Assembly (NCBI GenBank): GCA_036493895.1 | Contig: DASXOZ010000070.1 | Coordinates: 38,868 to 102,867 of the forward strand | Length of the DNA: 64,000 nt | Source of the DNA: Candidatus Binatia bacterium | GTDB lineage: Bacteria > Desulfobacterota > Binatia > UBA1149 > CAITLU01 | Direction: 5' to 3' | Shown here: positions 1 to 64,000 of the stretch, one piece after another | Position numbering within the stretch: the first letter of the stretch is position 1 | Layout: each line of letters starts with the position of its first letter | Notes under the pieces: model-generated | What the model was told of the DNA's origin: nothing | The model's database searches: none | What the model saw: the letters and a program-made list of their open reading frames with translations, nothing else | Translations under genes and position numbers: made by a program

Positions 1-1463
1 ACCGCGACGATCACCGGCACCTCGGCGGCCTTCGCATGGTTGATGGCCTCGATCGTCTGCGGCATCACGCCGTCGTCGGCGGCGACCACCAGCACGACGA
101 TGTCGGTGACGCCTGCGCCGCGCGAGCGCATCGCGGTGAAGGCCGCGTGGCCCGGCGTATCGAGGAAGCAGATCGGTCCGATCTTCGACTCGACCATGTA
201 CGCACCGATGTGCTGGGTGATTCCACCCGACTCGCCGGCAACGACGTTCGCGTGGCGGATCGCATCCAGCAGCGAAGTCTTGCCGTGGTCGACGTGACCC
301 ATCACGGTGACGACCGGGGGCCGCGGCTCTCCTTCGCCCTCGGTGCCTTCGGTCTCGGTGATGTCGAGCAGATCCTCGACGTTGACCGCGGTGTTCTCGA
401 GCGTGTAGCCGAATTCCTCGGCCGCGATCGTCGCCGTGTCGACGTCGAGCACGTCGTTGACGGTTTTCATCGCGCCGAGCCGCATCAGCTTGGCGAGCAC
501 CTCGCCGGCCTTGACGCCCATCGCGCGCGCCAGCTCGGCCGCCGTCGTGCTCTCGTTGACACGCACGACGCGCTTGCTGGCCTTCGGAACCGTCAGCTCG
601 GTCTTGCGCAGCTTCTGGCCGGGGGAAGCCTTCTTCTTTCGCGGCCTGGCCTGGTGGGCCCTCTCGAGCGCGTCGAAGAGGTCTTCCTTGCGCACGACCT
701 TGCGCTTCTTCTTGCGACCCTTGTCGGCGTCCTCGCTTTCCTTGGGCGCAGCCTTGTCACCGGTCGGCGCAGCGGGCGTGGCCTGGGTTGCGGTCTTGGC
801 GGGAGTCGCCTTGCGCGTCAGGTCGATTCGCCCGAGCACACGCGGGCCGGTTCTCTTGACCGCACCTTCGACGACGGTTTCGGTCGCCGCCGGGGCCACG
901 GCTTGTTCGCTGAGCAGCACGTCGCTGTAGGCGTCCGTGATCCGCTGCGCTTCGTCGGCGGAAACCTTGTCCGAGTATTCTTCTTCTTCGTGAGGCGCTG
1001 CGGGCCCGGGCTGCCCGGCGAGCTCCGGCGACGCGGCTTCGGGCTCCGTCTCGGCGGGAGCCGGCTCGGCGATGTGTGCGGCCGATGCAGCAGCTTCTTC
1101 TTGCGGTGCCGGCGAAGCCGACGGCAGCGGCGCGATTGGCGGCTCCGCGAGAATCGCATCGGTCACCGAAGCCATCGATTCGGTGGCCACGCGACCGGAT
1201 GCGGCGTATCCGAACGGCGAGACGTCGAACATCGCCAGGGTCTCGGGAGCGACGTCGACCATCGTCGATACGCGGCGATTGCCGATACCGAGCGTCTGGG
1301 CCGGGCTGGCGGTCGCGGCGCCTTCCTCGTCCGACTTGCGGCGGACGCGCCGGATCACGACGGACGGCGCCGCGGCGGGCTTCGCCGGGGCTGTCTTGGC
1401 GGCCTGGGGACCGCCTCGTGCCGGTGTCTTTGCTCTGTCGCTGCCTGTTCGAGTCTCTGCCAT
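1..1463 (-). CDS. infB: Translation initiation factor IF-2, N-terminal ~487 aa; the C-terminus runs off the window start
   Basis: Reverse-strand translation gives an IF-2 N-terminal region and the start of the G domain ([29 protein letters not shown]). ATG at ~1463 is preceded by GAAGGA. Position is downstream of nusA-ylxR. Confidence 0.9.
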
Positions 1464-1495
1464 ACGTCCTTCTGCTTCCTTCGCCTCGCCGGGCC

Positions 1496-1798
1496 TCAGG
1501 CGTTGCTGCCGGCCAGTTCGCCGAGCGATTGTTCGAGCCTGCGCACGAGATCCGTGCGCGCGTCACGGTCGAGCTGCAGGCGAAGCGACCGCACGATTCC
1601 CCTGCTCTTGGCAAGGGCTGCGACACACTCGCCCCGCAGGTGCACGTACGCGCTGCGCCCCGTTCCGCTGCGACCGGACTGCCGCACGCAGCCGGCATCG
1701 TCCGCGCGCAGCCGCAGCAGGCGTTGCTGCGAATCTCGCGCCATGCAGCCGACGCAGGTTCGCGTCGGCGTGCTTCGTACTGGAGACGCTTGCGTCAC
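1496..1798 (-). CDS. ylxR: YlxR/DUF448 family protein of the nusA-infB operon
   Basis: 100-aa ORF with an RTCVGC motif, lying between nusA and infB. Confidence 0.8.
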
Positions 1799-3201
1799 GC
1801 TCCCTCGCCTGGCTGCGCGTCGGTGCCCGCCTCAGTCTCCGTCGCAGTCGCGGCTGCGGCCGCGGCTGCCTCGGCAGCTGCCGCAGCGGCTGCCCGCGCA
1901 AGCACGGCTTCGGCCGCTTCGGAGACGGCGCTGGTGATGCGGCGCACGATCTTCTCGCGGCGCTCGAGGCGGTCGGCGATGCGTGCGGCCTCGATCAGCG
2001 GCATGGCCTCTTCGCTGGTGCACTCGAGCACCTCGGCGATGTCTTCCGGCTTGCTGTTCGCCAGCTCGCCGGCCGACTTGTAGCCGTCGGCCAGAAGCAG
2101 CTCGGCGCGAAGGTCGGAGAGCCCTTCCACGCGGCGCAGCGAAAGGCGCGATTCCCTCTGCCAGCGCTCGTACTCGCTGTCGCTGTGCACGTCGAGCTTC
2201 CAGCGGGTCAGCTTGCCGGCCAGGCGCACGTTCTGTCCCTTGCGTCCGATCGCGAGCGAGAGCTGGTCGTCGGGCACGATCACTTCCATCGAGTGGTCGG
2301 CCTCGTCGATCACGATGCGCGATACCTTGGCAGGCGACAGCGCGCGGCAGACGAACTCGGTCTCGTCCGGCGTCCACGGCACGATGTCGATGCGCTCGCC
2401 GCGCAGCTCCTGGACGACGGCCTGGACGCGGCTTCCGCGCATGCCGACGCAGGCACCGACCGGGTCGACGTCGCTGTCGTTGGAGACGACGGCGATCTTG
2501 GCGCGGCCGCCGGGCTCGCGCACGACGTCCTTGATCTCGACGATGCCTTCGTAAACCTCGGGCACTTCCTGCTCGAACAGCTTGCTGACAAGAGCCGGGT
2601 TGGTGCGAGACAGCACGATCTGGGGCCCGCGGGCGTTCTCGTCGACGCGCAGCACCAGCGCGCGGATGCGGTCGCCCTGGCGGTAGCGCTCGCGCGGGAT
2701 CTGCTCGCGCTCGGGCAGGATCGCGTCGACGTTGGGACGAAGCTGCACGATCAGGTTGCGCTTCTCGAAGCGCATGACGACGCCGGACTGGATCGTCCCC
2801 TCGTGCTGCTTGTACTCGCTGTAGATCATCGCGCGCTCGTGCTCTCGCACCTTCTGCACGATGTTCTGCTTGGCGGCCTGGGCCGCGATGCGCGAATCGG
2901 GCGGATCGAGCTTGGTCAGCAGCTCGTCGCCGATCTGGCACTCGGGATCGAACTGGGCCCGCGCCGATTCGAGGTCGATTTCGACGGCCGGGTTCTCGAT
3001 CTCGCCGACGACCGTCTGGATCTTGAACAGGTCAATTTCGCCGGTGGCAGGGTCGAACTTGGCCTCGACGTTGATGTCCGCGCCGTGGGTCTTCTTGGCG
3101 GCAGACTTCATCGCCTCCTCGATCGTCTCGATGACGAGAGCGCGATCGATGCCTTTTTCCTTGCTGACCTGGTCGATGACCCGGAGGAACTCCGATTGCA
3201 T
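1795..3201 (-). CDS. nusA: Transcription termination/antitermination factor NusA
   Basis: S1 and KH domain sequence (GACVGMRGSRVQAVV, LAIGRKGQNVRLA). The stop overlaps the ylxR start by ATGA. Confidence 0.95.
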   Translation of the reverse strand: MQSEFLRVIDQVSKEKGIDRALVIETIEEAMKSAAKKTHGADINVEAKFDPATGEIDLFKIQTVVGEIENPAVEIDLESARAQFDPECQIGDELLTKLDPPDSRIAAQAAKQNIVQKVREHERAMIYSEYKQHEGTIQSGVVMRFEKRNLIVQLRPNVDAILPEREQIPRERYRQGDRIRALVLRVDENARGPQIVLSRTNPALVSKLFEQEVPEVYEGIVEIKDVVREPGGRAKIAVVSNDSDVDPVGACVGMRGSRVQAVVQELRGERIDIVPWTPDETEFVCRALSPAKVSRIVIDEADHSMEVIVPDDQLSLAIGRKGQNVRLAGKLTRWKLDVHSDSEYERWQRESRLSLRRVEGLSDLRAELLLADGYKSAGELANSKPEDIAEVLECTSEEAMPLIEAARIADRLERREKIVRRITSAVSEAAEAVLARAAAAAAAEAAAAAAATATETEAGTDAQPGEGA

Positions 3202-3225
3202 TTTCTTTCCTCTCCGTGCCGCGCT

Positions 3226-3738
3226 TCAGCGCTTCTTCTTTTTCTTCGCGCCGCCGCTTTCGAACTCGAACTCGAGATTGGCCCGCTCGATGTCCCCGAG
3301 CGCGATCCTCGCGGTCACGCCGCTCTCGTCGGCGACCGTGACACCGGCGTCGTCGGCTTCCTCGAGGCGGCCGAGCCAGGTGCGCCGCCCGTCGACGGCC
3401 GCATGCTTGGTCCGGACGCGAACCTTGCGCCCGAGCACCCGCTGGAAGTGCTCGGGCCTCTTCAGCGGCCGGTTCAGCCCCGGCGAGGAGACCTCGAGCA
3501 TGTAGCGGCCGTGGAGCACGTCGTAGGCATCCAGCCCGTCCCCGAGGCGCTCGCTGATGGCCCTGCAGTCGTCGATGCCGATCGGCCGCGACTCCTGCGG
3601 ACTGTCGAGCAGCACCCGCACGAGAGGACTCGAACCGCTGCCGGAGATCTCGACGTCGAGGACCTCGAGGCCGTGCTCGGCGGCGATCGGTTCGGCGATC
3701 GCCACGATCCGCGAGACCCTGGAGACGTCGCTTGCCAT
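3226..3738 (-). CDS. rimP: Ribosome maturation factor RimP
   Basis: RimP-like sequence (LEVLDVEI..LVRVLLD..LEVSSPGLNRPL). Start chosen at the internal Met (MASDVSRV) of the track ORF 3226..3801. Confidence 0.8.
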   Translation of the reverse strand: MASDVSRVSRIVAIAEPIAAEHGLEVLDVEISGSGSSPLVRVLLDSPQESRPIGIDDCRAISERLGDGLDAYDVLHGRYMLEVSSPGLNRPLKRPEHFQRVLGRKVRVRTKHAAVDGRRTWLGRLEEADDAGVTVADESGVTARIALGDIERANLEFEFESGGAKKKKKR

Positions 3739-3790
3739 TTCGCTTGCCGCCCGCTCGCCGCTGCGAGTCTCGCGGCTCCACCTTGCCGGG

Positions 3791-3828
3791 GCCACAAACA
3801 AAAAGAGGCGGGCGACGGGCCCACCTCC
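3791..3828 (-). terminator. Rho-independent terminator or attenuator hairpin followed by a U-run
   Basis: Minus-strand RNA folds as GAGGUGGGC-ccguc-GCCCGCCUC followed by UUUUUGUUUGUGG. It lies ~130 nt after the greA stop and ~50 nt ahead of the rimP start. Confidence 0.45.
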
Positions 3829-3955
3829 GCAATGCCCCGAACTAACCGGGGTCTAGTAACACGGCCGGGGTCCAGCCGCAAGGTCGCGGACCCCCTGCGG
3901 AGTCGCCGCCAAGGCGCACCCCGATCGACCCGGACAGCGTGCTTTGCGCGGCCTG

Positions 3956-4438
3956 CTAGGCCTGCTCGCCGCGCTCGTGGATCGTGGTCACGCCGGTCAG
4001 CTGGAACTTCTTTCGCCCGGCGGGAAGCTGGATGCTGACCTCGTCGCCCTCGACGCGCTTGAGAAGAGCCTGGCCGATGGGAGACGTCAGCGAGATCTTG
4101 CCGGCCGTAAGGTCGACCTCCTCGGCGAACACCATCTCGTAAGTCACGCTCTCTCCGCTGTCGAGGTCTTCGAGCTCGACGATGCTGCCGTACCCGACGA
4201 CACCCTTCGGGATCGACGACATGTTGTACATCGACAGATCCTTGATACGCGCCTCGAGGTTGCCGACGCGGGCGCTGACCATGCCCTGCTTCTCCTTGGC
4301 GGCATGGTACTCAGCGTTTTCCTTGAGGTCGCCGTGCGCGCGCGCTTCTTCGATGATTTTCGGCAGCTCGATGTTGAGCTCGCGGCGCAGCGTGGCCAGC
4401 TCGGCCTGAAGGCGTTCGACGATCTTCAGCTTCTGCAT
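3956..4438 (-). CDS. greA: Transcription elongation factor GreA
   Basis: 160 aa with a GreA C-terminal domain (GDLKENAEYHAAKE..). Confidence 0.9.
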   Translation of the reverse strand: MQKLKIVERLQAELATLRRELNIELPKIIEEARAHGDLKENAEYHAAKEKQGMVSARVGNLEARIKDLSMYNMSSIPKGVVGYGSIVELEDLDSGESVTYEMVFAEEVDLTAGKISLTSPIGQALLKRVEGDEVSIQLPAGRKKFQLTGVTTIHERGEQA

Positions 4439-4476
4439 GGGAGTTCCTGTGCCGGCGCCTCGGCGCCGCGGCCGGC

Positions 4477-4911
4477 TCAGCCGGCCAGTATGTCGCGGGC
4501 CAGGGTGCTGGCCGTCTTGCCGTCGTAGCGTCCGGCGTGGCGTTCTCCAAGGAGCTTCATCACCGGCCCGAGCGAGGTCGCACCGGTCTCGGTGACGATC
4601 GCGCGAATGGCCCCGCGCAGCTCGTCCTCGCTCATCGCGTTCGGCAGCAGGCCTTCGAGTACCGCGAGCAGCTCCTCGTGTTCGGCGACCTGGTCGGCGC
4701 GGTCGGCCTTGCGGGCAAAGTCCAGCGTCTCACGACACTGCTTGACCTCGCGCTGGATGAGCGCCGTCACGTCCCGCTCGGAAAGCTCGCCGCGCACCTC
4801 GATCATGCGGTTCTTGACGAGCGCGAGCACGGCGCGCAGCGCCCGCACGCGCATCGCGTCCTTCGCACGCATCGCAGCGGTCAGCCCCTCGCGCAGATCT
4901 TTCTCGTTCAT
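4477..4911 (-). CDS. GatB/YqeY domain protein
   Basis: 144 aa with YqeY-like sequence (LTAAMRAKD..VKNRMIE..). Confidence 0.7.
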   Translation of the reverse strand: MNEKDLREGLTAAMRAKDAMRVRALRAVLALVKNRMIEVRGELSERDVTALIQREVKQCRETLDFARKADRADQVAEHEELLAVLEGLLPNAMSEDELRGAIRAIVTETGATSLGPVMKLLGERHAGRYDGKTASTLARDILAG

Positions 4912-4956
4912 CGTTCTTCTCTCACGACGTTCGCACCGCTTCCGGTCAGGCTGCGT

Positions 4957-7608
4957 TCATTCGCGCGCTGCTGCCTGGTGCAGCATGAGGCTTGCCTCCA
5001 GCGACAGCACCAAGGCCTCGAGTCCGTCCCAGCCCGCACCGCGCACGGTGCGCCGCTCGCGTCCGCTGCGGCCGCGCGCCTCGTGCTTGACGAAGCCCAT
5101 TTCGGCGAGACGGTCGAGCCCGTTGCGCAGCATCACGTCGCTGGCGCCCTCGGACTTGGTGACCTCGCCGAGCAGCAGGCAGGTCTTGTAGTCCTTGCGG
5201 GCCTCCTCGAGCAAAGCCTTCTGCGTCATCCCGTCCGGGCCGAGCCGGTGCAGGCACGCCAGTGCCATGACGTAGTACGCCTCGCGAAAATTCTGCAGCA
5301 CGCCCGAAAGCGCCGCGACCAGCGGATCGCCGGCATCCATCTCGCCGTCGCGCAGCGCACCGACTTCCTCGAGGTACGTGAAAAGGCGGTCCACCTGTCC
5401 GGCCAACTCGTTCTTTGACGGCAGCGGGAATTCGTACCGGAACAGGTCGAGCCACCACCAGACGCGGTCGATCAATTGTCCGAGCGGCACCTTTTCGCGC
5501 AGGCAGGTGACGACGAGCGACGGAACGAGAAACGCGTGGATCAGGTTGTTCTTGTAGAAGTCGAGCGCAAGGCGCCGGCCCTGGCGCACGACGAGCACTT
5601 CTTCGCGCCCGCGCGGCAGCACCTCGATGAGGCCGTTGGAGCTGAGAAAGCCCATGCTCTCGCGGAAAGTCCCGACGTTGCGCGACAGCGATGCCGTCGG
5701 CCGGATGCCGAGGAACGAAACCAGGCGCGCCAGCGCATTGGCCCGGTCGCGGAAGTCGCGGTAGCGGAAGCCCCAGTGCGGGGCGCCGAGCAGCACGGTG
5801 GCCGATACCGAAGTCGCGCCGGCCACTGCCGATGAGTTGACGTCGCGCAGGATGCGGAATCCGAGGCGCTGGATGAAGCGCCTCTTCTCCTCCTCGACCT
5901 CCGCGCTGGGGTTGTCTTCGCCAAAGCGCTGCCTGCGATCTGCGAGCTCGTCGCTGAGCGAGATCGGCTGCGCGAACGAGACGTACACCGAGCCGTACTT
6001 CTGCTTGAGGAAACGGCGCGCGCGCATCAGCCCCGACATGCTCTCGGGCTCTTTCTCCGCGCCGGCCAGCTCGGCCTGGTACGTCTCCTCCTCGACGATG
6101 CGGCCGTAGTGGATCGAGACCGGCACGAGGTACAGGTCGCGCCGCACGCCGGCGATGTACGCATTGATGATGGACGTCAGCATGCCGAGCTTCGGCGTCA
6201 TGATCTTGCCGGTGCGGCTGCGTCCGCCTTCGATGAAGAACTCCTGCGTGTAGCCTTCGCGGATCAGGTATTGGAGGTAGCGGGCGAAGACGTGCTTGTA
6301 GAGCTCGTCGTCGCCGAAACTGCGGCGGATGAAGTACGCGCCGCTCGACCGGAAGATGTAGCCCATCGGGCCGAAGCCCATGTTTTCGCCCGCGGCGATG
6401 TGCGGCGGGCTGACGAAGTTCAGGTGGAACAGGTACGACAGGATCAGGTAGTCGAGGTGGCTGCGATGGCACGGCACCATGACGATCGGATGGTGCTTGG
6501 CCTTCTCGATCACCGTCTCGAAGCCGATCGTCTCCAGACCCTGGAACATGCGGTGCCAGATCTTGATGAAGCACCACGAGACGATCGCAAAGATGAAGCT
6601 GTTGTACTCCGCCGCCATCTCGTCGAAGATTTTCTCGGCGCGCTTGCGGACCTTGGCCTCGGCCAGGCCGTGCTCGGCGGCGTAGCTCGCGAGGAACAGT
6701 CGCGTTTCCTCGTTGCCGAACAGGATCGACTTGATCTTGCGCCGCGACATCAGCGCCGGCCCCATCACGACCCTCTCCTCGCGGTAGAGGAAGATCTGGA
6801 TGGCGCGGGTCAGGCGCTTGGACAGGCGGTCTTCGCCGTCTCGCGCGTAGCGCTGCACGAACTCGCGCAGGCTGACCTCGGTGCCGACGGTGAGGAAGAG
6901 GTCCTTGCGGAAGAACCAGTACGTCAGCAGCTTGCGCCACTCGCTGACCACTTCGTGGGCGTTGTAGACGATCGCCGAAAGGCCGGCGTCGCGGCGGCGG
7001 AAGCTGTGGCCGCGAAACGGCGCCAGCGGCACGATGAACGTCTCGCGCCCGTCGCGCATGCGCAGGATGCGACGCAGGTATTCGCTGCCGGCCCTTGCGG
7101 CCGCTTCGTGCTCGGCGGCGCTCGCGCCGCCTTCGCGCGGCCCTCTCATGAACACCAGGACCGGCTGCCCGGCAGCGACGGCCGCAGCGAAGCTCTCGAG
7201 GTCCGACGGCGGTGCCGGAGCCGGCTGCTTCTCCCGGCGCCGCGCGCGCCAGTTCCTCAGCATGTCGCCGAACGGCGCCAGCGCCCACGGCGACATCCCG
7301 TTCGCGAAGACCGGCAGCGGCAGGTCCTCGCGGCGCAGGATGAAGTTGATCATGAAGTAGTCGACGAAGCTGTGGTGGCGCAGCACGTAGATGATGGTGC
7401 CGCGCTCGGCGAGGTCACGGATCTTCTCGACGAGCCGCTCGTTGACGACGGCGCGGCCGAACAGGCGGCGGCCGATGAATTCGGCGATGCGGTTCATGCG
7501 GCGTCGCATCGCCGAAGGATGCGGCGCGGGCGGCGCAGCGGGAGGCATCGCCTCGTTCGCCGGCGTCTCGACTTCGAACGGGGCGATCGTGGGACTCGTC
7601 GCGCTCAC
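4957..7608 (-). CDS. plsB: Glycerol-3-phosphate acyltransferase (PlsB-type GPAT)
   Basis: GPAT blocks VPCHRSHLDYLILSY, FFIRRSF and FIEGGRSRTGK. GTG start at 7608 overlaps the upstream stop by GTGA. Confidence 0.85.
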   Translation of the reverse strand: MSATSPTIAPFEVETPANEAMPPAAPPAPHPSAMRRRMNRIAEFIGRRLFGRAVVNERLVEKIRDLAERGTIIYVLRHHSFVDYFMINFILRREDLPLPVFANGMSPWALAPFGDMLRNWRARRREKQPAPAPPSDLESFAAAVAAGQPVLVFMRGPREGGASAAEHEAAARAGSEYLRRILRMRDGRETFIVPLAPFRGHSFRRRDAGLSAIVYNAHEVVSEWRKLLTYWFFRKDLFLTVGTEVSLREFVQRYARDGEDRLSKRLTRAIQIFLYREERVVMGPALMSRRKIKSILFGNEETRLFLASYAAEHGLAEAKVRKRAEKIFDEMAAEYNSFIFAIVSWCFIKIWHRMFQGLETIGFETVIEKAKHHPIVMVPCHRSHLDYLILSYLFHLNFVSPPHIAAGENMGFGPMGYIFRSSGAYFIRRSFGDDELYKHVFARYLQYLIREGYTQEFFIEGGRSRTGKIMTPKLGMLTSIINAYIAGVRRDLYLVPVSIHYGRIVEEETYQAELAGAEKEPESMSGLMRARRFLKQKYGSVYVSFAQPISLSDELADRRQRFGEDNPSAEVEEEKRRFIQRLGFRILRDVNSSAVAGATSVSATVLLGAPHWGFRYRDFRDRANALARLVSFLGIRPTASLSRNVGTFRESMGFLSSNGLIEVLPRGREEVLVVRQGRRLALDFYKNNLIHAFLVPSLVVTCLREKVPLGQLIDRVWWWLDLFRYEFPLPSKNELAGQVDRLFTYLEEVGALRDGEMDAGDPLVAALSGVLQNFREAYYVMALACLHRLGPDGMTQKALLEEARKDYKTCLLLGEVTKSEGASDVMLRNGLDRLAEMGFVKHEARGRSGRERRTVRGAGWDGLEALVLSLEASLMLHQAAARE

Positions 7609-8660
7609 CGCAACTCTCCGAGACCCGCTTCTGCCAGCCGTGCCACCACGCTGCGAAGATCCTGGCAGCGCTCCCTGGCGCAGACCATCAACGCGTCGCC
7701 GGCATCGACGACGACGAGGTTGTCGACGCCGAGAAGAACGACCGGCTTGCCGCCGCTGGCGACGATGTTGGAGCCCGAATCGAGTGCCAGCAGGGGGTCG
7801 CGAGTCGCATTCGCGTTTCTGTCGGCCGGCCACAGCTCGGCCACGGAGTCCCAGCTTCCGATGTCCGACCAGGAAAACGACGCCGGGACCATCGCGACGC
7901 GGCGGCTCTTCTCGAGCACGCCGTAGTCGATCGAAATGGCAGGAAGCTCCCCGTAGATGCGATCGAGCGCCTTGGCCGGAATGCTTCGGCCACGCCTGGT
8001 GGCCTCCAGCCTGGCCAGCCCGGAGGCAAGCTCGGGAAGGTTGCCGGCAATCTCCTCGAGGATCACGTCGGCGCGCCAAGCGAAGATCCCGCAATTCCAG
8101 TAATAGTTCGAGTTGGCGACGTAACGCCTCGCCACGGCTGCTTTTGGCTTCTCGACGAAGGCGTCCACCTCGCGCGCGCCCGCGGCCCCGCGAACGGCGG
8201 CTCCGGCTCGAATGTAACCGTATCCGGTCGCCGGCGATTCGGGGCGAATGCCGAACGTGACGAGGCGGCGCGTGCGATCGGCCACCTCCAGCGCCTTTGC
8301 GAGATCCCCGCCGAAGGCCCCGCTGCGGCCACCGATCCGGTGGTCGGCAGATAGCACCGCCATGACGGCATCGGGACAGCGACGGCGGATTTCGGTTGCC
8401 GCCCACCCGATGCAGGCGGCCGTATTGCGCCCGACGGGCTCGGCCAGGATGCAGTCCTTCGCGATGCGCGGAAGCTCGCCGGCCACCTGGCGCCGATAGC
8501 GGCGGCTCGTGACGACGACGATGTTCGACGGCGGCACGACCCCCTTCAGGCGGGAAACGGTTTCGGCCAGCATCGACGTGGAAGACGTCAGTGCGAGAAG
8601 CTGCTTCGGTTTTGCCTCGCGACTCCACGGCCAGAAGCGGGTTCCGGAGCCGCCGGCCAT
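7605..8660 (-). CDS. Mannose-1-phosphate guanylyltransferase (GDP-mannose pyrophosphorylase)
   Basis: MAGGSGTRFWP N-terminal motif and nucleotidyltransferase fold. Start placed at Met 150 of the track ORF 7605..9107. Confidence 0.8.
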   Translation of the reverse strand: MAGGSGTRFWPWSREAKPKQLLALTSSTSMLAETVSRLKGVVPPSNIVVVTSRRYRRQVAGELPRIAKDCILAEPVGRNTAACIGWAATEIRRRCPDAVMAVLSADHRIGGRSGAFGGDLAKALEVADRTRRLVTFGIRPESPATGYGYIRAGAAVRGAAGAREVDAFVEKPKAAVARRYVANSNYYWNCGIFAWRADVILEEIAGNLPELASGLARLEATRRGRSIPAKALDRIYGELPAISIDYGVLEKSRRVAMVPASFSWSDIGSWDSVAELWPADRNANATRDPLLALDSGSNIVASGGKPVVLLGVDNLVVVDAGDALMVCARERCQDLRSVVARLAEAGLGELR

Positions 8661-8832
8661 GATGACAGCGAAGCGCCGCCGCCGATCCACGCCGCTGCGA
8701 CGCGGGGCCCGAGAGGCCCCGGCCGGGACTTTCCTGCCATTTGTCACGGAGCGTCGATCCTCAACGTCCAGGGTCCGAAAAGCAAGCCGCCGGGCGTTGC
8801 CTCGCCGCCGCACGCTGCGTAGCGTCGAAGGG

Positions 8833-9750
8833 GTGAACGAAACGCCTTTTCGCTTTGTCGTCGCGCGCGGGGCCGAGCGCATCGACCGCCTCGTCGCAAC
8901 GTCGACGGGATCGAGTCGTCGCACCGTGCGCGAATGGCTCGCCGCCGGCTGCGTGCGAATCGACGGGCGCGTCGCTGCAGCGGCCGACCGGCCGCCGGCG
9001 GGAGCGCAGGTGACCATCGACGAAGTCGCGCAGGCGGCGCAGCCGGCGGGGCACCTGCCCGCCCCGCGAGTGCTGATCGAGTCGGAAGACTGGACGGCGA
9101 TCGCCAAACCGGCGGGCCTTCACTGCGAGCGCGGCAGATCCGCGGGAACCGTCGCCGATTTCCTGGAGTCACGCTACGGCGACCTGCGCTCGGTCGGCGA
9201 GCGCGCGGACGAGGCCGGCCTCGTCCATCGCATCGACCGGGATACCTCCGGTGTCGTCGTTGCTGCGCGAACTGCGGAGGTCTACCGGCGCCTGCGCGCC
9301 GCGTTCGGTGAAGACCGCGCGCGCAAGCAGTACCTCGCGCTGGCCTGCGGCAAGCTGGCCAGGCCGGTGACGATCGACGCGCCGCTCGCGCGCCGTGCGA
9401 CGCGCATGGTGGTCGCCGGCCGGCACGACGAAGCCATCGCCGCCTCGACGCGGGTCGTGCCGCTCGAATCCGGCGACGGCTGGTGCCTGGTCGAAGCCTC
9501 GATGCGGACGGGTGCGATGCACCAGGTGCGAGTGCACCTTGCATGGCGGGGCCTGCCGCTGTTCGGAGATACGCTCTACGGTGGACCCGAGCTGCCGGGC
9601 TGCCGGCGCCAGGGCCAGCTACTTCACGCCATGCGCGTGGAGATCGAAGGAGAGCTCGACGTCGCGGCCGCAGCACCCGACGACTTCGTGCATGCGCTGG
9701 CGATCGTGCGCGGCGCAGCCGGCCGCGGCGCGGTCACTTCTTCTTCTTGA
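8833..9750 (+). CDS. RluA-family pseudouridine synthase (RluD-like, with an S4 domain)
   Basis: Catalytic HRIDRDTSGV motif with an N-terminal S4-like segment. GTG start at Val 109 of the track ORF. Confidence 0.8.
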   Translation: MNETPFRFVVARGAERIDRLVATSTGSSRRTVREWLAAGCVRIDGRVAAAADRPPAGAQVTIDEVAQAAQPAGHLPAPRVLIESEDWTAIAKPAGLHCERGRSAGTVADFLESRYGDLRSVGERADEAGLVHRIDRDTSGVVVAARTAEVYRRLRAAFGEDRARKQYLALACGKLARPVTIDAPLARRATRMVVAGRHDEAIAASTRVVPLESGDGWCLVEASMRTGAMHQVRVHLAWRGLPLFGDTLYGGPELPGCRRQGQLLHAMRVEIEGELDVAAAAPDDFVHALAIVRGAAGRGAVTSSS

Positions 9751-10204
9751 GAGGTGCGGCGCCCTTGGCCGCGGGCCGCGGGCGGGGAGCCGACTTTTTC
9801 TTGGAGGGCGCCGCCGCCGGCGCCTCCGGCTTTGCCGGCGCCGGCTTCCTCAGCGCCGTCTTGGCCGCCTCGGTCGCCAGCTTCGCGCAAGGATTGCAGG
9901 TGTTGGTCTTGTTGTCGGCATCCTCGACGAGCCCCTCGTCGAGATTGTGGCAGACCTTCTTGCAGCGATGGCAGACGAAGTAGATGCCCTCGAGCGTCTT
10001 GTTGATGCGCTCGCGGTTGAGGATGCGACCGGCGAGCTTCTGCACCCGTATGCCGAGAAGCTCGACGTACTGGTGCTTGATCTTCGCGCGTCCGGCTTCG
10101 TCGCGTGGAAGATCTTCCTCGGCGTCGACGTCGGCGGCGTCGGAGTCGTCGAACAGACTGAACTCGCCGTTGGTCGACGCGCCTTTCTTCTTGGCGCGCC
10201 CCAC
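9734..10204 (-). CDS. C4 zinc-ribbon protein with an acidic patch and a Lys/Ala/Pro-rich histone-H1-like C-terminal tail
   Basis: Two Cys pairs form a zinc ribbon (CHRC..CNPC). The tail reads KPAPAKPEAPAAAPSKKKSAPRPRPAAKGAAPLKKKK. Putative GTG start lies 8 nt after the stop of the upstream small ORF. Confidence 0.5.
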   Translation of the reverse strand: MGRAKKKGASTNGEFSLFDDSDAADVDAEEDLPRDEAGRAKIKHQYVELLGIRVQKLAGRILNRERINKTLEGIYFVCHRCKKVCHNLDEGLVEDADNKTNTCNPCAKLATEAAKTALRKPAPAKPEAPAAAPSKKKSAPRPRPAAKGAAPLKKKK

Positions 10205-10212
10205 GAATTTTC

Positions 10213-10380
10213 TCAGCGGGTCCTCTGCTTGTAGCCGCAGGCTTTCTCGCAGACCCAGAACAACCCGCGATCGCCGTAACCGGCGAACATCACGATGCGG
10301 GCTTCGGAGCCGCAATCGGGACAGGCATGCTTGGTCTGGGTGGACGTCTTCTGTGCGGTCTTTGCTTTCTTGGCGCCCAT
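10213..10380 (-). CDS. Small (55 aa) zinc-ribbon protein
   Basis: ATG ORF MGAKKAKTAQK..CPDCG..CEKAC, found by manual translation. It is below the size cut-off of the ORF track. Confidence 0.45.
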   Translation of the reverse strand: MGAKKAKTAQKTSTQTKHACPDCGSEARIVMFAGYGDRGLFWVCEKACGYKQRTR

Positions 10381-10532
10381 GGCTTTCTCGCGCGGCCGGC
10401 TTTCGGAACCCGCCCCGCGCCTGTTTCCCGGAAGAACCGGGCGCGGGTGAACGCGGGATCATAGCGAGGATTGCGGGGCAGTCAACATAGCATTGCTTTG
10501 CAACCGCGCGGCAGATGCGAGAAGGCAGCGAA

Positions 10533-11363
10533 ATGGCTTCCGGAAGCACAAACGAAGGATCTGCGACCGCCGCGACCGTTGACGGGCAGATCCGCAGGCT
10601 TCGCGACGGCGAGGCGGTGCTTCTGGTCGACCGGCGCGGCCGCCGGCAACTGAAGCGCCTGCGAGCCGGGCACCGCCTGACGATCCGGTCGTCGGTGCTG
10701 GCCTGCGACCGCATCATCGGCCTTCCGGAAGGCTCGCGGATCGGCGGCGGCCGCGACGAGGAATTCCTGGTCTTCCGGCCCGGTTACGCCGAGATCGTGC
10801 CGCTGCTCGAGCGCCCGGCCGAGCCGATCTTCGCAAAGGACGCGGGCCTGATCCTGACTCGCGGCGACATCCGCCCGGGGCAGACCGTCGTCGAGATCGG
10901 GGTCGGCTGCGGCGCGCTGTCGATGCTGCTGCACCGCGCGGTGCAGCCCGGCGGGCGCCTCGTCACGTACGAGATTCGCGAAGACTTCGCCGAAGAAGCC
11001 AGGCGCAACATGCAGCGCTTCGAGGGCGAGGCCGAGGCGTGGACGATCCGCATCCGGGACGCGGCAACGGGACTGGACGAGAAGGGCGTCGACCGCATCG
11101 TCATCGACGTACCCGACATCGCGGCGATGCTTGCGGCTGCCAGCGATGCCCTTCGCGACGGCGGCATCCTCGTCGCGTTCTCTCCGACGGTGATGCAGGT
11201 GCGCGCGACCCACGATCGCGCGGCGCAGTGCGCATTCACGCTGGCCGAAACGTTCGAAGTGCTCGAGCGGCGCTGGCACATCGATGCCGTCAGCATGAGG
11301 CCCGACCACCGCATGGTCGCTCACACCGGCTTTCTTACCGTGATGCGCCGCCTCGCGCGTTAG
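10533..11363 (+). CDS. trmI: tRNA (adenine58-N1)-methyltransferase, TrmI/Gcd14 family
   Basis: Class I SAM methyltransferase fold (VVEIGVGCGALS) of TrmI type. Second ATG chosen because it has an AGAAGG RBS. Confidence 0.75.
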   Translation: MASGSTNEGSATAATVDGQIRRLRDGEAVLLVDRRGRRQLKRLRAGHRLTIRSSVLACDRIIGLPEGSRIGGGRDEEFLVFRPGYAEIVPLLERPAEPIFAKDAGLILTRGDIRPGQTVVEIGVGCGALSMLLHRAVQPGGRLVTYEIREDFAEEARRNMQRFEGEAEAWTIRIRDAATGLDEKGVDRIVIDVPDIAAMLAAASDALRDGGILVAFSPTVMQVRATHDRAAQCAFTLAETFEVLERRWHIDAVSMRPDHRMVAHTGFLTVMRRLAR

Positions 11364-12193
11364 CGCCCTGAGCCAGTCCGCGACGACGCCAGCCAGCGTG
11401 GCAGCTCGCGCACGTCCGGAAGGATCGCCAGTGCAGGCGAGAGCGCAGTCTCGTCGGGATGGATCCACAGCGCGGACAGTCCCGCACGCGTCGCTCCCTC
11501 GATGTCCTCGACGAGCGTGTCTCCGATGTAGAGGCATCGGGACGGCGCGGCTTGCATGCGCTCGCAGGTGCGCGCGAAGATCTCCGTTGCCGGCTTTCGC
11601 AGGCCTTCTTCCTCGGAAATCACGATGACGTCGAATGCCGCGTCCAGTCCGGCCTGCGCGAGCACGCGCCGGGCGGTAGCGGCGCAGTCGAAATTCGACA
11701 GCAGCGCCAGCCGGTGCGTGCGCGAAAGCTCGCGCAGCAGGTCGCGCCGGTCCGGCGGGCACACCACCGCGCCGGCCAGGCTGTCCATGTGGCGGCGCGC
11801 AAGCTCGACGCTCCACGCAAAGGCCGATGCCGGATCGGCGCCGAGTGCGACGAGCGTGCGTTCGAATCGCACGCGGCTCGGGATCTCGACCTGCGCGCGT
11901 CGTTTTTCCTCGCCGATCGCGATCGACACCCGGCGCAGCTCCTCGAGGAAGGCGGGCGGCGTTATTGCAGGCAGCCACTGGCGGAGCAGCGCCGCGAGAT
12001 CGCGGATCGTCATCGGCACGCTGCGGCCTTCGATCTGCGCCGTCGGCACCCTCGTGTCGTCGAAGAACACCAGGGTCCCGAAGAGGTCGAAGACCAGGAT
12101 GCCGGGCAAGACGTCAGGCAGGACGTCAGGCAAGATGTCAGGGAGGATGTCAGGCAAGACGTCAGGCACGATGTCAGGGAGGATGTCAGGCAT
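11360..12193 (-). CDS. HAD-superfamily hydrolase with an N-terminal (PD[IV]L)x7 repeat
   Basis: HAD motif I LVFDLFGTLV and C-terminal motif GDTLVEDIEGA. The track ORF begins with MPDILPDIVPDVLPDILPDILPDVLPDVLPGIL. An internal TTG start just before motif I is also possible. Confidence 0.7.
   Translation of the reverse strand: MPDILPDIVPDVLPDILPDILPDVLPDVLPGILVFDLFGTLVFFDDTRVPTAQIEGRSVPMTIRDLAALLRQWLPAITPPAFLEELRRVSIAIGEEKRRAQVEIPSRVRFERTLVALGADPASAFAWSVELARRHMDSLAGAVVCPPDRRDLLRELSRTHRLALLSNFDCAATARRVLAQAGLDAAFDVIVISEEEGLRKPATEIFARTCERMQAAPSRCLYIGDTLVEDIEGATRAGLSALWIHPDETALSPALAILPDVRELPRWLASSRTGSGR
12110..12193 (-). repeat. 12-bp tandem repeat x7 (GTCAGGCARGAY on the plus strand), in frame within the 5' end of the HAD gene
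   Basis: GTCAGG recurs at period 12 from 12113 to 12185. Copies differ mainly at codon third positions. Confidence 0.9.
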
Positions 12194-12695
12194 CGTCGCG
12201 GCGCCGGGCCAGCAGCCTTCCGCTGAGCGCGAGCAGCACGATGCCGCCGCCGAGCACGACGGCGTTGAGGTTCACCGAGCGGTGGTGCAGCTCCTGGAAG
12301 CGCGGCACCTCTGCCTCGACTCCGCGAATGCGCGCCATTTCGGGATGGATGACGAGCGTCGTCCACGCCTGCGAAGCGACCATCACCAGCAGCAGCATGA
12401 AGGCCGCGTGCCAGCGGCGGCCGCCGCCGCGCGACAGCGCCCATGCAGAGAGAGTTGCGACGACCCCGACAGCAAGGCCCGCGCGGAAGTAGATCGGAAA
12501 GACGATCGCCGCGATGCGCCCCGCATCCGACGGTGGCATGTTGAGGAACAGCGCAGGAAGCACGCCGGCCGTGAAGAACGCCGAGCCGCCGATCCAGAGC
12601 GACAGCGAGAAGACGTAGATCGAGACGAGCCACGGGCGCGACGGCGACTCGAGAGAAGTCGAGAACCCCTCGCCCACATTTGCCGGATCGGTCAT
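12186..12695 (-). CDS. Small integral membrane protein (DUF4149-like, about 4 TM helices)
   Basis: Hydrophobic segments from the internal Met (MTDPANVG) onward. The stop overlaps the start of the HAD gene. Confidence 0.5.
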   Translation of the reverse strand: MTDPANVGEGFSTSLESPSRPWLVSIYVFSLSLWIGGSAFFTAGVLPALFLNMPPSDAGRIAAIVFPIYFRAGLAVGVVATLSAWALSRGGGRRWHAAFMLLLVMVASQAWTTLVIHPEMARIRGVEAEVPRFQELHHRSVNLNAVVLGGGIVLLALSGRLLARRRDDA

Positions 12696-12705
12696 TTCTG
12701 CGACG

Positions 12706-13749
12706 CTACTCAACCCGCGGTGCCCAGTCGATCCCGAGAAGCGAGCAGGCGGCCCGCGCGGCCCGGGACGCTCCAGCCCAATCGGCCGGCAGTGGCCGCT
12801 CTGCTGCCTCGAGCGCCGCGAGCGCGTCTTCCCAGCCGCCGCTGGCCAGATCCTGCGCGGAGATCGACGCCGTACCTGCCCGTCGCGCCAAGTGCTGCTC
12901 GAGCACGGTATTTTCCGGAAAGCCCGGCCGCGGCACGTAAAGGAACCTTGCGCCGGCAGCATCGACGTCGCTGATCAGCCCGTAGCCCGGCTTTCCGACG
13001 ATCACGTCGGCGGCCGCGATCGCGTCCTCGAAGCTCATCGATGCCGGCAGGTGCACGAAATCGTCGCGGCCGTGCGTCTGCGGCCACGCCGAAGGCACGA
13101 GAAAACGCCGGCGCGAAGAGCGTCGTGGAAGCTCGAGCGGCGGCAACGAGGCTGGCTGGAATGCGAGCAGTACCACCGACTGTTCGTCGGTGAACCCGCG
13201 TGCTCGCCTGCTCGCGGCTCGCGCGCTCGACGGACGCCGCGCGACGAGACCTACGTCAACGATGTTGTCGAACGCCGGCATCGGCGCGAACGGCGTCGCG
13301 CGCAGCAACACGTCGGCCTTTGCATAAAAGCGCGCGCACTCGCGCGCGGCCTCGATGAATCCGAGCTCCTGGTAAATCCAGTCCCAACTGAAATTGGCGA
13401 CGGCGACCGAAGCAATGCCCGCGCGAGCGGCCGCTTCGAACGCCGGCGCCGGCACGTCGCCGATCATCAGATCGAATTGCCCGCGAAGTCGCGCGGTCTC
13501 CCGCTGGAGAATGTCATCGAGGTCCGCGAGCCAGCCTGCCAGCTCGCGGGCCGTGGCCGCGCGATCGACGGTGACGTCATCGCTCTGGACCACGCCGCAG
13601 TCGCTGGGCTCGCCCACCCACTGCCCGGTTGCCCGTTCGAGCGAAGCCGGCCAGACGCGCCGGTCGCAGCCGGCTATGACCGCGATGCGCAGAGGCACGG
13701 CCTCGGCCAACTCGCGCACGACCGCGGCCGCCCGCACCGCATGTCCCAT
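12706..13749 (-). CDS. Glycosyltransferase, GT28 / MurG-like C-terminal domain
   Basis: GT-B C-terminal signature (IVGKPGYGLISD). Confidence 0.55.
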   Translation of the reverse strand: MGHAVRAAAVVRELAEAVPLRIAVIAGCDRRVWPASLERATGQWVGEPSDCGVVQSDDVTVDRAATARELAGWLADLDDILQRETARLRGQFDLMIGDVPAPAFEAAARAGIASVAVANFSWDWIYQELGFIEAARECARFYAKADVLLRATPFAPMPAFDNIVDVGLVARRPSSARAASRRARGFTDEQSVVLLAFQPASLPPLELPRRSSRRRFLVPSAWPQTHGRDDFVHLPASMSFEDAIAAADVIVGKPGYGLISDVDAAGARFLYVPRPGFPENTVLEQHLARRAGTASISAQDLASGGWEDALAALEAAERPLPADWAGASRAARAACSLLGIDWAPRVE

Positions 13750-13833
13750 GCCATGCGCCGATACGTAGACGGCGACCCTCAGTGGCCGCGACGACGAAAA
13801 TTGCTGGAAAGGGGCGGGAGCGATGGGCCGGGT

Positions 13834-14208
13834 TCAGTCTTGGGGCGCCGAGCCCGCCGACTCGGCCGGATCAGCCGAAAAGGAAGCCCCGCAACCGCAC
13901 GAGTGGCCGGCGTTCGGATTGACGAAGCGCAGCCCCGCGCCGTGCAGGCCGTCGACGTAGTCGAGCACGGTGCCGCGAAGCAGCGGCTCGCTCAATGGAT
14001 CGACGAAGACGCGGATGCCGCCGGCGTCGAAAATCATATCACCTTCAGCAGGTTCCGGAGCAAACTTCACGGAATACTCGTATCCCGAGCAGCCGCCTTT
14101 GGTCACCGCGAGGCGAAGCCCGAAGGAGGGGTCGTGCCCTTCGGCCGCACGAGCCGTAAGGACCTTTTCGACCGCAATGGGCGTGAGTTCGACGATTCGT
14201 TCTGTCAT
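13834..14208 (-). CDS. erpA: Iron-sulfur cluster insertion protein, HesB/IscA/ErpA family
   Basis: 124 aa with the GGCSGY..CGCG cysteine motifs. Confidence 0.85.
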   Translation of the reverse strand: MTERIVELTPIAVEKVLTARAAEGHDPSFGLRLAVTKGGCSGYEYSVKFAPEPAEGDMIFDAGGIRVFVDPLSEPLLRGTVLDYVDGLHGAGLRFVNPNAGHSCGCGASFSADPAESAGSAPQD

Positions 14209-14218
14209 GCAGCGCTCC

Positions 14219-15472
14219 GTGGGCAGCGGTCAATCTAACACTGCCGGCCAGCCGCGCAATGGTGCCTCGCCCGGGGCTGCTGCGCCGCGCAATGACGAGA
14301 CGGCAAATGTCCGCCTCGCGACCGCCGGCGGCCCGGGCCTCGAAGGCCCGGACGAGGCGGGCGGTGGCCTCGAGCAGGAGCTCCGGGGGCGCGCCCTGGC
14401 CCTCGGCTTTGCCGCGTGCGGCATCTGTGACGCCGACGACCTTTCCTGCGGCCCATTGCTCGCCGAGTGGCTCGAGACCGGCCGTCACGGCGACATGCAG
14501 TACCTGGCCGAAAAGCACGAGCGCCGCATCCGGCCCTCGCTGGCGCTGGCCGGGGCGCGCAGCGTCGTGGTCGTCGCCTGCCCCTACCCTTCGCCTCCGC
14601 CGCCCGATCCGCAGTGGCGCAAGCATCTGCGCGGTCGCGTCGCGGCGTACGCAGTCGGCCCGGACTACCACGTGCACGTCGCCGAAAGACTCGAGACGCT
14701 CGCGCAGTGGCTTGCCGATCGCGCGGGCGCCCGCTGCGTCGTTCACGTCGACGGCGGCCCGCTGGTCGAAAAAGAGCTCGCGCGAAAAGCGGGACTCGGC
14801 TGGTACGGTCGCAACACCAACATCCTGCGGCCCGGGCTCGGATCGTATTTCGTGCTCGGCACCATCGTAACGACCGCGCCGCTCGTAGCCGACGCCGCGT
14901 TTGCCGCCGACCACTGCGGCACCTGTCGCGCGTGCATTCCCGCGTGTCCCACCGACGCGCTCGGCCGCGGCCCGACGATCGATGCCACCCGCTGCATCTC
15001 GTACCTCACGATCGAGCACCGCGGGCCTATTCTTTCTTCGCTGCGCGCGTCGATCGGCAATTGGGTGTTCGGCTGCGATGTCTGCCAGCAGGTCTGCCCG
15101 TGGAACGCAGACGAAGCCGGCGGCGACGAACGCGCAAGGCCGTGGCTTCCGGACTGGCTCGCGATGACCGAGGACGAGTTTCGAGCGCGCTTTTCGGGAA
15201 CCGCGCTGCTGAGGCCCAAACGACGAGGCCTCGCGCGCAACGCCGCCGTGGCGCTCGGCAACAGCGCCAATCCCGATGCCGTGCCCTTCCTCGCCCGCGC
15301 CGCGCGCGAGCACGACGAGCCGCTGGTTCGCGCGCATGCCGCCTGGGCGCTCGGCCGTTTCGCCGACGCGCAGGCCGTTCGCGAGCTGGAAGCAGCACTC
15401 GCTTGCGAGCGCGTTCCGCCGGTGCGCCGCGAGATCCAGGACGCACTCGCCGGCCCCCGCACGGGCGCTTGA
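14219..15472 (+). CDS. queG: Epoxyqueuosine reductase QueG; the start codon is uncertain
   Basis: 4Fe-4S motifs CGTCRAC..CP and CDVCQQVCPWN with C-terminal HEAT-like repeats. No canonical start lies near the conserved N-terminus. The only in-frame GTG (14219) is 10 bp from the erpA start. Confidence 0.75.
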   Translation: MGSGQSNTAGQPRNGASPGAAAPRNDETANVRLATAGGPGLEGPDEAGGGLEQELRGRALALGFAACGICDADDLSCGPLLAEWLETGRHGDMQYLAEKHERRIRPSLALAGARSVVVVACPYPSPPPPDPQWRKHLRGRVAAYAVGPDYHVHVAERLETLAQWLADRAGARCVVHVDGGPLVEKELARKAGLGWYGRNTNILRPGLGSYFVLGTIVTTAPLVADAAFAADHCGTCRACIPACPTDALGRGPTIDATRCISYLTIEHRGPILSSLRASIGNWVFGCDVCQQVCPWNADEAGGDERARPWLPDWLAMTEDEFRARFSGTALLRPKRRGLARNAAVALGNSANPDAVPFLARAAREHDEPLVRAHAAWALGRFADAQAVRELEAALACERVPPVRREIQDALAGPRTGA

Positions 15473-15504
15473 CCCTGCACCGTTCGAGCACAACGCTCGG
15501 TGGA

Positions 15505-16524
15505 ATGTCCGCTGCCAGTGACCCGCGCGCGACGCCAACGAGCGCTGCCGAGCTTCTCGAGCAGCTTCGTCCGCTCGGGCAGGAAACCGTCTACGACGAA
15601 GAGAGTTGCCGCGAGCTGGCCTCGCTGATCGACGAGATCCGCGAGCTGAAGAAGTCGCGCGACGCGGTCGTGCTCGCGCACAACTACCAGCGCCCCGAGA
15701 TCTTCGAGGTCGCCGATTTCGTCGGAGACTCCCTCGAGCTGGCCCGGCAGGGACGCGACGTGTCGGCTTCGACCATCGTGCTCTGCGGTGTCCATTTCAT
15801 GGCCGAGACGGCCAAGATCCTCGCGCCGCACAAGACCGTGCTGATTCCCGACGCGCGCGCCGGGTGCTCGCTGGCCGACAGCGTCGACGCCGACGCGCTG
15901 GTCGAGCGGCGCGACGAGTTGCGAAAAGTCTGGCCCGACCTGCTCGTGATCTCCTACGTCAACACGACGGCAGCCGTCAAAGCCGTGACCGACATCTGCT
16001 GCACGTCCTCCAACGCCGTGAAGATCGTCGAGGCGGCGCCGACGCAGAACGTGCTGTTCGTGCCCGACCGGAATCTTGCAGCGTACGTTGCCGCCAACAC
16101 GACGAAGAACGTCATCGCGTGGGACGGCGACTGCTACGTGCATCACCAGATCCGTCCCGACGTGATCCGCAGCGTGCGCCAGGCGCGTCCGGGAATCCGC
16201 GTCGTCGCGCACCCCGAGTGCCGCAGCGACGTGCTGGCCGAGGCCGACGCGGTGCTGAGCACCAGCGGCATGATCCGCTACGCGAAAGAGACCGACGCGC
16301 CGGAGTTCCTGATCGTCACCGAGTGCGGATTGTCGGACCGGCTTCTTCTCGAGGTGCCCGAGAAGAAGTTCTACAAGGCCTGCCAGCTCTGCCGCTACAT
16401 GAAGATGATCACGCTCGAAAACACCCGCGACAGCCTGCGCGACCGGCGCGACGAGATCGTGCTCTCCGACGAGACCTGCGACCGCGCGCGCGCGTCGCTC
16501 GACCGGATGCTCGAGCTCGGCTGA
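15505..16524 (+). CDS. nadA: Quinolinate synthase A
   Basis: NadA sequence (VVLAHNYQRPEI..CGVHFMAET..). Start at Met 347 of the track ORF 14467..16524. Confidence 0.9.
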   Translation: MSAASDPRATPTSAAELLEQLRPLGQETVYDEESCRELASLIDEIRELKKSRDAVVLAHNYQRPEIFEVADFVGDSLELARQGRDVSASTIVLCGVHFMAETAKILAPHKTVLIPDARAGCSLADSVDADALVERRDELRKVWPDLLVISYVNTTAAVKAVTDICCTSSNAVKIVEAAPTQNVLFVPDRNLAAYVAANTTKNVIAWDGDCYVHHQIRPDVIRSVRQARPGIRVVAHPECRSDVLAEADAVLSTSGMIRYAKETDAPEFLIVTECGLSDRLLLEVPEKKFYKACQLCRYMKMITLENTRDSLRDRRDEIVLSDETCDRARASLDRMLELG

Positions 16525-16537
16525 CAGCGTTGCGATC

Positions 16538-16586
16538 GGGCCGGGCAAGGGGGCACCGCCGAAAAGGCACAACCCCTTCCCGGCCC
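16538..16586. terminator. Bidirectional GC-rich hairpin between convergent nadA and the methyltransferase gene
   Basis: GGGCCGGGCAAGGGG, a 19-nt loop, then CCCCTTCCCGGCCC, giving a stem of about 14 bp. Confidence 0.55.
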
Positions 16587-16617
16587 GATACGAACGCTGT
16601 GGGTCGGGACGCTGGCT

Positions 16618-17388
16618 CTAGCGCGCCCGTCGCTGCGGCACTTCGCCGAGCTTTCGCGCCTCGACGATCGTGAACAGCGACCAGGGCTTGGTCTTGTAGC
16701 GCTTCTCGAGCACGAGCACGCCGGGATCCATCACGTCCTTCAGGCGAAGGCGCGTGCTCCAGCCGAGGTGGCGCGTGATCGGGTCGACGCGGTCGACGAC
16801 GAAGCGGATCAGCGCGCGCTCGCTCGAGAAATGATTGATGATCACGATCTTGCCGCCCGGCCGGCACACGCGCACCATCTCGTCGAGCATGCGCTTGGGA
16901 TCGGGCACCACGGTGATCACGTGGAAGGCGGTGACGAAGTCGAACGACTCGTCCGGGAACGCAAGGTTCATCGCGTCGCCCTGCTGCAGCTTGATGTGAC
17001 GGTGCTTCAGCGTGTCCATCTTCTGCTGGGCGTGGTCGAGCATGTCCTGCGACAGGTCGATGCCGATCACATCGGCGTGCACCGGGTAGGCATCCACCGA
17101 AAGGCCGGTGCCGATGCCGACTTCCAGCACGCGCGCGCCCGCAGGAATGCGCAGCCCCTTGACCACGTGACCGATGCGGCGCTGGAACACGCGCGTGAAG
17201 ACGTGGTCGTAGATGCCGGCCAGGTCGGAGTAGATGCGGCTGTGGTGTGGAAGCTCGGTCGGGCCCTTGCGAGTCTTGACGCGTTCGCGCTTTACGGGGC
17301 CACGGCCGTCGTCACGCCGGGAACCGAGGATGTCTCCCCTGTCTCCTTTGCGCGAACCGCCGGTCGTGGGCCCAGGCTTGCTTCGCAT
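16618..17388 (-). CDS. Class I SAM-dependent methyltransferase, PmtA-like (phospholipid N-methyltransferase-like)
   Basis: LEVGIGTG SAM motif. Its ATG lies 5 nt after the secF stop, so it is the last gene of the secDF chain. Confidence 0.65.
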   Translation of the reverse strand: MRSKPGPTTGGSRKGDRGDILGSRRDDGRGPVKRERVKTRKGPTELPHHSRIYSDLAGIYDHVFTRVFQRRIGHVVKGLRIPAGARVLEVGIGTGLSVDAYPVHADVIGIDLSQDMLDHAQQKMDTLKHRHIKLQQGDAMNLAFPDESFDFVTAFHVITVVPDPKRMLDEMVRVCRPGGKIVIINHFSSERALIRFVVDRVDPITRHLGWSTRLRLKDVMDPGVLVLEKRYKTKPWSLFTIVEARKLGEVPQRRAR

Positions 17389-17392
17389 TGGT

Positions 17393-18328
17393 TCAGGCTT
17401 TGGCGCCCAGGGTCCTGGTCGAGCCGCCCTTCCACATCTCCACGATCGGGCTGGCGATGAAGATGGACGAATAGGTGCCGGTAATGATCCCGACGATCAG
17501 CGAGAACGCGAAGACATGGATCACGGTGCCCCCGAACAGGAAAAGGGCCGTGCACACCAGCAGCGTCGTCGTCGACGTGAGGATCGTCCGCGAAAGCGTC
17601 TCGTTGAGGCTGCGATTGATGAGGCCGCGCAGATCCTCGCGGGTCGACTTGTTCATGTTCTCGCGGATGCGATCGGCGACGACGACGGTGTCGGTGACCG
17701 AGTAGCCGACGATCGTCAGCAACGCGGCGACGACGGTCAGGTCGATCTCTGCGTTCATCAGGGCCAGCGCGCTCACGGTGACCATCACGTCGTGCAGCAG
17801 CGCGATCGCTGCGCCGATCCCGAATCGCCGGTCGAAGCGGAACGCGATGTAGAGCCCCATCATGACGGTCGAGGCCAGAACCGCAAGGATGGCGCGCTGG
17901 CGCAGGTCCGCGCCCACCCTCGGGCCGACGATCTCGGTTCGAAGGGCCTGGAAGTGCTTGTCCTTCAGTTCGTCGGCGAGCAGCCCGCGCACCCGCTCCG
18001 CCTCGGCGTTGGCCTTCGACGGATCGCTGGTGGCCAGGCGCAACAGGTATTCGCCGGTTGCGCCGCCGCCGCCGTAGTCCTGCACCGAGGCGCCGCCCTC
18101 TCCGAGGTGGAGCTTGTCGACCGCCGCGCGCACGTCGGAGATCGTCGCAGACGCGTCGAGCGACACGTGCAGCATGATGCCGCCGGTGAAGTCGATGCCG
18201 TAGTTCGGACCGCCGCGCCAGATGAGCGCGATCATCCCGAGCACGGTCAGCAGCCCGGACATCGAGAATGCCCACGGCCTCAGCTTCATGAAGTCGATGT
18301 TACGGTTGTTCGGAATCAGCTCCAGCAT
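17393..18328 (-). CDS. secF: Protein translocase subunit SecF
   Basis: SecF membrane domain sequence. Confidence 0.9.
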   Translation of the reverse strand: MLELIPNNRNIDFMKLRPWAFSMSGLLTVLGMIALIWRGGPNYGIDFTGGIMLHVSLDASATISDVRAAVDKLHLGEGGASVQDYGGGGATGEYLLRLATSDPSKANAEAERVRGLLADELKDKHFQALRTEIVGPRVGADLRQRAILAVLASTVMMGLYIAFRFDRRFGIGAAIALLHDVMVTVSALALMNAEIDLTVVAALLTIVGYSVTDTVVVADRIRENMNKSTREDLRGLINRSLNETLSRTILTSTTTLLVCTALFLFGGTVIHVFAFSLIVGIITGTYSSIFIASPIVEMWKGGSTRTLGAKA

Positions 18329-18335
18329 GGCTGCC

Positions 18336-19880
18336 TCAGATGCTCAGGCGCGGATTGGCGCGGTTGCCGACCACGAGGCCGTGGAAAACGTAGGCGCAGT
18401 ACACCGCATACGCGGTCGTGACGACGCCGATGCAAAGAGTGAGAGCGAAGCCCTTGACGGGTCCGGATCCGAACTGGAACAGGATCACTCCCGACAGGAA
18501 CGTCGTCAGGTTCGAATCGAAAATCGCCGGAAGCGCTTTCCAGTAGCCGGCCTCCAGTGCCGCGTGCGCAGTCTGGCCGCGGCGCAGCTCTTCGCGGATG
18601 CGCTCGTTGATCAGCACGTTCGCATCGAGCGCCATGCCGAGCGTGAGCACGATGCCGGCGATGCCCGGCATCGTCAGCGTGCCGCGGAACCCTGCGAGCA
18701 GGGCCAGCATCAGCAGGATGTGGCCGGCCAACGCGAGGTCGGCAACCAGGCCCGCCATCTTGTAGTAGATCAGCATGAACGAGACGACGACGACCGCGCC
18801 GATGACGAACGAGCGGGTGCCGGCCTGGATCGAGTCGCGCCCGAGCGACGGTCCGACGCTGCGCTCCTCCTCGATGACCACCGGTGCCGGCAGGGCGCCG
18901 GCACGCAGTACGATCGCAAGGTCGCGCGCTTCGTCGAGCGTGAAGCTGCCGGTGATCACCGCGTGGCCTCCGCCGATGCGGTCCTTGATGACCGGCGCAC
19001 TTTGCACCTTGCCGTCCAGGATGATCGCCAGGCGCCTGCCGACGTTGTCGCCGGTGATGCGCTCGAACGTCGTCCCGCCGGGCGAAGTCAGCGTGATGGC
19101 GACGTACGGTCCTTCACCTACCTGCCCCGGACGGTGGCGCGCGTCGGCGATGGCCGCCCCGGTCATCAGGATCGTCGGCTCGACGTTGTAAGGCACCTCG
19201 CGGACGCTGTGCGTGGCCGGGTCCACCTCGGTGCCCGACATGCGCTTGACGCCCGGCGCATTGGCGTCCTGCGCGAGAAGACGGAACTCGAGCTGCGCCG
19301 TCTTGCCGATCAGCGCCTTGGCGCGCGCGGTGTCCTGGACACCGGGAAGCTGGATGAGAATGCCCTCGTCGCCGGTGCGCTGGATCGTCGGCTCGGCCAC
19401 GCCGAACTCGTCGACGCGGTTGCGGATCGTCTCCAGCGCCTGCTCGACGGCAAGTTGCTTGATGCCGTCCACTTCCGCCTTCGACAGCTTGTAGTGGAGG
19501 CCCCCTTCGGAGCCGGACGGCGCCAGGTTCGGATAGGAGTCGGAGACCAGCTTCTGCATGTCGGCGGTCTTCGCATCGCCGACTACCGTGAAGACCAGGC
19601 CTTCGCTGCCTTCGCGCTTCCAGTCGCGCGTGGCGATCTCCTTCTCGCGCGCGTCGCGGCGCATCTGGTCGATCAGCGCGTCGACGTGAGATTCGACCGC
19701 TTTCTCGGTCTGTACCTGGAGGACGAGATGAATCCCGCCGCGCAGGTCGAGCCCGAGAGAGATCGGCCGGCTCGGCCACCAGTCGGGAAGATCCGTCGTG
19801 AAGTTCGGCACGAGACAGATGATCGAGATCAACGTCACTGCCACGACGGCCGCCAGCCGCCCCATCAAGCCCCGTTCCAC
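18336..19880 (-). CDS. secD: Protein translocase subunit SecD
   Basis: SecD periplasmic and membrane domain sequence. Confidence 0.9.
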   Translation of the reverse strand: MERGLMGRLAAVVAVTLISIICLVPNFTTDLPDWWPSRPISLGLDLRGGIHLVLQVQTEKAVESHVDALIDQMRRDAREKEIATRDWKREGSEGLVFTVVGDAKTADMQKLVSDSYPNLAPSGSEGGLHYKLSKAEVDGIKQLAVEQALETIRNRVDEFGVAEPTIQRTGDEGILIQLPGVQDTARAKALIGKTAQLEFRLLAQDANAPGVKRMSGTEVDPATHSVREVPYNVEPTILMTGAAIADARHRPGQVGEGPYVAITLTSPGGTTFERITGDNVGRRLAIILDGKVQSAPVIKDRIGGGHAVITGSFTLDEARDLAIVLRAGALPAPVVIEEERSVGPSLGRDSIQAGTRSFVIGAVVVVSFMLIYYKMAGLVADLALAGHILLMLALLAGFRGTLTMPGIAGIVLTLGMALDANVLINERIREELRRGQTAHAALEAGYWKALPAIFDSNLTTFLSGVILFQFGSGPVKGFALTLCIGVVTTAYAVYCAYVFHGLVVGNRANPRLSI

Positions 19881-19891
19881 CCTGGTCCTCC

Positions 19892-20218
19892 TTATTCTGC
19901 CTTGGGTACGGCAGTGCCGGCGCTGCCGGCAATCTTGGAGCGCTCGTAGCGAACCTTGACGTTCGGTGCGATCTCCAGCGTCACGTCCTGGTCCCTCAGC
20001 TCGACGACGCGGCCGAACAGGCCGCTCTGCGTGATCACGAGCTCCCCGCGCTTGAGCCCCTTCAAGTAGTCCTCGTGCTCACGCGCTTTCTGCTGCTGGG
20101 GCCGGATCAACAGAAAATAGAAAACTGCCAGGATCAGTGCCAGCGGTACGAACTGGACGAAAGCGTCGGGCGCGGCCTGCGCGAGCAGCAGGGGGGCGGC
20201 GGCAGAAGTGCTATCCAT
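19892..20218 (-). CDS. yajC: Preprotein translocase subunit YajC
   Basis: 108 aa with a single TM helix and the YajC motif. Confidence 0.85.
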   Translation of the reverse strand: MDSTSAAAPLLLAQAAPDAFVQFVPLALILAVFYFLLIRPQQQKAREHEDYLKGLKRGELVITQSGLFGRVVELRDQDVTLEIAPNVKVRYERSKIAGSAGTAVPKAE

Positions 20219-21377
20219 GCTGTTCTTCTTCCTTGCCAGCTTCCTGCCGTGCGTCGTGCAGACGTTTTTCCACGTAACGAGCCCGGAATTTCGTCCGGAA
20301 TTCCTCGTACGCGTCCGCTGCCAGGGCCGCGCGTATGTCCCTCATCAGTCGCTGGTAGAAACGTACGTTGTGCAGGCTGCAGAGGATGGCTGCGAGCATC
20401 TCTCCGCGGCGCGCAAGATGGTGCAGGTAACCGCGCGAAAAGTCTAGGCAAGCTTCACAATCGCAACCGTCTTCCAGCGGCTCGGTGCTGGACGCGTGGC
20501 AGGCGTTGCGGATCGTCACCGGGCCCGAGGCCGTAAACACCATGCCGTTGCGGCCGTTGCGGGTCGGCAGCACGCAGTCGAACAGGTCGTAGCCCCAGCC
20601 GCAAAGCTCGACCAGGTCGAGGGGGGTCCCCATCCCCATCATGTAGCGGGGGCGCCGGCGCGGCAGCATTTCGACGGAGAACCGGGCAGTTCTCATCGTC
20701 TCGTCGCGGGCCTCCCCCACCGACAACCCGCCGACGGCGTAGCCGGGGAAATCCAGCGCCACCAGGCCCTCGGAGTTCTGCGCCCGCAGGTCTTCGAACA
20801 GGCCTCCCTGCTGGATCGCGAAAAACGACGTGGCCGGGCTCCCGTCGGTCACCTCCCTTGCCCTGCGGGCCCACCGCAGCGTTCGGTCGGCGGCCGAGGC
20901 CGCCGCGGGTCGATCCCCCGGATTGGCGACGCAGACGTCCAGCACCATGCCGACGTCGACGCCGAGGGTCTGCTCGAGAGCCACGACGCTTTCCGGCGTC
21001 ATCCGCAGCCTGGTCCCGTCCACCGGCGACCGGAAGACGGCGCCCTCTTCGTCGACCTTGACGTTGCCCGCCAGGCTGAACACCTGGAAGCCGCCGCTGT
21101 CGGTCAGCACCGGTCCGTTCCATCCCATGAACTTCTGGATGCCGCCGAGCGCGGCGATTGCCTGCGCCCCCGGCCGAAGCGCGAGATGGTACGCGTTCGA
21201 CAGCACCATCTGTACGCCGGCGCCGCGAAGCTGGCCGGGCGTGAGCCCTCTGACGCTGCCGTAGGTCCCGACGGGCATGAATGCCGGGGTCTCGACGCTT
21301 CCGTGCGCAAGCGTCAGGCGTCCCGTCCGTCCACCGCCCCGGGCCTCGTGGAGAATGTCGAATCGAAGCGCGCTCAC
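20211..21377 (-). CDS. tgt: Queuine tRNA-ribosyltransferase
   Basis: Tgt zinc site (CDCEAC) and catalytic region. Confidence 0.9.
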   Translation of the reverse strand: MSALRFDILHEARGGGRTGRLTLAHGSVETPAFMPVGTYGSVRGLTPGQLRGAGVQMVLSNAYHLALRPGAQAIAALGGIQKFMGWNGPVLTDSGGFQVFSLAGNVKVDEEGAVFRSPVDGTRLRMTPESVVALEQTLGVDVGMVLDVCVANPGDRPAAASAADRTLRWARRAREVTDGSPATSFFAIQQGGLFEDLRAQNSEGLVALDFPGYAVGGLSVGEARDETMRTARFSVEMLPRRRPRYMMGMGTPLDLVELCGWGYDLFDCVLPTRNGRNGMVFTASGPVTIRNACHASSTEPLEDGCDCEACLDFSRGYLHHLARRGEMLAAILCSLHNVRFYQRLMRDIRAALAADAYEEFRTKFRARYVEKRLHDARQEAGKEEEQHG

Positions 21378-22441
21378 CGGATGAGCATCGCATCGCCGTA
21401 GCTGTAGAAATGGTAACGCTCCGCGACAGCGGCCTCGTAGGCACGTTCGATGCAGTCGCGACCGGCCAGCGCCATCACGAGCGCGAGCAGCGTCGATCCT
21501 GGGAGGTGGAAGTTCGTCACGAGCGCATCGATTGCGCGGAAGCGGTGGCCCGGGCGGATGAACAGTCCGCTCGAAGCGCTGCCCGCGCGAACGACACCGT
21601 CGGCCTGCGCCGCGCTTTCGAGCGCGCGCACGGTCGTCGTGCCGACGGCGACCACCGGCCTGCCCTCTTCTTTCGCGCGGGCAATGCGCGCCGCCGTCTG
21701 CTCGTCGATCGAATAGCGCTCCTCTTCCATGCGATGGACGGAGAGGGATCCGCGCACCGGGCTGAAAGTTCCCGGTCCGACGTGCAACGTGATTTTCGCG
21801 AGATCGAAACCCGCCGATGCGAGCTCATCGATCAGCTCTTTGGTGAAATGCAGGCCTGCCGTCGGTGCGGCAACCGATCCGGGGCTGCGCGCGTACACGG
21901 TCTGGTAGCGTTCCAGATCCGCGTCGGAGGGTCCTTCGGCGCGCTCGATGTACGGCGGCAGCGGAAGCTCTCCGCAGCGCGCGAGCGCGTCGTCCACGGA
22001 CAGCGGTGCAAAGTCGAGGCTGGCGCGACCGAGAGCCGGTTCGCCGACGATGCACGCGGAGACTCCGGCGCCGAAATCGACGTGCTGGCCGGCGCGCAAG
22101 GGTTTCGCGACACGGATCATCGCGGGGGCAACCGTACGGCTTCCCGCGCCGAGAAGCAGCGCTTCGACCGCGCCGCCGCTGCCTCGCTTGACGCCGCGCA
22201 GCCGCGCGCGGATCACGCGCGAATCGTTGGCGACCAGAAGCGCGCCGGCGGGCAGATGACGCCCGAGATCGGCGAACGACGCGTGCGCCGTGGTGCCGGT
22301 TGCGCCATCGAGCACCATCAGCCGCGAAGCATCGCGGCGATGCGCCGGCACCTGCGCGACGAGCTCGGGTGGAAGGCGATACTCCAGCTCGCCGGTCCAG
22401 AAAGGACCGCCGGCCGGCGCGGCCGCAGGAGCTGTCTTCAC
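21374..22441 (-). CDS. queA: S-adenosylmethionine:tRNA ribosyltransferase-isomerase
   Basis: QueA sequence. GTG start at 22441 overlaps the stop of the upstream band-7 gene by GTGA. Confidence 0.9.
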   Translation of the reverse strand: MKTAPAAAPAGGPFWTGELEYRLPPELVAQVPAHRRDASRLMVLDGATGTTAHASFADLGRHLPAGALLVANDSRVIRARLRGVKRGSGGAVEALLLGAGSRTVAPAMIRVAKPLRAGQHVDFGAGVSACIVGEPALGRASLDFAPLSVDDALARCGELPLPPYIERAEGPSDADLERYQTVYARSPGSVAAPTAGLHFTKELIDELASAGFDLAKITLHVGPGTFSPVRGSLSVHRMEEERYSIDEQTAARIARAKEEGRPVVAVGTTTVRALESAAQADGVVRAGSASSGLFIRPGHRFRAIDALVTNFHLPGSTLLALVMALAGRDCIERAYEAAVAERYHFYSYGDAMLIR

Positions 22442-23244
22442 GCGCCGGTCTCGTCCTTGGGCGGGCCGGCGGGAGCGTCCGACGAGGCAGCGTGGCGCGC
22501 CGCCATCGCGACGAAAGGCGAAAGCAGGTCGACCGGAATCGGCAGCACCAGCGTCGTCGTGTGCTCGGAAGAAATCTCGACCATCGTCTGCAGGAAACGA
22601 AGCTGGATCGCGATCGGATGCTTGCCCATGATTTCGGCGGCTTCCGAAAGACGAGTCGCCGCCTGGAATTCCCCTTCGGCGTGGATGACTTTCGCGCGGC
22701 GGTCTCTCTCGGCTTCCGCCTGCCTGGCCATCGCCCTCTGCATCTCCTGAGGCAGGTCGATCTGCTTCAGCTCGATGGCCACCACCTGGATTCCCCACGG
22801 AGAGGCCTGTTCATTGAGGATCTTCTGGATCTGCTCGTTGAGACGTTCGCGGTCGGACAGCAGCTGGTCGAGGGTGGCCTGGCCGCAGACGCTTCTCAGC
22901 GTCGTCTGCGCCAGCAGCGAGGTCGCGTAAAGGTAGTTCTCGACTTCGATGACGACACGGCTCGGCTCGAGGACACGGAAATACAGCACGGCATCGACTT
23001 TGACCGACACGTTGTCGTGAGTGATCACGTCCTGGGCCGGCACGTCGATGGTGGTCGTGCGCATGTCGATGCGGCTCATGCTCTCGATCAGCGGGATGAC
23101 GAAGATCAGGCCGGGACCACGAAACGGCACGAGGCGCCCGAGGCGCAGCACCACGGCTCGCTCGTATTCGCGGATCACGTTGATGCCGTTTGCCACCACG
23201 AGCACGACAAGCAGCAGGACCACCGGGAAGAAGTCGAATGGCAT
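22438..23244 (-). CDS. SPFH/band-7 (stomatin-like) membrane protein
   Basis: N-terminal TM helix followed by an SPFH domain. Confidence 0.8.
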   Translation of the reverse strand: MPFDFFPVVLLLVVLVVANGINVIREYERAVVLRLGRLVPFRGPGLIFVIPLIESMSRIDMRTTTIDVPAQDVITHDNVSVKVDAVLYFRVLEPSRVVIEVENYLYATSLLAQTTLRSVCGQATLDQLLSDRERLNEQIQKILNEQASPWGIQVVAIELKQIDLPQEMQRAMARQAEAERDRRAKVIHAEGEFQAATRLSEAAEIMGKHPIAIQLRFLQTMVEISSEHTTTLVLPIPVDLLSPFVAMAARHAASSDAPAGPPKDETGA

Positions 23245-23320
23245 GCAGGCCGGTTCTATCCCATGCCGGCGCGCGAGGTCGAGTCAGCGGCCCCCCTCGG
23301 CGGCCGTCCGGGTGTGGCTC

Positions 23321-24169
23321 CTAGCGGGAGGGGCGCACGAGGCCGAGGCGGGCCATCACCAGCTTGATGTCTTCCCAGACCAGGCGCTTGTCGGCCGGGT
23401 TTCGCAGCAGGTAGGCCGGATGGAAGGTCGGCATCAGCGGCACGCCATTGAATTCGTGCCAGCGCCCTCGCCTCTTGGAGATCGGCGTGCGATCGCCGAG
23501 CAGCGCCTGGGTCGCGAACTTGCCTAGCGAGACGATCACCTGCGGCGAAACCAGCTCGACCTGGCGGCGCAGGAACGGCTCGCACGCGACGATCTCGTCC
23601 GGCTCCGGATCGCGGTTGTTCGGCGGCCGGCACTTGACGACGTTCGCGATGTACACGTCCGAGCGCGAAAGGCCCATCGCGTTGGTGATGATGCTGTCGA
23701 GAAGCGCGCCGGCCTTGCCGACGAACGGCTCGCCGAGACGGTCCTCGTCCTCGCCGGGACCTTCGCCGACGAACATCAGGCTCGCCGACGGATTGCCGAC
23801 GCCGAACACGATGTTCGTTCTTCCGCGGCAGAGCTTGCAGCGCCGGCAGTCGCCGAGCACTTCGCGCAGAGCCGGCAAGCTCGAAGCCTCGCGGATCGCG
23901 GGCTCGACGAGAACTTCGGACAGGCTGCTTCCGGGAGATGGCGAAGACGCTGCGACGAAACTTGCCGCTTCGCCTGGAAGCGGAGCCTCTGCTGCGCGCG
24001 ACGGCGCTTCGGCAGGTGAAGGGGCTCGCGTGACGGGCGATTGCAACGCATCGCCGGCCCGTGCACGCGGTCCCGCAGGCGCGCGCGGAACGACGTCGAG
24101 CCCGAGCCCGATTTCCCGTTCCAGCCAGGCCTTTGCCTGGCGGGCAATGAGAGGATCGAGCGGGCTCAC
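23321..24169 (-). CDS. Uracil-DNA glycosylase, family 4, with an Ala/Pro-rich N-terminal extension
   Basis: Family-4 motif [23 protein letters not shown] start overlaps the coaBC stop by GTGA. Confidence 0.8.
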
Positions 24170-25368
24170 GACGCGGCGGCAAGCTCGATCGCACGATCGA
24201 GGATCATGCAGGCAAGCTTGTCCTTGCTGACCAGACCGGTCGCCTTCTGGCCCGTGGCATCGACGAGCACCGCGGCGTTCGTCTCCGTCTCGAACCCGGC
24301 ACCCACACGCGTGACGTCGTTGCCGACGATCAGGTGCGCGCGCTTTCGCTCGAGCTTTCCTCTTGCGTGCTCGAGCACGTTTTCGGTCTCGGCGGCAAAG
24401 CCGACGAGCACCCGCTTGCCCGGCAGGCCGCCGAGCGCGGCCAGGATGTCCTCGTTCTCGGCCAGCGGGATGACCATCGCTCGGCCGTCCTGCTTCTTGA
24501 TCTTGTGGTCGGCGCACTCGGCGGGACGGTAGTCCGCTACCGCGGCGACCATCACGACGATGTCGGACGACGGCGCACGCACGAGCATCGCTTCGCGCAT
24601 TTCGGCCGCGGTCGAGACGTTGACGCGCTCGACTCCGCGCGGGGCAGCCAGCGCCGTCGGTCCGGAGACGAGAGTCACCCTGGCGCCTCGCCGCCACGCG
24701 GCCGAGGCGACGGCATAACCCATGCGCCCGCTCGAGCGATTGGTCAGGTAGCGAACCGGATCGAGAGGCTCCCGCGTCGGTCCCGCCGAAACGAGAACGC
24801 TCCTGCCGCAAAGGTCGTCCGGTGACAGCGCCGCCGCGACTTCCGCGACGAGCGCATCCGGATCGGGAAGGCGGCCCGCCCCCTCGTAGCCGCAGGCAAG
24901 CGCGCCGCTGTCGCTTTCGACGATGCGGTGGCCGAACGAGGCCAGCGTCGCCAGGTTCTTCTGCACGGCCGGGTGCGCGAGCATGTTCGTGTTCATCGAC
25001 GGCGCGACGACGACGGGACAGCGCGCAACCAGCAGCGCCGCAGTGACAATGTCGTCGGCCATGGCGCAGGCCATGCGCGAGACGAGGTTGGCGGTGGCCG
25101 GTGCAACCAGCACGACGTCGGCCTCCTCGGCGATGCGGATGTGGCCGATGGCCGCGTCGTCGCGGACATCGAGAAGGTCGAGCGCGACGGCGCGCTGCGA
25201 CAGCGTCTGCAGCACCAGCGGCGAGACGAACTCGCGCGCGGACTTCGTCATCGCCACCTGCACTTCGGCGCCTTCGGCCAGAAGGCGGCGCACGAGCTCC
25301 GGGCACTTGTAAGCCGCGATACCGCCGCCGATGCCGAGAAGAACGCGCTTGCGAGACAGGAGATCCAT
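24166..25368 (-). CDS. coaBC: Bifunctional phosphopantothenoylcysteine decarboxylase / phosphopantothenate-cysteine ligase
   Basis: Flavoprotein N-terminal half ([12 protein letters not shown]) and CoaB C-terminal half. Start at Met 235 of the track ORF. Confidence 0.9.
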
Positions 25369-26384
25369 CAGGCCACCTCGCGTACCGATTCGCCCATGCC
25401 TGCCAGATCGCGCAGCGAAAGTCCCTCCCGAAGCAGGAACACGATGCCGAGCGCCACCTGGGTCAGGAACTGGGTCGTGTGCACGAGGATCGCGTACCCG
25501 ACCGCGACGCCGCCGGCAACCCCGAGCACCTGCTCGAGCGCCAGCTTGCACCCGTATTCGAAGGACCCGACGAAGGCCGGCGCCGACGGAAACGCCACGG
25601 CAAGCGCGACGATCGTCGACACCGTGATGCCGCCGCTGAGGAATGGCAGGTCGATTCCCAGCGCCTGGAATGCAACCGAATACGAGAGCGCGATCAGCAG
25701 CCAGATCCACAGCGACCATGCGAACAGGATCACGAGCGTCACAGGCTCGGCAATCGGCGCCATGCCGTCGACGAACTCGTGCTCGAGAAGGCGCAGCGAA
25801 GCACCGATGCGGGGAATGCGGTCCCACAGCGGATCGAGCTTCGGCAGCACCGTCTCGCGCCGCACGACGACCGCGAGAACGGCGGCGAACGACAGCATCG
25901 CGATCGCGGCAGCGGCCTCGGCCGAATGATGCACGACCGGCGGCACGTCCAGGGTCATGACGATGCCGACGACGAACAATGCCAGCGCCATCATGTCGAG
26001 CACCCGCTCGACGACCACCGTCGCGAACGTGCTGGCCGGCGCAAGACCCGCGCCGCGCGCGACCAGCCACGGCCGTGCGATCTCGCCGACGCGAAACGGC
26101 AGCACCATGTTGGCCATGAACCCGATCGCCGAAGCCGAGAAGATCGGCATCATCGGGATGCGGCGGTTATGCGTTTTTTCGAGCAGGATGCGCCAGCGCT
26201 GGCAGCGCGCGTACAGCGTGTACACGCCCATCGGCACCATCAGCGCAAGGAAGCGGTAGTCCGCGCCCGCAAGCTCGCTGCGGATGCGTCCCCAGTCCTC
26301 GCCGCGCAGCGCGAGCCACAGGAACAGGCCGGACAGGCCGATGCCGGCGCCGAGTTGCAGCGCCCTGCGGACTTCGGCTGTCAT
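25368..26384 (-). CDS. UPF0104 / flippase-like polytopic membrane protein (lysylphosphatidylglycerol-synthase TM-region-like)
   Basis: About 8 predicted TM helices. TGATG overlap with the coaBC start. Confidence 0.55.
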
Positions 26385-26408
26385 CGGCCGTGCGCGGCCC
26401 TTCCGGCC

Positions 26409-26744
26409 TCAGCGGCGGAAACGGGACGGAGGCGGTTCGGGAATCTGGACGTCGGCGTGCAGGGTCTTCGCGCGGGCGAGCAGCACGTCCTCGGTCTCGG
26501 GAATTTCCGGGTTCGGTACGCAGCAGTCCACCGGGCATACCGCAGCGCATTGCTCCTGGTCGAAGAAGCCGACGCACTCGGTGCATTTCTGGGGGACGAT
26601 GTAGTAGATGTCCTCCGTGATCGCGTCGTGCATCGAGCCGTCCGGAGACTCCCACTGCACGCCGCCCTCATAGATGGCGGTGTTCGGGCACTCGGGCTCG
26701 CAGGCTCCGCAGTTGATGCATTCTTCTGTGATCATCGTGGCCAT
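26409..26744 (-). CDS. Ferredoxin, 7Fe/FdxA-like
   Basis: CINCGACEPECP and CAAVCPVDC cysteine clusters. Start at Met 17 of the track ORF. Confidence 0.8.
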   Translation of the reverse strand: MATMITEECINCGACEPECPNTAIYEGGVQWESPDGSMHDAITEDIYYIVPQKCTECVGFFDQEQCAAVCPVDCCVPNPEIPETEDVLLARAKTLHADVQIPEPPPSRFRR

Positions 26745-26839
26745 ACCACGTCTCTCCTGACTGGCGCGCGCGTCGCGGGCGCCTTCGAGCAAAGTTCGGG
26801 AATGCTGGCACGGGCCTGAGGGCTAGTAAAGCACCGCCG

Positions 26840-27880
26840 TTGCACAATCCGGGGTCGTTTCGCTTTCCCGGCCGGTTGTGGTCCAAGCCCGGCGCCGTGT
26901 CTTCCGAGTCTGTCGTCTCCGTTGCCGGCCTGCCTGGGCCCCTTCGCCTGATCGACGAGGATCTCGTCCGGGTCGAAGAGCGCATCGCGCAGATGATCGC
27001 CGCTCGCGAAAGCCGGCTGACCGAGATTTCCGACTACCTGATCAACGCCGGCGGCAAGCGCGTTCGCCCCGCGGTCGCGCTGCTGCTCTTCCGTGCCTGC
27101 GGCGGTAGCGACGTAAGCCCGATGGTCGACCTGTCGGTTTCCCTCGAGCTGATCCATACCGCGACGCTGCTGCACGACGACATCATCGATTCGAACGACG
27201 TGCGCCGTGGCAAGGACGCAGCGCCGGTGCGTTTCGGCATCGCCGACACGCTCGTCACCGGCGACTTCCTGTTTTCGCGCGCGTTCCAGATGGCCGGGCG
27301 CTTCGAGGAGAAGGTGGTCAACTGGGCCGCCGAAGCCTGCGTCGAGCTGACCGAGGGCGAGATCATGCAGGGGCGCTTCCGGCGCAACGCCGCGGTCACC
27401 GAGGCGGACTACCTCGAGATCATCTCGCGCAAGACCGCGTCGCTGTTCGCCGTCGGCACCCGCCTTGCGGGGCACTTGTCGGGCTTCAGCCCGGAGCGCG
27501 TCGAAGAGATGGCGCGGTGCGGGCGCGAGGTCGGCATGGCGTTCCAGATGATCGACGACGTGCTCGACGTCGAGGGCGATCCGTCCAAGATCGGCAAGCG
27601 CGTCGGCACAGACCTCATCGACGGCAATCCTTCGCTTCCGGTGGTCTGGGGACTCGAGTTGCCGTCGGTGCACCGCGCCTTCCTCGAGGAGCGCGTGGCG
27701 CCTTCGGTCATCGAGGCAGCACTCGGTGAGATTCGTCGCTCGGGAATCCTGGATCGGGTACGCGAGAAGGCCGTCGTCCATGCGCGCGAAGCTGCGGCAG
27801 TCGTCGACACCCTGCCCGCCTCCAAGTATCGCGACGGCGTGCGCGCTCTCGTCGAGCAGCTCGTCGCACGCGAGCTCTGA
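26840..27880 (+). CDS. ispB: Polyprenyl (octaprenyl/solanesyl) diphosphate synthase
   Basis: FARM motif LLHDDIID and second aspartate-rich motif DDVLD. Confidence 0.8.
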   Translation: MHNPGSFRFPGRLWSKPGAVSSESVVSVAGLPGPLRLIDEDLVRVEERIAQMIAARESRLTEISDYLINAGGKRVRPAVALLLFRACGGSDVSPMVDLSVSLELIHTATLLHDDIIDSNDVRRGKDAAPVRFGIADTLVTGDFLFSRAFQMAGRFEEKVVNWAAEACVELTEGEIMQGRFRRNAAVTEADYLEIISRKTASLFAVGTRLAGHLSGFSPERVEEMARCGREVGMAFQMIDDVLDVEGDPSKIGKRVGTDLIDGNPSLPVVWGLELPSVHRAFLEERVAPSVIEAALGEIRRSGILDRVREKAVVHAREAAAVVDTLPASKYRDGVRALVEQLVAREL

Positions 27881-27993
27881 ACCGCAAAATCGGCAAGCTC
27901 CAGCTCGCGGCCCGGTGCCGCGTCGCTGCCGGGCACGCGGCGCCGTCCGGGCCAGGCCGGGACCGGGCTCTGCCCGGCCGGCGGCCGGCACAC

Positions 27994-28242
27994 TCAGTTG
28001 ATGCGGGCGCCGGTTTCGTGGTTCGCGTCCCACAGGGCGCGGATCAACTGTTCGGCCGAATGGAACTCGCGGTTCATCGTCACGAGGGAATCCAGCGTCG
28101 AGACGAGCTCGCGGCGGTCGTCGCCGACCTTGCAGGCCGGGTCGCAAAGACGCGACAGGCGGCGGGCCGCCACGACGAGATTCTCCGAGGCGTGGCGCAG
28201 GTGAACGGCAAGGTCGAGAAAGCTTTTTTCGTCGATGATCAT
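27994..28242 (-). CDS. Hypothetical 82-aa protein
   Basis: ORF with a strong RBS (AAGGGGAG, 6 nt before the ATG). It is monocistronic, with a terminator upstream and a convergent gene downstream. Confidence 0.4.
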   Translation of the reverse strand: MIIDEKSFLDLAVHLRHASENLVVAARRLSRLCDPACKVGDDRRELVSTLDSLVTMNREFHSAEQLIRALWDANHETGARIN

Positions 28243-28324
28243 CGTGACTCCCCTTCGATCTGGTTTCAGCCGTCAGAGGAGCAAGCGACGGACCATCGCA
28301 GGACAATGTCGTCCAACACCTGAC

Positions 28325-28353
28325 AAAAAAGCGGCAACCTGCCGCTTTTCTTG
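28325..28353. terminator. Rho-independent terminator with A-run, hairpin and T-run, usable in both orientations
   Basis: AAAAAAGCGGCAaccTGCCGCTTTTCTTG. It lies ~130 nt after the stop of the AAA-SPOR gene. Confidence 0.6.
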
Positions 28354-28480
28354 ATAAATCATTTCGGGAGTGAATTGGTACCGAGCGGGCAGGCCCGCAC
28401 ACGTCCGTACCGGCGCGTGCGAACCTGTCCGCAGTAACGCGGCCGGGGCCTTCCCCGCCCCGGCCGCGGCCGCCGCCGCG

Positions 28481-30358
28481 TCAGAATGCGGCGGTACGCA
28501 CGAAGGTCGTGTAGCCGGCGCGCTTCAGCGTAGCCTCGTGCAGCGCGGCCTCCTGGCGGTTGGCAAACGATCCGCTCATCACCCGGAAGAGCCCGCCTTC
28601 CTCGACGATGTGCGTCGGCTTGCCGTGGATTTTCGTCGCGAGGTCTTCGGCGTTGCGGCGGGTCTTGAACGCACCGAGCTGCACCGTGTAGACGGGCGCG
28701 GCGACGTGGGCCGGCGTCGACTTTGTCGGGTTGGTTCCGCGCGAAACCGGAACCTCCGTGATGGCACTCTCGGCCCTGGCCGCGGCGCGCGTCGGACCGC
28801 CCTCCGCGGCTTGACGCGGGTGAGAAGGCGCGTCGTGGGCTGCCGGCGCCGGCAGGAAAGGACCGACGACCTGATCGGCGCGCGAGCTGGCCGCAACGAG
28901 CGGCGGGTGCGAAGGCGGATTCGGCATCGCAACCTGGTCAGGCTGCTGCGCAACCCTTGCCACCTCGACCGTCGCCGGCCGCGGCGGCTGGGCCCTCCAG
29001 AGCGCGACATGCGCATCGGCGTCGGCCGCCTCGGCATTTTTCGCCAGGCGCATGATCTGGGAAGGATCGCTGGTCAGCGCGCCGGCAAAGAGCTGGGCAT
29101 CGCGGCCGTGGTGGGCGTCACTCGGCGCCCCCGGAACGCGGTTGGCGGCCCAGACGAGAGCGCCGCACGCGGCAACGCTGAGCACCGTGCGTCCGATCAG
29201 GCGGCGGCGCCGCGGATTGGTTGCGCCGCCGGCGCGGCCGAAGACTGCCTCCTCTCCGCGCGTGAGATCGACGCCGAGAGCGTCCGCGGCAGGAGCACTC
29301 CTGGTCCACGACAGACCGCGTGCGGGCGCCGCGAGCACTTCTTCTTCTGCCTCCGCGTCGTCCGCTTCCCATTCATCGTCTTCTTCGTGGTGGGCCTGCC
29401 AGTCTTCGTCGCCTGCTGCGACGGCGATCTTGTCGCGGTGGTCCCAGCCCCCAACCTCCTCTTCGTCGCCGGCGCTCCAGCGTTCTTCTTCTTCGATGTC
29501 GGCCGCGAGCTCGAAGCGCAGCGGCTGCTGGTTCTTTGCCATGATTTCCTCGTCCTCCTCTTCCGCCACCGCGTGGCAATGGACCATCGCGACGTCTTCG
29601 GCCGCGACACGGCGCTGGCCGCGTGCTCCGCTCCTGCGCAGCGACTCGGCCGCCAGCGTCTCCAGCCGCACCAGGCACCCCTGCGACTTGATCACGATCT
29701 CGTCGATCGCCTCGTCGCTGAACAGCGTTGCCAGCTCGCCGCCGCACATCGCCAGCCTTCGCTCGAGGTAACGGACGCTCTCGCGAAGCGCGAGGGGATC
29801 GATGCGGCAGATCTGCAGGAGATGCTCGCCGAGCGCGCGACCGCCTCCGGCCCGCATGCGTTCGAGAAGGCGGGGACGCCCGAACAGGAACACGTACAGG
29901 CGAATCGGCTCGTCGTCGTCGAACAGCGCGGCGAGGTCTTCGAGTGCCTGCGGCGACAGTCGCGACGCATCGTCGACGACGATCACCGAGGCAACGCCGT
30001 CGCGCGCGCGGCCGCGCACGTGCTCGCGCAGCGCACCGATCCAGTCCTTGTCGTCGGCGCCCGAAGCGTCACCGCTGAGCGATTTCAGTGCATCGCGCGC
30101 GACCGCCGACGCAGACGAAGTCGGATGCTCGAGAAGAACGGTGTCGGCCGTCCGTGAAAGGCGCCGCGCGAAGGCGCTGGCAGCCATCGACTTGCCGCTG
30201 CCGGGCGCACCGACGAGCACGCTGACACCTTGAGGTGCGCGAAGTCCGGACTGCAGCTCCGAGAGAATCGAGCCCAGCGTGTTCGGCAGGCACGCGTCGT
30301 CGAGATCGGCATCGCGCGCAAAAGGATCGCGGGAGAGTCCCGCTCGAACCGTTTCCAT
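28481..30358 (-). CDS. ExeA/GspA-like AAA+ ATPase with acidic linker, one TM helix, Pro-rich periplasmic region and C-terminal SPOR domain
   Basis: Walker A VLVGAPGSGKSM and an ExeA-like AAA domain. A Glu/Asp-rich stretch of ~70 aa follows. The C-terminus carries a SPOR domain (YTVQLGAF..FRVMSGSF). METV start has a GGAGG RBS. Confidence 0.75.
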   Translation of the reverse strand: METVRAGLSRDPFARDADLDDACLPNTLGSILSELQSGLRAPQGVSVLVGAPGSGKSMAASAFARRLSRTADTVLLEHPTSSASAVARDALKSLSGDASGADDKDWIGALREHVRGRARDGVASVIVVDDASRLSPQALEDLAALFDDDEPIRLYVFLFGRPRLLERMRAGGGRALGEHLLQICRIDPLALRESVRYLERRLAMCGGELATLFSDEAIDEIVIKSQGCLVRLETLAAESLRRSGARGQRRVAAEDVAMVHCHAVAEEEDEEIMAKNQQPLRFELAADIEEEERWSAGDEEEVGGWDHRDKIAVAAGDEDWQAHHEEDDEWEADDAEAEEEVLAAPARGLSWTRSAPAADALGVDLTRGEEAVFGRAGGATNPRRRRLIGRTVLSVAACGALVWAANRVPGAPSDAHHGRDAQLFAGALTSDPSQIMRLAKNAEAADADAHVALWRAQPPRPATVEVARVAQQPDQVAMPNPPSHPPLVAASSRADQVVGPFLPAPAAHDAPSHPRQAAEGGPTRAAARAESAITEVPVSRGTNPTKSTPAHVAAPVYTVQLGAFKTRRNAEDLATKIHGKPTHIVEEGGLFRVMSGSFANRQEAALHEATLKRAGYTTFVRTAAF

Positions 30359-30521
30359 CCACCACCTCCACAACCCACAAGCCGACCCTCTCTTCTGTGA
30401 AGGGGAGCCGTTCCTGTCTGCGCGGGCGTTTCCGAACGCGCGCGCAGACCATCGAGGCTAGCACACGCCTTCCGGCGTTCAACGGAACCGGGCGTTTCGG
30501 ACAAAAATGGCCGGTGAAAGC

Positions 30522-31673
30522 TCAGACTGCGCGGGGTGCGCAGGCTCTCGCAATGCAGGCGCCCTGCAGCAGGCGCGAGAACAGCAGCAGAGGGTCGATC
30601 GAAGAGCTCTTGAGGGCGGCATCGAGGCGGCGCACCTCGCCGTGGAGCCGCAGCAGCTCGTCCTGGTGGAAACGCGAAGCGGCCAGCAGCCGGAAATACC
30701 CGGGCCACCCGCGAAGCGGCTCCGGAAGAGAAGCGCCGGGCCCGGCAAGAAACTCGTCCCCCCGCATTCGCAGTGCTCCGCGAGGCAATCGATCGACGAT
30801 GGGACGCGCAGTGACGAGGCCGGCTATGTGAACGGCAAGCAGCGCGACGAGCTTGATCGGCGGCTCGCCCTCGGACAGCAATCTTGCGATGAGTTGCTCG
30901 GCGGCAGCGAGGTCACGCTTTCCGACTGCCTCGGTGAGATCGAACACCCAGCCGACCGAAAGGTCGCGCATCGAGCTGCGCACCCCTGCCGCCGACAGCT
31001 GCGAGGGGTCGGCCTGCGCGAGCACCACTCGCTGGATCTCCTGAAGCATCTCGCCGACGAGGTTTCCGCTTCGGCGCACGATCTCGTCGAGAGCGCCGCC
31101 TTCGATGCGTGCAACGCCGAGCTCCTGGAGCTTGCCCTGCGCCGCACGGCGCAGATCGGACTCCGAAAGGCGCCCGCGCCGGGCTCCCTTGAACTCGAGC
31201 TTCATGCGGCGGTCGCGAACGTCGGCGTTCTTGGCGAACCACTTGTAGAGCCTGCCACGCGCGTCCAGCGTCGCGGCAGTGACGACGAGCGTCGCACCGG
31301 CCGGAACGCCGTGCTCGACAAGCTCGAGAAGCTCGGCCGCGTTGTCCGCGTCGCCTTCGTCGGCACCCTCGTCGATCTCGTCGTCCTGGTCCTCGTCTTC
31401 CTTCCCGGCGCGCGACGGGGATGCCGCTGCGCTCCGACGCGATTCGACGAAGCCGCGCAGCCAGATGCAGCGATGAGGCGAAAACATCCCGACTTGCCGC
31501 AGGGACGCTTCGATTCCCGCGATCGGGTGTTCCCCGAACCGGAACGTTTCGAAGTCGACGGCTAGCGAATCGCCGCCGAGCTTCTCGCGCACCGCGGCGT
31601 GAACCATAGGATCGACGACGGACGCGTCGCCGAGGAAGAGAAGGATGCGAGGATCGCCGGCAGCTGCAGTCAT
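30522..31673 (-). CDS. holA: DNA polymerase III subunit delta
   Basis: HolA-like 383-aa protein. Confidence 0.75.
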   Translation of the reverse strand: MTAAAGDPRILLFLGDASVVDPMVHAAVREKLGGDSLAVDFETFRFGEHPIAGIEASLRQVGMFSPHRCIWLRGFVESRRSAAASPSRAGKEDEDQDDEIDEGADEGDADNAAELLELVEHGVPAGATLVVTAATLDARGRLYKWFAKNADVRDRRMKLEFKGARRGRLSESDLRRAAQGKLQELGVARIEGGALDEIVRRSGNLVGEMLQEIQRVVLAQADPSQLSAAGVRSSMRDLSVGWVFDLTEAVGKRDLAAAEQLIARLLSEGEPPIKLVALLAVHIAGLVTARPIVDRLPRGALRMRGDEFLAGPGASLPEPLRGWPGYFRLLAASRFHQDELLRLHGEVRRLDAALKSSSIDPLLLFSRLLQGACIARACAPRAV

Positions 31674-32179
31674 GACACGGCGGCGGCGGTCTTCGGCCGG
31701 CGCACGCGGCTGCGCCGGATGGGAACCCAGATGCCGACGGCGCTTGCCAGAAGGCGCTCGCGCGCATCGACGATCGAGGCTTCGACGCGAAGTGCACCGT
31801 CGGTCTCCTCACCGGCGATGCGCGCATGCACGCGCAGCTGCTGGTCGATGCGGACAGGCCTTCGGAAATCGACGCTCAGCGAGCGCGTCACCGCGTAGCG
31901 CCCAGCAAGCTCGAGGATCGCCCACCCCATTGCTTCGTCGAGAAGCGTCGAGACGATGCCGCCGTGCGCGAGGCCGTCGTAGCCGGCGAAGGTATCGTCG
32001 AGCACGGTCGTCGCCTCGACGCTTTCCTCGCCGCGGCCGCGCCGGAACACGAGCCCGAGACCGCGCGAGTTGGCCGAGCCGCAGCCGAAGCAGCCGGCGG
32101 CTTCCGAGCTTTCGCGATCGTCACCCACTCCGTCGCTTCTTCGTCCGGGGCAGCGGCCAGTCAACCGGCCCCGCTGCAA
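31670..32179 (-). CDS. PaaI-family (hotdog) thioesterase
   Basis: CFGCG..HGG hotdog motif. ATGA overlap with holA. Confidence 0.65.
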   Translation of the reverse strand: MQRGRLTGRCPGRRSDGVGDDRESSEAAGCFGCGSANSRGLGLVFRRGRGEESVEATTVLDDTFAGYDGLAHGGIVSTLLDEAMGWAILELAGRYAVTRSLSVDFRRPVRIDQQLRVHARIAGEETDGALRVEASIVDARERLLASAVGIWVPIRRSRVRRPKTAAAVS

Positions 32180-32283
32180 ACCGGCGTGCCGCCGCGGCAG
32201 CGGCCCGCCCGCATTGCCGCAGCGTGCCTCAAGTGCCCGTCAGGCGCCCCGGCAGGCGAGAACCGGCCGCTGGTGTGAGCAAG

Positions 32284-32297
32284 TGGAACATGTTCTA
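32284..32297. promoter_or_regulatory. KstR-type operator TGGAACATGTTCTA (TnnAACnnGTTnnA), 10 nt upstream of the kstR-like start
   Basis: Perfect 10-bp palindrome GAACATGTTC that fits the published KstR consensus. It sits in the divergent intergenic region. Confidence 0.55.
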
Positions 32298-32306
32298 ATT
32301 TCGCCC

Positions 32307-32921
32307 GTGAACCCGAGGGCGCGGCGCATCGTCGACACCGCGATCGACCTTGCCGAAAAAGGCGGTTTCGAAGCCGTGCGCCTCCGCGACGTGGCTGCCG
32401 AGGCCGACGTCGCGCTCGGCACCCTCTATCGCTACTTCCGCAGCAAGGAAGACATGCTGATCGCCGCGCTCACCTCCGAAGTCGAAGGCCTCGAGGCGCG
32501 CATCCAGGCCAGGCCGATGGTCGGAGACACACCTCTGGCGCGCGTCGACGCGTTCTTTCGCGTCGCGACCAAGGGGCTGATGCGGCGCCCCCGCCTCGCT
32601 CGCGCGATCCTTCGCGCAGCGGCCTCCGGCGACCACGAACTCGCGGAAAAAGTGGCCGCGTTCCATTCGCGCATGAGCGCGATGATCCTGGCGGCTATGC
32701 ATGCCGAGCCCGTCGCCGTGCCCGCGGGCAACGGCGCACATCCGCCACGTCTTGCCGCAAGCGAAGACGAGCTGTCCGTGGCGATCCTGCTGCAGCACAT
32801 GTGGTTCTCGTGCCTGATCGGCTGGGCCGGCGGGCTGATGAGCCAGAACGAAGTGATCGAACGAATGGGCACGGCCACCTCCTTGTTGACGCGCGCTGCG
32901 CAAAGCAACGGAGCCCGCTGA
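32307..32921 (+). CDS. kstR: TetR-family repressor, KstR ortholog
   Basis: The HTH region is near-identical in pattern to M. tuberculosis KstR (RIVDTAIDLAEKGGFEAVRLRDVAAEADVALGTLYRYFRSKEDMLIAAL). Confidence 0.8.
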   Translation: MNPRARRIVDTAIDLAEKGGFEAVRLRDVAAEADVALGTLYRYFRSKEDMLIAALTSEVEGLEARIQARPMVGDTPLARVDAFFRVATKGLMRRPRLARAILRAAASGDHELAEKVAAFHSRMSAMILAAMHAEPVAVPAGNGAHPPRLAASEDELSVAILLQHMWFSCLIGWAGGLMSQNEVIERMGTATSLLTRAAQSNGAR

Positions 32922-33000
32922 TGCGGCGTGGGCACGACACAAACGCCCTGCCCCGCACTGCGTCGGCGAGGTCGTCGACACTCGAACGGAGAAGCACGCG

Positions 33001-33963
33001 ATGAACACGTCCACCCGCTACCCGATGACGCCCTATCCGAACGGCTGGTTCCAGGTGGCCTACAGCGACGAGCTGGAAACCGGCAAGGCCGAGCCCCTGC
33101 ACTACTTCGGGCGCGATTACGTGCTGTACCGCGGCGAAGACGGTGCGGCGCGCGTGTTCGACGCGTTCTGTCCTCACCTCGGTGCCCACCTCGGCTACGG
33201 CGGCAAGGTCGACGGCAACAACATCCAGTGCCCGTTCCACGGCTGGCATTACGACGGCAGCGGAAAGTGTTTCGAGATACCGTACGGAAAGCGCATTCCG
33301 CCGTCCGCAAAGCTTCGCGCGCACCCCGTCGCCGAGAAGAACGGGCTGGTGATGCTGTGGCATCACGCCGGCGGAAAAGCTCCCGACTGGGAAGTTCCCG
33401 TCGTGCCGCAGTACGGCCTCGACGGCTGGACCCCGTACGTCAAGCGTCGCTGGAAGATCCGCACGCACAACCAGGACATGGCCGAGAACTCGGTGGACCA
33501 GGCCCACTTCCGTTACGTCCACGGCACCCTGACGGTTCCGCAGAGCCAGGCGACGACCGACGGTCCGTGCCTGCACGTGCTGTCGCAGATGAAGATGGGC
33601 ACGCCGGCAGGCGAGATCGACGGCAGCATCGAGTCGAAGTCCTGGGGCTTCGGTTTCGGGCAGGTGACGTTCCGCGGCATCGTCGAGACGTCGCTCGTCA
33701 CGTCGGTGACGCCGATCGACGGAGAGTACGTCGACGTGCGCTTTTCGTTCAGCGTCAAGAGCCTCGGCGACGAAAGGACGACGCGCGGGGTCGGCAAGGC
33801 GCTGATCGCCGACATCGACAAGCAGATGCGCGAAGACATCCCGATCTGGGAGAACAAGGCGTTCCTGGAAAGGCCGGTGCTGTGCGACGGCGACGGCCCG
33901 ATCGGCGTCTTCCGCACCTGGTGCCATCAGTTCTACAGCGAGGCGACCCCAGCCGCCGCGTAA
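33001..33963 (+). CDS. Rieske [2Fe-2S] non-heme-iron oxygenase, KshA-like class IA
   Basis: Rieske site CPHLGAHL..CPFHGW plus a mononuclear-iron catalytic domain. It is adjacent to kstR. Confidence 0.75.
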   Translation: MNTSTRYPMTPYPNGWFQVAYSDELETGKAEPLHYFGRDYVLYRGEDGAARVFDAFCPHLGAHLGYGGKVDGNNIQCPFHGWHYDGSGKCFEIPYGKRIPPSAKLRAHPVAEKNGLVMLWHHAGGKAPDWEVPVVPQYGLDGWTPYVKRRWKIRTHNQDMAENSVDQAHFRYVHGTLTVPQSQATTDGPCLHVLSQMKMGTPAGEIDGSIESKSWGFGFGQVTFRGIVETSLVTSVTPIDGEYVDVRFSFSVKSLGDERTTRGVGKALIADIDKQMREDIPIWENKAFLERPVLCDGDGPIGVFRTWCHQFYSEATPAAA

Positions 33964-34113
33964 AGCAACCCACACAGTCGGGCGCAGCGCGCTCGAACAG
34001 GGGCGCGCGTGCAGCGCGCCCGAACAGGAACCGCACGCTCGCCGCGTTGGTCGAGCGGGCTTCGACCTTGAGTCGAACGGCGACCTGCGGTAAGCCTCGC
34101 CTTCCGCCCGAAC

Positions 34114-36636
34114 ATGACCATGAACGAGAGCCTGACGAAGGACGCTGCCGGCGCCGACAGCGGAGCTTCGGGGCTCGAGGTCGCGGGATGGGGACCCGAG
34201 CCCCACGCCGGCGTGCAGGTCTCGCTGCTGCTGACCTCGGCGGCGCTGCTGATCCTCGAAATCTCGCTGACGCGCTTCTTCTCCTACACGATCTGGTACC
34301 ACCTGGCGTACCTGACGATCAGCATGGCGCTGCTCGGCTTCGGCTCCTCCGGGGCGATCCTCGCGGCCTTTCCGAATCTGCTCGCGCGCCACGGGCAGCG
34401 GCTGCTGGTCGGTGCGCTGCTGGCAGCGTCGGTGTTCATCGTCGCGGGCATCTCGTTCCTGGCGCAATTCCCGATCGAGACGCAGAACCTTTTTCTCAAG
34501 CCGTGGCAGTTCTCGTTCAGCCTGTTCTGTTACTACGGGATCGTCTCGACGCCGTTCGTTCTTGCGGGCTTCGCGGTGGGAGCGCCGTTTTCGGCGTGGC
34601 CGTCGCGGATGGGACGTCTGTACTTCTGCGACCTGGCGGGCGCAGCGATCGGCTGCGCTTGCGTGACGCCGCTGATCTCGCTCGTCGGCGTTCCCGGCCT
34701 CATTCTCTCTTCGTCGGCCCTGCTGCTGATGTCGGCGGCGGCGCTGCTGTGGAGCGGCGGCAGTCGCCGCCGCGGCGCATGGCTGGCTGCGACCGCGTGC
34801 GTGGTGCTGGCCTGCTCGGGGACTCTCGGTGAGAGGCTGCCGATCACCATCGCATCATCGAAGAACCTCGGCCCCGTCGATACCTCCGCCGACACCACCC
34901 ACCAGGACAGCGAGCATTTTCATCGCTGGACGCCGATCAGCCGCGTCGATGCCTGGGGCTGGAACCAGCCGTCCACCGGTTCGTTCTGGACCGGTATCGG
35001 GCTCAGCCAGTCGTGGACCGGAGTGTTGCCGGAAGTCGCGCGGCTGACTTACGACGGGTCGAACGGTTCCGACATCTTTTCCGGACGAGGAGACCTGGCT
35101 CGCAACTTCGAGATGCTCGACCATCACATTCTCACGGCGCCGTACGTCCTGCTGCATGCGCCGGACGTGCTGGTGATCGGAGTCGGCGGAGGCATCGACA
35201 TCTTCAATGCCCTCGAGCATCACGCTCATCACGTGACCGGCGCCGAGCTGCAGCCGGTTACCGTCGACCTGCTCGAGAACCGCCTGCGCGATTTCACCGG
35301 CGGCATCTATCATCGCGACGACGTCACGCTGGTCGCGAGCGAGGGCCGCCACTTCGTCCACAAGAGCGACCAGCGCTTCGATCTGGTGCAGATCACCGCC
35401 GTGGACACGTTTGCGGCCCAGGCAGCCGGGGCCTACGTGCTCGCGGAGAGCTACCTCTACACCGTCGAAGCGATGCAGGACTACCTCGCGCACCTGTCTC
35501 CCGACGGCATGGTCTCGACGGTCATCGGGGATTTCGTCACTCCCGGACAGGCGCCGCCGCTGGTTACGCGCCTGGCGATGCTCGGGCGCCGGGCGCTCGA
35601 GCGCAACGGCGTAGCCGATCCCGCCGGCCACATCGTGGTCGCGGTTGCATCGGTCGCGGGGCACGGCAGCCAGAACGAGATCGTGCTCGTCAGGAAGTCT
35701 CCGTTCCAGGCGAGTGACATCGCGGCGTTGCAGAAGTTCCTCGACGCGAACGGATTCACGATGCTTTACGACCCAGGGAGCCGGAGCGGCCCCCTGGCGG
35801 CGCTGCTTGCCGGCAATGAGACCGAGCGCGCCGCAGCGCTCGAATCGTCCATTTTCAACGTCGAAGCGTCGACCGACGAGAACCCGTTCTTCTACAATGT
35901 CGGCAAGTGGGCGAACCTGTCGCCGGACCACACGATCTTCTACATCATGCCGGGATCGTTCGTCGGCCAGGTGGTCCTGATCCTGATGGTCGTGCAATCG
36001 ACGCTGATCGGAGTCGTGCTGGTGCTCGGTCCGCTGCTGCTAGGAGCGCGGGAAGGCCTGCCGGCCTCGGGGGCGTGGGCGTACCTTGCCTATTTCCTCG
36101 CGCTCGGGATCGGCTTCATGTTCGTCGAGATTTCCTTCGTGCAGAAGTTCGTCCTGTTCCTCGGCTCTCCGATGTACGCGCTGTCGGTCACGATCTTCTC
36201 GCTGCTGCTGTTCTCCGCGTGCGGTAGCCTTGCGTCGACTTCCTGGGCGTCGCGGCCGCGCGCGGCGCTGCGCCGGATCGCGCCGCTTGCCGCGATCCTC
36301 ATCGTCGCCTACGCGCTCGGCCTGGCCCGTGTTTTCGATTCCGCGCTGCAGCTGGACATCGGGTGGCGCATCGCGATCTCGATCGCCGTGCAGGCGCCGA
36401 TCGGGCTGGTGCTCGGGACGTTCATGCCGCTCGGGATCGCGACGATCGCGCGCGAGCACGCCCGCCTGGTGCCGTGGGCCTGGGGCGTCAACGGCGTCGG
36501 CTCGGTAGCGGGAACCACCCTTGCAGTGCTGATCGCGATGTCGGCCGGTTTTCGCACCGTGTCGTTCCTGGCGGCGGCGCTGTACCTCGTTGCGGCGACG
36601 ACGCTGCTGCGCGCGACCGCGACCGCGTCGCGATAA
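34114..36636 (+). CDS. Polytopic membrane protein with an embedded spermidine-synthase-like (aminopropyltransferase-fold) domain
   Basis: About 11 TM helices flank a SpeE-like domain (VLVIGVGGGIDI..DLVQITAVDTF). Confidence 0.7.
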   Translation: MTMNESLTKDAAGADSGASGLEVAGWGPEPHAGVQVSLLLTSAALLILEISLTRFFSYTIWYHLAYLTISMALLGFGSSGAILAAFPNLLARHGQRLLVGALLAASVFIVAGISFLAQFPIETQNLFLKPWQFSFSLFCYYGIVSTPFVLAGFAVGAPFSAWPSRMGRLYFCDLAGAAIGCACVTPLISLVGVPGLILSSSALLLMSAAALLWSGGSRRRGAWLAATACVVLACSGTLGERLPITIASSKNLGPVDTSADTTHQDSEHFHRWTPISRVDAWGWNQPSTGSFWTGIGLSQSWTGVLPEVARLTYDGSNGSDIFSGRGDLARNFEMLDHHILTAPYVLLHAPDVLVIGVGGGIDIFNALEHHAHHVTGAELQPVTVDLLENRLRDFTGGIYHRDDVTLVASEGRHFVHKSDQRFDLVQITAVDTFAAQAAGAYVLAESYLYTVEAMQDYLAHLSPDGMVSTVIGDFVTPGQAPPLVTRLAMLGRRALERNGVADPAGHIVVAVASVAGHGSQNEIVLVRKSPFQASDIAALQKFLDANGFTMLYDPGSRSGPLAALLAGNETERAAALESSIFNVEASTDENPFFYNVGKWANLSPDHTIFYIMPGSFVGQVVLILMVVQSTLIGVVLVLGPLLLGAREGLPASGAWAYLAYFLALGIGFMFVEISFVQKFVLFLGSPMYALSVTIFSLLLFSACGSLASTSWASRPRAALRRIAPLAAILIVAYALGLARVFDSALQLDIGWRIAISIAVQAPIGLVLGTFMPLGIATIAREHARLVPWAWGVNGVGSVAGTTLAVLIAMSAGFRTVSFLAAALYLVAATTLLRATATASR

Positions 36637-36639
36637 TCT

Positions 36640-38079
36640 TTACGACGGCGCCGCGGCGCTCGCCGCGGATCCCAGCGCTGCAGCGCGCAGCTCTTCGAAA
36701 GAGCGGCGCAGCGCATCGACGAACACGTCGAGATCCGGCACGAGGTCCCAGTCGGCCAGCACTCCCCAGTGCAGCACGCCGGCGTAGCTGAACAACGCGA
36801 CACCGAGCCCCTGGTTCCTCAGCAGGTTCACCATCGGATAGATCTCGCGCAGCGTCGCGTCGAGCAGGAACAGCTCGAGCTGCGGACCCGGCACGTTCGT
36901 CACGACGAGATTGAAAGGTCGCGAGCGCATCGAAAGCCGCGCCGCGTTGGCCAGAAGCCTCCACGTCGTCATGTCGCTGACGCTCGCGAGCACCTGAGCG
37001 CCGAGCGCCTGCTTGGACTCCTTGAGCCGGTGCGTCGTGATGCGCACGCGCTCCAGTCGCGAAACCGGATCGGCCTCGTCCACCGGAAGGTCCGTCATCC
37101 ACAGCGCGATGCGGTTTCCGAGGCTGCCGCGCTCGTCGGCGTGCCGCACGCTCACCGGAACGTTCGCGCGGATGCTGAGCTCGTCGGGATCCACTCCGCG
37201 TTGAAGGAGGAAGCGGCGCACGGCGCCGGCCACGGTCGCGAGCACGACGTCGTTGACGGTGCCGCCGAGCACGTTCTTGACTGCCTTGATCTCGGCAAGA
37301 TCCAGGCGCAGCCAGTCGAAGCGGCGATGGGGGCCGATCTCGCGGTTCCACGGAGTTCCCGAAGCCTGCCGGGCCGTGGACGAAAGCGTTTCGGCGATGC
37401 CTTCGACTCCCTCGACGACGTCGCGGGCCAGGGCCGCAGGGTCGCCGAGCCTGGAGCCGAGCGACATCAGCGCTCCTACCGGCTCGCTGACGCTGCGCCA
37501 GGCCTCCGCCAGCACCAGCGCAGGAGCGGTCGGCGCCGGACGCGGCACGAAACTCGGGCCCGGGTCGAAACTCTGCGACGCAAACGGGCTCAGCAGCACG
37601 GCCATCAGGTCGACGCCGGAGATGCCGTCGATCATGCAGTGATGGGTTTTCTGGACTACCGCGAAGCGAGTGCCGTCTTCGAGGCCCTCGACGACCCAGA
37701 ACTCCCACAGCGGCTTGGCCCGGTCGATTCGCTGCGACTGGATCCGTGCGGCCAGCAGCTTGAGCTGTTCCATCGAGCCCGGCCGCGGAAGGCTCGTGTG
37801 CCGCACGTGGTAAGCCAGGTTGAAGTGGTCGTCGTCGACCCACACCGGCAGGCGCCCGAACGGAACGTAAGCCAGGCGCTGGCGGTAGCGCGGAATCAGG
37901 TGCAGCCGCGATTCGACGTACGCACGCACGCGCTCGATGTCGATGCCACCGGACGCATCGGCCAGCGATCCCGCGTCGAACACGGAGGTGGCGGCGATGT
38001 GCATGTGCGCGCCCCCGTTCTCGAGCTCGAGGAACGTGTTGTCGGACGCGGACAGGGGCTCGTAGGCAAAACCGCTCAT
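36640..38079 (-). CDS. Wax ester synthase / acyl-CoA:diacylglycerol acyltransferase (WS/DGAT)
   Basis: Catalytic HHCMIDGISG (HHxxxDG) motif in a ~480-aa WS/DGAT protein. Confidence 0.85.
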   Translation of the reverse strand: MSGFAYEPLSASDNTFLELENGGAHMHIAATSVFDAGSLADASGGIDIERVRAYVESRLHLIPRYRQRLAYVPFGRLPVWVDDDHFNLAYHVRHTSLPRPGSMEQLKLLAARIQSQRIDRAKPLWEFWVVEGLEDGTRFAVVQKTHHCMIDGISGVDLMAVLLSPFASQSFDPGPSFVPRPAPTAPALVLAEAWRSVSEPVGALMSLGSRLGDPAALARDVVEGVEGIAETLSSTARQASGTPWNREIGPHRRFDWLRLDLAEIKAVKNVLGGTVNDVVLATVAGAVRRFLLQRGVDPDELSIRANVPVSVRHADERGSLGNRIALWMTDLPVDEADPVSRLERVRITTHRLKESKQALGAQVLASVSDMTTWRLLANAARLSMRSRPFNLVVTNVPGPQLELFLLDATLREIYPMVNLLRNQGLGVALFSYAGVLHWGVLADWDLVPDLDVFVDALRRSFEELRAAALGSAASAAAPS

Positions 38080-38091
38080 CGTCTCCTCCGC

Positions 38092-40536
38092 TTACGGAGC
38101 CGCTTCCGTATCGCCGCGCCCGAGAAGGCCGGTGCGCCGGCCGGCGGCAAGCACGTCGATGGCATCGACGCGGCGGAGCGCACGATGGATCTCGCGCGAG
38201 AACTCGCGCCGGCGTGCCACCAGCTCCTCGCCGTCGCTGCCTTCGAGCAGGCGCCGGTTGGCCGCCAGGCGAAGCGTGTTCTGGAACAGCACTTTCGAGA
38301 CCGATTCGGCGCGCGTCACGCGGCGCTGGAGCTGGTACTGGCGCCCGAGCGCGAGGCAGCCGGTGACGAATCGGGCCTCCTCGACTTTGGCGCCGGCGGG
38401 CAGCCGCGCGAGCTGGTCGCCGGCAACGCGGTACGCCTCGAGGAACGGCCTCAGCACGCGATGCGAGTTGAACGGCTTGATCGCCAGCAGCAAGCCCTCG
38501 ATCTCCTTTCCTCCGGCGCGGATCCGCTCTTCCCACGCCGGCTCGTGCAGCGCCATCTCGGTGCGCAGCTCGTCGCGGAACGTCGCGCGGTCCGAGAAGA
38601 AGAACTCGAACTTGAGCAGGTCGCGCAGCGCGAGCGCTTCGTTCCAGAACGCCTCGAGACGGTCTCCGTCGGCTTCCATCGCCGCGACCATTGCGACTTC
38701 GGCGATCGAGCCGGTGACGAAGAAATGGATGACGGTGTTGCGGTAGTACGCTGCCGTCAGGAATTCCTCGGGCCGGATCGCGTAGACGGCCTCGGGCCCT
38801 TCGGTGAACACCGAGACGACGCCGTTCTCGACGAGGTGATCGAGCACGCGCTGCACTTCGGACGGCACGCGAAGGTTGACTTCCTCGGTCACCGGAAGAT
38901 TTCGCCGCTGCACGTAGGTGATCAGGTTCGCCAGCGCCGCGGCCGTCTCGTCGGCCGTCACCGCGCGGTCGCCGACCCCGAGAAGCGCCAGCGTGACCAG
39001 GGAGATCGGCGTGATCGGCGTCGCGTTGTTGATGCGCACGCTCAGCTCGAACGCGAGCTTCTGCAGCGGCAGGCCGCCCTCTTCCGGATCGCCGCCCACG
39101 GCGGGCGCCGCCTGCTCGCCGTAGAATTCGCGAAGCGAGACCGGCTCGCCGAAACGGATGTGGATGTCGCCGTAGCGTCGACTCAGGCGGCGGACCACCT
39201 TGAGGAACCACGAGAAGCTCTCTTTTTCCTTTCCTCCACCCTTCTGCTCGGCCACGTACTCGCCGACGTCCTGGATCTGGTCGTAGGCGATCGACACCGG
39301 CAGCAGCACGACGTCCTCGCTCTTTCCGCGTTGCCACGCATCGACGACGTAGGCCAGCAGACCCAAGCGCGGCGGAAGCAGCTTGCCGGAGCGCGACCGG
39401 CCGCCCTCGAGGTACCATTCGAGCGTGAAACGCTTCTCGATGAGGTAGTCGATGTAGTGGTGCAGGACGAACTTGTAGGTCGGATTGTCCTTGAACGTGC
39501 GGCGAATGAAGAACACCCCGGCGCGCCGCATCAGCGGGCCGACCGGGAAGAAGTTCATGTTGATGCCGCCGGCCGTGTGGTTGGGCGGATGGCCGTTCTC
39601 GTGCAGCGCGTACTGCAGCACCAGATGGTCGAGATTCGACTTGTGCGACGGCAGGAACACCACCGGGTAGCGCTGCGCGATGGCGTAGATGCGCTCGAGC
39701 CGCTCGCGGTCGTAGTGGATGTTCTCGCCGTAGCCGCGCCGGTACAGAAGGCGGATCATCCACGCGACGACGTCGATGACGAACGGATCGTGCGTGGCGG
39801 CGATCTCCGCGAGGTAGCGCGCGGCATCCTCGGTGACTTTCGCTTCGGGCTTTCCGAGCTCGCGGGCCAGGCGGGCGATGCCGCCGCGAAACGCGGGCCG
39901 CGACAGGATGTCCTGGGCGACCAGGCGCGGGACCTTGTAGCGCGCCCCGCGAAGGCGACGTTCGCTGCGCTCCAGCGCCAGCGTCGCGCGGCGCACGACG
40001 AACTCGGCCAGCCCCGTCGTTTCGGTCACGTCCTGGCCTCCGCTCTCTCGCCACTTCTCGCGCAGCTCCGAAAGATGCGCAGGCTCGCCGGCAACGATCC
40101 TCGCGCGTTCCGGGTGCCGGGCCGCGGTCCAGCGCTGGCGCAGGGGCCCGGGATCGCGCGGATCGGTCATCGTGACGATGTCGAGCGCGCTCAGGTGGCG
40201 CAGGCCTTCACCGAACTGCGAGAACCACACGACGCGCAGCGGCGCCATCAGCGGATCGCCGCCGGCGGCGATCGCCGACTCCAGGCGCGCCAGCTCTCCG
40301 GTTTTCCGTCGCGAGCGGCGCCGCCGCGACGGAGGAATCGCAACGATCTCGACCGACGATTCGGGCGTTGCCTCCGGGCGGGTGCGCGCGATCCAGCGCT
40401 CGAGCATCTTTCGCTCGAAATTGCTGCAGGCATCGAGCAGGAAGACGACGCGGCCGCCGGTAGCCGGCCAGGCCGGCTCGGCGGCGGCAGCCGGCGGAGC
40501 GGCCGCTTCCCCGATCGTGGTGGAGGACGTCGTCAC
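38092..40536 (-). CDS. Second PlsB-type glycerol-3-phosphate acyltransferase paralog
   Basis: GPAT blocks PSHKSNLDHLVLQY, FFIRRTF and YLEGGRSRSGK. GTG start with an AAAGG RBS. Confidence 0.8.
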   Translation of the reverse strand: MTTSSTTIGEAAAPPAAAAEPAWPATGGRVVFLLDACSNFERKMLERWIARTRPEATPESSVEIVAIPPSRRRRSRRKTGELARLESAIAAGGDPLMAPLRVVWFSQFGEGLRHLSALDIVTMTDPRDPGPLRQRWTAARHPERARIVAGEPAHLSELREKWRESGGQDVTETTGLAEFVVRRATLALERSERRLRGARYKVPRLVAQDILSRPAFRGGIARLARELGKPEAKVTEDAARYLAEIAATHDPFVIDVVAWMIRLLYRRGYGENIHYDRERLERIYAIAQRYPVVFLPSHKSNLDHLVLQYALHENGHPPNHTAGGINMNFFPVGPLMRRAGVFFIRRTFKDNPTYKFVLHHYIDYLIEKRFTLEWYLEGGRSRSGKLLPPRLGLLAYVVDAWQRGKSEDVVLLPVSIAYDQIQDVGEYVAEQKGGGKEKESFSWFLKVVRRLSRRYGDIHIRFGEPVSLREFYGEQAAPAVGGDPEEGGLPLQKLAFELSVRINNATPITPISLVTLALLGVGDRAVTADETAAALANLITYVQRRNLPVTEEVNLRVPSEVQRVLDHLVENGVVSVFTEGPEAVYAIRPEEFLTAAYYRNTVIHFFVTGSIAEVAMVAAMEADGDRLEAFWNEALALRDLLKFEFFFSDRATFRDELRTEMALHEPAWEERIRAGGKEIEGLLLAIKPFNSHRVLRPFLEAYRVAGDQLARLPAGAKVEEARFVTGCLALGRQYQLQRRVTRAESVSKVLFQNTLRLAANRRLLEGSDGEELVARRREFSREIHRALRRVDAIDVLAAGRRTGLLGRGDTEAAP

Positions 40537-40621
40537 GGCCCGCCTTTCTAGAGCAGCCGGCGGGGGCAACGCAACGCGACCTGCCCGCGGCTCGCGTGGA
40601 TGATCCCGCGCGCCGCAGGTT

Positions 40622-42082
40622 GTGCTATGGTTCGCCGCCCCGATGTTGAACCGCGGCATCCTTACCCGGGAGATCGAGAAAGGCAGCGCCGGACCCCAGA
40701 TCGGCGCCTTCTTCGATCTCGACCGGACCCTCATCGCCGGATTCTCGGCCTCCGCGTTCGTGCGCGAATGGCTGACCAGCGGCCGTGCCGCCCCGGCCGA
40801 GATCGCGGCCGCCGCGTCGGCGGCCGCGGCGTTCCAGCTCGGCCAGAAAAATTTCTCCGCGTTCGTCTCCGAGAGCCTCGCGATGGTCCGGGGCCTCACC
40901 GAAAAAGAATGGTCGGACATCGGCGAGAAGCTTTTCGGTGCGTCGATCGCCGCGAGCATTTTTCCGGAATCGCGCGCGCTGGTGGACGCGCACCGCTCCC
41001 GCGGCCACACGCTCGCGGTCATCTCGTCGGCCACGCGCGCGCAGGTCACGCCTGTCGCTCGCGAGCTCGGCATCGAGCACGTGTTCTGCACGGAGCTCGA
41101 AGTGAAGGAAGGAAAGCTCACGGGACAAGTGTTGCGACCCGCGTGCTACGGCCCGGGCAAGGCCGACGCGGCCACGCGATTTGCGGGCGAGCGCGAGATC
41201 GATCTTTCCCAGAGCTATTTCTACACCGACAGCGACGAAGACCTTCCTCTGCTGCTGATCGTCGGCAAGCCGCGGCCGATCAACCCGTCGCGGCGCCTGC
41301 AGTCGATTGCAGCAAAGCGAATCTGGCCCGTGCGAAGCTTCTCGAGCCGCGGCCTGCCGAGCGTGACCGACCTCGTGCGCACTTCGCTGTCGCTCGGCAG
41401 CATGCTGCCGTCGTTCCTGCTCGGGCTTCCGGCAGCGATCCTCGACCGCGACTACCGCCAGGCCGTCAATCTCGCGGCCACGACGTGGGGAGAGCTCGGC
41501 ACCGCGCTGGCCGGCGTGCACGTGACGGTGCAGGGCGAAGAACACCTGTGGTCGAAACGGCCGGCCGTCTTCATCTTCAATCATCAGAGCGGAATCGACC
41601 CGCTGCTCGTCTGCAAGCTGCTGCGCAGGGATTTCGTCGGCATCAGCAAGCAGGAGATCCGCAACGTGCCGGTGCTCGGGCAGCTGTTCGAGATGGCCGG
41701 CACGATCTTCGTCGACCGTTTCAACCACGTCGAGGCGGTCAAGGCGCTGGAGCCGGCGATCGAGGCTCTCGGCCGCGGGCTTTCGATCGCAATTGCGCCC
41801 GAAGGCACTCGCAGTCTCGGCCCCCGGCTGGGTCGCTTCAAGAAAGGTGCGTTCCGCATCGCGATGGCGGCCGGCGTCCCGGTCGTTCCGATCGTGATCC
41901 ACAACGCCGTCGATGCGCTGCCGAAACACGCCATCGTGATCCGTCCTGCCACCGTCGCGGTGACGGTGCTGCCGCCGGTGCCGACGAGCGACTGGACTGC
42001 CGGCGACCTCGACCGCAGAATCGAGGCGATCCGCGACGACTACCGGAAAGTGCTCGAACATGACGCCGGCGCGCTCGACTGA
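40622..42082 (+). CDS. Fusion of an HAD-IB phosphatase domain and a PlsC-type lysophospholipid acyltransferase domain
   Basis: N-terminal HAD motif I FFDLDRTLI. C-terminal LPLAT motifs FNHQSGIDPLL and PEGTRS. Confidence 0.8.
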   Translation: MLWFAAPMLNRGILTREIEKGSAGPQIGAFFDLDRTLIAGFSASAFVREWLTSGRAAPAEIAAAASAAAAFQLGQKNFSAFVSESLAMVRGLTEKEWSDIGEKLFGASIAASIFPESRALVDAHRSRGHTLAVISSATRAQVTPVARELGIEHVFCTELEVKEGKLTGQVLRPACYGPGKADAATRFAGEREIDLSQSYFYTDSDEDLPLLLIVGKPRPINPSRRLQSIAAKRIWPVRSFSSRGLPSVTDLVRTSLSLGSMLPSFLLGLPAAILDRDYRQAVNLAATTWGELGTALAGVHVTVQGEEHLWSKRPAVFIFNHQSGIDPLLVCKLLRRDFVGISKQEIRNVPVLGQLFEMAGTIFVDRFNHVEAVKALEPAIEALGRGLSIAIAPEGTRSLGPRLGRFKKGAFRIAMAAGVPVVPIVIHNAVDALPKHAIVIRPATVAVTVLPPVPTSDWTAGDLDRRIEAIRDDYRKVLEHDAGALD

Positions 42083-42121
42083 GTACGGCTGCGGTGCGCG
42101 GACGTTCGGAAAGGAGACGCC

Positions 42122-42634
42122 ATGAGCCTTCAGCCCGCACGCAACTTCAATCACATCGCGTTCCCGACCGCTGACACCGCGGCGACCTGCCGCTTCTACA
42201 CCGAGGTCCTCGGATTGAAGCTCGTCGGCGCGGTGCGGCCCGACCAGGCCGGCACCACGCGTGAAGTGCACCCGCACATTCACACGTTCTTCGGAACCGG
42301 CAGCGGCGAATGCATCGCGTTCTTCGAGGTCCCGGGTTTTCGTCCCGAGCCGAACAAGGACGGCGCACCGGATTTCACGCGGCACGTCGCCTTCGGCGTC
42401 GACTCGGAAAAGGACATGCTCGACTGGCAGAAGACGCTGCGCGAGCGCGGCGTCGAGGTGAGCCAGGTCATCGACCACGACGGCCTGTGGAAATCGATCT
42501 ACTTCCGCGACCCGAACCACCTGCTGCTCGAGATCACGTTCCAGACCCGCCCTCTCGGTGAGGCCGATGCGATCAAGGCTGCCGGCATGGTCGAGGAATG
42601 GAACCGCACCCACGGCGGGTGGGCGAAGGTCTGA
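42122..42634 (+). CDS. VOC / glyoxalase-bleomycin-resistance family protein
   Basis: Single VOC domain of 170 aa. Confidence 0.65.
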   Translation: MSLQPARNFNHIAFPTADTAATCRFYTEVLGLKLVGAVRPDQAGTTREVHPHIHTFFGTGSGECIAFFEVPGFRPEPNKDGAPDFTRHVAFGVDSEKDMLDWQKTLRERGVEVSQVIDHDGLWKSIYFRDPNHLLLEITFQTRPLGEADAIKAAGMVEEWNRTHGGWAKV

Positions 42635-42698
42635 AGAAGGCCATCGCCCACCCACGGCGCGCGGGCGAAGTCCCGAAGGCCATCGCCCACTTTTGCGG

Positions 42699-43928
42699 TC
42701 ACGCCCGGTCCCTTCCCGGAAGCGTGAAGCTCTTCGTGCGCGCCAGCAGCACGAGCGACGACGCCGCGCATGCGGCACCGATCCCGAACAGCGCCGGGTA
42801 GCCCGCGATCTCGATCACCGGGCCGAGAACGGCCGCTGCGCCCCACGCCCCGAGGTTGAAGGTGCCCGCGAACACCGTCATCAGCCGGCCCCTTTCGCTC
42901 GGGCGCGTATGCTCGAGCGCCAGCGAGTTCAGCGCCGGGAAAAACACCCCGTGCGCGAGGCCGAACACACCTCCGATGGCGACGAGCGACGTCGGACCCT
43001 CGAAGGCCACCCACAGTACGACGAGCGTGTACGGGACCATCGCCGCAACCGCGACGCGGTGGCGGCCGTAGCGGTCGGGCAACCAGCCTGCGAGCAGGCG
43101 CACGGCGCAAGCTGCTGACGCGTAGGCAACGAAGAACGAGCTGACGTTGCGATACCCCGCGCCAAGCGCCGCCGGCTGCAGGAACGTGAACATCGTCGCG
43201 AACGCGATCGCCGTCAGCAGCGTCACGGCGCCGTAGATGCGCGTCGTGCTTCGCTTCCACACCTGGAGCAGCGAGCCGCGGTCGTCATGGAGCACGCGGC
43301 GCGCGCCGTTCGTCTCCAGCACGAGAATCGCCGAAGCGATCGCCAGCAGCGCGGCCAGTACGAACGCAGCAGACCAGCCGACCGCGTGCGCCAGCGGCTC
43401 GTCGACGGCGGGAGCCACCGCGTTCATCACGAGCATGCTGCTCCCCGCGAGCCCGACGGCCTCGCCCAGGCGCTCGGCGGGAGCGAGCTCGGCCACCAGC
43501 GTAGAAAACGTCGCCATCTGCATCGTGAACGCGATTCCCTGCACGAAACGCAGCATGTAGATCGCCGGCCCCATCGCGTGCACCATCGCGAAGCCGAGCG
43601 ACGTCGCGGCCAGCAGCAGCGCGGACGCCGCGAACATGCGCCGGCGCGAAACGCGGTCGATGCAGCTTCCCACCGCGATGCTGGTCAGGACCGACGAAAG
43701 GCCGAATACGCCGGCAACGGCACCGATCTGAGACGGCGTCGCGCCGAATTCGACCGCCAGGTACTTCGGCATCAGATGAAAGCTGGAAAACGCGAAACCG
43801 TAAGCGCTTCCGGCGGCCAGAAGACGCGAAAACGCAGGCGTCCACAGCGAAGAGCCGGCACGCCCGGACACACGGGTATCGAGCGCGGGAGCGCGGATTG
43901 CGGCGGCTAGAGCGCGGGTCTGACGCAT
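42699..43928 (-). CDS. MFS transporter
   Basis: 12-TM MFS pattern. Confidence 0.8.
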   Translation of the reverse strand: MRQTRALAAAIRAPALDTRVSGRAGSSLWTPAFSRLLAAGSAYGFAFSSFHLMPKYLAVEFGATPSQIGAVAGVFGLSSVLTSIAVGSCIDRVSRRRMFAASALLLAATSLGFAMVHAMGPAIYMLRFVQGIAFTMQMATFSTLVAELAPAERLGEAVGLAGSSMLVMNAVAPAVDEPLAHAVGWSAAFVLAALLAIASAILVLETNGARRVLHDDRGSLLQVWKRSTTRIYGAVTLLTAIAFATMFTFLQPAALGAGYRNVSSFFVAYASAACAVRLLAGWLPDRYGRHRVAVAAMVPYTLVVLWVAFEGPTSLVAIGGVFGLAHGVFFPALNSLALEHTRPSERGRLMTVFAGTFNLGAWGAAAVLGPVIEIAGYPALFGIGAACAASSLVLLARTKSFTLPGRDRA

Positions 43929-44197
43929 CGTCTCTCTCCGAACCCGCGCGCTTTCGCGCGCGGTCGCCGCGCCGAAGCCGGACTGAAGAGAGAAAGCGGG
44001 AGGAGGAGGAGACCGCTTTCCCTTCAGCCGGCTTCGGCGAAGGGTTGCGGTCCGTGAGCTCAGTGCCTCAAGCGAACCGCGACAGGCAAGCGCCGAAAGC
44101 GCGATGCCAACGCATGCGCTTGGGCGTTACCGGAAGGTTCGAAATCGAGGCGAGCGGGAACATGGAATGACGTTTGTACGTGGTCACGCGCGCGCCG

Positions 44198-44560
44198 TCA
44201 AGGTTTTCGCGGCGCGTTTTCCACGGAATGCGAAGAGCCGCCCTTTTCCAGCTCCTCGACAACCCACGAGTAGGCAGCAACGGCCGGGGGGAGCCCGATC
44301 GTGCTCGCCGCAAGCGCGACGACGTGCCGGATCTCCGCTCCGCTGCAGCCGGCCGCGCGCGCCTTGCGCACGCTCGAATGCACCGGCCCCGGATGCCCGC
44401 TGCCGATCGCCACAGCGAGCTTGAGAAGGCGCTGCTCGCGCTCGCTGAACGGGCCGCTCTCTTCGGCTTCGCGCATCGCATCCCACGCCTGGCCGAGCTT
44501 GGGGAATTCGCGGACGAAAGCATCGTAGGTCTTCGGGGGCCTGGGACCGGATTCACTCAT
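44198..44560 (-). CDS. Carboxymuconolactone decarboxylase (AhpD-like) family protein
   Basis: CMD-domain sequence. Start at the internal Met (MSESGP). Confidence 0.65.
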   Translation of the reverse strand: MSESGPRPPKTYDAFVREFPKLGQAWDAMREAEESGPFSEREQRLLKLAVAIGSGHPGPVHSSVRKARAAGCSGAEIRHVVALAASTIGLPPAVAAYSWVVEELEKGGSSHSVENAPRKP

Positions 44561-44606
44561 CGCTTTCTCCCTCGTGCGGTCGGCGCGCCTGATTCGCACG
44601 CCCTCT

Positions 44607-45575
44607 TCAGCTCACGACGTTCTGGGGGCGGCCCGCGGCGAACGTGCGAACGTTGGCAACGGTGGTCGCCACCAGCCGCTTTCGCGCCGCCAGCGTGGCC
44701 CACGCGATGTGCGGAGTCACGGTGCAGCGCGGATGCAGCGTCAGCGGGTGACCCGCCGGCGGCGGCTCCTTCGACAGCACGTCCAGCGACGCATGCGCAG
44801 GCCTGCCGCGGTCGAGCGCCGCCACCAGCGCCGCCTCGTCGATGAGGTCGCCGCGTGCGGTGTTGATGAGAATGCTGCCGTCGCGCATCGTCGCCAGCAG
44901 CGATGCATCGACGAAGCGAAAATTCGTCGGCGTCAGCGGGCAATGCAGGCTGACGACGTCGGCGCGCGCGAAGATCTCCTCGACGCTCGCCCACGCAAAT
45001 CCCTCGTAGCTCGCGGCGCGGGTGCGACTCGGGCTGTATGCGAGCACGTTCATTCCGAACGCATGCGCGATCTCGCCCGCCCTCGCGCCGATGCGTCCAT
45101 GGCCGACGATGCCCATCGTCATGCCGGCGAGCTCGACCAGAGGCCGGGTCCAGAACGAGAAATCCTTGCACGCTGCCCACTGCTGCTCCCGAACTGCGCG
45201 CGCGTGCTCGGCAACCGCGCCGACCAGGTCGACAAGCAGCGCGAACACGTGCTGGGCCACCGAGTCGGCAGAGTAGCCGGGCACGTTGCAAACCGTCACA
45301 TCGTGGGCACGCGCTGCATCGAGGTCGACGACGTTGACGCCGGTCGCGAGCACGCTGACGAGGCGAAGCCCCGGGAGCGCCGCGAAAGCCTCGGCATCGA
45401 GCACCGTCTTGTTCGTCAGCACGACGTCGGCGCCACGCGCCCTCTCGATCACGAGGGACGGCGACGTGCGCGCGTGAACCTCGAGCGCGCCGAGTCCGGC
45501 CAGCTCATCGAACGGATTGTCTCCAGGGTCGACGGTCGCGCCGTCGAGCACGACGATGCGGCCGAAGGCGGGCAT
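44607..45575 (-). CDS. D-isomer-specific 2-hydroxyacid dehydrogenase (NAD-binding)
   Basis: GIVGHGRIG Rossmann motif with a catalytic R..E..H arrangement. Confidence 0.8.
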   Translation of the reverse strand: MPAFGRIVVLDGATVDPGDNPFDELAGLGALEVHARTSPSLVIERARGADVVLTNKTVLDAEAFAALPGLRLVSVLATGVNVVDLDAARAHDVTVCNVPGYSADSVAQHVFALLVDLVGAVAEHARAVREQQWAACKDFSFWTRPLVELAGMTMGIVGHGRIGARAGEIAHAFGMNVLAYSPSRTRAASYEGFAWASVEEIFARADVVSLHCPLTPTNFRFVDASLLATMRDGSILINTARGDLIDEAALVAALDRGRPAHASLDVLSKEPPPAGHPLTLHPRCTVTPHIAWATLAARKRLVATTVANVRTFAAGRPQNVVS

Positions 45576-45776
45576 CCCCGGCTCGAGCGAATCCTTCTGG
45601 TTGGAAATACCCACGGCGCGCCCTTTTATGCGGCGAGCGCCGCGGCGCAACAGCAATCGCGGGGCACCTTTGCCGGCGGGGCTGCTTCGCCGGTGGGGCC
45701 GCTTCGCGCCGCTGCTTTTCCGGCGGCCCCGCTTCGCCGCGCCCGAGGGCGGCCGGCGTTTCGGCGCGGACCGGCG

Positions 45777-46460
45777 TCAGGGAACCGAGATCGACCCTTC
45801 GCCGGTCAGGTCGGCAAGCAGCTCAGCGTAAAGGCCGCGCTTGAGCACGCGGCAGGCGTCCCGGTTCTTGCCGGCAAGCGGCCTGAGCCTTTCGACTGCC
45901 GCGGGAAGAACTTCGGCCTCGGCGGCCACCTGGTCGACGATGCCAATGCGCAGGCAATCGTCGGCGCCGAGCCTGCCGCCCGTCAGGACCGTGTCACGGT
46001 AGGCGCGGACACCGATCTTCTCACGGATCAGCGTGCGCATCCCGAGCACCAGCGGCATGCCGAGGTCGAGCTCGGGAAGGCAGAAAAACCCGCGGTCGCT
46101 GCGCATGACGCGCCACTCGTGGGCAAGCGCCAGCATTGCGCCACCGGCAAAGGCATGACCGTTCATCGCGGCGCAGGTCGCGACCGGCAGCGCAATGATG
46201 CGCGCGAAGAGATGCAGCACCGTCGCGATGAACTGCATCGAGACCGAATGTTCCTGCTGGCTCAGCCAATCGAGGTCGAGGCCGTTCGAATAGAACTTTC
46301 CCTCGCCGACCGTGACGAGCGCCGCCGCGCCGCGGCTGTTCTCGACTTCGTCGAGGGCGCGGTTCATCGCCGCGATGAAGCCGGGGTTGAAGCGGTTCTC
46401 GCCGCTCGTCATCCGGAGGACGAAGACGTCGCCGTCGCGGCTCAGGTCGTATTCGGCCAT
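45777..46460 (-). CDS. Enoyl-CoA hydratase/isomerase (crotonase) family protein
   Basis: Crotonase fold. Start at the internal Met (MAEYDL). Confidence 0.7.
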   Translation of the reverse strand: MAEYDLSRDGDVFVLRMTSGENRFNPGFIAAMNRALDEVENSRGAAALVTVGEGKFYSNGLDLDWLSQQEHSVSMQFIATVLHLFARIIALPVATCAAMNGHAFAGGAMLALAHEWRVMRSDRGFFCLPELDLGMPLVLGMRTLIREKIGVRAYRDTVLTGGRLGADDCLRIGIVDQVAAEAEVLPAAVERLRPLAGKNRDACRVLKRGLYAELLADLTGEGSISVP

Positions 46461-46577
46461 GGTTGCCCTCCTGCGGTGCCGGCGAGCGCAAGCCCGCCTC
46501 CGTGCGATGCCGGGCGGATCGAAAGGTTGCGCAGGATCGTGCCGCACCGCAAGGCGCGGCGCGATCCTGCGCAGGAA

Positions 46578-47768
46578 TCAGGCTGCGCGCCGGTACATCG
46601 TGACGACGGCAGCGCCGCCGAGACCGAGGTTGTGCTGCAGCGCGACGTTCGCTCCGGTCACCTGGCGCTTGTCGGCCTGGCCGCGAAGCTGCCAGTTGAG
46701 CTCGGCGCACTGGGCGAGGCCGGTTGCTCCGAGGGGATGGCCCTTCGAGATCAGGCCGCCCGACGGATTGACCACCCACTTTCCGCCGTACGTGACGGCG
46801 CCCGTGTCGATCAGCTCTCCGCCCTTGCCGGGCTCGCACAGGCCGAGGCCCTCGTACGTGATCAGCTCGTTGCACGAGAAGCAGTCGTGCAGCTCGATCA
46901 CCTGCACGTCGTTCGGCGTCAGGCCCGACTGCGCGTAGACCTTCTCGGCGGCCTTCTTCGTCATGTCGGAGCCGACGAGCTTGATGCACGAGTGCTCGTC
47001 GAACGTGGACGGAAGATCGGTCGCCATCGCCATGCCGGCGATCTCGACGGCGGTCTTCTCGAGGCCGTGCTTCTTGACGAAGTCCTCGCTGGCGAGAATC
47101 GCCGCGCCCGCACCGTCGGAAGTCGGGCAGCACTGCAGCTTGGTCAGCGGCCCGTAGACAGTGGGCGACGCGAGGATGTCGGCGAGGGAGTACTCGTCGC
47201 GGAACTGCGAGTAAGGGTTGTTGACCGAGTGCTTGTGGTTCTTCTGGCCGATGCGCGCGAAGGACTCGGCGGTCGTGCCGTACTTCTCCATGTGCTCGAT
47301 GCCGGCATTGCCGAAGAACTGCGGCGCCCCGGGCGCGTTGGCGAAGCCGCGAAGCTGCACCATCTCGCCGAAGTGCTTGTCCATCGGGTTGGTGCGGTCC
47401 TGGAACTTCACGCCGAGGGAACCCTTCTCCATCTTCTCGAAGCCGAGCGCCATCGTGCAGTCGGCAAGGCCGCCCTCGATGAACTGCTTGGCCATGAACA
47501 GCGCCGTCGATCCCGTCGAGCAGTTGTTGTTGACGTTGTAGATGGGCACGCCGGTGATGCCGAGCTCGTAGATCGCGCGCTGTCCGGCAGTCGAATCGCC
47601 GTAGCAGTAACCGACGGCGACCTGCTCGATCTCGTCGAACGAGACGCCGGCGTCCTTCAGCGCGTTGGTGCCCGCTTCCCTGGCCATGTCGGGATAGTCC
47701 CAGGCCTTCGATCCGGGCTTCTCGAACTTGGTCATGCCGACGCCGACGACGAATACTTTCCTGCCCAT
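46578..47768 (-). CDS. SCP2/SCPx-type thiolase; the nucleophilic Cys is retained
   Basis: [13 protein letters not shown] and C-terminal [17 protein letters not shown] motifs. Start at Met 155 ([11 protein letters not shown]). Confidence 0.8.
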
Positions 47769-48150
47769 GGTTTCTCCCGCAGCCGCTGCTGCTGTAGCCG
47801 GTTTTTGCGCCCGCATCGCGCGGTGCACGATCTTGCAGTTATCCAATCGTGCGGGAAAAGCGAGCGCGGCCGGCGCCCTGGCGGCGACCAGGCAAGGCTC
47901 GGTCCCGGGCAGCGGCGGCAAGAGCCACCCAAGGCCCGGGATGCCGCTGCTTTCCCGCCGCCGGTGAGTCCGGAGCCACCCGGCCGCCGCCCCTGCCGCC
48001 GCCTTCCTACGCGGCTGTCGCCGCGTTGCCGGCTGCCGCCGGTCGGGCGGCACCCGGCGAGGCGCGCCCCGTGCTTTGCGCCGCAGCCTGCGTGCTGGTT
48101 GAATCCGCCGCCGCCAAGCCCCGCGACCCGACGCAGAAGGAGAAAGTTCC

Positions 48151-48648
48151 GTGGCCGAACAGATCGAGCTGACCGACGAAATGAAAGCCCAGATCGGCAA
48201 GCAGTCGCCGCCGTGGGACTTCGAAGTCACGACGACGAGCGTGCGGATGTTCGCGCGTGGCGTCGGCTACACCGACCCGGTGTACTACGACGTCGAAGCG
48301 GCCAGGCGCGCAGGCTACCGCAGCCTGCCGGCGCCGCCGACGTACCTCGGCACGGCAGTGTTCCTGCCCGGCCGCTGCAGCGACACGTTCAGCGGACCCA
48401 CCGAAGGAATCCCGTCGATCAACCACGGGTTGAAAGGCCTGCTCGACGGCGGCACCGAGACGGAATACTTCGATGCGATCTGCGCAGGCGACACGCTGGC
48501 CGCGCAGATCAAACTTGCCGACGTCAAGGTCGCTTCGAGCGCCGCGCTCGGCGGAAAGATGCTCGTCGTCACGGCCGTCACCACGTACACGAACAAGGCG
48601 ACCGGCAAGACGGCTGCCAGGCAGACCTCGCAGGTCATCTACTACTGA
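48151..48648 (+). CDS. MaoC-like/FAS1-like dehydratase N-terminal-type hotdog subunit (ChsH-like)
   Basis: GTG start with a GAAGGAGAAAG RBS. Hotdog fold without the hydratase motif. Confidence 0.65.
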
Positions 48649-48671
48649 ATTCGCACGAGGAGACGGACGCG

Positions 48672-49085
48672 ATGCTGAAATTCGACGAGATCAAGGAAGG
48701 CGACGCGATCCCCGAGCTTCGCAAGACCCCTACCCTGCAGCAGCTGGTCAAGTACTCGGCCGGCGGCGGGGACTTCAACCCGCTGCACCACGACTATTCG
48801 TTCCCGCAGGCCAAGCAGATCGGCTCGATCATCGTGCACGGGCGCTTCAAGTACGCCGCGCTCGGCGAGCTCGTCTCGAACTGGGTCGGTCATGCCGGGC
48901 GCATCGAGAAGCTGTCGTGCCAGTACCGCGGCATGGACCTGCCGGACAAGCCGTTCGTCTGCAAGGGCGTCGTGCGCAGGAAAACCAGCGAAAACGGCCG
49001 CAAGGCCGTCGAGCTCGACATCTGGGCCGAGAACGCCGAGGGCAAGAAGACGACTCCCGGATCGGCCGTCGTGGTGTTCCCCTAG
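48672..49085 (+). CDS. MaoC-like (R)-specific enoyl-CoA hydratase hotdog subunit (ChsH-like)
   Basis: Hydratase-2 motif GGGDFNPLHHD. Lies 23 nt after the preceding hotdog gene. Confidence 0.75.
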   Translation: MLKFDEIKEGDAIPELRKTPTLQQLVKYSAGGGDFNPLHHDYSFPQAKQIGSIIVHGRFKYAALGELVSNWVGHAGRIEKLSCQYRGMDLPDKPFVCKGVVRRKTSENGRKAVELDIWAENAEGKKTTPGSAVVVFP

Positions 49086-49200
49086 CAACGGCGCAGCCGT
49101 TGCGTCGGAGAGTTACGGCGCAGCCGTTGCGTCGGAGCGGTACGGCGCAGCCGTTGCGTCGGAGAGTTACGGCGCAGCCGTTGCGTCGGAAAGCCTGCGG
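49086..49200. repeat. 27-bp tandem repeat x4.3 in which each unit carries a short palindrome
   Basis: CGGCGCAGCCGTTGCGTCGGAGAGTTA repeated head to tail, each with ACGGC-gca-GCCGT. It sits between convergent gene ends. Confidence 0.85.
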
Positions 49201-49260
49201 CGCAGCCGGCGAAGAGCCTGACGCCCCTTGTGCCGCGGCGCGGCGCGGCGCGCGCGCAGT

Positions 49261-49845
49261 TCAGAGGCGCTCGAGGCGAAGAAGGTCGGCATCGCTGGCC
49301 AGTTCGGCAAGCAGCTGCGCCTTCCAGCGCTCGAATTCCGCACCGTCCCAGGCCCTGTGCTCGCCGCGCGAATAGGCGCAGGCGTTGCGATGGTATAGCC
49401 ATGCGTTCATGCGGTTGTCCCGCGTCGCATCGCGGCGCCTGATCACCTTGGCAGGAATTCCGGCAACGATGGAACCCGGCTCGAATACCGAGCCTTCGGT
49501 GGCGACTGCGCCTCCGGCGACGATGGACCCGGCGCCGAGCACGACGCCGTCCATCAGCACGGCGCCGATGCCGATCAGGCAGGCATCGCCGACGTGGGCG
49601 CCGTGAACGGTAGCGTGATGGGTGATCGAGCAGAAGTCGCCGATCGTCGTCGGATGGTCGTAACCGACGTGGATCATCGCGAAGTCCTGCAGGTTGGTGA
49701 GGCGGCCGATGCGGACTTTCTGCGTCTCGCAGCGAACGACGGCGTTGAGCCACACCGACGAGCCGACGCCAATGGCAACGTCGCCGAAGATCGAAGCGGT
49801 CGGCGACAGCAGGGCGCCGGGGAAGCGGGGATCGGGATTCATCAT
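49261..49845 (-). CDS. Gamma-class carbonic anhydrase / hexapeptide-repeat (LbH) protein
   Basis: Left-handed beta-helix repeats and the His triad pattern of PaaY/YrdA-like proteins. Confidence 0.75.
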   Translation of the reverse strand: MMNPDPRFPGALLSPTASIFGDVAIGVGSSVWLNAVVRCETQKVRIGRLTNLQDFAMIHVGYDHPTTIGDFCSITHHATVHGAHVGDACLIGIGAVLMDGVVLGAGSIVAGGAVATEGSVFEPGSIVAGIPAKVIRRRDATRDNRMNAWLYHRNACAYSRGEHRAWDGAEFERWKAQLLAELASDADLLRLERL

Positions 49846-50010
49846 CGCATCGGTCGGCACGCAGGTCGCGTCCTGGCGGCGCTGTGGGATGCCGCAGGAT
49901 CGCAGCGGTGGCAACAGCGGGCCTGCGCCGGCTCTGCGTGGCAGCGGCGAAGTCGCCGCAGCACGACGGAGGCTGCGCGCGGCCGCGCCGGCCAGTCCGG
50001 CCGCGCCGCG

Positions 50011-51534
50011 ATGCTGCCCCACGCGGCGGCGGTGACTGTTGCCGTCGTCATTTTCGCTCTCATCTACGATCCGTTCCATGCCGGCGCGCTCGTGTTTCTC
50101 GCGCTGGCGCCGATCACACTGGTGTTCTGCGACCCGCGGGTGCCTTGCCGTCTCGGCCAGGCCGCGCTCGGCGGTTTCACGTTCGGGCTGCTGGCCGCCA
50201 TGGCGATCGTCGGGCCGTGGATGTTCGCGGCCTCGGTGGATTACTTCGACCGCAGCAGCGCCTGGTCGATAGGTTTCACGCTCGCGATCAACGCCGGCTA
50301 CGTCGCGCTGTTCACAGCCCCCGCGTTCATGGCACTGCGCGTGCTGGCATCGGCGCCTCCCATGCTGCGCGTGATCGGCGCTGCCTCGACGTGGATCGCG
50401 TTCGAGGCGCTGCGCAGCGCGGATCCGTTCGGGAACTGCTGGGCTCTTCTCGGCCAGGGCTTCGCCAACCTGCCGCTGCTGCGCGAAGCCGCGGCCTTCG
50501 GAGGCGTTCCGCTGCTCGGATGGCTCGCGGCGCTGACCGGCTCCGCAATCGGAGTCGGGCTGCAGCCCGACGTCGGCGCCAGGGACGCGATGCGGTGCAC
50601 CGCCGTCGCTGTGCTCGCACCGCTTGCCGCCGTCGTTCTCGGAGTCGCTGCGCGGCACCAGGACCACGTGATCACGCCGCTGCAGCCGCTTCGCGTGGCG
50701 GTCGTGCAGCAGGAGATCGCCAGCCGCGACGTGTGGAATCCGGCTCGCCGCGTCGACAACTGGAACTCCTACCTGGAGACGACTGCCACGCTGAAGCCCG
50801 GCAGCGTCGACCTCGTCGTCTGGCCCGAGAGCGCGGCACCCTTCCTTCTGAATGCGGACCCGGTCGCGCGTGACAAGATGATCGAGCTCGCGACGACGCT
50901 CGGCGCAGCGATCATGCTCGGCGCGCCGCGAAGCGAGGACGTCGGTCAGGGACGCGCCTTGATGCACAACAGCGTCTACTTCTTCGCGCCGGGCGCGTCC
51001 GAGCCGCTGATCTACGACAAGCAGCGCCTGCTGCCGTTCATCGAAACGATGCCGGCGGCGACCGACGATCCCGACCAGTCGCCGTACGCGCCCGGCAGCT
51101 CCGAAAAGCTCTTCGACGTGCACGGATGGCAGATCGCGCCGCTACTGTGCTTCGAGGCCGTGTATCCGCAGTACGCGCGCCAGGCGGTCGCCGACGGCGC
51201 CCACCTGCTCGTCAATCTCTCCAACGACGCATGGTTCGACGGCGGCGCCGGTCCCGAGCAGCACTGGGCGATGAGCCTGATGCGCACCGTCGAGCTTCGC
51301 CGCCCGATGGTGCGAGCGTCCAACGGCGGCATCTCCGGCGCGATCGGCTTCGACGGCACCGCCATCGGCATCCCGATCCGGCGCACGCACGCGATGCGCA
51401 TCTACGAGATTCCGCCGCCTCCACGCACGATGACGGCGACGATCGCGTACGGCGAGTATGCGGGATGGGCGAGCGGCGTGCTGTCGCTTCTCTGCCTGCT
51501 GTTCGCACTGGCAAGGCTGCGCGCTCGCAGCTGA
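50011..51534 (+). CDS. lnt: Apolipoprotein N-acyltransferase
   Basis: N-terminal TM region plus a nitrilase-type CN-hydrolase domain (VVWPESAAPF..LLCFEAVYP). Start at Met 140 of the track ORF. Confidence 0.85.
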   Translation: MLPHAAAVTVAVVIFALIYDPFHAGALVFLALAPITLVFCDPRVPCRLGQAALGGFTFGLLAAMAIVGPWMFAASVDYFDRSSAWSIGFTLAINAGYVALFTAPAFMALRVLASAPPMLRVIGAASTWIAFEALRSADPFGNCWALLGQGFANLPLLREAAAFGGVPLLGWLAALTGSAIGVGLQPDVGARDAMRCTAVAVLAPLAAVVLGVAARHQDHVITPLQPLRVAVVQQEIASRDVWNPARRVDNWNSYLETTATLKPGSVDLVVWPESAAPFLLNADPVARDKMIELATTLGAAIMLGAPRSEDVGQGRALMHNSVYFFAPGASEPLIYDKQRLLPFIETMPAATDDPDQSPYAPGSSEKLFDVHGWQIAPLLCFEAVYPQYARQAVADGAHLLVNLSNDAWFDGGAGPEQHWAMSLMRTVELRRPMVRASNGGISGAIGFDGTAIGIPIRRTHAMRIYEIPPPPRTMTATIAYGEYAGWASGVLSLLCLLFALARLRARS

Positions 51535-51580
51535 AACGATTCGTAGATGCGGTTGCTACGCTTTTCGCAGCAGGCCGGGG

Positions 51581-52216
51581 TCAGACGTCGCCCGGCGGAA
51601 TGAGCAGGTGCGAGACCTTGTGCAGGAACGCCATCTGGCGCGCCAGTCCGTCGCCCGACAGGGGGTCGACTCCGAACACCTGTCGCACAAGGGGAGCCAT
51701 CGCGAAGTAGCCGACGATCAGGTTCTGGAAACCGAGCAGCAACAGAGGCCACTCGTCTTCGGGCCATAGCTCGGCCGCGCGGCTGGAGCGCAGCGCATCG
51801 AGTCCCCGCTGGTAGACCGGCTCGAACCAGCGGCCGGCGATCCGGGCGAGGCGCTCGCCCCCGGCCAGGGTCTCGTAGTGGATCAGTTTGGCGAGATTCG
51901 GATTCCCGGCAAGGTGAAGGACGACACTGTCGATCGTCCTTTCTTCCCGGTCGCGCGTGCGGTCCCCCGCAGTCAGATCCGCGAGCATCTTGAGAACGGG
52001 CGTCAGGCCGCGTTCGAGCACCGCCTCGTAGAGCTCCTCCTTGCCGGCGAAGTGGTTGTAGAGACTGGCCGGGTTGAGCCCCACGCGGGCGGCGATGTCG
52101 CGCACCGGCGCGGCCCCCAACCCCTTTTCGGCAAACACCTGCTCGGCGGCATCCAGGATGCGCTCGCGGGTGGTCCGGACGTCGCCCGGCTCGCTCTGGG
52201 CCTGGCTGGCCGCCAT
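51581..52216 (-). CDS. TetR-family regulator (KstR2/FadR-like)
   Basis: HTH region RILDAAEQVFAEKGLGAAPVRDIAARVGLNPASLYNHFAGKEEL resembles KstR2. Confidence 0.7.
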   Translation of the reverse strand: MAASQAQSEPGDVRTTRERILDAAEQVFAEKGLGAAPVRDIAARVGLNPASLYNHFAGKEELYEAVLERGLTPVLKMLADLTAGDRTRDREERTIDSVVLHLAGNPNLAKLIHYETLAGGERLARIAGRWFEPVYQRGLDALRSSRAAELWPEDEWPLLLLGFQNLIVGYFAMAPLVRQVFGVDPLSGDGLARQMAFLHKVSHLLIPPGDV

Positions 52217-52308
52217 GGCCTAGACCCTCGCCCCGGGGATGCAGGCCAGGCCCAGGGCCACAAGCGCCTGCAGGAGGTCTTGCCGCGAAGCGTAAAATTT
52301 GTTAACCA

Positions 52309-52322
52309 ACGAACGTTCGTTC
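52309..52322. promoter_or_regulatory. 14-bp perfect palindrome AACGAACGTTCGTT about 95 nt upstream of the KstR2-like TetR gene
   Basis: Perfect dyad flanked by TTAACC and TGAACC. An AT-rich stretch GTAAAATTTGTTAAC lies next to it. Confidence 0.4.
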
Positions 52323-52391
52323 ATGAACCGCCCTCTGCAGAATTCCCTTTCTTCCCGCCCGGCTTCGGGGGTCGCCCCCGTTGGCGCTGCC

Positions 52392-53081
52392 TCACCCAGC
52401 GCCCACCCGTCCGGCTGCCCCGCGCAACAGCTGCTGGAAACGCTCCGCATCGACGGAAACGAAGACGCCCTGGGCCTCGGCCGTCACGGTATCGCCATCT
52501 CTCAGGGCCCCGGACGTGAAGATTTTGCGACCTTCCACGCGATCGACTCCCGCGTCAAAGCGAAGCTCTGCTCGAAGAGGCGTAGGACGCCGGTAGCGGA
52601 TCGTCAGCCCGGCAGTCATGCCGGGATTTCCCGTCAGCGTCTGTGCAAAGCCGAGCACTTCGTCGAAGGCCGCCGCGACGAAGCCTCCATGCACGTGACC
52701 CGGAGGACCTTCGTACGCGGCACCGAACACGACGCGGCCGGCGATGCGATCGCCGACCACCTCGAGCGACATCGGAGGCGACAACGGATTGGAAAGCCCG
52801 ATCAGCGGGCTCTGGTCGAAGAACGCTCCGGAGTTTCCCGAAACCGACGTCTCCGCATAGCCGGCGTGCCTGCTGCCGGAAGGCTGCGCACGCAGCCTGG
52901 CCGCCAGCGCAGCGGCCTCGTGCGTCGCGGCCGCGAGCTCCTCTTCGGATGCGTCGCTGCTGATCAGCGAGTCGATGATCTCGCGCAGAGCGGCAGCAAG
53001 GCGGCGCCGGTGCGCCCATGCTCCGGCAGCCGGCATCGACGCAGCTTCGAAATACAGGGGCTTGTTCCGTTCTTCTTCCAT
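52392..53081 (-). CDS. Hotdog-fold thioesterase (PaaI/4HBT-like)
   Basis: PPGHVHGGFVAAAFDEVLG motif. Start Met uncertain (53081 or 53036). Confidence 0.6.
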   Translation of the reverse strand: MEEERNKPLYFEAASMPAAGAWAHRRRLAAALREIIDSLISSDASEEELAAATHEAAALAARLRAQPSGSRHAGYAETSVSGNSGAFFDQSPLIGLSNPLSPPMSLEVVGDRIAGRVVFGAAYEGPPGHVHGGFVAAAFDEVLGFAQTLTGNPGMTAGLTIRYRRPTPLRAELRFDAGVDRVEGRKIFTSGALRDGDTVTAEAQGVFVSVDAERFQQLLRGAAGRVGAG

Positions 53082-53206
53082 CGTCTCTCTGTTTCGAGCA
53101 GCGAAGCTGCCGCTCTTGCTTCCTTGCGAAGAGCGGTCGCTCTCCGTGTGTTCGCGGAGTCTATGACAGCGGCGTGACCAAGACCAAAAGGGGAGTACAC
53201 ACACCA

Positions 53207-54535
53207 ATGAGCATCACGCATCTCGACCTTTCCGATCCCGACTCCTTCGCCGGCGGATTCCCGCACGAGTACTTTCGCCGCCTGAGGCGCGAAGACCCCG
53301 TCCACTGGAACGATACGCGCCACGAAGTGGAGCGCAACGGCCGCGGATTCTGGGACATCACGAAGTACGAAGACGTCAAGATGATGTCGCGCAATCCGGC
53401 GCTTTTCTCGTCGTGGGAGGGCGGGACGAACATCTTCGAGCTCCACGGCGACGACCTCATCGGCTCGCGCTCGATGATGCTCAACATGGATCCGCCCCAC
53501 CACGTCAAATACCGGCGCCTGGTGGCGCACAATTTCACGCCGCGCATGATCGAGAGGCTCGAGGATCACATCCGCGACCTTGCGCGCGAGATCGTCGACG
53601 GCATGTGCGAACGCGGCAGCTGCGATTTCGTCGCCGACGTGGCCGCCTTGCTGCCAATGAAGACGATCATGGAAATCGTCGGCGTTCCCGAGGAGGACCA
53701 GCAGCGCCTGTTCGACCTCAGCAACAAGCTGGTCGGCTTCGACGACCCCGAGATTCAGGGTTCCTTCGACGAGGGGCGCATGGCGGCTGCCGAAGTCGCG
53801 ATGTACGGGCAGAAGCTCGCCGACATGGTCTCCGAGTGCCCGATGAACAACCTCGCCAGCGCGCTCTACCACGGCAAGGTCGACGGTCAGTCGCTCGATC
53901 CCCTGCAGTACAACTACTTCTTCCTCATGCTGATGGTCGCCGGCAACGAGACGACGCGCACGATGACCTCGCACGGAATGCGACTGCTCATCGAGAACCC
54001 CGCCGAGCGCCACAAGCTCGTCGCGGATCCCTCGCTCATCCCGAACGCCGTCGAGGAGTTCCTGCGCTACAACCCGCCCGTCATGTATTTCCGCCGCACG
54101 CTGACCGAGGATTTCGAGATTCGCGGGAAGACGCTGAAGAAAGGGGACAAGGTCGTGCTCTGGTACCCGTCGGCCAACCGCGACGAGGACGTCTTTGCCG
54201 ACCCGGACAGATTCGACGTCTCTCGCAAGATCGCCGAACACGTCGGGCTCGGCGTCGGCGAGCACTACTGCCTGGGCGCCAGCTTCGCCCGTGCCCAGCT
54301 GTGCTCGATCTTCACCGAGCTGCTGACGCGGGTGCCCGACATGGAACTGGCCGCCCCGATCCGCTACGTGCGCTCGAACTTCGTCCAGGGCATCAAGGAG
54401 ATGCCGGTGCGGTACACGCCGGCGCCGAGGACGGCCCAGGCGGCCGATCCGGGCGCGGCCTCCCTGCACGCCGAGGCGGCGGCCGCCGGATGCCCTTTCC
54501 ACCAGGAGAAGGCCCCCGAGCTGGTGACCGCTTAA
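53207..54535 (+). CDS. Cytochrome P450, CYP125/CYP142-like (sterol 26/27-monooxygenase-like)
   Basis: Blocks shared with M. tuberculosis CYP125: FWDITKYEDVK, MLNMDPPHH, LMLMVAGNETTR, heme loop GLGVGEHYCLG. Confidence 0.85.
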   Translation: MSITHLDLSDPDSFAGGFPHEYFRRLRREDPVHWNDTRHEVERNGRGFWDITKYEDVKMMSRNPALFSSWEGGTNIFELHGDDLIGSRSMMLNMDPPHHVKYRRLVAHNFTPRMIERLEDHIRDLAREIVDGMCERGSCDFVADVAALLPMKTIMEIVGVPEEDQQRLFDLSNKLVGFDDPEIQGSFDEGRMAAAEVAMYGQKLADMVSECPMNNLASALYHGKVDGQSLDPLQYNYFFLMLMVAGNETTRTMTSHGMRLLIENPAERHKLVADPSLIPNAVEEFLRYNPPVMYFRRTLTEDFEIRGKTLKKGDKVVLWYPSANRDEDVFADPDRFDVSRKIAEHVGLGVGEHYCLGASFARAQLCSIFTELLTRVPDMELAAPIRYVRSNFVQGIKEMPVRYTPAPRTAQAADPGAASLHAEAAAAGCPFHQEKAPELVTA

Positions 54536-54568
54536 CCGGGCGACCGGCAGCAGATACAGTGCCCGGTC

Positions 54569-54763
54569 ATGAAAGTCGTCGTCGATTACGACCTGTGCGA
54601 AGCCAATGCCGTCTGCATGCGCATCCTGCCCGACGTGTTCCAGGTGGATGACCAGGACAACCTGAACATCCTCATCGAACATCCGCCGGAATCGATGCGC
54701 GCCAAGCTCAAAGAGGCCGTGCGCCTCTGCCCTCGCCAGGCCATCTCGATCGTCGAGGACTGA
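54569..54763 (+). CDS. Small 3Fe-4S/4Fe-4S ferredoxin; P450 redox partner by position
   Basis: 64 aa with Cys motif (CEANAVC..CP), lying 34 nt after the P450 stop. Confidence 0.75.
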   Translation: MKVVVDYDLCEANAVCMRILPDVFQVDDQDNLNILIEHPPESMRAKLKEAVRLCPRQAISIVED

Positions 54764-54818
54764 GCTCGCACGCCGGCCTCTCGCAGGGGACAGGCCAGGG
54801 TCACGCCAAGGCCACCGC

Positions 54819-57254
54819 CTAGCGGCATTTCAGCGACGACGTTCCTTCCTGGCAGTCGGCGGCGGTGCCGCTTCGCACGACCGCGCTGTTGTGCAGCAGA
54901 TCGACCGTGACCGGCCCGGCAAACGGCGCCGCAATCGCAAGGCCGCGCATCGACACCTTGTACCTCACCGAGCTGCCACCCCGCACGAACGTCGCCCGGT
55001 AGTCGGACGTCGCGTCGCTCTCGTCACAGTTGATCTTGCCGCTGGCGGCCGTGGCGCAGCTCGAGAACGCATGGCTGACGTCCAGGGCCGCGTTGTCGCG
55101 CACTCGCACCGTGAACGGCGGCGGCGTGCTGAAATCGGGCGGCACGTCGAACGATCCGGCAACGTCGACGCGACCGTTGGCGGCGCCGACCTTCGTCTCG
55201 CCCTTGACCTTCACCTTGCCCACGCCGAGCGGGAACGACGCGAGCGTGGTGGTCGTCGTCGTGTTCGACGTAGTGGTGGTGGTGTCGGTGCTCGTCGTCA
55301 CGGTGATCGTCGTCGTGGTCGCTGTGCCGGGCGTGCAGGTGTCGTCGATGCCGACGGTGACGTCGGGCGCGAGCGCGTAGCCTTCCGGCAGCACCTTCGG
55401 CGACGGGCTCTGCACCTGGCCGGAGTCCGGTGCCTCGAGCACCGGCAGGCGCAGCCGAAGATTCGTCACGATGATCGGAAGCTGGCCGTTGGAATTGCGC
55501 CCGTACGGCTGGTCGGCCGGGAGCAGCTCGAGCTTGACGATGTGGCCGGGCGCGAAGCGCCATCCGTTGGGATGAAGCTGGAAGACCTGGCACGAGGCCG
55601 TCGTCGTATTGACCTCGGGACGGTAGAGCCCGCGCGCGACGAGAGTTTCCATGTTCGTCGACGGGTCGACGTCCTCGAGGCGCGCGGCAACCTGGGCCGT
55701 CGGTGACGGAGAAAGGAAATCGGCGACGATGGTCGCGGCGCCCATCAGCGTGAAACCTTCGCCCGACACCGCGCCGGTGCGATAGGTTGCCGCGCCGGTC
55801 TGGTCGTCGGCGTTGGTCGCCGCGCAGGCGCCGCTTCCGGTGATCGGATCGAAAGCCTGGCCGACGGTCGCATCGGTCGGGACGTCGTTCGCGATGATCT
55901 GCTGGGCCGCGCTCTCGACGCGCACTTCGCCCGGCGCGATCGCCTCCCAGTTCGCAGCCTGGTACGGCCCGGCCGACGGTCCGCCGCACACCTGCGTCGT
56001 CGTCTGCACGCCGAGGAACGGCGCCGGCCCCTCGCCCTTGACGTAGTAGTCGAACCAGTTGTGGAGCTGCGCATTGCGGAACGGCAGGTCCTCGGGCTTG
56101 TTCTGGCCGCGCTGGTGGCCGTGGTCGCCGAACATCATCGCGATCGGCGTGCCCGGATGATCGGTGCGCGTGCGGTTATAGAAACGGATCGCTTCGTCGG
56201 TCGGGAACAAGTCGTCGGTGAAGCCGTTGGAAATGAGCATCGGCGCCGGCGGCTCCGAATCGTCGATGTAGTAGCTCGAATGATGGCGCGTCAGCTCGTC
56301 GACGACGTCCTGCTCGACGGGGTTGCCGTCGTACGGCTCGCCGGCGTTGTCGACGGAATACCATTTGTAGAGATCGGCATCGGGATCGGCTCCGGGCGGC
56401 GCGTAGTTGCTGCCGGCTTCGCCGAGAGCGAAGAGGCCCGCGACGAACGACTGCTTGAGCACGCCTGCCCTGCCCCGCTTCAGGTAGGGAGCGTCGGCGA
56501 CGTAGTCGAGCGTGTGACCGTTCGGCTGCAGGGAGTTGGCCAGATCGGTCCACGGAATGTCCGGCTGCACCGCAGCCATCTTCATGGCCTTGCCGCCGGC
56601 GCTGACCCACGGCACGAGATAGCCGTCGAGATTCGGCGATCCCTCGTGCGCACCCATCATCTTGCGGTCTTTGAGCGCACCGAGCGCCATCGAGATGCCG
56701 CCGCCGTAGGAGCTTCCCATCGCGGCGATCTTCTGCGGGTCAACGAGGCCTTCGCCGGAAGTCGCGCCGGTGGCGGCCTGGTCGGCCAGCGCCTCGAAGA
56801 CCTGCTGGGCGTCGCGCACTTCGTAGCGCGTGTCCATCAGGTGGTTGTAATCGTTGTCGCAGACTCCGGGAGTCAGGCGCTTGCTGTCGGTCGCGCCGCA
56901 GGAGTTGCCCCAGCCGCGGTCGCTCATCGAGAAGACGGCGTAGCCGGCGTCGAGCCACTGCTGCATCGTCGGATCGGTGAGATCGAGTTTGGCGCCGCCC
57001 CAGCCATGGAAGACGCCGACGATCGGGAAGTTGCCGTCGGCGCCGCTGGCCGGAGCCGGCGGGAAGCCGACGTTGACGTCGATCGGCGCGCCGTCGAACG
57101 TCGAGAAGATGCCCGAGCAATGGCGCTCGCCGGCGTTGCCTCCGGCCTGGACGGTGCACGAGACGGCGCCGCCGAACAGGCCGTCGATCGTCGCCAGAGC
57201 GGGCGTGGCCGCACTGCAGAGCGAAACCGCGAGGATGGCCGCGAGCTTTTTCAT
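54819..57254 (-). CDS. Secreted alpha/beta hydrolase (CocE/NonD, S15-like) with a Thr-rich linker and a C-terminal beta-rich domain
   Basis: Signal peptide MKKLAAILAVSLCSAATPALA. Nucleophile elbow GSSYGG. Linker TATTTTITVTTSTDTTTTTSNTTTTTT. Confidence 0.7.
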   Translation of the reverse strand: MKKLAAILAVSLCSAATPALATIDGLFGGAVSCTVQAGGNAGERHCSGIFSTFDGAPIDVNVGFPPAPASGADGNFPIVGVFHGWGGAKLDLTDPTMQQWLDAGYAVFSMSDRGWGNSCGATDSKRLTPGVCDNDYNHLMDTRYEVRDAQQVFEALADQAATGATSGEGLVDPQKIAAMGSSYGGGISMALGALKDRKMMGAHEGSPNLDGYLVPWVSAGGKAMKMAAVQPDIPWTDLANSLQPNGHTLDYVADAPYLKRGRAGVLKQSFVAGLFALGEAGSNYAPPGADPDADLYKWYSVDNAGEPYDGNPVEQDVVDELTRHHSSYYIDDSEPPAPMLISNGFTDDLFPTDEAIRFYNRTRTDHPGTPIAMMFGDHGHQRGQNKPEDLPFRNAQLHNWFDYYVKGEGPAPFLGVQTTTQVCGGPSAGPYQAANWEAIAPGEVRVESAAQQIIANDVPTDATVGQAFDPITGSGACAATNADDQTGAATYRTGAVSGEGFTLMGAATIVADFLSPSPTAQVAARLEDVDPSTNMETLVARGLYRPEVNTTTASCQVFQLHPNGWRFAPGHIVKLELLPADQPYGRNSNGQLPIIVTNLRLRLPVLEAPDSGQVQSPSPKVLPEGYALAPDVTVGIDDTCTPGTATTTTITVTTSTDTTTTTSNTTTTTTLASFPLGVGKVKVKGETKVGAANGRVDVAGSFDVPPDFSTPPPFTVRVRDNAALDVSHAFSSCATAASGKINCDESDATSDYRATFVRGGSSVRYKVSMRGLAIAAPFAGPVTVDLLHNSAVVRSGTAADCQEGTSSLKCR

Positions 57255-57458
57255 GGCAGTCTCCGGAGGCCGGCCATTTTCGGCTCGGCACCTCCAGAAC
57301 TGACACGACAACGCTACTTACAGCAATGATAGTTACTGGGTTGTAAGCAAATTTCTGCCCCGATCGGGTGGAGCAGAACACGGTGAGTCTCCGCCGGATC
57401 GCTCACGGTAGTGCAAGCGCATAAGTTCAACTATATCAATATCTTCGAGGTATACTAT

Positions 57459-58271
57459 TCAGCGTCCCTTGAAGTTCGGCTTACGCTTTTCCTTGAAGGC
57501 CCTTGGGCCTTCCTTGGCATCCTCAGTCGAGAAAACTTCCATGCCGAGGCGCATCTCGAGCTCGCGGGCGTCGTCCTCTCGCATCCCGTCGGCCTCGAGC
57601 ACCGCGCGCTTGATGTTGCGCACGGCCACCGGGCCGTTCTCCGCGATGCGCGCCGCAATGGCGCGCGCTGTCTCCAGTGCCTTGCCGTCCGCAACGACGC
57701 GCCCGATGAGCCCCATCTCCAGCGCCTCTTTCGCGCTGTAATGGTCGCCCGTCAGCAGCACCTCCATCGCGCGCGTGAACGGGATCTGGCGCGGAAGCCG
57801 CGTCGTCGAGCCACCCTGGGGAAACAGGCCCCAACGCACCTCGGAGACGCCGAGCTTGCTGCTCTCGGCCGCTACCCGGATGTCGGTGGCCTGCAGGATC
57901 TCCACTCCGCCGGCGATGCAGGAGCCCTCGATCGCCGCGATCAAAGGCTTGATCGTGCGCTTCGAGCGCAGCAGGCCGCGGAAGATCACCTGGTAGTCGT
58001 CGCGGATCCTCTGTTCCCAGTCGTTCTCCGGCGGAAGGCCCTTGAGGGAGCGCGAGACGAGCTTGTCCAGATCAGCGCCGGCGCAGAAGTGACCGTGGGA
58101 GCCGGTGAGGATCGCGACGCGGATGTCGTCGTCGCTGTCGATGAGATCCCACGCGTCGGCCAGGCGGCAGATCATCTCCGGGTTGAGCGCGTTGCGCGCT
58201 TCCGGACGGTTCATCACGACCGTGACGACGTGGCCGTCGCGTTCGACTAGAAGCGCGGGTTGTTCGGACAC
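57459..58271 (-). CDS. Enoyl-CoA hydratase (echA19-like by context)
   Basis: Crotonase motifs (FCAGADL, AIEGSCIAGG). Confidence 0.8.
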   Translation of the reverse strand: MSEQPALLVERDGHVVTVVMNRPEARNALNPEMICRLADAWDLIDSDDDIRVAILTGSHGHFCAGADLDKLVSRSLKGLPPENDWEQRIRDDYQVIFRGLLRSKRTIKPLIAAIEGSCIAGGVEILQATDIRVAAESSKLGVSEVRWGLFPQGGSTTRLPRQIPFTRAMEVLLTGDHYSAKEALEMGLIGRVVADGKALETARAIAARIAENGPVAVRNIKRAVLEADGMREDDARELEMRLGMEVFSTEDAKEGPRAFKEKRKPNFKGR

Positions 58272-58342
58272 GACAGATCCTCCTGGTCGGATAGCGTCGC
58301 GAAGGCCGCATCGGCCGCTCGCGACGGCGGCAAAACGAGATT

Positions 58343-59962
58343 TCAGGAAGCCTTGGCCGCCTCACCCGCTGCGTAGCTTGCGGCCCAGCGGTAGTCGGGC
58401 TTGCCGCTCGGCTGCCTCTCGACGCGCTCGACGAAGCTCACGAAGCGCGGAACCTTGTAGCCGGCAACCTTGGTGCGGCAATGGCGGTCGAGGTCTTCGA
58501 TGCTCGCGGCTGCGCCGGGGCGAAGCTGCACGAGTGCCGCGACGCGCTGGCCCCAGCGCTCGTCGGGAATGCCGACGACGACGGCGTCGAGCACCCCGCC
58601 GTGGGCCTTCAGTGCTGCTTCGACTTCCTCGGGAAAAATCTTCTCGCCGCCGCTGTTGATGCACACCGAGCCGCGGCCGAACACGCGGATGCTTCCGTCG
58701 CTCTCGACGGTGGCAAGATCGCCGGGCATCACCCATCGCACGCCGTCGATCTCGAAGAAGGTTTTCGCCGTCTTCTCCGGGTCGTTGTAGTAGCCGACCG
58801 GAATGTGGCCGCGCCGCGCGAGCCGTCCGATGACGCCCGAGCCCGGCACCACGGGCTTCCTGTCGTCGTCGAACACGCAGTTGGTCTCGTTCATGAAGAA
58901 CAGCGGCTCCTTGCCGGTGCCGTGTCCGGTTCCCTGCATCATCGAGCCCTGGTGCCCGGTCTCGGTCGCGCCGAAGCTGTCGACGATCATCGTGTTCGGG
59001 AAAGCCTTGCGAAGCTGTTCCTTGACCGCTTCCGAAAGCACGGCGCCGGCCGAGCCGACTACGAACACCGACGACATGTCGACCTGGTCTCCCATCGCCT
59101 CCACTGCTTCGCCGAGCGGACGGGCCATCGCGTCGCCGACCAACGTCAGCGTGTTCACCTTCTCGTCGGCGATCAGGCGTGCGACGGTCTTCGGCTCGAA
59201 GCTCTTCCCACGCTGCAGCACGACCTTGCCGCCGCCGAAAAAGCCGATGAGCGAAGCCCATTCGGCGGCTCCGTGAATCAACGGCGCCGCAGCGAGAACC
59301 GTGAGCCCCATGCCGCCGCGCACGATGCCCTCGAGCTCTTCCCCTTTCGCGATCGGAGGTCCTCCCGGGTTGCCGCCCTGCAGCCCGGCGTAGAACACGT
59401 CCTCGTGCGGCCACATGACGCCTTTCGGCATCCCCGTCGTGCCGCCGGTGTAGATGATGTAGAGGTCCTTGCCGGAGCGCGGCGCGAAACCGCGCCCGGG
59501 GCTGCCCGCTGCGAGCGCGTCTTCGTATCGCACGGCGCCGGTGACGACGCGCTCGGCATCGCTCGTGTCCTCCACCTCGACGAGCGCCCGCAACTTCGGC
59601 AGGCGGGCGAGAAGCGGCAGCAGCCGTGAGCCGAGCTCGCGCTGGAAGAAGAGCGCCGTGACGTCGCTGTCCTTCAGCAGATACTCGAGCTCCTCCTCGA
59701 CGTAGCGGTAGTTCACGTTGACCGGTACCGCGCGAATCTTGAACGTCGCGAGCATCGCGACGAGGTATTCGTCGCAATTGTACAGGTACATGCCGACGTG
59801 CTGGCCGGGAGCGACCCCGCGATCCCGCAAAAAGTGCGCGAGGCGGTTCACCTGGGCGTCGAGCGCGGCGTACGAATAGCGCCGGCCGGCGCAAACGAGC
59901 GCTTCGCGCTCGGGAGCCGTGTCCACCACGAGCTCGAAAAGGTCGGCGATATTCAGCTCCAC
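58343..59962 (-). CDS. AMP-dependent acyl-CoA synthetase (fadD19/fadD3-like by context)
   Basis: YTGGTTGMPKGV AMP-binding motif. GTG start with a GAGGAGG RBS. Confidence 0.8.
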   Translation of the reverse strand: MELNIADLFELVVDTAPEREALVCAGRRYSYAALDAQVNRLAHFLRDRGVAPGQHVGMYLYNCDEYLVAMLATFKIRAVPVNVNYRYVEEELEYLLKDSDVTALFFQRELGSRLLPLLARLPKLRALVEVEDTSDAERVVTGAVRYEDALAAGSPGRGFAPRSGKDLYIIYTGGTTGMPKGVMWPHEDVFYAGLQGGNPGGPPIAKGEELEGIVRGGMGLTVLAAAPLIHGAAEWASLIGFFGGGKVVLQRGKSFEPKTVARLIADEKVNTLTLVGDAMARPLGEAVEAMGDQVDMSSVFVVGSAGAVLSEAVKEQLRKAFPNTMIVDSFGATETGHQGSMMQGTGHGTGKEPLFFMNETNCVFDDDRKPVVPGSGVIGRLARRGHIPVGYYNDPEKTAKTFFEIDGVRWVMPGDLATVESDGSIRVFGRGSVCINSGGEKIFPEEVEAALKAHGGVLDAVVVGIPDERWGQRVAALVQLRPGAAASIEDLDRHCRTKVAGYKVPRFVSFVERVERQPSGKPDYRWAASYAAGEAAKAS

Positions 59963-59972
59963 CGTTTCCTCC

Positions 59973-61130
59973 TCAGCGCTTTTCGGAGCCGACCATCCAC
60001 ATCGAGAAGAACTGGGAGCCGCCGCCGTAGGCGTGGCCGAGTGCCAGCTTCGCACCGGACACCTGGTGCTCGCCGGCGCGGCCGCTCACCTGCATCGCCG
60101 CTTCGGCGAAACGCAGCATTCCCGAAGCCCCGATCGGATTGGACGAAAGCACGCCGCCCGACGGATTGATCGGCATGTCGCCGTCGAACGCCGTGGCGCC
60201 TTCGAGCGTCATCTTCCAGCCCTCGTTCTCCGGCGCGAACCCGAGGTTCTCCATCCACATCGGCTCGTACCATGAAAACGGCACGTAGATTTCCGCGCAG
60301 TCGATGTCCTCGCGCGGATTGCGAACACCTGCCTGGCGGTAGACCGAGGCCGCGCACTCGCGGCCTGCGCGCGGATTGATCTGGTTGCGGCCGGGAAACA
60401 TCGTCGGCTCGCTCTTCATCGCGGTTCCAAGCACCCATGCCGGCTTCTTCGGCGTCTTCCTGGCGGCCTGCTCGTCGGCCAGCACCATCGCGCAGGCGCC
60501 GTCCGAAGACGGGCAGCACTCCAGATAGTGCAGCGGGTCCCACAGCAGCGGCGAGTTGGCGACCGTCTCGATGTCGATGTCCGGGAGATGCAAATGCGCG
60601 AACGGATTTCGCATCGCGTTCTTGCGGTCCTTGACTGCAACGCGAAGCCCGACGTCGGCCGGTGCCTTGGAGCGCTGGATGTAGGAGCGGATGATCGGTG
60701 CGAAGTACCCGCCGGCTCCGGCCACCAGCGGCGGCTGGAACGGGATTTTCGGCGTGATCGCCCACGTGGCCTCGCTCTCCGACTGCTTCTCGAACGCGAC
60801 GGTCAGCACCCGCGAGAACTGGCCCGACTGGACCAGGTGCGCGGCAACGAGCGCCGTCGAGCCGCCGACACTGCCGGCAGTGTGCACGCGGATCATCGGC
60901 TTGCCGACGGCGCCGAGCGCATCGGCCAGGTAGAGCTCCGGCTGCATGACGCCCTCGAACATGTCGGGGGCTTTTCCGATCACCAGCGCCTCGACGTCCT
61001 TCCACGAAAGGTCGCAATCCTCGAGAGCGGCGATCGCGGCTTCGCGCACCAGGCCGACCATCGAAAGATCGCCGCGCTTGGCGGCGTGGCGGGTTTGACC
61101 GACTCCGACGACGGCGCACCAGCGACCCAT
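59973..61130 (-). CDS. Thiolase-like protein lacking the nucleophilic Cys (Ltp/aldolase-type)
   Basis: Thiolase fold, but HTAGSVGGSTAL occupies the place of the Cys motif. RBS GGAGGGAGAG. Confidence 0.7.
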   Translation of the reverse strand: MGRWCAVVGVGQTRHAAKRGDLSMVGLVREAAIAALEDCDLSWKDVEALVIGKAPDMFEGVMQPELYLADALGAVGKPMIRVHTAGSVGGSTALVAAHLVQSGQFSRVLTVAFEKQSESEATWAITPKIPFQPPLVAGAGGYFAPIIRSYIQRSKAPADVGLRVAVKDRKNAMRNPFAHLHLPDIDIETVANSPLLWDPLHYLECCPSSDGACAMVLADEQAARKTPKKPAWVLGTAMKSEPTMFPGRNQINPRAGRECAASVYRQAGVRNPREDIDCAEIYVPFSWYEPMWMENLGFAPENEGWKMTLEGATAFDGDMPINPSGGVLSSNPIGASGMLRFAEAAMQVSGRAGEHQVSGAKLALGHAYGGGSQFFSMWMVGSEKR

Positions 61131-62197
61131 CACTCTCCCTCCAGGATGCAGACGAGGTTCTGTTGAAGACACGGTCCCGCGGTTGCGTGTGCGAGAGCGC
61201 GCCGTGCCTCGCCTTTGTGAACGCGCGAAGCTGCTTCGCCGATGCGGATCAGGCCCGCGACCATCATCGGATTGGCCGCCAGCGCGCCACCCGACGGATT
61301 GATGCGCGTCTTGCTGTCGAGTCCCAGCTCGCGCCGCAGAAGGATCTCCTGGTGCGTGAACGGAGCGTAAATCTCGGCGACGTCGATCGGCGCAGCCGAT
61401 ACGCCCGCCTTCTCGGCCGCGATCCGCGCCGACGGGCACTTGGTAAGGTCGCGCACGCCGAGGTTCTGGGCGTCGACGCGGTGGTCGAGGCCACGGATCC
61501 ACGCCGGCGTGCGGCCGTTCTTCTCGCAGAGGCCGCGCGCCACGTCACCGGCGGCCAGCACGATCGCTGCAGCGCCGTCGGAGATTGGCGGACAGTCGTG
61601 GCGACGAAGCGGCGAGGAGATGCACGGCTCGGCAAGCAGCGCGTCGACGGAGAAATCGCCGCTCAGCTGCGCGTACGGGTTTTGCCTAGCGTCGCGGCGG
61701 CTTCGCACGGCCACTTCGGCCATCTCGCGCTCGCTCGTGAGTCCGGCGTCGATCATCGCGCGGGCCTGAAGCGCGGCGACGCTGATCGAATCGGGCCACA
61801 GCGGCGCGACGAGGTAGGGATCGAGCTGAAGCGTCAGCACGTCGGGAAGATCGCCGACCGACGATTTGCCGAAGCAGAACACCAGAGCCGAGTCGATGTC
61901 GCCGTGCTGGAGGCGAGTGAACGCCTCGGCCATCGCCCAGGCTCCGTCCATCTCGACGTGCGATTCTTCGATCGGAGGCCAGGCCCCTACTCCGTCGAGG
62001 GCCATCACGAACGAGAATGGCACGCCGGCCAGGTAGTCGCAGCTTCCCGAGACGGTAAATCCGATGCGGTCGCGCGAAAGGCCGGACGCCGCCACCACTT
62101 CGGCAACCACCGGCATCAGGATCTCGACTTCGTTGCGAAGGATGTCGCGGCGCACCGAGCGCGCCTGCGCGAAGGAGACGACAGCGACTTCGCGCAT
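61130..62197 (-). CDS. Thiolase-like protein (Ltp3/Ltp4-type partner)
   Basis: Thiolase fold. TGATG overlaps at both ends. RBS AAGGAG. Confidence 0.7.
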   Translation of the reverse strand: MREVAVVSFAQARSVRRDILRNEVEILMPVVAEVVAASGLSRDRIGFTVSGSCDYLAGVPFSFVMALDGVGAWPPIEESHVEMDGAWAMAEAFTRLQHGDIDSALVFCFGKSSVGDLPDVLTLQLDPYLVAPLWPDSISVAALQARAMIDAGLTSEREMAEVAVRSRRDARQNPYAQLSGDFSVDALLAEPCISSPLRRHDCPPISDGAAAIVLAAGDVARGLCEKNGRTPAWIRGLDHRVDAQNLGVRDLTKCPSARIAAEKAGVSAAPIDVAEIYAPFTHQEILLRRELGLDSKTRINPSGGALAANPMMVAGLIRIGEAASRVHKGEARRALAHATAGPCLQQNLVCILEGE

Positions 62198-62709
62198 CAG
62201 AGGTGCTCCTTGAACGACTCGTACGTCGCGTCCGGTTCGCCGGTCGGCTTCATGTAGCGAATATTCTCGAGCGAAGGCTTGCGCTCGGAGGGCTCGCACC
62301 AGACGGCCTCGACGCGCATTCCCGGGCGAACTTCTTCGACCGGGCACTCGGCCAGCAGGCAGAAGAACGGCAGGTCGGCTCCGTCGAGCACCACCGACGC
62401 GCAAACGTAGGGAATCTCGACCGCCTGGCCGTAAAACGGAAGATTGACGACGCAGAACGTCGTCACGGTTCCCTTCGCCGAAAGCTCGACCTGCTCTTTG
62501 GTCGGGATCGCGCAGGTGGCGCAGGAGCCGCGCGGCGGCATGTAGACCTTGCCGCACTTCGGGCAGCGCTCGGCCAGGATGCGCCCTTCGAGGATGCCGC
62601 GAAGGAAGCGTGTCGGCGCCTCGCCCGGAGTGATCGTGTAATCGAGTCGCGACGGGATCGTCACCATCTTGATCGGATCGGGAAGCGGCCTTCCTTGCTG
62701 CGTGCTCAC
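62197..62709 (-). CDS. DUF35 protein with rubredoxin-like zinc ribbon and OB fold
   Basis: CPKCGKVYMPPRGSCATC zinc ribbon plus an OB fold. GTG start overlaps the upstream stop by GTGA. Confidence 0.7.
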   Translation of the reverse strand: MSTQQGRPLPDPIKMVTIPSRLDYTITPGEAPTRFLRGILEGRILAERCPKCGKVYMPPRGSCATCAIPTKEQVELSAKGTVTTFCVVNLPFYGQAVEIPYVCASVVLDGADLPFFCLLAECPVEEVRPGMRVEAVWCEPSERKPSLENIRYMKPTGEPDATYESFKEHL

Positions 62710-63176
62710 GACTTTGCCTCCGCCGGCTCGAAGCATTCGATGTCGGAGATCCCGCCCTTGCGCTCGGCGCGCCAGCGCACGCGCACGCGCATTCCGGTCT
62801 TCATCCGTTTTTCGTCTCCCGCATCGACGGCGTGCAGCAGCGACGTCGTCGCCCCGTCCAGCTTCACGAGCGCCCATGCGAACGGCTTCTGCAGCGGATG
62901 TTTCGCGCGCGGCGCCTCGACCCACGACCAGGTCGTCACGACGCCGGTGTCGCCGACGTCGAGCATTTCGGTCAGCGATTCGGTCGTCACCGGGTCGTAC
63001 TCGCTCGGCGGTACCAGCACCGAGCCGCCGGCGCCGCGGATGCCGAGGATGCGGCCTTCGCGCAGGCCGGCCAGAAAGGTGCCGATGACCCGGCCGACCG
63101 AGCGCGTATAGGGGTATTCGAGGGTGTGCACCGCCGAGAGCACGCCCTCGTAGTGCTTGAGCTTGTCCTGGCCCAT
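62706..63176 (-). CDS. DUF35 OB-fold protein (second copy)
   Basis: OB-fold DUF35 sequence. Start Met uncertain (63176 with GGAGG, or 63239). Confidence 0.6.
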   Translation of the reverse strand: MGQDKLKHYEGVLSAVHTLEYPYTRSVGRVIGTFLAGLREGRILGIRGAGGSVLVPPSEYDPVTTESLTEMLDVGDTGVVTTWSWVEAPRAKHPLQKPFAWALVKLDGATTSLLHAVDAGDEKRMKTGMRVRVRWRAERKGGISDIECFEPAEAKS

Positions 63177-63231
63177 GGTCCTCCGAAAAGCGGGGTCAGG
63201 CTCCGGCCCCCCGGACTCGCCTGACCCCGAC

Positions 63232-63245
63232 TGAAACATGTTCTA
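63232..63245. promoter_or_regulatory. Second KstR-type operator TGAAACATGTTCTA, 56-69 nt upstream of the DUF35-thiolase-fadD-echA operon
   Basis: Fits TnnAACnnGTTnnA and differs from the 32284 site at a single position. Confidence 0.55.
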
Positions 63246-63375
63246 CCGCCTTCTACACGGACCGGGATTCTCTGCCAACAGGGGTCCGGGCTGGTCCCTG
63301 ACCATTCCTGTGGTGCCTGACCCCATTCCTCTGGTGCCTGACCCCATTCCGTAAATGGAATGTTTCTGTCCTGGG

Positions 63376-64000
63376 CTAATCGAGTGACAACCAGAGACGG
63401 AGCAGGTGGCGGCGCTTGGCGGGCTGCGGCCAGTCTTCGTAGGCGGTGCGGGCGTGGACGATCGTGTGGTTGGAGATGAGCTGGATGTCGCCGGCCTCGA
63501 AGCTCATGTCGAGATAAAGGTCGGGCGACGCGGCGATCTCGTCGTAGAGATCCATCAGCTCACGCTCTTCGGCAGTGAATCGCGGCGCCGCGGCGTGACG
63601 CTCCACCGAGCGGAAGTAGTCGCTGTGCCAGAACGTGCGCAGGCTCGTGCCGTCGTAGCAGCACGGCTGCACCGGAACCCACGGCATGCTCTCGTTGCGC
63701 GCCTCGTCGCGCGTATCCAGCAGGAAGGTCCCGTACAGGCGCCGGACGAGGTCGGGACGGCGCCGCGACAGCTCGTCGTGCACGGCCACCGAGCTGGCGA
63801 TGCGGCTTGCGCCTCCGCTGCGCGCCGGCTGCAGGCACAGCAGGCCGACGACGTCGGCAAGATCGCAGTGGAACGCGATGTCGGCGGCGGTCCTGTACTT
63901 GCGCACGTACGGATTGGCAGAGTCCTCTCCGTAATCGCGCACGTGGCCGAGAAGCTCGTTCTGCGGATTCTGCGCTCCGGGCATTCCAAGATGGTGCCCG
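63376..64000 (-). CDS. TauD/TfdA-family Fe(II)/2-oxoglutarate dioxygenase; the N-terminus runs off the window end
   Basis: HCDLAD His-x-Asp metal motif and TauD-like C-terminus. The reading frame continues past 64000. Confidence 0.7.
   Translation of the reverse strand, partial: GHHLGMPGAQNPQNELLGHVRDYGEDSANPYVRKYRTAADIAFHCDLADVVGLLCLQPARSGGASRIASSVAVHDELSRRRPDLVRRLYGTFLLDTRDEARNESMPWVPVQPCCYDGTSLRTFWHSDYFRSVERHAAAPRFTAEERELMDLYDEIAASPDLYLDMSFEAGDIQLISNHTIVHARTAYEDWPQPAKRRHLLRLWLSLD

Follow-up and report, generated by a model that had tools for sequence, protein, structure and literature searches.

A candidate KstR-lineage regulatory circuit controlling a lipid side-chain module in Binatia and Myxococcota

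The window analyzed here, a 64 kb stretch of Candidatus Binatia DNA, probably encodes an autoregulated, acyl-CoA-released repressor of the KstR lineage which controls a module acting on the side chains of sterols or methyl-branched lipids. In the proposed circuit, the TetR-family protein encoded at 32307-32921 would represent a divergent branch of the KstR-type, acyl-CoA-sensing repressors, and its dimer would bind the 14-bp palindrome T(G/A)(G/A)AAC(A/G)(T/C)GTT(C/T)(C/T)A at two sites in the window (Table 1). Site 1, over the promoter of the regulator gene itself, would allow autoregulation of an operon consisting of tetR and a kshA-like Rieske oxygenase gene, and site 2, 31 kb away, would lie over the promoter of a DUF35-DUF35-ltp4-like-ltp3-like-fadD19-like-echA19-like operon. 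Because each operator overlaps or abuts a likely core promoter, the bound repressor would block transcription. By analogy with KstR of M. tuberculosis, the repressor would leave the DNA on meeting a CoA thioester, into which the FadD19-like ligase would convert a carboxylated side chain of a sterol or a methyl-branched isoprenoid; a CYP125-family P450, whose gene lies about 3 kb away from the operon, could supply the carboxylate. Binding of the protein to DNA, repression, the nature of the inducer and the substrate used by the cell are inferred here. The operator itself has been retained at the two promoters in Binatia and Myxococcota alike, and the target genes in the window are homologous to proven KstR targets. 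Since a KstR-like regulator occurs together with the same operator at its own gene and at the operon, we propose that the circuit also exists in Binatia and Myxococcota.

Table 1. Features of the candidate circuit in the 64 kb window.
Feature	Position	Strand	Details
Divergent hotdog (4HBT) thioesterase, overlaps holA downstream	31670..32128	-	4HBT domain
Operator 1, predicted autoregulatory KstR-type box	32284..32297		14-bp palindrome TGGAACATGTTCTA, exact pattern match
Putative extended -10, TGTTCTAAT, overlapping right half of operator 1	32291..32299	+	Read from sequence
KstR-like TetR-family repressor, 204 aa, GTG start	32307..32921	+	TetR_N and TetR_C_20 domains
KshA-like Rieske oxygenase, 320 aa	33001..33963	+	Rieske and KshA_C domains
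EchA19-like enoyl-CoA hydratase, 270 aa, last clear operon gene	57459..58271	-	PRK07799, 363 bits vs 316
Acyl-CoA synthetase, PRK07798 type (FadD19-like), 539 aa	58343..59962	-	NF005863, 716 bits vs cut-off 543; AMP-binding domains
Thiolase-like protein, PRK08313 type (Ltp3-like), 385 aa	59973..61130	-	NF006180, 660 bits vs cut-off 514
Thiolase-like lipid-transfer protein, PRK07937 type (Ltp4-like), 355 aa	61130..62197	-	NF005924, 539 bits vs cut-off 419
Second DUF35 protein with zinc ribbon, 170 aa	62197..62709	-	zf-ChsH2 and OB_ChsH2_C domains
DUF35/OB-fold protein (ChsH2_C type), 156 aa, first operon gene	62706..63177	-	PF01796; RBS GGAGGA
Stable hairpin in predicted 5' UTR, between operator 2 and Shine-Dalgarno	63192..63228	-	MFE -34.9 kcal/mol, z -2.1
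Predicted operator 2	63232..63245		TGAAACATGTTCTA (TAGAACATGTTTCA on coding strand), exact match
Putative operon promoter	63250..63278	-	-35 TTGGCA (63278-63273), 17-nt spacer, -10 TAGAAG (63255-63250)

The regulator and its relation to KstR

The nearest characterized relative of the regulator is KstR, by both sequence and fold. First, the protein has a TetR architecture (PF00440, 55 bits; PF17925, 40 bits), and its best PDB sequence match is KstR of M. tuberculosis over the full length (E 2.8e-23), the four best matches all being KstR with E values of ~3e-23. Second, the NCBIfam KstR model NF033703 gave 123.7 bits, a lead of 84 bits over the next family (39 bits). Third, when the AF2 model (all-helical, nine helices, pLDDT 89.6) was compared with the PDB by Foldseek, the top 17 matches were all KstR (TMt 0.79-0.93), followed by 3bjb, a Rhodococcus TetR of unknown function, and then by the acyl-CoA-binding repressors FadR and FasR.

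The first-pass annotation had described the helix-turn-helix as matching KstR almost residue for residue. This holds for the recognition-helix core, GTLYRYF-SK, which is identical in the two proteins, but it is somewhat overstated as a whole: by a manual count on the alignment, 16/21 residues of helices 2-3 and about 57% of those in the DNA-binding domain are identical. The designation as a KstR ortholog likewise stands only in part. KstR is the best match by sequence and fold, but the overall identity is 33%, and the 123.7 bits do not reach the equivalog cut-off of NF033703 (280 bits); the regulator therefore represents a divergent KstR-like subfamily rather than a strict orthologue. In addition, KstR orthologues were defined by synteny with a divergent fadE34 (Kendall et al. 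2007, PMC1995591), which is absent here, the divergent neighbor being the hotdog thioesterase gene followed by holA. At most Myxococcota loci, the divergent neighbor of the homologue encodes a DUF455 protein. Homologues from Binatia and Myxococcota scored 107-132 bits with the same model and one from Acidimicrobiales scored 155, while the Nocardioides ungokensis protein passed the cut-off at 283 bits.

Compared with KstR of Mycobacterium, Rhodococcus and Nocardioides (Rv3574 / MSMEG_6042), the predicted system has several features in common. The TetR fold, the recognition-helix core and the 14-bp palindrome are the same, and even the bases preferred at the unspecified 'n' positions of the motif agree with the mycobacterial sites. 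An operator lies in the regulator's own promoter, overlapping a -10-like element, and operators precede homologues of Rv3521-ltp4-ltp3, fadD19/echA19 and kshA. Besides its low identity and score, the window regulator differs in a ~20-residue insertion in the ligand domain, which is modeled at low confidence and is absent from KstR, in its occurrence in Binatia and Myxococcota instead of Actinobacteria, and in its pairing with a KshA-like gene and divergence from the thioesterase gene instead of fadE34. Moreover, only two operators lie in the 72 kb examined, with neither mce4 nor ring-degradation genes nearby.

Other TetR-family repressors are more distant. KstR2 (Rv3557c), the repressor for steroid C/D-ring genes, is also released by a CoA thioester and acts in the same pathway, but its match to the window protein is much weaker (E ~7e-5) and confined to the DNA-binding domain. 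KstR2 has a different operator, AnCAAGnnCTTGnT, and controls the ipd/fadE30 genes, which were not seen here. PsrA (Pseudomonas, Vibrio) and TetR-type FadR (Bacillus, Thermus) are likewise autoregulated, released by acyl chains or acyl-CoA, and in control of beta-oxidation operons, and the operator of PsrA shares the AAC-N-GTT core. However, the window protein scored only 19 bits with the PsrA model (NF053516, cut-off 300) and 39 bits with the FadR model (NF053878, cut-off 200), as against 124 for KstR, and the fold match was poorer (TM 0.5-0.7). Their targets are the generic fadBA/fadE genes, in contrast to the Ltp3/Ltp4/EchA19/KshA-type set of the window.

Operator sites in the window and in related genomes

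In the 64 kb window, TGGAACATGTTCTA at 32284-32297 and TGAAACATGTTCTA at 63232-63245 are the sole matches to TnnAACnnGTTnnA, and both are situated in promoter regions: 9 nt separate the former from the GTG codon at which the regulator gene starts, and the latter is placed 55 nt ahead of the start codon (ATG at 63177, minus strand) of the leading operon gene. Both boxes were thus recovered where the first-pass annotation had placed them, including the near-identical copy before the ltp/DUF35/fadD/echA operon 31 kb away. The annotation had also warned of a motif occurring at random frequency with no link to promoters; within the window, 2 matches to TNNAACNNGTTNNA were observed vs 0.13 expected from dinucleotide shuffles, and both were promoter-associated. 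No additional site was found in the window at one mismatch to the tighter pattern TRRAACNNGTTYYA. A relaxed window scan returned more two-mismatch sites than expected (16 vs 4.8), yet none of those inspected was a promoter site and the scan yielded no further operators. For example, the site at 4002 was ruled out because it lies, as read from the sequence alone, within a greA-like coding sequence, and that at 16360 because it lies between convergent genes. The 8.2 kb beyond the window, on a contig reached through an exact match to LtpA, held no further box, and the 72 kb examined contain two predicted operators only.

The proposed promoter elements at both boxes were read by hand and are weak. 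A consensus scan detected no sigma-70 promoter at either box, and the proposed extended -10 of the regulator gene is weak for this reason. Still, TGTTCTAA was invariant in 7/7 aligned loci, even in one (L001) with a decayed left half-site, and the distance from box to start codon was fixed at 22-24 nt in at least eight loci with TetR homologues. The start codon follows the putative extended -10 by 7 nt, and the transcript may therefore be leaderless. The putative operon promoter was assigned from the sequence and by comparison with the closest relative, which has TTGGCA-17 nt-TAGAAC with the -10 made of the operator's half-site; given this promoter, operator 2 would cover the transcription start. 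The hairpin of the predicted leader was not conserved in relatives, and neither it nor the remainder of the operon leader had an Rfam match.

Across other genomes, 40 of 53 non-actinobacterial homologues, mostly from Myxococcota and Binatia, have an exact box in the 250 bp preceding their gene, and 45 of the 53 have one when a single mismatch is allowed, compared with a background of 0.04 per kb in the same 53 loci (binomial tail ~1e-68, relatedness ignored). When seven Binatia-type loci were aligned, box 1 stood out as a conserved island in an upstream region otherwise 56% identical. In seven Myxococcota loci, a box immediately precedes the orthologous DUF35a gene, and the operon behind it is DUF35a-DUF35b-LtpA-LtpB(-FadD); among 64 metagenome loci, about 55 have the box upstream of the estimated gene start (41) or at +1 to +4 (14). 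In three loci (L021, L028, L033), the TetR gene and the DUF35-ltp operon are found in one cluster. Genuine kstR loci of actinobacteria (Nocardioides, 283 bits), taken as a positive control, carry TGGAACGTGTTCCT upstream. The motif is non-random.

A reading that would uncouple the boxes from the regulator was considered. The boxes could be bound by another protein or be mere promoter elements, with the TetR at 32307 recognizing some other site. A second TetR gene (51581-52216) does lie between both box loci, near the P450 gene, and the right half of box 1 is extended -10-like and better conserved than the left half. Against this, the box tracks the KstR-like gene itself across at least 40 genomes, the regulator shares its recognition helix with KstR, which has this very motif as its operator, and at the operon promoters the full palindrome is conserved and not one half alone. 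The second TetR was rejected as the box-binding protein since it has no similarity to KstR, its best families being PsrA and ScbR (47 bits), and we regard this explanation as a whole as very unlikely.

Even less weight is given to an artefact, either chance matches or an actinobacterial contig mis-binned into a Binatia metagenome-assembled genome (MAG). Two matches were reached in 1/100 of the shuffles, MAG taxonomy is fallible, and several homologous loci bear improbable bin labels (Spirochaetales, Opitutales). However, the comparative footprints rule out chance, and mis-binning was rejected on several grounds. The regulator shares 83-85% identity with proteins on long Binatia-type contigs vs 33-39% with actinobacterial KstR. 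The window and these contigs (1.0 Mb, 167 kb and 69 kb) have the same housekeeping neighbors (queA or nfeD, coaBC, polyprenyl synthase, SPOR protein and holA), and a JGI metagenome yielded an independent assembly of the identical sequence. Together with the operator conserved at the regulators and at the DUF35-ltp operons, an identical regulator protein on record from a Candidatus Binatia MAG and the shared synteny bear out the suggestion of a KstR-type circuit outside Actinobacteria.

Target genes and their possible substrates

The genes behind both boxes had been called functionally coherent, and this view is upheld in that they are homologues of proven M. tuberculosis KstR targets. KstR motifs were reported at Rv3515c/Rv3516, Rv3520c/Rv3521, Rv3525c/Rv3526 and kstR itself, the first two regions being EMSA-positive, and fadD19, echA19, ltp3 and ltp4 were named as regulon members (Kendall et al. 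2007, PMC1995591). In the window, the six genes are tightly packed on the minus strand (63177-57459). The call of the first DUF35 gene agrees with that in an identical contig, and the second DUF35 gene, whose start overlaps the preceding stop, has a product with weak similarity to BbsA. The exact 355-aa protein is on record, and its model (PRK07937/NF005924) is one which we take to represent M. tuberculosis Ltp4. The Ltp3-like protein has 65-72% identity to the products of syntenic genes at the Myxococcota loci. For the FadD19-like synthetase, no close solved structure was found. The best PDB matches of the hydratase are named EchA19 (4f47, E 3e-84; 6wyi, E 2e-81), and it scored 345 bits with the EchA19 equivalog model, whose cut-off is 400.

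The operon resembles the ltp3-ltp4/fadD19/echA19 genes of Rhodococcus and Mycobacterium in its families, their close linkage and their position under a KstR box; two DUF35 domains, two SCP-x-type thiolase-like proteins, a PRK07798 ligase and an EchA19-type hydratase are common to both. It differs in that here six genes make up one operon and the genome is not actinobacterial. In actinobacteria, the role reported for these genes is the cleavage of C24-branched sterol side chains.

At the regulator locus, the Rieske oxygenase matched KshA5/KshA1 of R. rhodochrous (E 6e-46) and KshA of M. tuberculosis (9e-36) best in the PDB, but the protein is short (320 aa vs about 390). Its gene is probably co-transcribed with tetR, and the adjacency of the two is kept in seven related loci. 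The divergent thioesterase gene, whose start codon was taken from 148-aa gene calls in relatives, begins about 156 bp from box 1. The holA-hotdog pair is conserved in this divergent position in nine loci, and the thioesterase gene is a possible additional target whose membership is uncertain. In relatives, further boxes precede genes for acyl-CoA dehydrogenase, SDR, MlaE/Mce-type permease, SCP2, EchA and FadD, as well as, in Myxococcota, KstD-family flavoprotein and CoA-transferase genes.

A set for side-chain activation and beta-oxidation is present at the level of homology (CYP125-family P450, EchA19-like, PRK07798, PRK07937, PRK08313 and PRK08256), and the P450 has as its best match CYP125MRCA, a reconstructed ancestral CYP125 (E 6.5e-137). 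No kstD, kshB, hsaA-D, ipdAB or mce4 transporter gene was found in the 72 kb examined, where the ring-opening side is represented only by the short KshA-like oxygenase. Since these 72 kb lack steroid-ring degradation genes, steroids are no more than a possible substrate. The same mechanism could serve another physiology, with the regulator acting like FadR, PsrA or FasR as a general sensor of fatty or branched-chain acyl-CoA and not of steroids. Its regulon would then break down or modify common or methyl-branched lipids, for example isoprenoid acids, acids derived from alkanes or the side chains of hopanoids, or else serve the turnover of lipids made by the cell itself. Several observations fit this reading in addition to the missing ring genes. 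Even mycobacterial KstR controls the use of 'diverse lipids' (Kendall et al. 2007, PMC1995591), and FadR and FasR come next in fold after KstR and one uncharacterized Rhodococcus TetR. The P450 is as good a match to CYP124, a hydroxylase of methyl-branched lipids, as to extant CYP125, lipid-storage genes (WS/DGAT, GPAT, acyltransferase) are among the neighbors, and the box-adjacent KstD-like proteins of relatives score equally as cyclohexanecarboxylate dehydrogenases. However, the regulated set is that of actinobacterial sterol side chains (EchA19, PRK07937, PRK08313, PRK07798 and a KshA-type Rieske protein), the best match of the nearby P450 is the ancestral CYP125, and the PsrA and FadR models score the regulator low. 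We hold the general-sensor explanation to be somewhat unlikely.

Implications for lipid turnover in uncultured bacteria

Returning to the circuit proposed here, its sterol form can be put forward tentatively: Binatia and many Myxococcota may possess an actinobacterial-type module for aerobic degradation of sterol side chains under a steroid-CoA-sensing, KstR-like repressor. On this tentative reading, the module would consist of the CYP125-like P450, FadD19, EchA19, Ltp3/Ltp4 with the DUF35 proteins, and the KshA-like oxygenase. Genome and metagenome surveys have found sterol degradation only in Actinobacteria, with Proteobacteria lacking Cyp125/Cyp142. In the literature searched, KstR is described as an actinobacterial regulator, and no paper was found that links it to Myxococcota, Deltaproteobacteria or Binatota.

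In conclusion, the circuit reveals no new mechanism. It is an instance of a regulator and a DNA site that have been retained together while the protein sequence drifted to 33% identity. The 14-bp box can be a ready probe for lipid and sterol catabolic regulons in uncultured phyla. If the sterol reading is true, sterol catabolism or remodeling would not be confined to Actinobacteria, and the module would also be present in lineages reported to have sterol-biosynthesis genes, which may use it for the turnover of their own sterols. The circuit also gives a testable prediction, namely that soil and marine bacteria, including some with sterol-biosynthesis genes, turn over sterols or branched lipids.

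Predicted operators in the window and upstream of regulator homologues

The first-pass annotation had placed canonical KstR operators at two distant loci, and both 14-mers were found at the positions claimed, TGGAACATGTTCTA (box 1) before the TetR gene and TGAAACATGTTCTA (box 2) before a six-gene operon. When we scanned the 64 kb with the pattern TNNAACNNGTTNNA, these were the sole matches, and dinucleotide-preserving shuffles of the window, used as the null for box counts, gave a mean of 0.13 matches and two matches in 1 of 100 shuffles. Within the window, the motif is thus more frequent than expected at random. The tighter pattern TRRAACNNGTTYYA, derived after the initial scan, gave no extra site in the window with one mismatch. 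With two mismatches, 16 matches were obtained vs 4.8 in the shuffles, an approximately threefold excess that could come from codon or composition structure (no shuffle had 16). Neither of the two sites inspected lies at a promoter, and both were rejected as operators; site 4002 falls within a coding sequence that resembles greA (as read from the DNA alone), and site 16360 between convergent genes.

Using an alignment of 17 homologues as the query and one representative genome per species (185,579 species), we obtained 80 regulator loci, 53 from non-actinobacterial MAGs and 27 from Actinomycetota (mainly Nocardioides). The former are mostly Myxococcota (Polyangiaceae, Haliangiales and Kofleriaceae), with some Binatia and a few with doubtful bin labels. 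Of the 53 non-actinobacterial loci, 40 had the exact box TnnAACnnGTTnnA in the 250 bp preceding the regulator, or 45 when one mismatch was allowed; its background in the same loci was 0.04 per kb elsewhere, and 0.002 per kb was predicted from base composition. The consensus is a perfect palindrome, TGAAACGTGTTTCA, whose 'n' positions are also constrained (T[GA][AG]AAC[AG][TC]GTT[CT][CT]A, with A two bases outside), and the EMSA-tested mycobacterial sites of Kendall et al. 2007 (PMC1995591) show the same preferences. As a positive control, Nocardioides kstR loci carried TGGAACGTGTTCCT 100-250 bp upstream. When seven Binatia-type upstream regions were aligned (56% mean identity), the box stood out as a conserved island with TGTTCTAA invariant.

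Two further arrangements were observed at these regulators. First, a DUF455 (ferritin-like di-iron) gene is divergent from the regulator and shares its box region in most Myxococcota loci (about 20 Myxococcota-type loci, e.g. L035 at 9861 on the minus strand, L043, L036 and L016); its product is a candidate conserved regulon member, for which we know of no actinobacterial counterpart. Second, in six Myxococcota-type loci (L005, L006, L018, L030, L035 and L043) the TetR homologue is preceded by two boxes whose starts are exactly 22 bp apart. This distance equals two helical turns and points to a pair of repressor dimers bound on one face of the DNA. Two KstR motifs were also listed between Rv3570c and Rv3571 (Kendall et al., PMC1995591).

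Identity and host of the regulator

The four best PDB entries for the TetR are M. tuberculosis KstR (E ~3e-23, full-length alignment), and the NCBI KstR equivalog model is its best family (123.7 bits; next family, 39 bits). Structure agrees with this; the top 17 PDB matches of its AlphaFold2 model (pLDDT 89.6) are all the available KstR structures (TM up to 0.93, rmsd 1.8 Å), after which come a Rhodococcus TetR and, next, FadR and FasR, two repressors that bind acyl-CoA. However, overall identity is 33% and the score is below the curated cut-off (123.7 vs 280 bits), and therefore the protein, annotated earlier as a KstR ortholog, is a divergent member of a KstR-like subfamily and not a strict orthologue. 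With the same model, a Nocardioides homologue passed (283 bits), and scores were 155 bits for an Acidimicrobiales one and 107-132 bits for those of Binatia and Myxococcota. The helix-turn-helix had been described as matching KstR almost residue for residue, which is somewhat too strong; the core GTLYRYF-SK is identical, and identity is 16/21 over helices 2-3 and ~57% over the whole DNA-binding domain, as counted on alignments. The ligand domain has a variable insertion of ~20 residues with low model confidence. A few homologues are already named 'cholesterol catabolism regulator' in the JGI annotation.

A non-actinobacterial host, as first proposed, was borne out. An identical protein is encoded on a 364,719-bp contig of an NCBI MAG of Candidatus Binatia bacterium, and homologues with 83-85% identity (alignment A1) come from three contigs (1.0 Mb, 167 kb and 69 kb) that share the window neighbourhood (queA or nfeD, UDG, coaBC, polyprenyl synthase, SPOR protein, holA, hotdog, TetR, Rieske, WS/DGAT and GPAT). 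A stray actinobacterial fragment is contradicted by this housekeeping neighbourhood common to Binatia-type contigs.

Candidate target genes and the proposed circuit

Features of the window (positions in window coordinates)
Feature	Position	Strand	Remark
infB, nusA, rimP, secDF, tgt, holA	left third of window		housekeeping genes
Hotdog thioesterase gene			divergent from TetR; overlaps holA
Box 1	32284-32297		ends 9 nt before TetR start
TetR gene	32307-32921	+	204 aa; GTG start
KshA-like Rieske oxygenase gene	33001-33963		starts 79 nt past TetR stop codon
Polytopic membrane protein gene	34114-36636	+	840 aa; between Rieske and WS/DGAT genes
WS/DGAT gene	36640-38091		adjoins TetR-Rieske pair in Binatia
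Second lipid-type gene group	44607-48266	-	
Second TetR gene	51581-52216	-	near P450; unrelated to KstR
Hotdog protein gene	52392-53081	-	229 aa; divergent from P450-ferredoxin pair
CYP125-family P450 gene	53207-54535	+	~3 kb from operon end
Small ferredoxin gene	54569-54763	+	directly after P450
EchA19-like hydratase gene	58271-57459	-	best solved relatives EchA19, E 3e-84
PRK07798-type acyl-CoA synthetase gene	59962-58343	-	passes model cut-off
PRK08313-type Ltp gene	61130-59973	-	passes model cut-off
PRK07937-type thiolase-like Ltp gene	62197-61130	-	passes model cut-off
Zinc-ribbon DUF35 gene	62709-62197	-	operon gene 2
DUF35 gene	63177-62706	-	operon gene 1; ATG 55 nt from box 2
5'-UTR hairpin	63192-63228		-34.9 kcal/mol
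Box 2	63232-63245		
Tandem repeat	63291-63350		3 copies of 21 bp, unit CTGGTGCCTGACCCCATTCCT

The operon is tightly packed with overlapping stop and start codons, and its gene calls agree with L158, an independently assembled identical JGI contig. This contig reaches 8.2 kb past the window, where a thiolase and a TauD-family gene lie upstream of the operon and no further box was found. In translated searches with the window proteins, the box was directly upstream of the syntenic first four genes (DUF35, zinc-ribbon DUF35 and two Ltp genes, in some cases with FadD) in seven Myxococcota loci (L007, L008, L015, L016, L019, L035 and L051). A metagenome scan with the first DUF35 protein gave 64 loci with usable upstream sequence, with a box upstream in 41 and at most 4 nt from the estimated start in 14 more. 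The earlier claim of operators before functionally coherent genes is therefore supported. Regulator and operon are in one cluster in L021, L028 and L033, the first of which includes the Rieske gene. Boxes in relatives also precede acyl-CoA dehydrogenases (nine cases), a KstD-family flavoprotein (in three loci of Haliangiales or Kofleriaceae type, where its gene and the regulator are divergent), and SDR, CoA-transferase subunit, MlaE/Mce-type permease, SCP2, aldehyde dehydrogenase, EchA and FadD genes.

We take PRK07937, PRK08313 and PRK07798 to be Ltp4, Ltp3 and FadD19 of the M. tuberculosis annotation. The best solved relatives of the Rieske protein are KshA enzymes (E 6e-46 and 9e-36). The known regulon includes fadD19, echA19, ltp2, ltp3 and ltp4, and its motif sites at Rv3515c/Rv3516, Rv3520c/Rv3521 and kstR itself are EMSA-positive, while for Rv3525c/Rv3526 a motif is listed with binding not determined (Kendall et al., PMC1995591). 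Among solved structures, the P450 is closest to a reconstructed ancestral CYP125 (E 6.5e-137), with CYP124 and extant CYP125 next (~1e-82). The P450-ferredoxin pair has no KstR-type box and so probably forms its own regulatory unit, one that supplies the same pathway.

A KstR-type circuit is the supported model for these genes, in which a TetR dimer on the palindrome over each core promoter would repress the tetR-kshA-like pair and the six-gene operon. The right half-site of box 1 forms TGTTCTAAT, an extended -10-like element, with the start codon 7 nt on and lacking a Shine-Dalgarno sequence, and in at least 8 loci box and start are separated by the same 22-24 nt; together these suggest a leaderless promoter that the operator would occlude. 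The mycobacterial kstR operator overlaps a putative -10 region (Kendall et al., PMC1995591). Given the TTGGCA-17 nt-TAGAAG element just upstream of box 2, operator 2 would cover the transcription start, and in the closest relative, L081, the half-site TAGAAC is itself at the -10 position. Because a consensus promoter scan gave no match at either box, these promoters, read by eye from the sequence, are tentative. By analogy with KstR, whose ligand is 3-oxocholest-4-en-26-oyl-CoA (reviews), the inducer may be a CoA thioester that the FadD19-like ligase of the operon itself produces.

Several other features of the neighbourhood were observed. The 840-aa membrane protein has a weak spermidine-synthase-like domain, and its gene is a lineage-specific insertion, given that Binatia contigs L155-L157 lack it but are otherwise syntenic. 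The KshA-like gene of L157 (GCA_046261745.1, 10644-11520) is called in two (72-aa Rieske and 216-aa KshA_C), through either a frameshift/pseudogene or an assembly error. The Binatia WS/DGAT gene has no KstR-type box; homologues of this wax ester / triacylglycerol synthase (WS/DGAT) gene directly follow an exact box in actinobacterial kstR neighbourhoods (L053, L055, L061, L064, L066, L071, L074, L075, L077 and L078; Nocardioides and other Actinomycetota). The second lipid-type group, also without a KstR-type box, encodes a PRK08256 lipid-transfer protein/thiolase (666 bits), an enoyl-CoA hydratase, a D-2-hydroxyacid dehydrogenase, a CMD-family protein and then an MFS transporter; L001, L003, L156 and L157 have parts of this group in synteny. 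Upstream of the operon, the tandem repeat and the strong hairpin share the 10-mer GCCTGACCCC, all four exact window copies of which are in 63178-63375; Rfam gave no match for this region, which is not conserved among relatives.

Substrate and novelty

The substrate was considered from the gene content. In the 72 kb examined we found neither an mce4 transporter nor any kstD, kshB, hsa or ipd gene, the Rieske protein is ~65 residues shorter than KshA enzymes, CYP124, a methyl-branched lipid hydroxylase, matches the P450 as well as extant CYP125 does, and the lipid-storage genes WS/DGAT and GPAT adjoin. On these grounds, we keep a rival reading, less likely than not, in which this circuit would act in the breakdown of branched or general lipids instead of sterols. 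We also put forward, tentatively and at a similar probability, that sterol side chains may be degraded under KstR control in Binatia and Myxococcota.

KstR and KstR2 are described as actinobacterial regulators (reviews), and two surveys (Bergstrand et al. 2016; Holert et al. 2018) concluded that sterol degradation is confined to Actinobacteria and that Cyp125/Cyp142 are absent from Proteobacteria. A search for KstR with Myxococc*, Deltaproteobacteria or Binatota, in literature with most subscription journals outside its coverage, found nothing relevant. Compared with mycobacterial KstR, the operator and targets are alike, whereas the phylum, the divergent protein and the gene context differ; the mechanism is already known, and what is new lies in these three features.

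Follow-up and report, generated by a model that had tools for sequence, protein, structure and literature searches.

A WS/DGAT, PlsB2 and HAD-PlsC fusion gene trio in a Candidatus Binatia genome, related to the glycerolipid clusters of Mycobacteriales

Described clusters carrying an AGPAT-HAD fusion

The atf9-plsB-plsC genes of Rhodococcus jostii RHA1 are expressed as one operon transcript, with PlsC being an AGPAT-HAD fusion and plsB the sole plsB of the genome. Amara et al. (2016) suggested that the HAD half of this PlsC could be an alternative phosphatidate phosphatase (PAP), so that one operon would encode a complete Kennedy pathway. Expression was highest under nitrogen excess and growth, and 5.4-fold lower under nitrogen limitation (PMC4850399 for all three observations). 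Because of this drop, co-expression under storage-lipid conditions, by which the original prediction on the locus described below was to be judged, is an unsafe criterion. In M. tuberculosis, Rv2484c (tgs), Rv2483c (plsC, “bifunctional”) and Rv2482c (plsB2) have been described as a possible Kennedy-pathway triacylglycerol (TAG) cluster, with ML1244-ML1245 and an adjacent plsB2 as the M. leprae counterpart (PMC3503283, PMC10699116). A 2023 metagenome study found AGPAT-HAD genes beside WS/DGAT genes in Actinomycetota and in Alpha- and Gammaproteobacteria, and stated that the function of the fusion “remains to be elucidated” (PMC10351704); no later functional assay of any fusion-family member was found in the literature searched. 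The Kennedy-pathway reading of the homologous actinobacterial cluster is thus in the literature already (PMC4850399, PMC10351704, PMC3503283, PMC10699116).

In actinomycetes, PAP2 enzymes feed diacylglycerol (DAG) to TAG synthesis. M. smegmatis with two PAP2 genes knocked out together nevertheless keeps wild-type TAG levels in rich medium (PMC8225852), and therefore another PAP exists in this species.

The Binatia locus and its genes

We have analysed a window of 64,000 nucleotides from a Candidatus Binatia bacterium (contig DASXOZ010000070.1). Three genes were confirmed in their predicted frames, and a further plsB paralogue is listed as context:

4957..7608, minus strand: other PlsB paralogue (883 aa; PlsB_N, Acyltransferase and GPAT_C)
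36640..38079, minus strand: WS/DGAT, wax ester synthase / diacylglycerol acyltransferase (479 aa; TIGR02946, PF03007 and PF06974)
37624..37644, minus strand: HHxxxDG catalytic motif of WS/DGAT (HHCMIDG, aa 146-152), aligning with HHSLVDG of 6chj
38080..38091, minus strand: 12-nt spacer from the plsB2 stop to the WS/DGAT ATG, containing a GGAGGAG Shine-Dalgarno
38092..40536, minus strand: PlsB2-type glycerol-3-phosphate / lysophosphatidate sn-1 acyltransferase (814 aa; NF002886, PF01553 and PF19277, gene call)
39628..39645, minus strand: HX4D acyltransferase motif of PlsB2 (HKSNLD, aa 298-303), inside the PF01553 match at aa 287-416
40537..40642, no strand: divergent intergenic region between plsB2-WS/DGAT and the fusion gene (106 bp, gene calls)
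40643..42082, plus strand: HAD-IB phosphatase and PlsC acyltransferase fusion (479 aa; gene call, PF12710 and PF01553)
40706..41296, plus strand: HAD-IB domain (aa 22-218) with DLDRT (motif I, aa 25-29), S128, K173 and DSDED (aa 196-200)
41387..41443, plus strand: hydrophobic linker helix between the domains (aa 249-267, LSLGSMLPSFLLGLPAAIL), the highest Kyte-Doolittle window in the protein
41519..41899, plus strand: PlsC-type acyltransferase domain with HQSGID (aa 314-319) and EGTRS (aa 387-391)

WS/DGAT, PlsB-family and fusion genes lie side by side, as in the actinobacterial tgs/atf9-plsB-plsC(HAD) cluster, and the trio is a new example of the known mycobacterial/rhodococcal arrangement, not a new system. 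It has in common with the RHA1 operon a WS/DGAT, a PlsB and an AGPAT-HAD fusion. RHA1, however, has one co-directional operon and a single plsB, whereas in the Binatia window PlsB is present as two paralogues and the trio is split into two divergent units, the fusion gene being read away from plsB2-WS/DGAT. The same three protein families stand side by side in M. tuberculosis, where Rv2484c-Rv2483c-Rv2482c are presumably all on one strand (H37Rv map). By comparison, the Binatia fusion is divergent and belongs to another phylum; the nearest Mycobacteriales sequences compared were 39-40% identical, Rv2483c itself not being among them. In the clusters of the 2023 study, too, a fusion of PF12710 and PF01553 adjoins PF03007, without nearby PAP2, and the PAP hypothesis is shared, but an acyl-CoA synthetase and another, ordinary AGPAT are usually included, PlsB2 is not their emphasised partner and Binatia were not reported among them (PMC10351704). 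New here are the occurrence of the trio in Binatia, its divergent layout, the PlsB2-fusion pair as conserved core and the WS/DGAT linkage in a Binatia subclade.

The 12-nt gap that had been predicted between the plsB and WS/DGAT genes was found as such, with GGAGGAG immediately 5' of the WS/DGAT ATG. The terminator scan gave matches at chance level over the region and no terminator-like site between the two genes, which are presumably co-transcribed. The divergent gap, originally given as 86 bp, had to be corrected. ATG 40643, in place of GTG 40622, is the most likely start of the fusion, as judged from public gene calls in two assemblies and from the homologue alignment, and the spacer therefore measures 106 bp. 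It contained a conserved segment, TTGTAGAGCA..GGGGCAACGCAACGC followed by GTGCTA, common to the related loci L001 and L004-L006, and lacked a sigma-70 consensus in the promoter scan.

The protein at 38092..40536 had been predicted to be a second PlsB-type GPAT, which agreed with its score of 859 bits to NF002886, the actinobacterial PlsB2 equivalog (cutoff 721; aa 29-798 aligned to model positions 16-775 of 787). Its scores for E. coli-type PlsB (NF003441 / TIGR03703) were 307 and 294 bits, below the cutoffs of 610 and 618. The acyltransferase blocks HKSNLD, FFIRR and EGGRSR were all present. The PlsB2 of M. smegmatis transfers an acyl-CoA chain to the sn-1 position of both glycerol-3-phosphate (G3P) and lysophosphatidate (LPA) (PMC10593935), and by homology the Binatia enzyme is predicted to acylate sn-1 of G3P and possibly of 2-acyl-LPA. 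The PlsB at 4957..7608 is indeed a separate paralogue, its “housekeeping” role being plausible from context only: the neighbouring genes are greA, rimP, yqeY and a rluD-like pseudouridine synthase gene, and the best NCBIfam match was E. coli-type PlsB (428 bits, under the cutoff of 610). It is probably a general-purpose GPAT.

The WS/DGAT, for which public assemblies hold an identical gene call, matched TIGR02946 over its full length (411 bits, cutoff 310) and carried both the catalytic PF03007 and the C-terminal PF06974 domains. It also matched the Marinobacter WS/DGAT 6chj and the Acinetobacter AtfA 7nxg over the full length. The HHxxxDG motif was intact, as originally read, and an NVPGP motif lay at aa 395-399. 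The enzyme is predicted to acylate DAG or a fatty alcohol. We consider it quite improbable that it mainly forms wax esters from fatty alcohols, which would make the cluster something other than a dedicated TAG pathway. WS/DGATs are generically bifunctional, with a preference that is not readable from sequence; some Atf paralogues of Rhodococcus are wax synthases only (PMC4850399), and genes for alkane and alcohol oxidation have been reported from Binatota genomes (PMC8262859). Against this, the Binatia WS/DGAT is translationally adjacent to a G3P acyltransferase and not to a fatty acyl-CoA reductase, and no gene for the latter was found among the called genes between 30.6 and 52 kb of the window.

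The HAD-IB and PlsC halves of the fusion

The presence of HAD-IB and PlsC domains in a single, divergently encoded polypeptide, as originally proposed, was borne out by the PF12710 and PF01553 matches. The protein was 100% identical to a Candidatus Binatia bacterium entry (P0001) that NCBI names “HAD-IB family hydrolase,” and its AF2 model had a pLDDT of 84 and a pTM of 0.70. The HAD domain scored about 163-166 bits with TIGR01490 (cutoff 98.3), which places it in subfamily IB (TIGR01488 / TIGR01490). Residues D25, D27, T29, S128, K173, D196 and D200 make up the four HAD motifs (DxDxT, S/T, K, DxxxD), which were invariant in 40 homologues and in every full-length sequence among 55. The fold search returned 3fvv and SerB/PSP structures as best matches of this domain, which scored below the cutoffs of SerB (TIGR00338, 37 vs 144 bits) and of the HAD-IB histidinol-phosphatases (NF052360, 125 vs 280 bits). 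Lipin/LNS2, PAP2, PgpC and plant HAD families gave no match to it at E<=10 (Pfam, NCBIfam), and lipin was absent from the top 50 Foldseek PDB matches of the fusion. These comparisons assign the HAD domain to the IB type that resembles phosphoserine phosphatase, and not to the lipin-like or PAP2 enzymes. Lipin/Pah1 (PAP1) also belongs to the DxDxT HAD superfamily and is Mg2+-dependent, but the domain described here differs from it, and from the PAP2 enzymes (PgpB, Lpp-alpha/beta, MSMEG_0633/0634), in being C1-capped.

The PlsC domain matched PF01553 with 109.6 bits and TIGR00530 with 110.8 bits (cutoff 102.95), and its fold resembled that of T. maritima PlsC (5kym, TM 0.77). HQSGID and EGTRS were invariant in the fusion homologues (the 40, and the full-length ones among the 55). 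Altogether, the catalytic motifs did not vary over about 55 homologues from at least four phyla, among them Binatia, Myxococcota, Actinomycetota and Gammaproteobacteria, and because of this invariance in both the HAD and PlsC motifs, both halves must be selected as enzymes. The linker helix fell inside the modelled helices 241-289 and is likely a membrane-inserting segment.

The locus had been proposed to cover GPAT, LPAAT, a candidate phosphatidate phosphatase and DGAT. The gene identities and the logic of this set stood, and phosphatidate is the putative HAD substrate, a step that had rightly been labelled an inference from the start. No PAP2 domain (PF01569) was found among the called genes of the window at ~7.4-52 kb, nor in the three proteins.

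Plant GPAT4/6/8 suggest another way in which such a fusion could work. Like the fusion, they pair a phosphatase domain with a PlsC-superfamily (PF01553-type) acyltransferase, and the plant phosphatase domain is N-terminal, as is that of the fusion. WS/DGATs (AtfA) have monoacylglycerol acyltransferase activity, and JGI names relatives “WS/DGAT/MGAT family.” In plants, these enzymes attach an acyl chain to sn-2 of G3P, and the monoacylglycerol that they release goes into cutin and suberin, the fused phosphatase dephosphorylating the LPA made by its own acyltransferase (PMC11127019); in mycobacteria, G3P is acylated at sn-2 by the PlsC-family PlsM, and 2-acyl-LPA is a substrate of PlsB2 (PMC10593935). 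The Binatia fusion would accordingly acylate G3P and dephosphorylate LPA to monoacylglycerol, from which WS/DGAT and/or PlsB2 would form DAG and TAG. We regard this as very unlikely, with the acyltransferase half passing TIGR00530 (1-acylglycerol-3-phosphate acyltransferase), its best structure match being an LPA acyltransferase, and plant-type HAD families being unmatched at E<=10. The HAD halves have no detectable family relationship, and the likeness is an analogy of mechanism, not membership.

Conservation of the locus and the proposed pathway

We have surveyed 69 related fusion loci, 44 of them well-flanked. Across the 69 loci, PlsB2 was the only gene that recurred as a neighbour of the fusion. 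It lay within 1 kb (<=1 kb) in 22 of the 44 well-flanked loci, in three orientations and several phyla. The pair occurred widely among Binatia and Myxococcota (54-84% identity), and GC content and skew were flat over the region; we therefore see no sign of an island recently acquired by horizontal transfer. Clustering of neighbour genes from the 69 loci gave no further conserved partner, with SDR, enoyl-CoA hydratase and MFS genes appearing only sporadically. A WS/DGAT was found <=8 kb from the fusion in 5 of the 69 loci and was unlinked in most genomes with the fusion, so the original idea of a three-gene island does not extend to wide conservation.

The trio was kept in the same layout in four relatives (L001, L004, L005 and L074), with WS/DGATs 65-87% identical, and since both trio and layout recur, the arrangement exceeds chance. 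In Panacagrimonas (L060), a WS/DGAT was also within reach of the fusion. A tblastn search of a plasmid collection revealed an M. paragordonae plasmid on which a PlsB-family gene occurs together with a WS/DGAT and a divergently oriented fusion; this fusion showed 39.8% identity over 97% of the query. The Nocardia farcinica fusion was 38.8% identical and preceded by PlsB2, a WS/DGAT being absent within 6 kb. An Aldersonia locus (L069) was rejected as a Mycobacteriales example, as it holds a short PlsC fragment and a 623-aa PlsB1-like gene instead of a fusion. As judged from these sequence comparisons, PlsB2 and the fusion form the conserved functional core, to which WS/DGAT was attached in one Binatia subclade.

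Such a distribution would also suit a module for general phosphatidate and membrane-phospholipid synthesis and remodelling, in which the substrate of the HAD domain is, for instance, phosphatidylglycerophosphate, some other lipid phosphate or a soluble phosphoester, unless the domain is regulatory, and in which WS/DGAT is adjacent by local rearrangement, without channelling. Besides the rarity of WS/DGAT linkage, of which the N. farcinica pair is an example, and PlsB2 being the sole recurrent neighbour, this would agree with the Rhodococcus operon carrying the only plsB of its genome and peaking during growth, and with the small soluble substrates of the nearest characterised HAD-domain relatives, the histidinol-phosphate phosphatases and SerB. 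Still, we find it unlikely: WS/DGAT linkage has arisen several times, in different lineages and gene arrangements (the Binatia subclade, L019, L060, the M. paragordonae plasmid and, from the literature, Mtb/Rhodococcus), a second PlsB with PlsB_N is already in a housekeeping context in the window, and the HAD domain scores under the SerB and histidinol-phosphatase cutoffs.

We favour, as reasonably probable, that the locus is the Binatia version of the Mycobacteriales glycerolipid/TAG cluster, operating in five steps. By homology to the characterised enzyme, PlsB2 would acylate sn-1 of G3P and possibly of 2-acyl-LPA. The fusion PlsC domain, by homology, would then acylate sn-2 to give phosphatidate, with the linker helix anchoring the protein at the cytoplasmic face of the membrane. 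Beside this anchor, the motif-complete HAD-IB domain would dephosphorylate phosphatidate to DAG, this being the inferential step. WS/DGAT, presumably co-transcribed with plsB2, would, again by homology, add the third acyl chain to yield TAG, or esterify a fatty alcohol to a wax ester. Finally, both transcription units would be governed from the common 106-bp divergent control region. The cluster probably makes storage fat. It may instead serve vegetative glycerolipid synthesis, given that the homologous Rhodococcus operon is repressed under TAG-accumulating conditions.

As a more tentative proposal, which we hold to be possible though less than probable, the fusion could be a bifunctional LPAAT / Mg2+-dependent phosphatidate phosphatase. 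Prokaryotes would then have a “PAP1-like” enzyme of their own, with an origin in the phosphoserine-phosphatase branch of the HAD superfamily that is separate from that of lipins. This enzyme would pass phosphatidate straight on to DAG by channelling, form with PlsB2 an ancient two-gene module in at least five phyla, and be the source of the residual PAP activity in PAP2-null mycobacteria.

The tight, orientation-independent pairing of PlsB2 and the fusion across phyla strengthens the eight-year-old hypothesis that bacteria have a phosphatidate phosphatase of the HAD type joined to the enzyme of the step before it, for which the small, compact Binatia trio would be a convenient E. coli construct. 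The mycobacterial/rhodococcal TAG gene set is extended to Binatia, an uncultured and globally distributed lineage whose published genome survey makes no mention of storage lipids, and the locus suggests neutral-lipid storage in the Binatia of soil and sediment.

Gene content of the trio and its flanks

The G+C content was 66-70% across the window, with composition unbroken around the trio, where three real genes lie among numerous high-GC shadow ORFs. These genes and a second PlsB gene are as follows.

36640..38079, minus strand: WS/DGAT gene, 479 aa; TIGR02946 at 411 bits (cutoff 310) and both WS/DGAT Pfam domains
38092..40536, minus strand: PlsB-type gene, 814 aa; NF002886 at 859 bits (cutoff 721)
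40643..42082, plus strand: fusion gene starting at ATG 40643, 479 aa; N-terminal HAD-IB, C-terminal PlsC
4957..7608, minus strand: second PlsB gene with a PlsB_N domain, beside greA, rimP, yqeY and a pseudouridine synthase gene

Profile matches and intact motifs confirmed the WS/DGAT, the PlsB-type gene and the divergent fusion of the original prediction with small corrections only, and the separate second plsB was also present. The WS/DGAT aligned over its full length with the Marinobacter and Acinetobacter enzymes of known structure and carries the HHCMIDG and NVPGP motifs. The product of 38092..40536 reached 307 bits with the E. coli-type PlsB model, under the cutoff of 610; as it scored above the NF002886 cutoff and below this one, we have assigned it as a PlsB2-type enzyme. 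Its HX4D, FFIRR and EGGRSR blocks are all intact. Only 12 nt, with GGAGGAG inside them, separate the plsB2 stop codon from the WS/DGAT ATG, and a scan of this gap found no terminator-like site. Public gene calls start the fusion at ATG 40643 in each of two independent assemblies, in agreement with the alignment of homologues, and thus the divergent spacer is 106 bp instead of the 86 bp initially proposed. The ORFs 44574..49085(+), 36488..40054(-) and 36769..40551(+) (1503, 1188 and 1260 aa, respectively) were rejected as high-GC shadow frames overlapping called genes.

The spacer (40537..40642) contains a segment, TTGTAGAGCA...GGGGCAACGCAACGC, that is conserved in the intergenic regions of the closest related loci carrying fusion homologues (L001, L004, L005 and L006); after it comes GTGCTA, some 15 nt ahead of the ATG of the fusion. 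In the window, an insertion of ~33 nt lies between the two parts. This conserved segment may act as a common promoter or operator of the divergent units. At another related locus, L074, a 94-aa NTP_transf_9 gene (3223..3507) is inserted in the divergent spacer between fusion and PlsB2.

Among the flanking genes, those for a TetR regulator (32307..32921, plus strand) and a Rieske/KshA_C oxygenase (33001..33963, plus strand) are syntenic with the trio at three related loci, L001, L004 and L074, where they are 71-90% identical; the oxygenase gave only a weak 4-beta-methylsterol monooxygenase match (86 bits, cutoff 600). Between the Rieske gene and the WS/DGAT sits an 838-aa ORF (34120..36636, plus strand), whose stop codon is separated by 3 nt from that of the WS/DGAT. 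It has no recorded Pfam family and shows only a weak resemblance to spermidine synthase, at aa 336-472. In L001 and L074 this ORF is missing from the interval, and the WS/DGAT directly adjoins the Rieske gene. Downstream, a fatty-acid-metabolism block (44198..51500) comprises genes for CMD, a 2-hydroxyacid dehydrogenase, an enoyl-CoA hydratase (ECH), a thiolase and two hotdog dehydratases (FAS1_DH_region and MaoC), followed by the apolipoprotein N-acyltransferase Lnt. Farther away, an otherwise housekeeping stretch with secDF, yajC, tgt, queA and nadA holds a lipid-related gene (25368..26384, minus strand) for an LPG_synthase_TM membrane protein (PF03706), beside a flavoprotein/DFP gene (PF02441 and PF04127) and close to a polyprenyl synthase gene.

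Residues and fold of the HAD-PlsC fusion

The HAD half matched TIGR01490 and PF12710, and the PlsC half matched TIGR00530 (110.8 bits, cutoff 102.95) and PF01553. Among 40 homologues of 58-84% identity, the HAD residues D25, D27, T29, K173, D196 and D200 and the PlsC residues H314, D319 and E387-S391 were invariant. They were likewise kept in the full-length members of a 55-sequence set including Actinomycetota and Gammaproteobacteria, the exception being one actinobacterial clade with N196/G197 and D200 retained. In the AlphaFold2 model (pLDDT 84, pTM 0.70), a helically capped, Rossmann-like HAD core comes first, ahead of three helices at 241-289 and a PlsC fold; hydrophobicity along the protein peaks at residues 249-267. 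Foldseek searches against the PDB matched the N-terminal half to 3fvv, an uncharacterised Bordetella protein (TM 0.81-0.84), and to SerB/phosphoserine phosphatases, and the C-terminal half to T. maritima PlsC (5kym, TM 0.77). Given the invariant residues and these fold and family matches, both domains look like working enzymes, and the HAD domain is a putative phosphatase of the IB subfamily.

When the HAD half was scanned by itself against family models at E<=10, histidinol-phosphatase (125 bits, cutoff 280) and SerB (37 bits, cutoff 144) scored under their equivalog cutoffs, and the lipin/LNS2, PgpC-type and plant GPAT HAD families gave zero matches; lipin was also absent from the Foldseek PDB top 50. 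Family scans and fold search revealed no affinity to known phosphatidate phosphatase (PAP) families, and among characterised HAD proteins the closest relatives act on soluble substrates. Both points count against a PAP role. Alternatively, PlsB2 and the fusion may form a general phospholipid module in which the HAD domain acts on a substrate other than phosphatidate.

Conservation of the PlsB2-fusion pair

A protein from a Candidatus Binatia MAG matches the fusion at 100% identity, and a genome scan yielded 69 related loci, which belong to Binatia, Myxococcota/"Deltaproteobacteria", Actinomycetota, a few Gammaproteobacteria and one Saprospiraceae MAG. We have mapped the proteins of the window onto these loci. 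A PlsB2-type gene lay within 1 kb of the fusion in 30 of the 69; among the 44 loci flanked by at least 3 kb on each side, the count was 22. Three orientations occurred: a divergent one, and two in which either the fusion or PlsB2 comes first. When all neighbouring ORFs at the related loci were clustered without supervision, no further recurrent neighbour emerged, and a WS/DGAT occurred within 8 kb of the fusion in only five of the 69 loci. This supported that the conserved unit is PlsB2 plus the fusion.

The exact layout of the window was retained in L001, L004, L005 and L074 (L074 WS/DGAT 65% identical), which also keep the Rieske/KshA_C, TetR and holA flanking genes. In more distant fusion-bearing genomes, the ~60%-identical WS/DGAT has another location, with enoyl-CoA hydratase and thioesterase genes as neighbours. 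The three-gene island originally described is confined to one Binatia subclade; the cross-phylum core is PlsB2 plus the fusion, to which the WS/DGAT is a later, patchy addition.

Comparators from Mycobacteriales were obtained by tblastn of a plasmid collection. The fusion of an M. paragordonae plasmid (39.8% identity over 97% of the query) is divergent from a WS/DGAT and followed by a PlsB-family gene, and in N. farcinica PlsB2 precedes the fusion with no WS/DGAT nearby. The M. paragordonae locus (L077, NZ_CP025547.1, 119905-133296) has the WS/DGAT, an alpha/beta hydrolase and an alcohol dehydrogenase on one side and, divergently, the HAD-PlsC fusion, a 635-aa PlsB-family gene, ECH and MaoC on the other; ECH and MaoC genes, also present in the downstream block of the window, lie here next to the fusion-PlsB pair. 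The gene set can thus be carried by a replicon annotated as a plasmid.

Published counterparts and a proposed route to storage lipids

The Kennedy-pathway reading of the trio is reasonable, but earlier papers had already proposed it for the homologous cluster of actinobacteria. The tgs gene Rv2484c of M. tuberculosis adjoins Rv2483c, an LPA-acyltransferase-like "bifunctional" PlsC, and Rv2482c (plsB2); this set is conserved in M. leprae, and a possible role in TAG synthesis has been suggested for it (PMC3503283, PMC10699116). In R. jostii RHA1, atf9, plsB and plsC, the latter encoding an AGPAT-HAD fusion, form a single operon with peak expression under N-excess and a 5.4-fold drop under N-limitation; its authors put forward the HAD half as an alternative PAP, by which a single operon would cover the whole Kennedy pathway (PMC4850399). 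Both clusters place a WS/DGAT, a PlsB-family gene and a HAD-PlsC fusion side by side, as in the Binatia trio, although the fusion is divergent in Binatia and part of one operon in RHA1. A 2023 metagenome study reported a PF12710 plus PF01553 protein adjoining WS/DGAT in Actinomycetota, Alpha- and Gammaproteobacteria and restated the PAP hypothesis, writing of the function that it "remains to be elucidated" (PMC10351704). Among the papers searched, we found none with an enzyme assay of the fusion and none tying Binatia/Binatota to TAG or wax esters.

By homology to characterised enzymes, PlsB2 would produce lysophosphatidate, and the PlsC half of the fusion, probably anchored at the membrane, would convert it to phosphatidate; purified M. 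smegmatis PlsB2 transfers acyl-CoA onto sn-1 of G3P and of LPA (PMC10593935). The neighbouring HAD half may then yield diacylglycerol from phosphatidate. We infer this step from the conservation of the fusion and its intact catalytic residues, the pairing with PlsB2 across phyla, the repeated independent WS/DGAT linkage and the precedent of plant GPAT4/6/8, where the product of an acyltransferase is the substrate of its fused phosphatase domain (PMC11127019). A plant-like route, with the fusion leading from LPA to monoacylglycerol, is a rival explanation. M. smegmatis lacking both PAP2 genes kept wild-type TAG in rich medium, and therefore another PAP exists (PMC8225852). Finally, likewise by homology to characterised enzymes, the WS/DGAT, predicted to be co-transcribed with plsB2, would form TAG or wax ester, and its role may alternatively be mainly wax-ester synthesis.

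The new elements are the trio in the phylum Binatia, its divergent layout and the recognition of PlsB2 plus the fusion as a cross-phylum conserved core with a later and patchy WS/DGAT. The only part with real upside is the proposal that the HAD half may be a phosphatidate phosphatase.

Follow-up and report, generated by a model that had tools for sequence, protein, structure and literature searches.

A putative KstR-type-regulated module for sterol side chains in an uncultured Binatia bacterium

RESULTS

Gene content of the locus

The locus belongs to a MAG of an uncultured Candidatus Binatia bacterium and lies in a 64-kb stretch of DNA that was analysed as a whole (the window). Genes were called with a codon-position GC model, domains were assigned from Pfam and families from NCBIfam. 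The interval 53207-63245 encodes a cytochrome P450 and a small ferredoxin, followed by a six-gene operon comprising two DUF35 genes, two Cys-less thiolase-like genes, a FadD19-type ligase gene and an EchA19-type hydratase gene. A first-pass annotation had described the region as an actinobacterial-style locus for sterol or branched-lipid side chains in a non-actinobacterial genome. All genes that it named were recovered in place by gene calling, Pfam and NCBIfam, and the description itself was supported, in that four proteins (g51-g54) scored above the curated NCBIfam cut-offs of their matching PRK models and a KstR-like repressor accompanied by two perfect operators was identified. The backbone genes in the window are of the Gram-negative type, as had been proposed, with Lnt, SecD, SecF, YajC, an AAA_22/SPOR protein and PlsB all present. 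The window further encodes a WS/DGAT and two PlsB paralogues.

The six-gene operon is located on the minus strand and begins with g56 (62706-63176), which encodes a DUF35 protein consisting of the OB fold only (OB_ChsH2_C), without a Zn ribbon, and has a GGAGG motif 5 nt before its ATG at 63176. The next gene, g55 (62197-62709), encodes a DUF35 protein with both Zn ribbon (zf-ChsH2; C49, C52, C63 and C66) and OB fold (OB_ChsH2_C). It is followed by g54 (61130-62197), a thiolase-fold partner subunit of the PRK07937 type (539 bits, cut-off 419), and g53 (59973-61133), a thiolase-fold aldolase-like subunit of the PRK08313 type (661 bits, cut-off 514). Stop and start codons overlap across these four genes. 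The operon continues with g52 (58343-59962), a FadD19-type acyl-CoA synthetase (PRK07798; 717 bits, cut-off 543), and g51 (57459-58271), an EchA19-type enoyl-CoA hydratase (PRK07799; 363.6 bits, cut-off 316) that scored 345.9 against the EchA19 equivalog, under the cut-off of 400 for that model. The operon end is marked by a terminator-like hairpin on the same strand (57353-57378), made up of a 9-pair stem and a T-rich tail and situated 81 nt past the g51 stop codon. We take PRK07799, PRK07798, PRK08313 and PRK07937 to be the models fitting mycobacterial EchA19, FadD19, Ltp3 and Ltp4, and, judging by protein lengths and gene order, g53 presumably corresponds to Ltp3 and g54 to Ltp4. To our knowledge, the biochemical role of Ltp3/Ltp4 has been addressed by genetics in one Rhodococcus strain, and we know of no enzymology. 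In actinobacteria, fadD19 is described as encoding a steroid-CoA ligase and ltp3/ltp4 as encoding aldol lyases for C24-branched sterols, all of these genes being induced ~70-100 fold by phytosterol (PMC6593523).

Inside the interval also lies g50 (54819-57254, minus strand), unmentioned in the first-pass annotation, which encodes a secreted 811-aa alpha/beta hydrolase with matches to Peptidase_S15, AXE1 and CocE_NonD, a signal-peptide-like N-terminus and a Thr-rich linker. No g50 counterpart was found in 80 related loci, and the gene is probably a lineage-specific insertion outside the module.

Thiolase-fold proteins without thiolase residues

Only one of the two thiolase-like proteins had been thought to lack the catalytic Cys. 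The loss is real, but it concerns both g53 and g54, from which the HDCF and GHP motifs are likewise absent, unlike in the true thiolase g42. In the g53 family, HTAGSVGG stands in place of the catalytic Cys and is invariant (70/70), as is the Tyr of an E-x-Y-V-P-F motif (70/70), the g54 motif being E-[LI]-[HY]-A-P-F. The invariant Tyr of g53 aligns with the Tyr that serves as catalytic base in TcLtp2 (YDHF) and CtSal (YDCY), and g53 is likely the catalytic subunit. In the TcLtp2-ChsH2 and CtSal-CtShy complexes, aldolase dimers are flanked by two DUF35 domains, and the Tyr that opens the HDCF-equivalent motif is the catalytic base (PMC12329534). These two systems, in which ChsH2 and CtShy provide the DUF35 domains, resemble g53/g54 in having a thiolase fold without thiolase chemistry, and their composition is paralleled by the two aldolase-like and two DUF35 genes of the operon. 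However, the Y-V-P-F of g53 and the [HY]-A-P-F of g54 are neither YDHF nor YDCY, and the proton donor must therefore differ. Furthermore, the paralogues g53 and g54 are expected to pair as a heterodimer in the core, whereas the TcLtp2 and CtSal systems are homodimeric, and the g55 and g56 DUF35 proteins are free-standing, whereas DUF35 is fused to a MaoC hydratase in steroid side-chain aldolase systems. The Ltp2 model PRK07855 was passed by no protein in the window.

Like the core described here, the Ltp3-Ltp4 system (Mtb Rv3521-Rv3523 region) has two adjacent SCP2-thiolase-fold genes preceded by a DUF35 coding sequence, and in Mycobacterium and Rhodococcus it is required for the degradation of C24-branched sterol side chains. 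The present locus differs in that its host is a Binatia MAG and not an actinobacterium, that DUF35 is split over two genes, one of them without a Zn ribbon, and that the genes form one compact six-gene operon. By comparison, the Mtb DUF35 gene beside ltp3/ltp4 is, we assume, a single longer ORF; EchA19 and FadD19 are presumably encoded near ltp3/ltp4 in the mycobacterial region, with a KshA-family gene linked, as in the Binatia locus.

KstR-like repressor, operators and Rieske oxygenase

The g32 gene (32307-32921, plus strand) encodes a TetR repressor whose best NCBIfam match was the KstR equivalog; because the score was 123.7 bits against a cut-off of 280, g32 is considered a distant KstR relative. 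The KstR operator consensus from mycobacteria, TnnAACnnGTTnnA (PMC1995591), occurs exactly twice in the 64 kb, compared with 0.13 expected copies, and both copies are perfect and located at predicted promoters. That is, putative operator 1 (TGGAACATGTTCTA, 32284-32297), which is a palindrome, lies 10 nt upstream of g32, and putative operator 2 (TAGAACATGTTTCA on the minus strand, 63232-63245) lies 56-69 nt upstream of g56. The 80 related loci contain 85 such operators against 2.85 expected, mostly at promoter positions, including upstream of the DUF35 core (18, at the same position before the DUF35(OB) gene as here), upstream of the KstR-like TetR gene (14), and also upstream of EchA19-, FadD19-, P450- and Rieske-type genes. 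Orthologues of g32 (45-53% identity) immediately precede the DUF35 core in ~17 related loci, and neither a KstR box nor a KstR-like TetR was found in the related loci of Chloroflexota. In the mycobacterial KstR regulon (TetR Rv3574), the identical 14-bp consensus precedes the regulator's own gene and side-chain catabolic genes, as here, but the Binatia window has only two operators in 64 kb.

Paired with g32 at 32.3-34.0 kb is g33 (33001-33963, plus strand), which encodes a 320-aa Rieske non-heme-iron oxygenase. The earlier assignment of a KshA-like protein at 33.0 kb holds at the family level but not beyond, identity to KshA5 (4qdc, 160 bits) being 30.9% and ~45 C-terminal residues missing; the match to Mtb KshA reached 127 bits. 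The protein retains the CPH..CPFH motif of Rieske proteins as well as its Fe ligands. Orthologues of g33 (41-61% identity) lie between a KstR-like TetR gene and the core in loci L032 and L017, and adjoin the core in ~11 loci.

The P450/ferredoxin unit

PDB matches and alignment place the cytochrome P450 encoded by g48 (53207-54535, plus strand) in the CYP125/CYP124 clade, in keeping with its initial description as CYP125-like. The best PDB match was 8vxi (458 bits, 51.6% identity), the structure of CYP125MRCA, a reconstructed ancestor of CYP125. Substrates hydroxylated by CYP125MRCA are cholesterol, phytosterols and vitamin D3 (PMC12100521). As in the CYP125/CYP124/CYP142 terminal hydroxylases of sterols and methyl-branched lipids, the alignment is full-length, the AGNETT I-helix and heme Cys loop are kept, and a small ferredoxin is adjacent. 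Identities to the extant enzymes Mtb CYP124A1 (39.6%) and Mtb CYP125A1 (38.2%) are just below the 40% family threshold, and by P450 nomenclature g48 may represent a sister family. The IMG name for g48 is cholest-4-en-3-one 26-monooxygenase, and the CYP124 annotation is methyl-branched lipid omega-hydroxylase. The ferredoxin had also been recognized previously: g49 (54569-54763, plus strand; Fer4_15, Fer4_13, Fer4_19) directly follows the P450 gene and encodes a 64-aa single-cluster protein, the presumed redox partner of g48. In 12 loci, such a ferredoxin accompanies the core or the P450.

A hotdog (4HBT) thioesterase-like protein is encoded upstream on the minus strand (52392-53081; the identical L001 gene carries PF03061), and such a gene adjoins the P450/ferredoxin unit in four related loci (L008, L026, L011 and L079; 44-66%). 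Next to it, g47 (51581-52216, minus strand) encodes a second TetR regulator (TetR_N), for which NCBIfam matches were to generic TetR only, and a 28-bp palindrome is present upstream of g47 at 52301-52328. Orthologues of g47 adjoin the P450/ferredoxin unit in L005 (83%), L008, L018 and L081. No KstR box was found for the P450/ferredoxin unit. In a further difference from the mycobacterial KstR regulon, this unit seems to be served by a TetR of its own, g47, and by a palindrome distinct from the KstR operator.

SCP2 thiolase, MaoC pair and conservation of the core

A chsH1/chsH2/ltp2-like set had been proposed at 46.5-49.1 kb, an assignment that must be revised. The g42 product (46578-47768, minus strand) is an SCP2 type-1 (Ltp1-type) true thiolase (PRK08256; 668 bits, cut-off 436) that keeps the catalytic Cys (NNNCSTG) together with HDCF and GHP, and it matches 6hsj with 628 bits but the Ltp2 structure 6ok1 with only 80 bits, so that an Ltp2 identity is rejected. 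Similarly, g43 and g44 (48151-48648 and 48672-49085, plus strand) encode a MaoC-type hydratase pair with weak HadA/HadB matches only (PDB: HadB, 44 bits); they are rejected as ChsH1/ChsH2 since they have no DUF35 domain and match these proteins with 22 bits (E ~1e-3). A g42 homologue at 80% identity adjoins the core in L073, and a g44-like gene stands beside the P450 in L022. Both g42 and the g43/g44 pair are possible accessories to the module, their membership being uncertain. No acyl-CoA dehydrogenase pair, carboxylase, FadA5, Hsd4A, ChsH1/2-Ltp2, KstD, Hsa genes or sterol transporter was found in the window or in the 8 kb past its right edge.

Among 83 related loci, which span several phyla, 75-82 keep the four-gene order DUF35-DUF35-g54-g53, which is far beyond chance. 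Counterparts of g55 and g56 are present in 82 and 78 of the 83 loci, those of g52 and g51 in 45 and 33. In other lineages, the neighbours include a FadA5 equivalog (692 bits versus 515), an Ltp2-type aldolase (659 versus 469), PimC/PimD-type paired acyl-CoA dehydrogenases and a PRK07831-type SDR. No ring-cleavage genes occurred among the recurrent neighbours in 80 loci.

DISCUSSION

The Binatia locus combines close counterparts of the mycobacterial genes for plant-sterol side chains with a repressor and a DNA operator of the types known there. Family memberships, loss of the thiolase catalytic residues, operators and conserved synteny are established here. We consider it reasonably likely that the genes constitute a KstR-type-regulated catabolic module for sterol alkyl side chains, most likely 24-alkyl ones of plant, algal or sponge origin.

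Chemistry, subunit arrangement, inducer and substrate are inferred from work on Rhodococcus, Mycobacterium and the Ltp2/Sal enzymes. By this analogy, g48, served by g49, would oxidise the terminal methyl of the side chain towards a carboxylic acid, from which the FadD19-type ligase g52 would make the CoA thioester. The 2,3 double bond would be introduced by an acyl-CoA dehydrogenase whose gene lies beyond the window, and the EchA19-type hydratase g51 would add water, converting the branched beta-carbon into a tertiary alcohol. Such an alcohol cannot be oxidised to a ketone, and C-C cleavage would therefore take place by a retro-aldol reaction, in which a heteromeric thiolase-fold aldolase would release a short acyl-CoA, with g53 supplying the invariant Tyr as base, g54 acting as partner, and g55 and g56 as flanking scaffolds. 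The g32 repressor would bind both TnnAACnnGTTnnA operators and repress the g56-g51 operon and the g32-g33 pair, derepression presumably being caused by a CoA-thioester intermediate.

It is also possible, though rather unlikely, that the same module with the same chemistry acts on non-steroid methyl-branched or isoprenoid lipids, candidates being acyclic isoprenoid acids, side chains of hopanoids or other terpenoids, and branched alkanes, and that the regulator is KstR-like by ancestry only. Consistent with this, g48 is equally close to CYP124A1 and CYP125A1, ring-degradation genes were found neither in the window nor among the recurrent neighbours, and the WS/DGAT, two PlsB paralogues, SCP2 thiolase and MaoC pair would suit a general lipid metaboliser. 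Moreover, the first description of the KstR regulon presented it as one for lipid degradation (PMC1995591), and a general role in breaking down recalcitrant organic matter, alicyclic or branched, has been discussed for the host lineages SAR202-type Chloroflexota and Acidimicrobiia (PMC5395668). However, all characterised homologues of the core genes (ltp3/ltp4, fadD19, echA19 and KstR) are tied to sterols, the core is flanked in several related loci by genes for an Ltp2-type steroid aldolase and for FadA5 at equivalog level ('steroid 3-ketoacyl-CoA thiolase'), and ~11 loci have a gene for a KshA-family oxygenase linked to the core. In addition, oxidation of a regular isoprenoid chain from its omega end places the methyl branches at alpha positions according to the logic of beta-oxidation; regular isoprenoids therefore need no retro-aldolase, whereas a 24-alkyl sterol does.

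Remodelling or turnover of self-made sterols, or salvage of side-chain carbon with the rings left intact instead of full mineralisation, appears improbable. In its favour, sterol biosynthesis clusters have been reported from Binatia and from several other classes that carry the module, with Dehalococcoidia, Acidimicrobiia and others in sponge microbiomes (PMC9531527), no ring-cleavage genes were seen near the module, and in metagenome surveys hsaC did not turn up beyond Actinobacteria and Proteobacteria (PMC5790920). Against this, no sterol biosynthesis gene was found in the window or the flanking DNA analysed, and the repressor/operator design resembles that of the catabolic KstR regulon, which argues for inducible catabolism. 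Lastly, the thiolase-like and DUF35 genes could encode a complex that has nothing to do with lipid side chains, either of the BbsAB (benzoylsuccinyl-CoA thiolase) type or of the archaeal HMG-CoA synthase/thiolase/DUF35 type, an alternative that the first-pass annotation had itself raised. Such complexes have the fold and the pairing with DUF35 in common with the core, and weak matches to BbsB (117.6 and 51.5 bits), BbsA (27 bits) and PDB 7pxp were obtained, but this origin is very improbable as the scores are far under the cut-offs of BbsB (750) and BbsA (250), PRK08313 and PRK07937 were passed instead, the nucleophilic Cys required for thiolase/HMG-CoA synthase chemistry is absent from g53 and g54, and the neighbours are of FadD19, EchA19 and CYP125 type with KstR boxes.

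The suggestion that the sterol side-chain module could be an undescribed system does not apply to its kind, because known genes of mycobacteria and rhodococci are homologous to its parts; the novelty lies in the host lineage, Binatia, and in how widely the module is distributed. Relatives of g54 were found in at least 414 species genomes (Binatia, Myxococcota, Actinomycetota and Chloroflexota), which suggests that the capability to process sterol side chains reaches well beyond the two documented phyla.

Gene content of the operon region

As the G+C content of the window is 67%, genes were called with a codon-position GC model and the translations were then read. The host belongs to the Binatia (Binatota), is uncultured and is represented by a MAG, and NCBI records identical to the window proteins exist for the thiolase-like protein g54 (HEY2775501.1), the P450 g48 (HEY2775495.1) and the Rieske oxygenase g33 (HEY2775478.1). 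This sequence is also found on a JGI metagenome contig, past the end of which the window runs on for 2.2 kb. Gene calls and Pfam place the P450 gene (g48, 53207-54535) and a gene for a 64-aa ferredoxin (g49, 54569-54763) on the plus strand, and a gene for a secreted 811-aa alpha/beta hydrolase (g50, 54819-57254) on the minus strand. Further along the minus strand, at 57459-63176, are six genes encoding an enoyl-CoA hydratase (g51), an acyl-CoA synthetase (g52), two thiolase-like proteins (g53 and g54), a DUF35 protein with a Zn ribbon (g55) and an OB-only DUF35 protein (g56), the ends of which overlap or are closely spaced according to the gene calls. A terminator-like hairpin is found 3′ of g51, and the operon is therefore taken to be g56-g51. 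The ribosome-binding site of g56 is GGAGG. A sigma-70 scan of 52.2-63.4 kb returned zero consensus promoters, an outcome that is uninformative for this lineage. All domains at 53207-63245 were borne out by Pfam. The gene set that a first-pass annotation, made from sequence only, had described there as an actinobacterial-style sterol side-chain locus was recovered by gene calling, Pfam and NCBIfam, as were the backbone genes it had listed (SecD, SecF, YajC, an AAA_22/SPOR protein, PlsB, here as two paralogues, and Lnt), along with Tgt and NusA. The first-pass annotation had not listed the hydrolase g50.

The thiolase-fold pair and its DUF35 partners

The products of g53 and g54 belong to the NCBIfam families PRK08313 (660.7 bits, cut-off 514) and PRK07937 (539.1 bits, cut-off 419), respectively, which we take to be the families of Mtb Ltp3 (Rv3523, about 394 aa) and Ltp4 (Rv3522, about 354 aa); the DUF35 gene upstream of the Mtb pair is presumably Rv3521. 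To our knowledge, neither a structure nor any enzymology exists for Ltp3/Ltp4-type aldolase complexes. Both g53 and g54 have lost thiolase chemistry: when aligned with a true thiolase from the window (g42, 46578-47768, minus strand; NNNCSTG), they lack the nucleophilic Cys, the HDCF motif and the GHP His. In the g53-type family the HTAGSVGG motif is invariant and the Tyr of E-x-Y-V-P-F (Tyr283 of EIYVPF in g53) is present in 70 of 70 sequences, and motif counts show His or Tyr at the corresponding position in the g54-type family. The invariant Tyr of the g53 type occupies the first residue of the HDCF site, which is also Tyr in the two steroid aldolases characterised so far, TcLtp2 (YDHF) and CtSal (YDCY); there it is the catalytic base, and two DUF35 domains flank the aldolase dimer (PMC12329534).

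The two DUF35 proteins consist of zf-ChsH2 plus OB_ChsH2_C (g55) and of OB_ChsH2_C (g56) according to Pfam. Their genes are located immediately upstream of the thiolase-fold genes with overlapping stop and start codons, an arrangement kept in 78-82 of the 83 loci compared. With two aldolase-like and two DUF35 genes, g53-g56 would fit a hetero-oligomeric retro-aldolase by analogy with the characterised enzymes, with DUF35-g53-g54-DUF35 as the predicted arrangement. In actinobacteria, ltp3/ltp4 are described as encoding aldol lyases for C24-branched sterols and fadD19 as encoding a steroid-CoA ligase, and all of these genes are reported to be strongly induced by phytosterol (PMC6593523; PMC10398937). 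For a requirement of Ltp3/Ltp4 when C24-branched sterols are converted or support growth, and for retro-aldol activity, both papers cite Wilbrink 2012.

P450, acyl-CoA ligase and hydratase

Over its entire length, the g48 protein can be aligned with the terminal hydroxylases of sterols and methyl-branched lipids. In the PDB it is matched best by CYP125MRCA, a reconstructed CYP125 ancestor and hence a non-natural sequence (458 bits, 51.6% identity), which hydroxylates cholesterol, phytosterols and vitamin D3 (PMC12100521). Identity is 39.6% to CYP124A1 and 38.2% to Mtb CYP125A1, such that, by the nomenclature rule that asks for a minimum of 40% identity with a named member of the family (quoted in PMC12100521), g48 would sit at the edge of both the CYP125 and CYP124 families. 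The IMG automatic name, ‘cholest-4-en-3-one 26-monooxygenase’, is an annotation only. Of the CYP125-like P450 with its own small ferredoxin that had been proposed from the sequence, both genes, g48 and g49, are present. In other phyla, the P450s linked to the core genes (g53-g56) share 59-62% identity with CYP125MRCA and 40-47% with CYP125A1 and CYP124A1.

The operon furthermore encodes proteins that pass the NCBIfam cut-offs of PRK07798 (g52, 717.2 bits, cut-off 543) and PRK07799 (g51, 363.6 bits, cut-off 316), models that we take to fit Mtb FadD19 and EchA19, respectively. With the EchA19 equivalog NF051848, g51 scored 345.9 bits, below the cut-off of 400.

Distribution and synteny of the core

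One scan of species-representative genomes found relatives of g54 in at least 414 genomes. The best 80 of these are 61-86% identical, and their labels are Binatia, Myxococcota/Deltaproteobacteria, Actinomycetota/Acidimicrobiia and Dehalococcoidia/Chloroflexota MAGs, plus one cultured Streptacidiphilus. Synteny was counted by tblastn of the window proteins over 83 loci: the order DUF35(OB)-DUF35(Zn)-g54-g53 was seen in 75-82 loci, accompanied by FadD19-type genes in 45, EchA19-type genes in 33, the P450 in 15, and the ferredoxin and a g33-like Rieske gene in 12 each.

All ORFs of the related loci were also clustered without prior assumptions, and the recurrent clusters were annotated. The neighbours found in this way include a TetR with KstR as top family match (19 loci), a PRK07831-type SDR (17 loci), an NMO-family protein (15 loci), PimC/PimD- or IpdE2-like acyl-CoA dehydrogenases (10-15 loci each) and an aldehyde dehydrogenase (9 loci). 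Equivalog-level FadA5, ‘steroid 3-ketoacyl-CoA thiolase’ (692 bits, cut-off 515), and an Ltp2-type aldolase (659 bits, cut-off 469) were each present in 7 loci. On the window's own contig, a thiolase gene just past the right edge (L001:6634-7824) was considered as FadA5 and rejected, scoring 413 bits with PRK07850 (cut-off 515).

A KstR-like regulator and KstR-type operators

A TetR gene (g32, 32307-32921, plus strand) is located directly upstream of the Rieske gene g33 (33001-33963, plus strand). The top NCBIfam match of g32 is the KstR equivalog NF033703 with 123.7 bits, far below the cut-off of 280, and the protein is therefore termed KstR-like, not KstR. It is 45-53% identical to the TetR whose gene immediately precedes the core in about 17 further loci, and two of the related loci (L032 and L017) have the order TetR-Rieske-core. 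Taken together, this likeness and this gene order suggest that g32-g33 (32.3-34.0 kb) are a displaced part of the core's module.

The mycobacterial KstR operator consensus is TnnAACnnGTTnnA (PMC1995591). Exact matches to TnnAACnnGTTnnA occur twice in the window, against 0.13 expected: the first (TGGAACATGTTCTA, 32284-32297) is 10 nt before g32, and the second (TGAAACATGTTCTA, 63232-63245) is 56-69 nt upstream of the g56 ATG. Thus, as in a KstR regulon, an operator precedes both the regulator gene and catabolic genes, in the window as well as in the related loci. Repression in a KstR regulon is lifted by steroid-CoA thioesters, and ligands of this type would be expected here. When up to two mismatches were allowed, the window contained only further intragenic two-mismatch matches and none in positions such as before the P450 gene or g42-g44; being intragenic, these were treated as noise.

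Over the 80 related loci (1.2 Mb), TnnAACnnGTTnnA was found 85 times against 2.85 expected from shuffles, mostly in promoter positions, with sites upstream of the DUF35 core (18 sites), the KstR-like TetR (14), EchA19-type (8) and FadD19-type (4) genes, the P450 (3), the Rieske gene (3) and other catabolic genes (20). When loci were sorted by hand from the labels in their record titles, the box was present in 12/12 Binatia-type loci (5 labelled Binatia and 7 labelled ‘uncultured Myxococcales’), in 19/22 labelled Myxococcota or Deltaproteobacteria, in 7/17 from Actinomycetota and in 0/19 from Chloroflexota, where a TetR resembling g47 (the second TetR of the window, 51581-52216, minus strand) is found instead. 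The Chloroflexota/Dehalococcoidia loci (L009, L013, L018, L019, L028, L030, L038, L040, L042, L048, L056, L061, L063, L065, L081 and others) have neither a KstR-type operator nor a g32-like TetR. They keep the core, FadD19/EchA19-type genes and the P450, and L081 also has a FadA5 equivalog. To judge from these sequences, one regulator seems to have been exchanged for the other across phyla.

Two other motifs were noted near these genes. A 28-bp palindrome (GTTAACCAACGAAC/GTTCGTTCATGAAC) at 52301-52328, upstream of g47 and unrelated to the KstR box, is probably the g47 operator; g47-type TetRs travel with the P450/ferredoxin/hotdog unit in L005, L008, L018 and L081. In addition, a 21-bp unit (CTGGTGCCTGACCCCATTCCT) is present in three tandem copies at 63291-63350, flanked on one side by the stop codon of a TauD-family gene and on the other by the KstR-type box that precedes g56-g51, and could be a second regulatory site.

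Accessory genes

The SCP2 thiolase gene g42 and the MaoC pair g43/g44 (48151-49085, plus strand) had been likened to ltp2 and chsH1/chsH2 in the first-pass annotation, a comparison that did not hold. As Ltp2, g42 scored 126.7 bits with PRK07855 (cut-off 469) and 80 bits with the Ltp2 structure, and its Cys, HDCF and GHP motifs are intact; it is a true SCP2 type-1/Ltp1-type thiolase (PRK08256, 668 bits; 6hsj, 628 bits). The MaoC proteins (165 and 137 aa) are without a DUF35 domain and match ChsH1/ChsH2 with only 22 bits (E about 1e-3), compared with 44 bits for HadB. There is thus no igr-type set among these genes.

For the KshA-like Rieske oxygenase the outcome was mixed. The family assignment of g33 stands, with an alignment covering the catalytic domain of KshA and all ligands of the Rieske cluster and the mononuclear Fe conserved, but identity to KshA5 is 30.9% and about 45 C-terminal residues are absent. 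No KshB reductase gene was found within the 64-kb window.

Proposed function and alternatives

The most economical reading is that of a KstR-type-regulated module in which a side chain with a branch at its beta-carbon would pass through four steps: terminal oxidation, CoA activation, hydration and retro-aldol cleavage. For the systems that have been characterised, the beta-branched side-chain substrate is a 24-alkyl sterol. What the sequences show is the family memberships, the lost thiolase chemistry, the conserved synteny and the operators; the module's substrate, subunit stoichiometry, inducer and step order are those that we infer from likeness to the characterised systems. The main rival is identical chemistry acting on non-steroid methyl-branched lipids, for which the CYP124-like similarity of g48 and the absence of ring genes nearby leave room. 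Ring-degradation genes (KstD, Hsa) were not among the 30 annotated recurrent clusters of the 80 loci. The window plus 8 kb past its right edge contains no acyl-CoA dehydrogenase pair, carboxylase, FadA5, Hsd4A, igr-type genes, ring-cleavage genes or transporter. A BbsAB or archaeal thiolase-HMGCS-DUF35 reading of g53-g56 was rejected, as the Bbs-type families, which the first-pass annotation had named as the best matches that would speak against its proposal, fall far below their cut-offs (BbsB, 117.6 bits for g53 and 51.5 bits for g54, cut-off 750; BbsA, 27.1 bits, cut-off 250) and the catalytic Cys is also absent.

Every component of the sterol side-chain module has a characterised or named actinobacterial homologue, and the system is therefore not new in kind. 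What is new is the host lineage, Binatia, the conservation of the repressor-operator pair outside Actinobacteria, and the breadth among uncultured lineages. Genome and metagenome surveys that relied on ring-cleavage markers confine the predicted aerobic degraders of steroids to two groups, the Actinobacteria and the Proteobacteria (PMC4810484; PMC5790920). A literature search on Binatia or Binatota with steroid or sterol degradation found nothing, and for Binatia and sterols it yielded only a report of biosynthesis clusters in sponge-associated members (PMC9531527). CYP125-type P450s were noted earlier in SAR202 (PMC5395668) and in marine Acidimicrobiales (PMC10205998).

The sterol pathway of actinobacteria is represented in an uncultured Binatia genome by its side-chain part, together with its characteristic repressor/operator logic, and hundreds of species-level genomes, spread over at least four phyla, have relatives. 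Should the substrate prove to be a sterol, the list of organisms processing phytosterols and algal sterols in nature would become longer, the origin of the KstR regulon would move outside Actinobacteria, and a large and diverse set of Ltp3/Ltp4-type aldolase complexes relevant to steroid biocatalysis would be at hand. The six-gene operon with the two operators is also a testable handle on the proposed attack of SAR202-type and similar bacteria on sterol-like organic matter. Tentatively, and with somewhat less than even confidence, we propose that the KstR-type-regulated breakdown of branched sterol side chains, far from being restricted to actinobacteria, may be widespread in phyla most of whose members are uncultured (Binatota, Myxococcota, Acidimicrobiia plus other Actinomycetota, and Chloroflexota with a different regulator; at least 414 species-level genomes with the conserved DUF35-DUF35-aldolase-aldolase core). 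Sterols of plants, algae and sponges would then have an overlooked sink in these organisms, in soils and sediments as well as in the ocean, perhaps restricted to the side chain or coupled to a ring pathway other than the 9,10-seco route on which surveys have relied.

Other genes in the window

The hydrolase g50, an insertion that separates the EchA19-type gene from that of the ferredoxin, has a signal-peptide-like N-terminus, an alpha/beta hydrolase domain of Peptidase_S15/AXE1/CocE-NonD type, a long linker rich in Thr and a C-terminal domain with Cys residues. No homologue was found in the 80 related loci, 85%-identical Binatia relatives included, the gene being present only on the window's own contig; to see in it an esterase for steryl esters or lipids is purely speculative. 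Just upstream of the operator of the g56-g51 operon is a gene for a TauD/TfdA-family Fe(II)/2-oxoglutarate dioxygenase (63376-63999, minus strand, in the window; 329 aa in full, L001:7833-8822). Among the related loci, only those of the closest Binatia relatives (L004-L006) have it near the core, at a distance of several kb.

Directly 3′ of the Rieske gene, g34 (34114-36636, plus strand) encodes an 840-aa polytopic membrane protein with zero Pfam or NCBIfam matches and zero homologues in the 80 related loci, the central soluble stretch of which resembles, by eye, a Rossmann or spermidine-synthase-type fold (VLVIGVGGGID). A neutral-lipid/phospholipid assembly cluster, at 4957-7509, 36640-38079 and 38092-40536 (all minus strand) and 40622-42082 (plus strand), comprises the PlsB/GPAT paralogues g6 and g36, a wax-ester synthase/DGAT (g35; TIGR02946, 411 bits) and an HAD-phosphatase/PlsC-type acyltransferase fusion (g37). 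This gene content suggests that the organism may store wax esters or triacylglycerol, which would fit a lipid-centred metabolism. Finally, the predicted protein of g11 (11360-12193, minus strand) starts with a run of PD[IV]LP pentapeptide repeats (MPDILPDIVPDVLPDILPDILPDVLPDVLP...).
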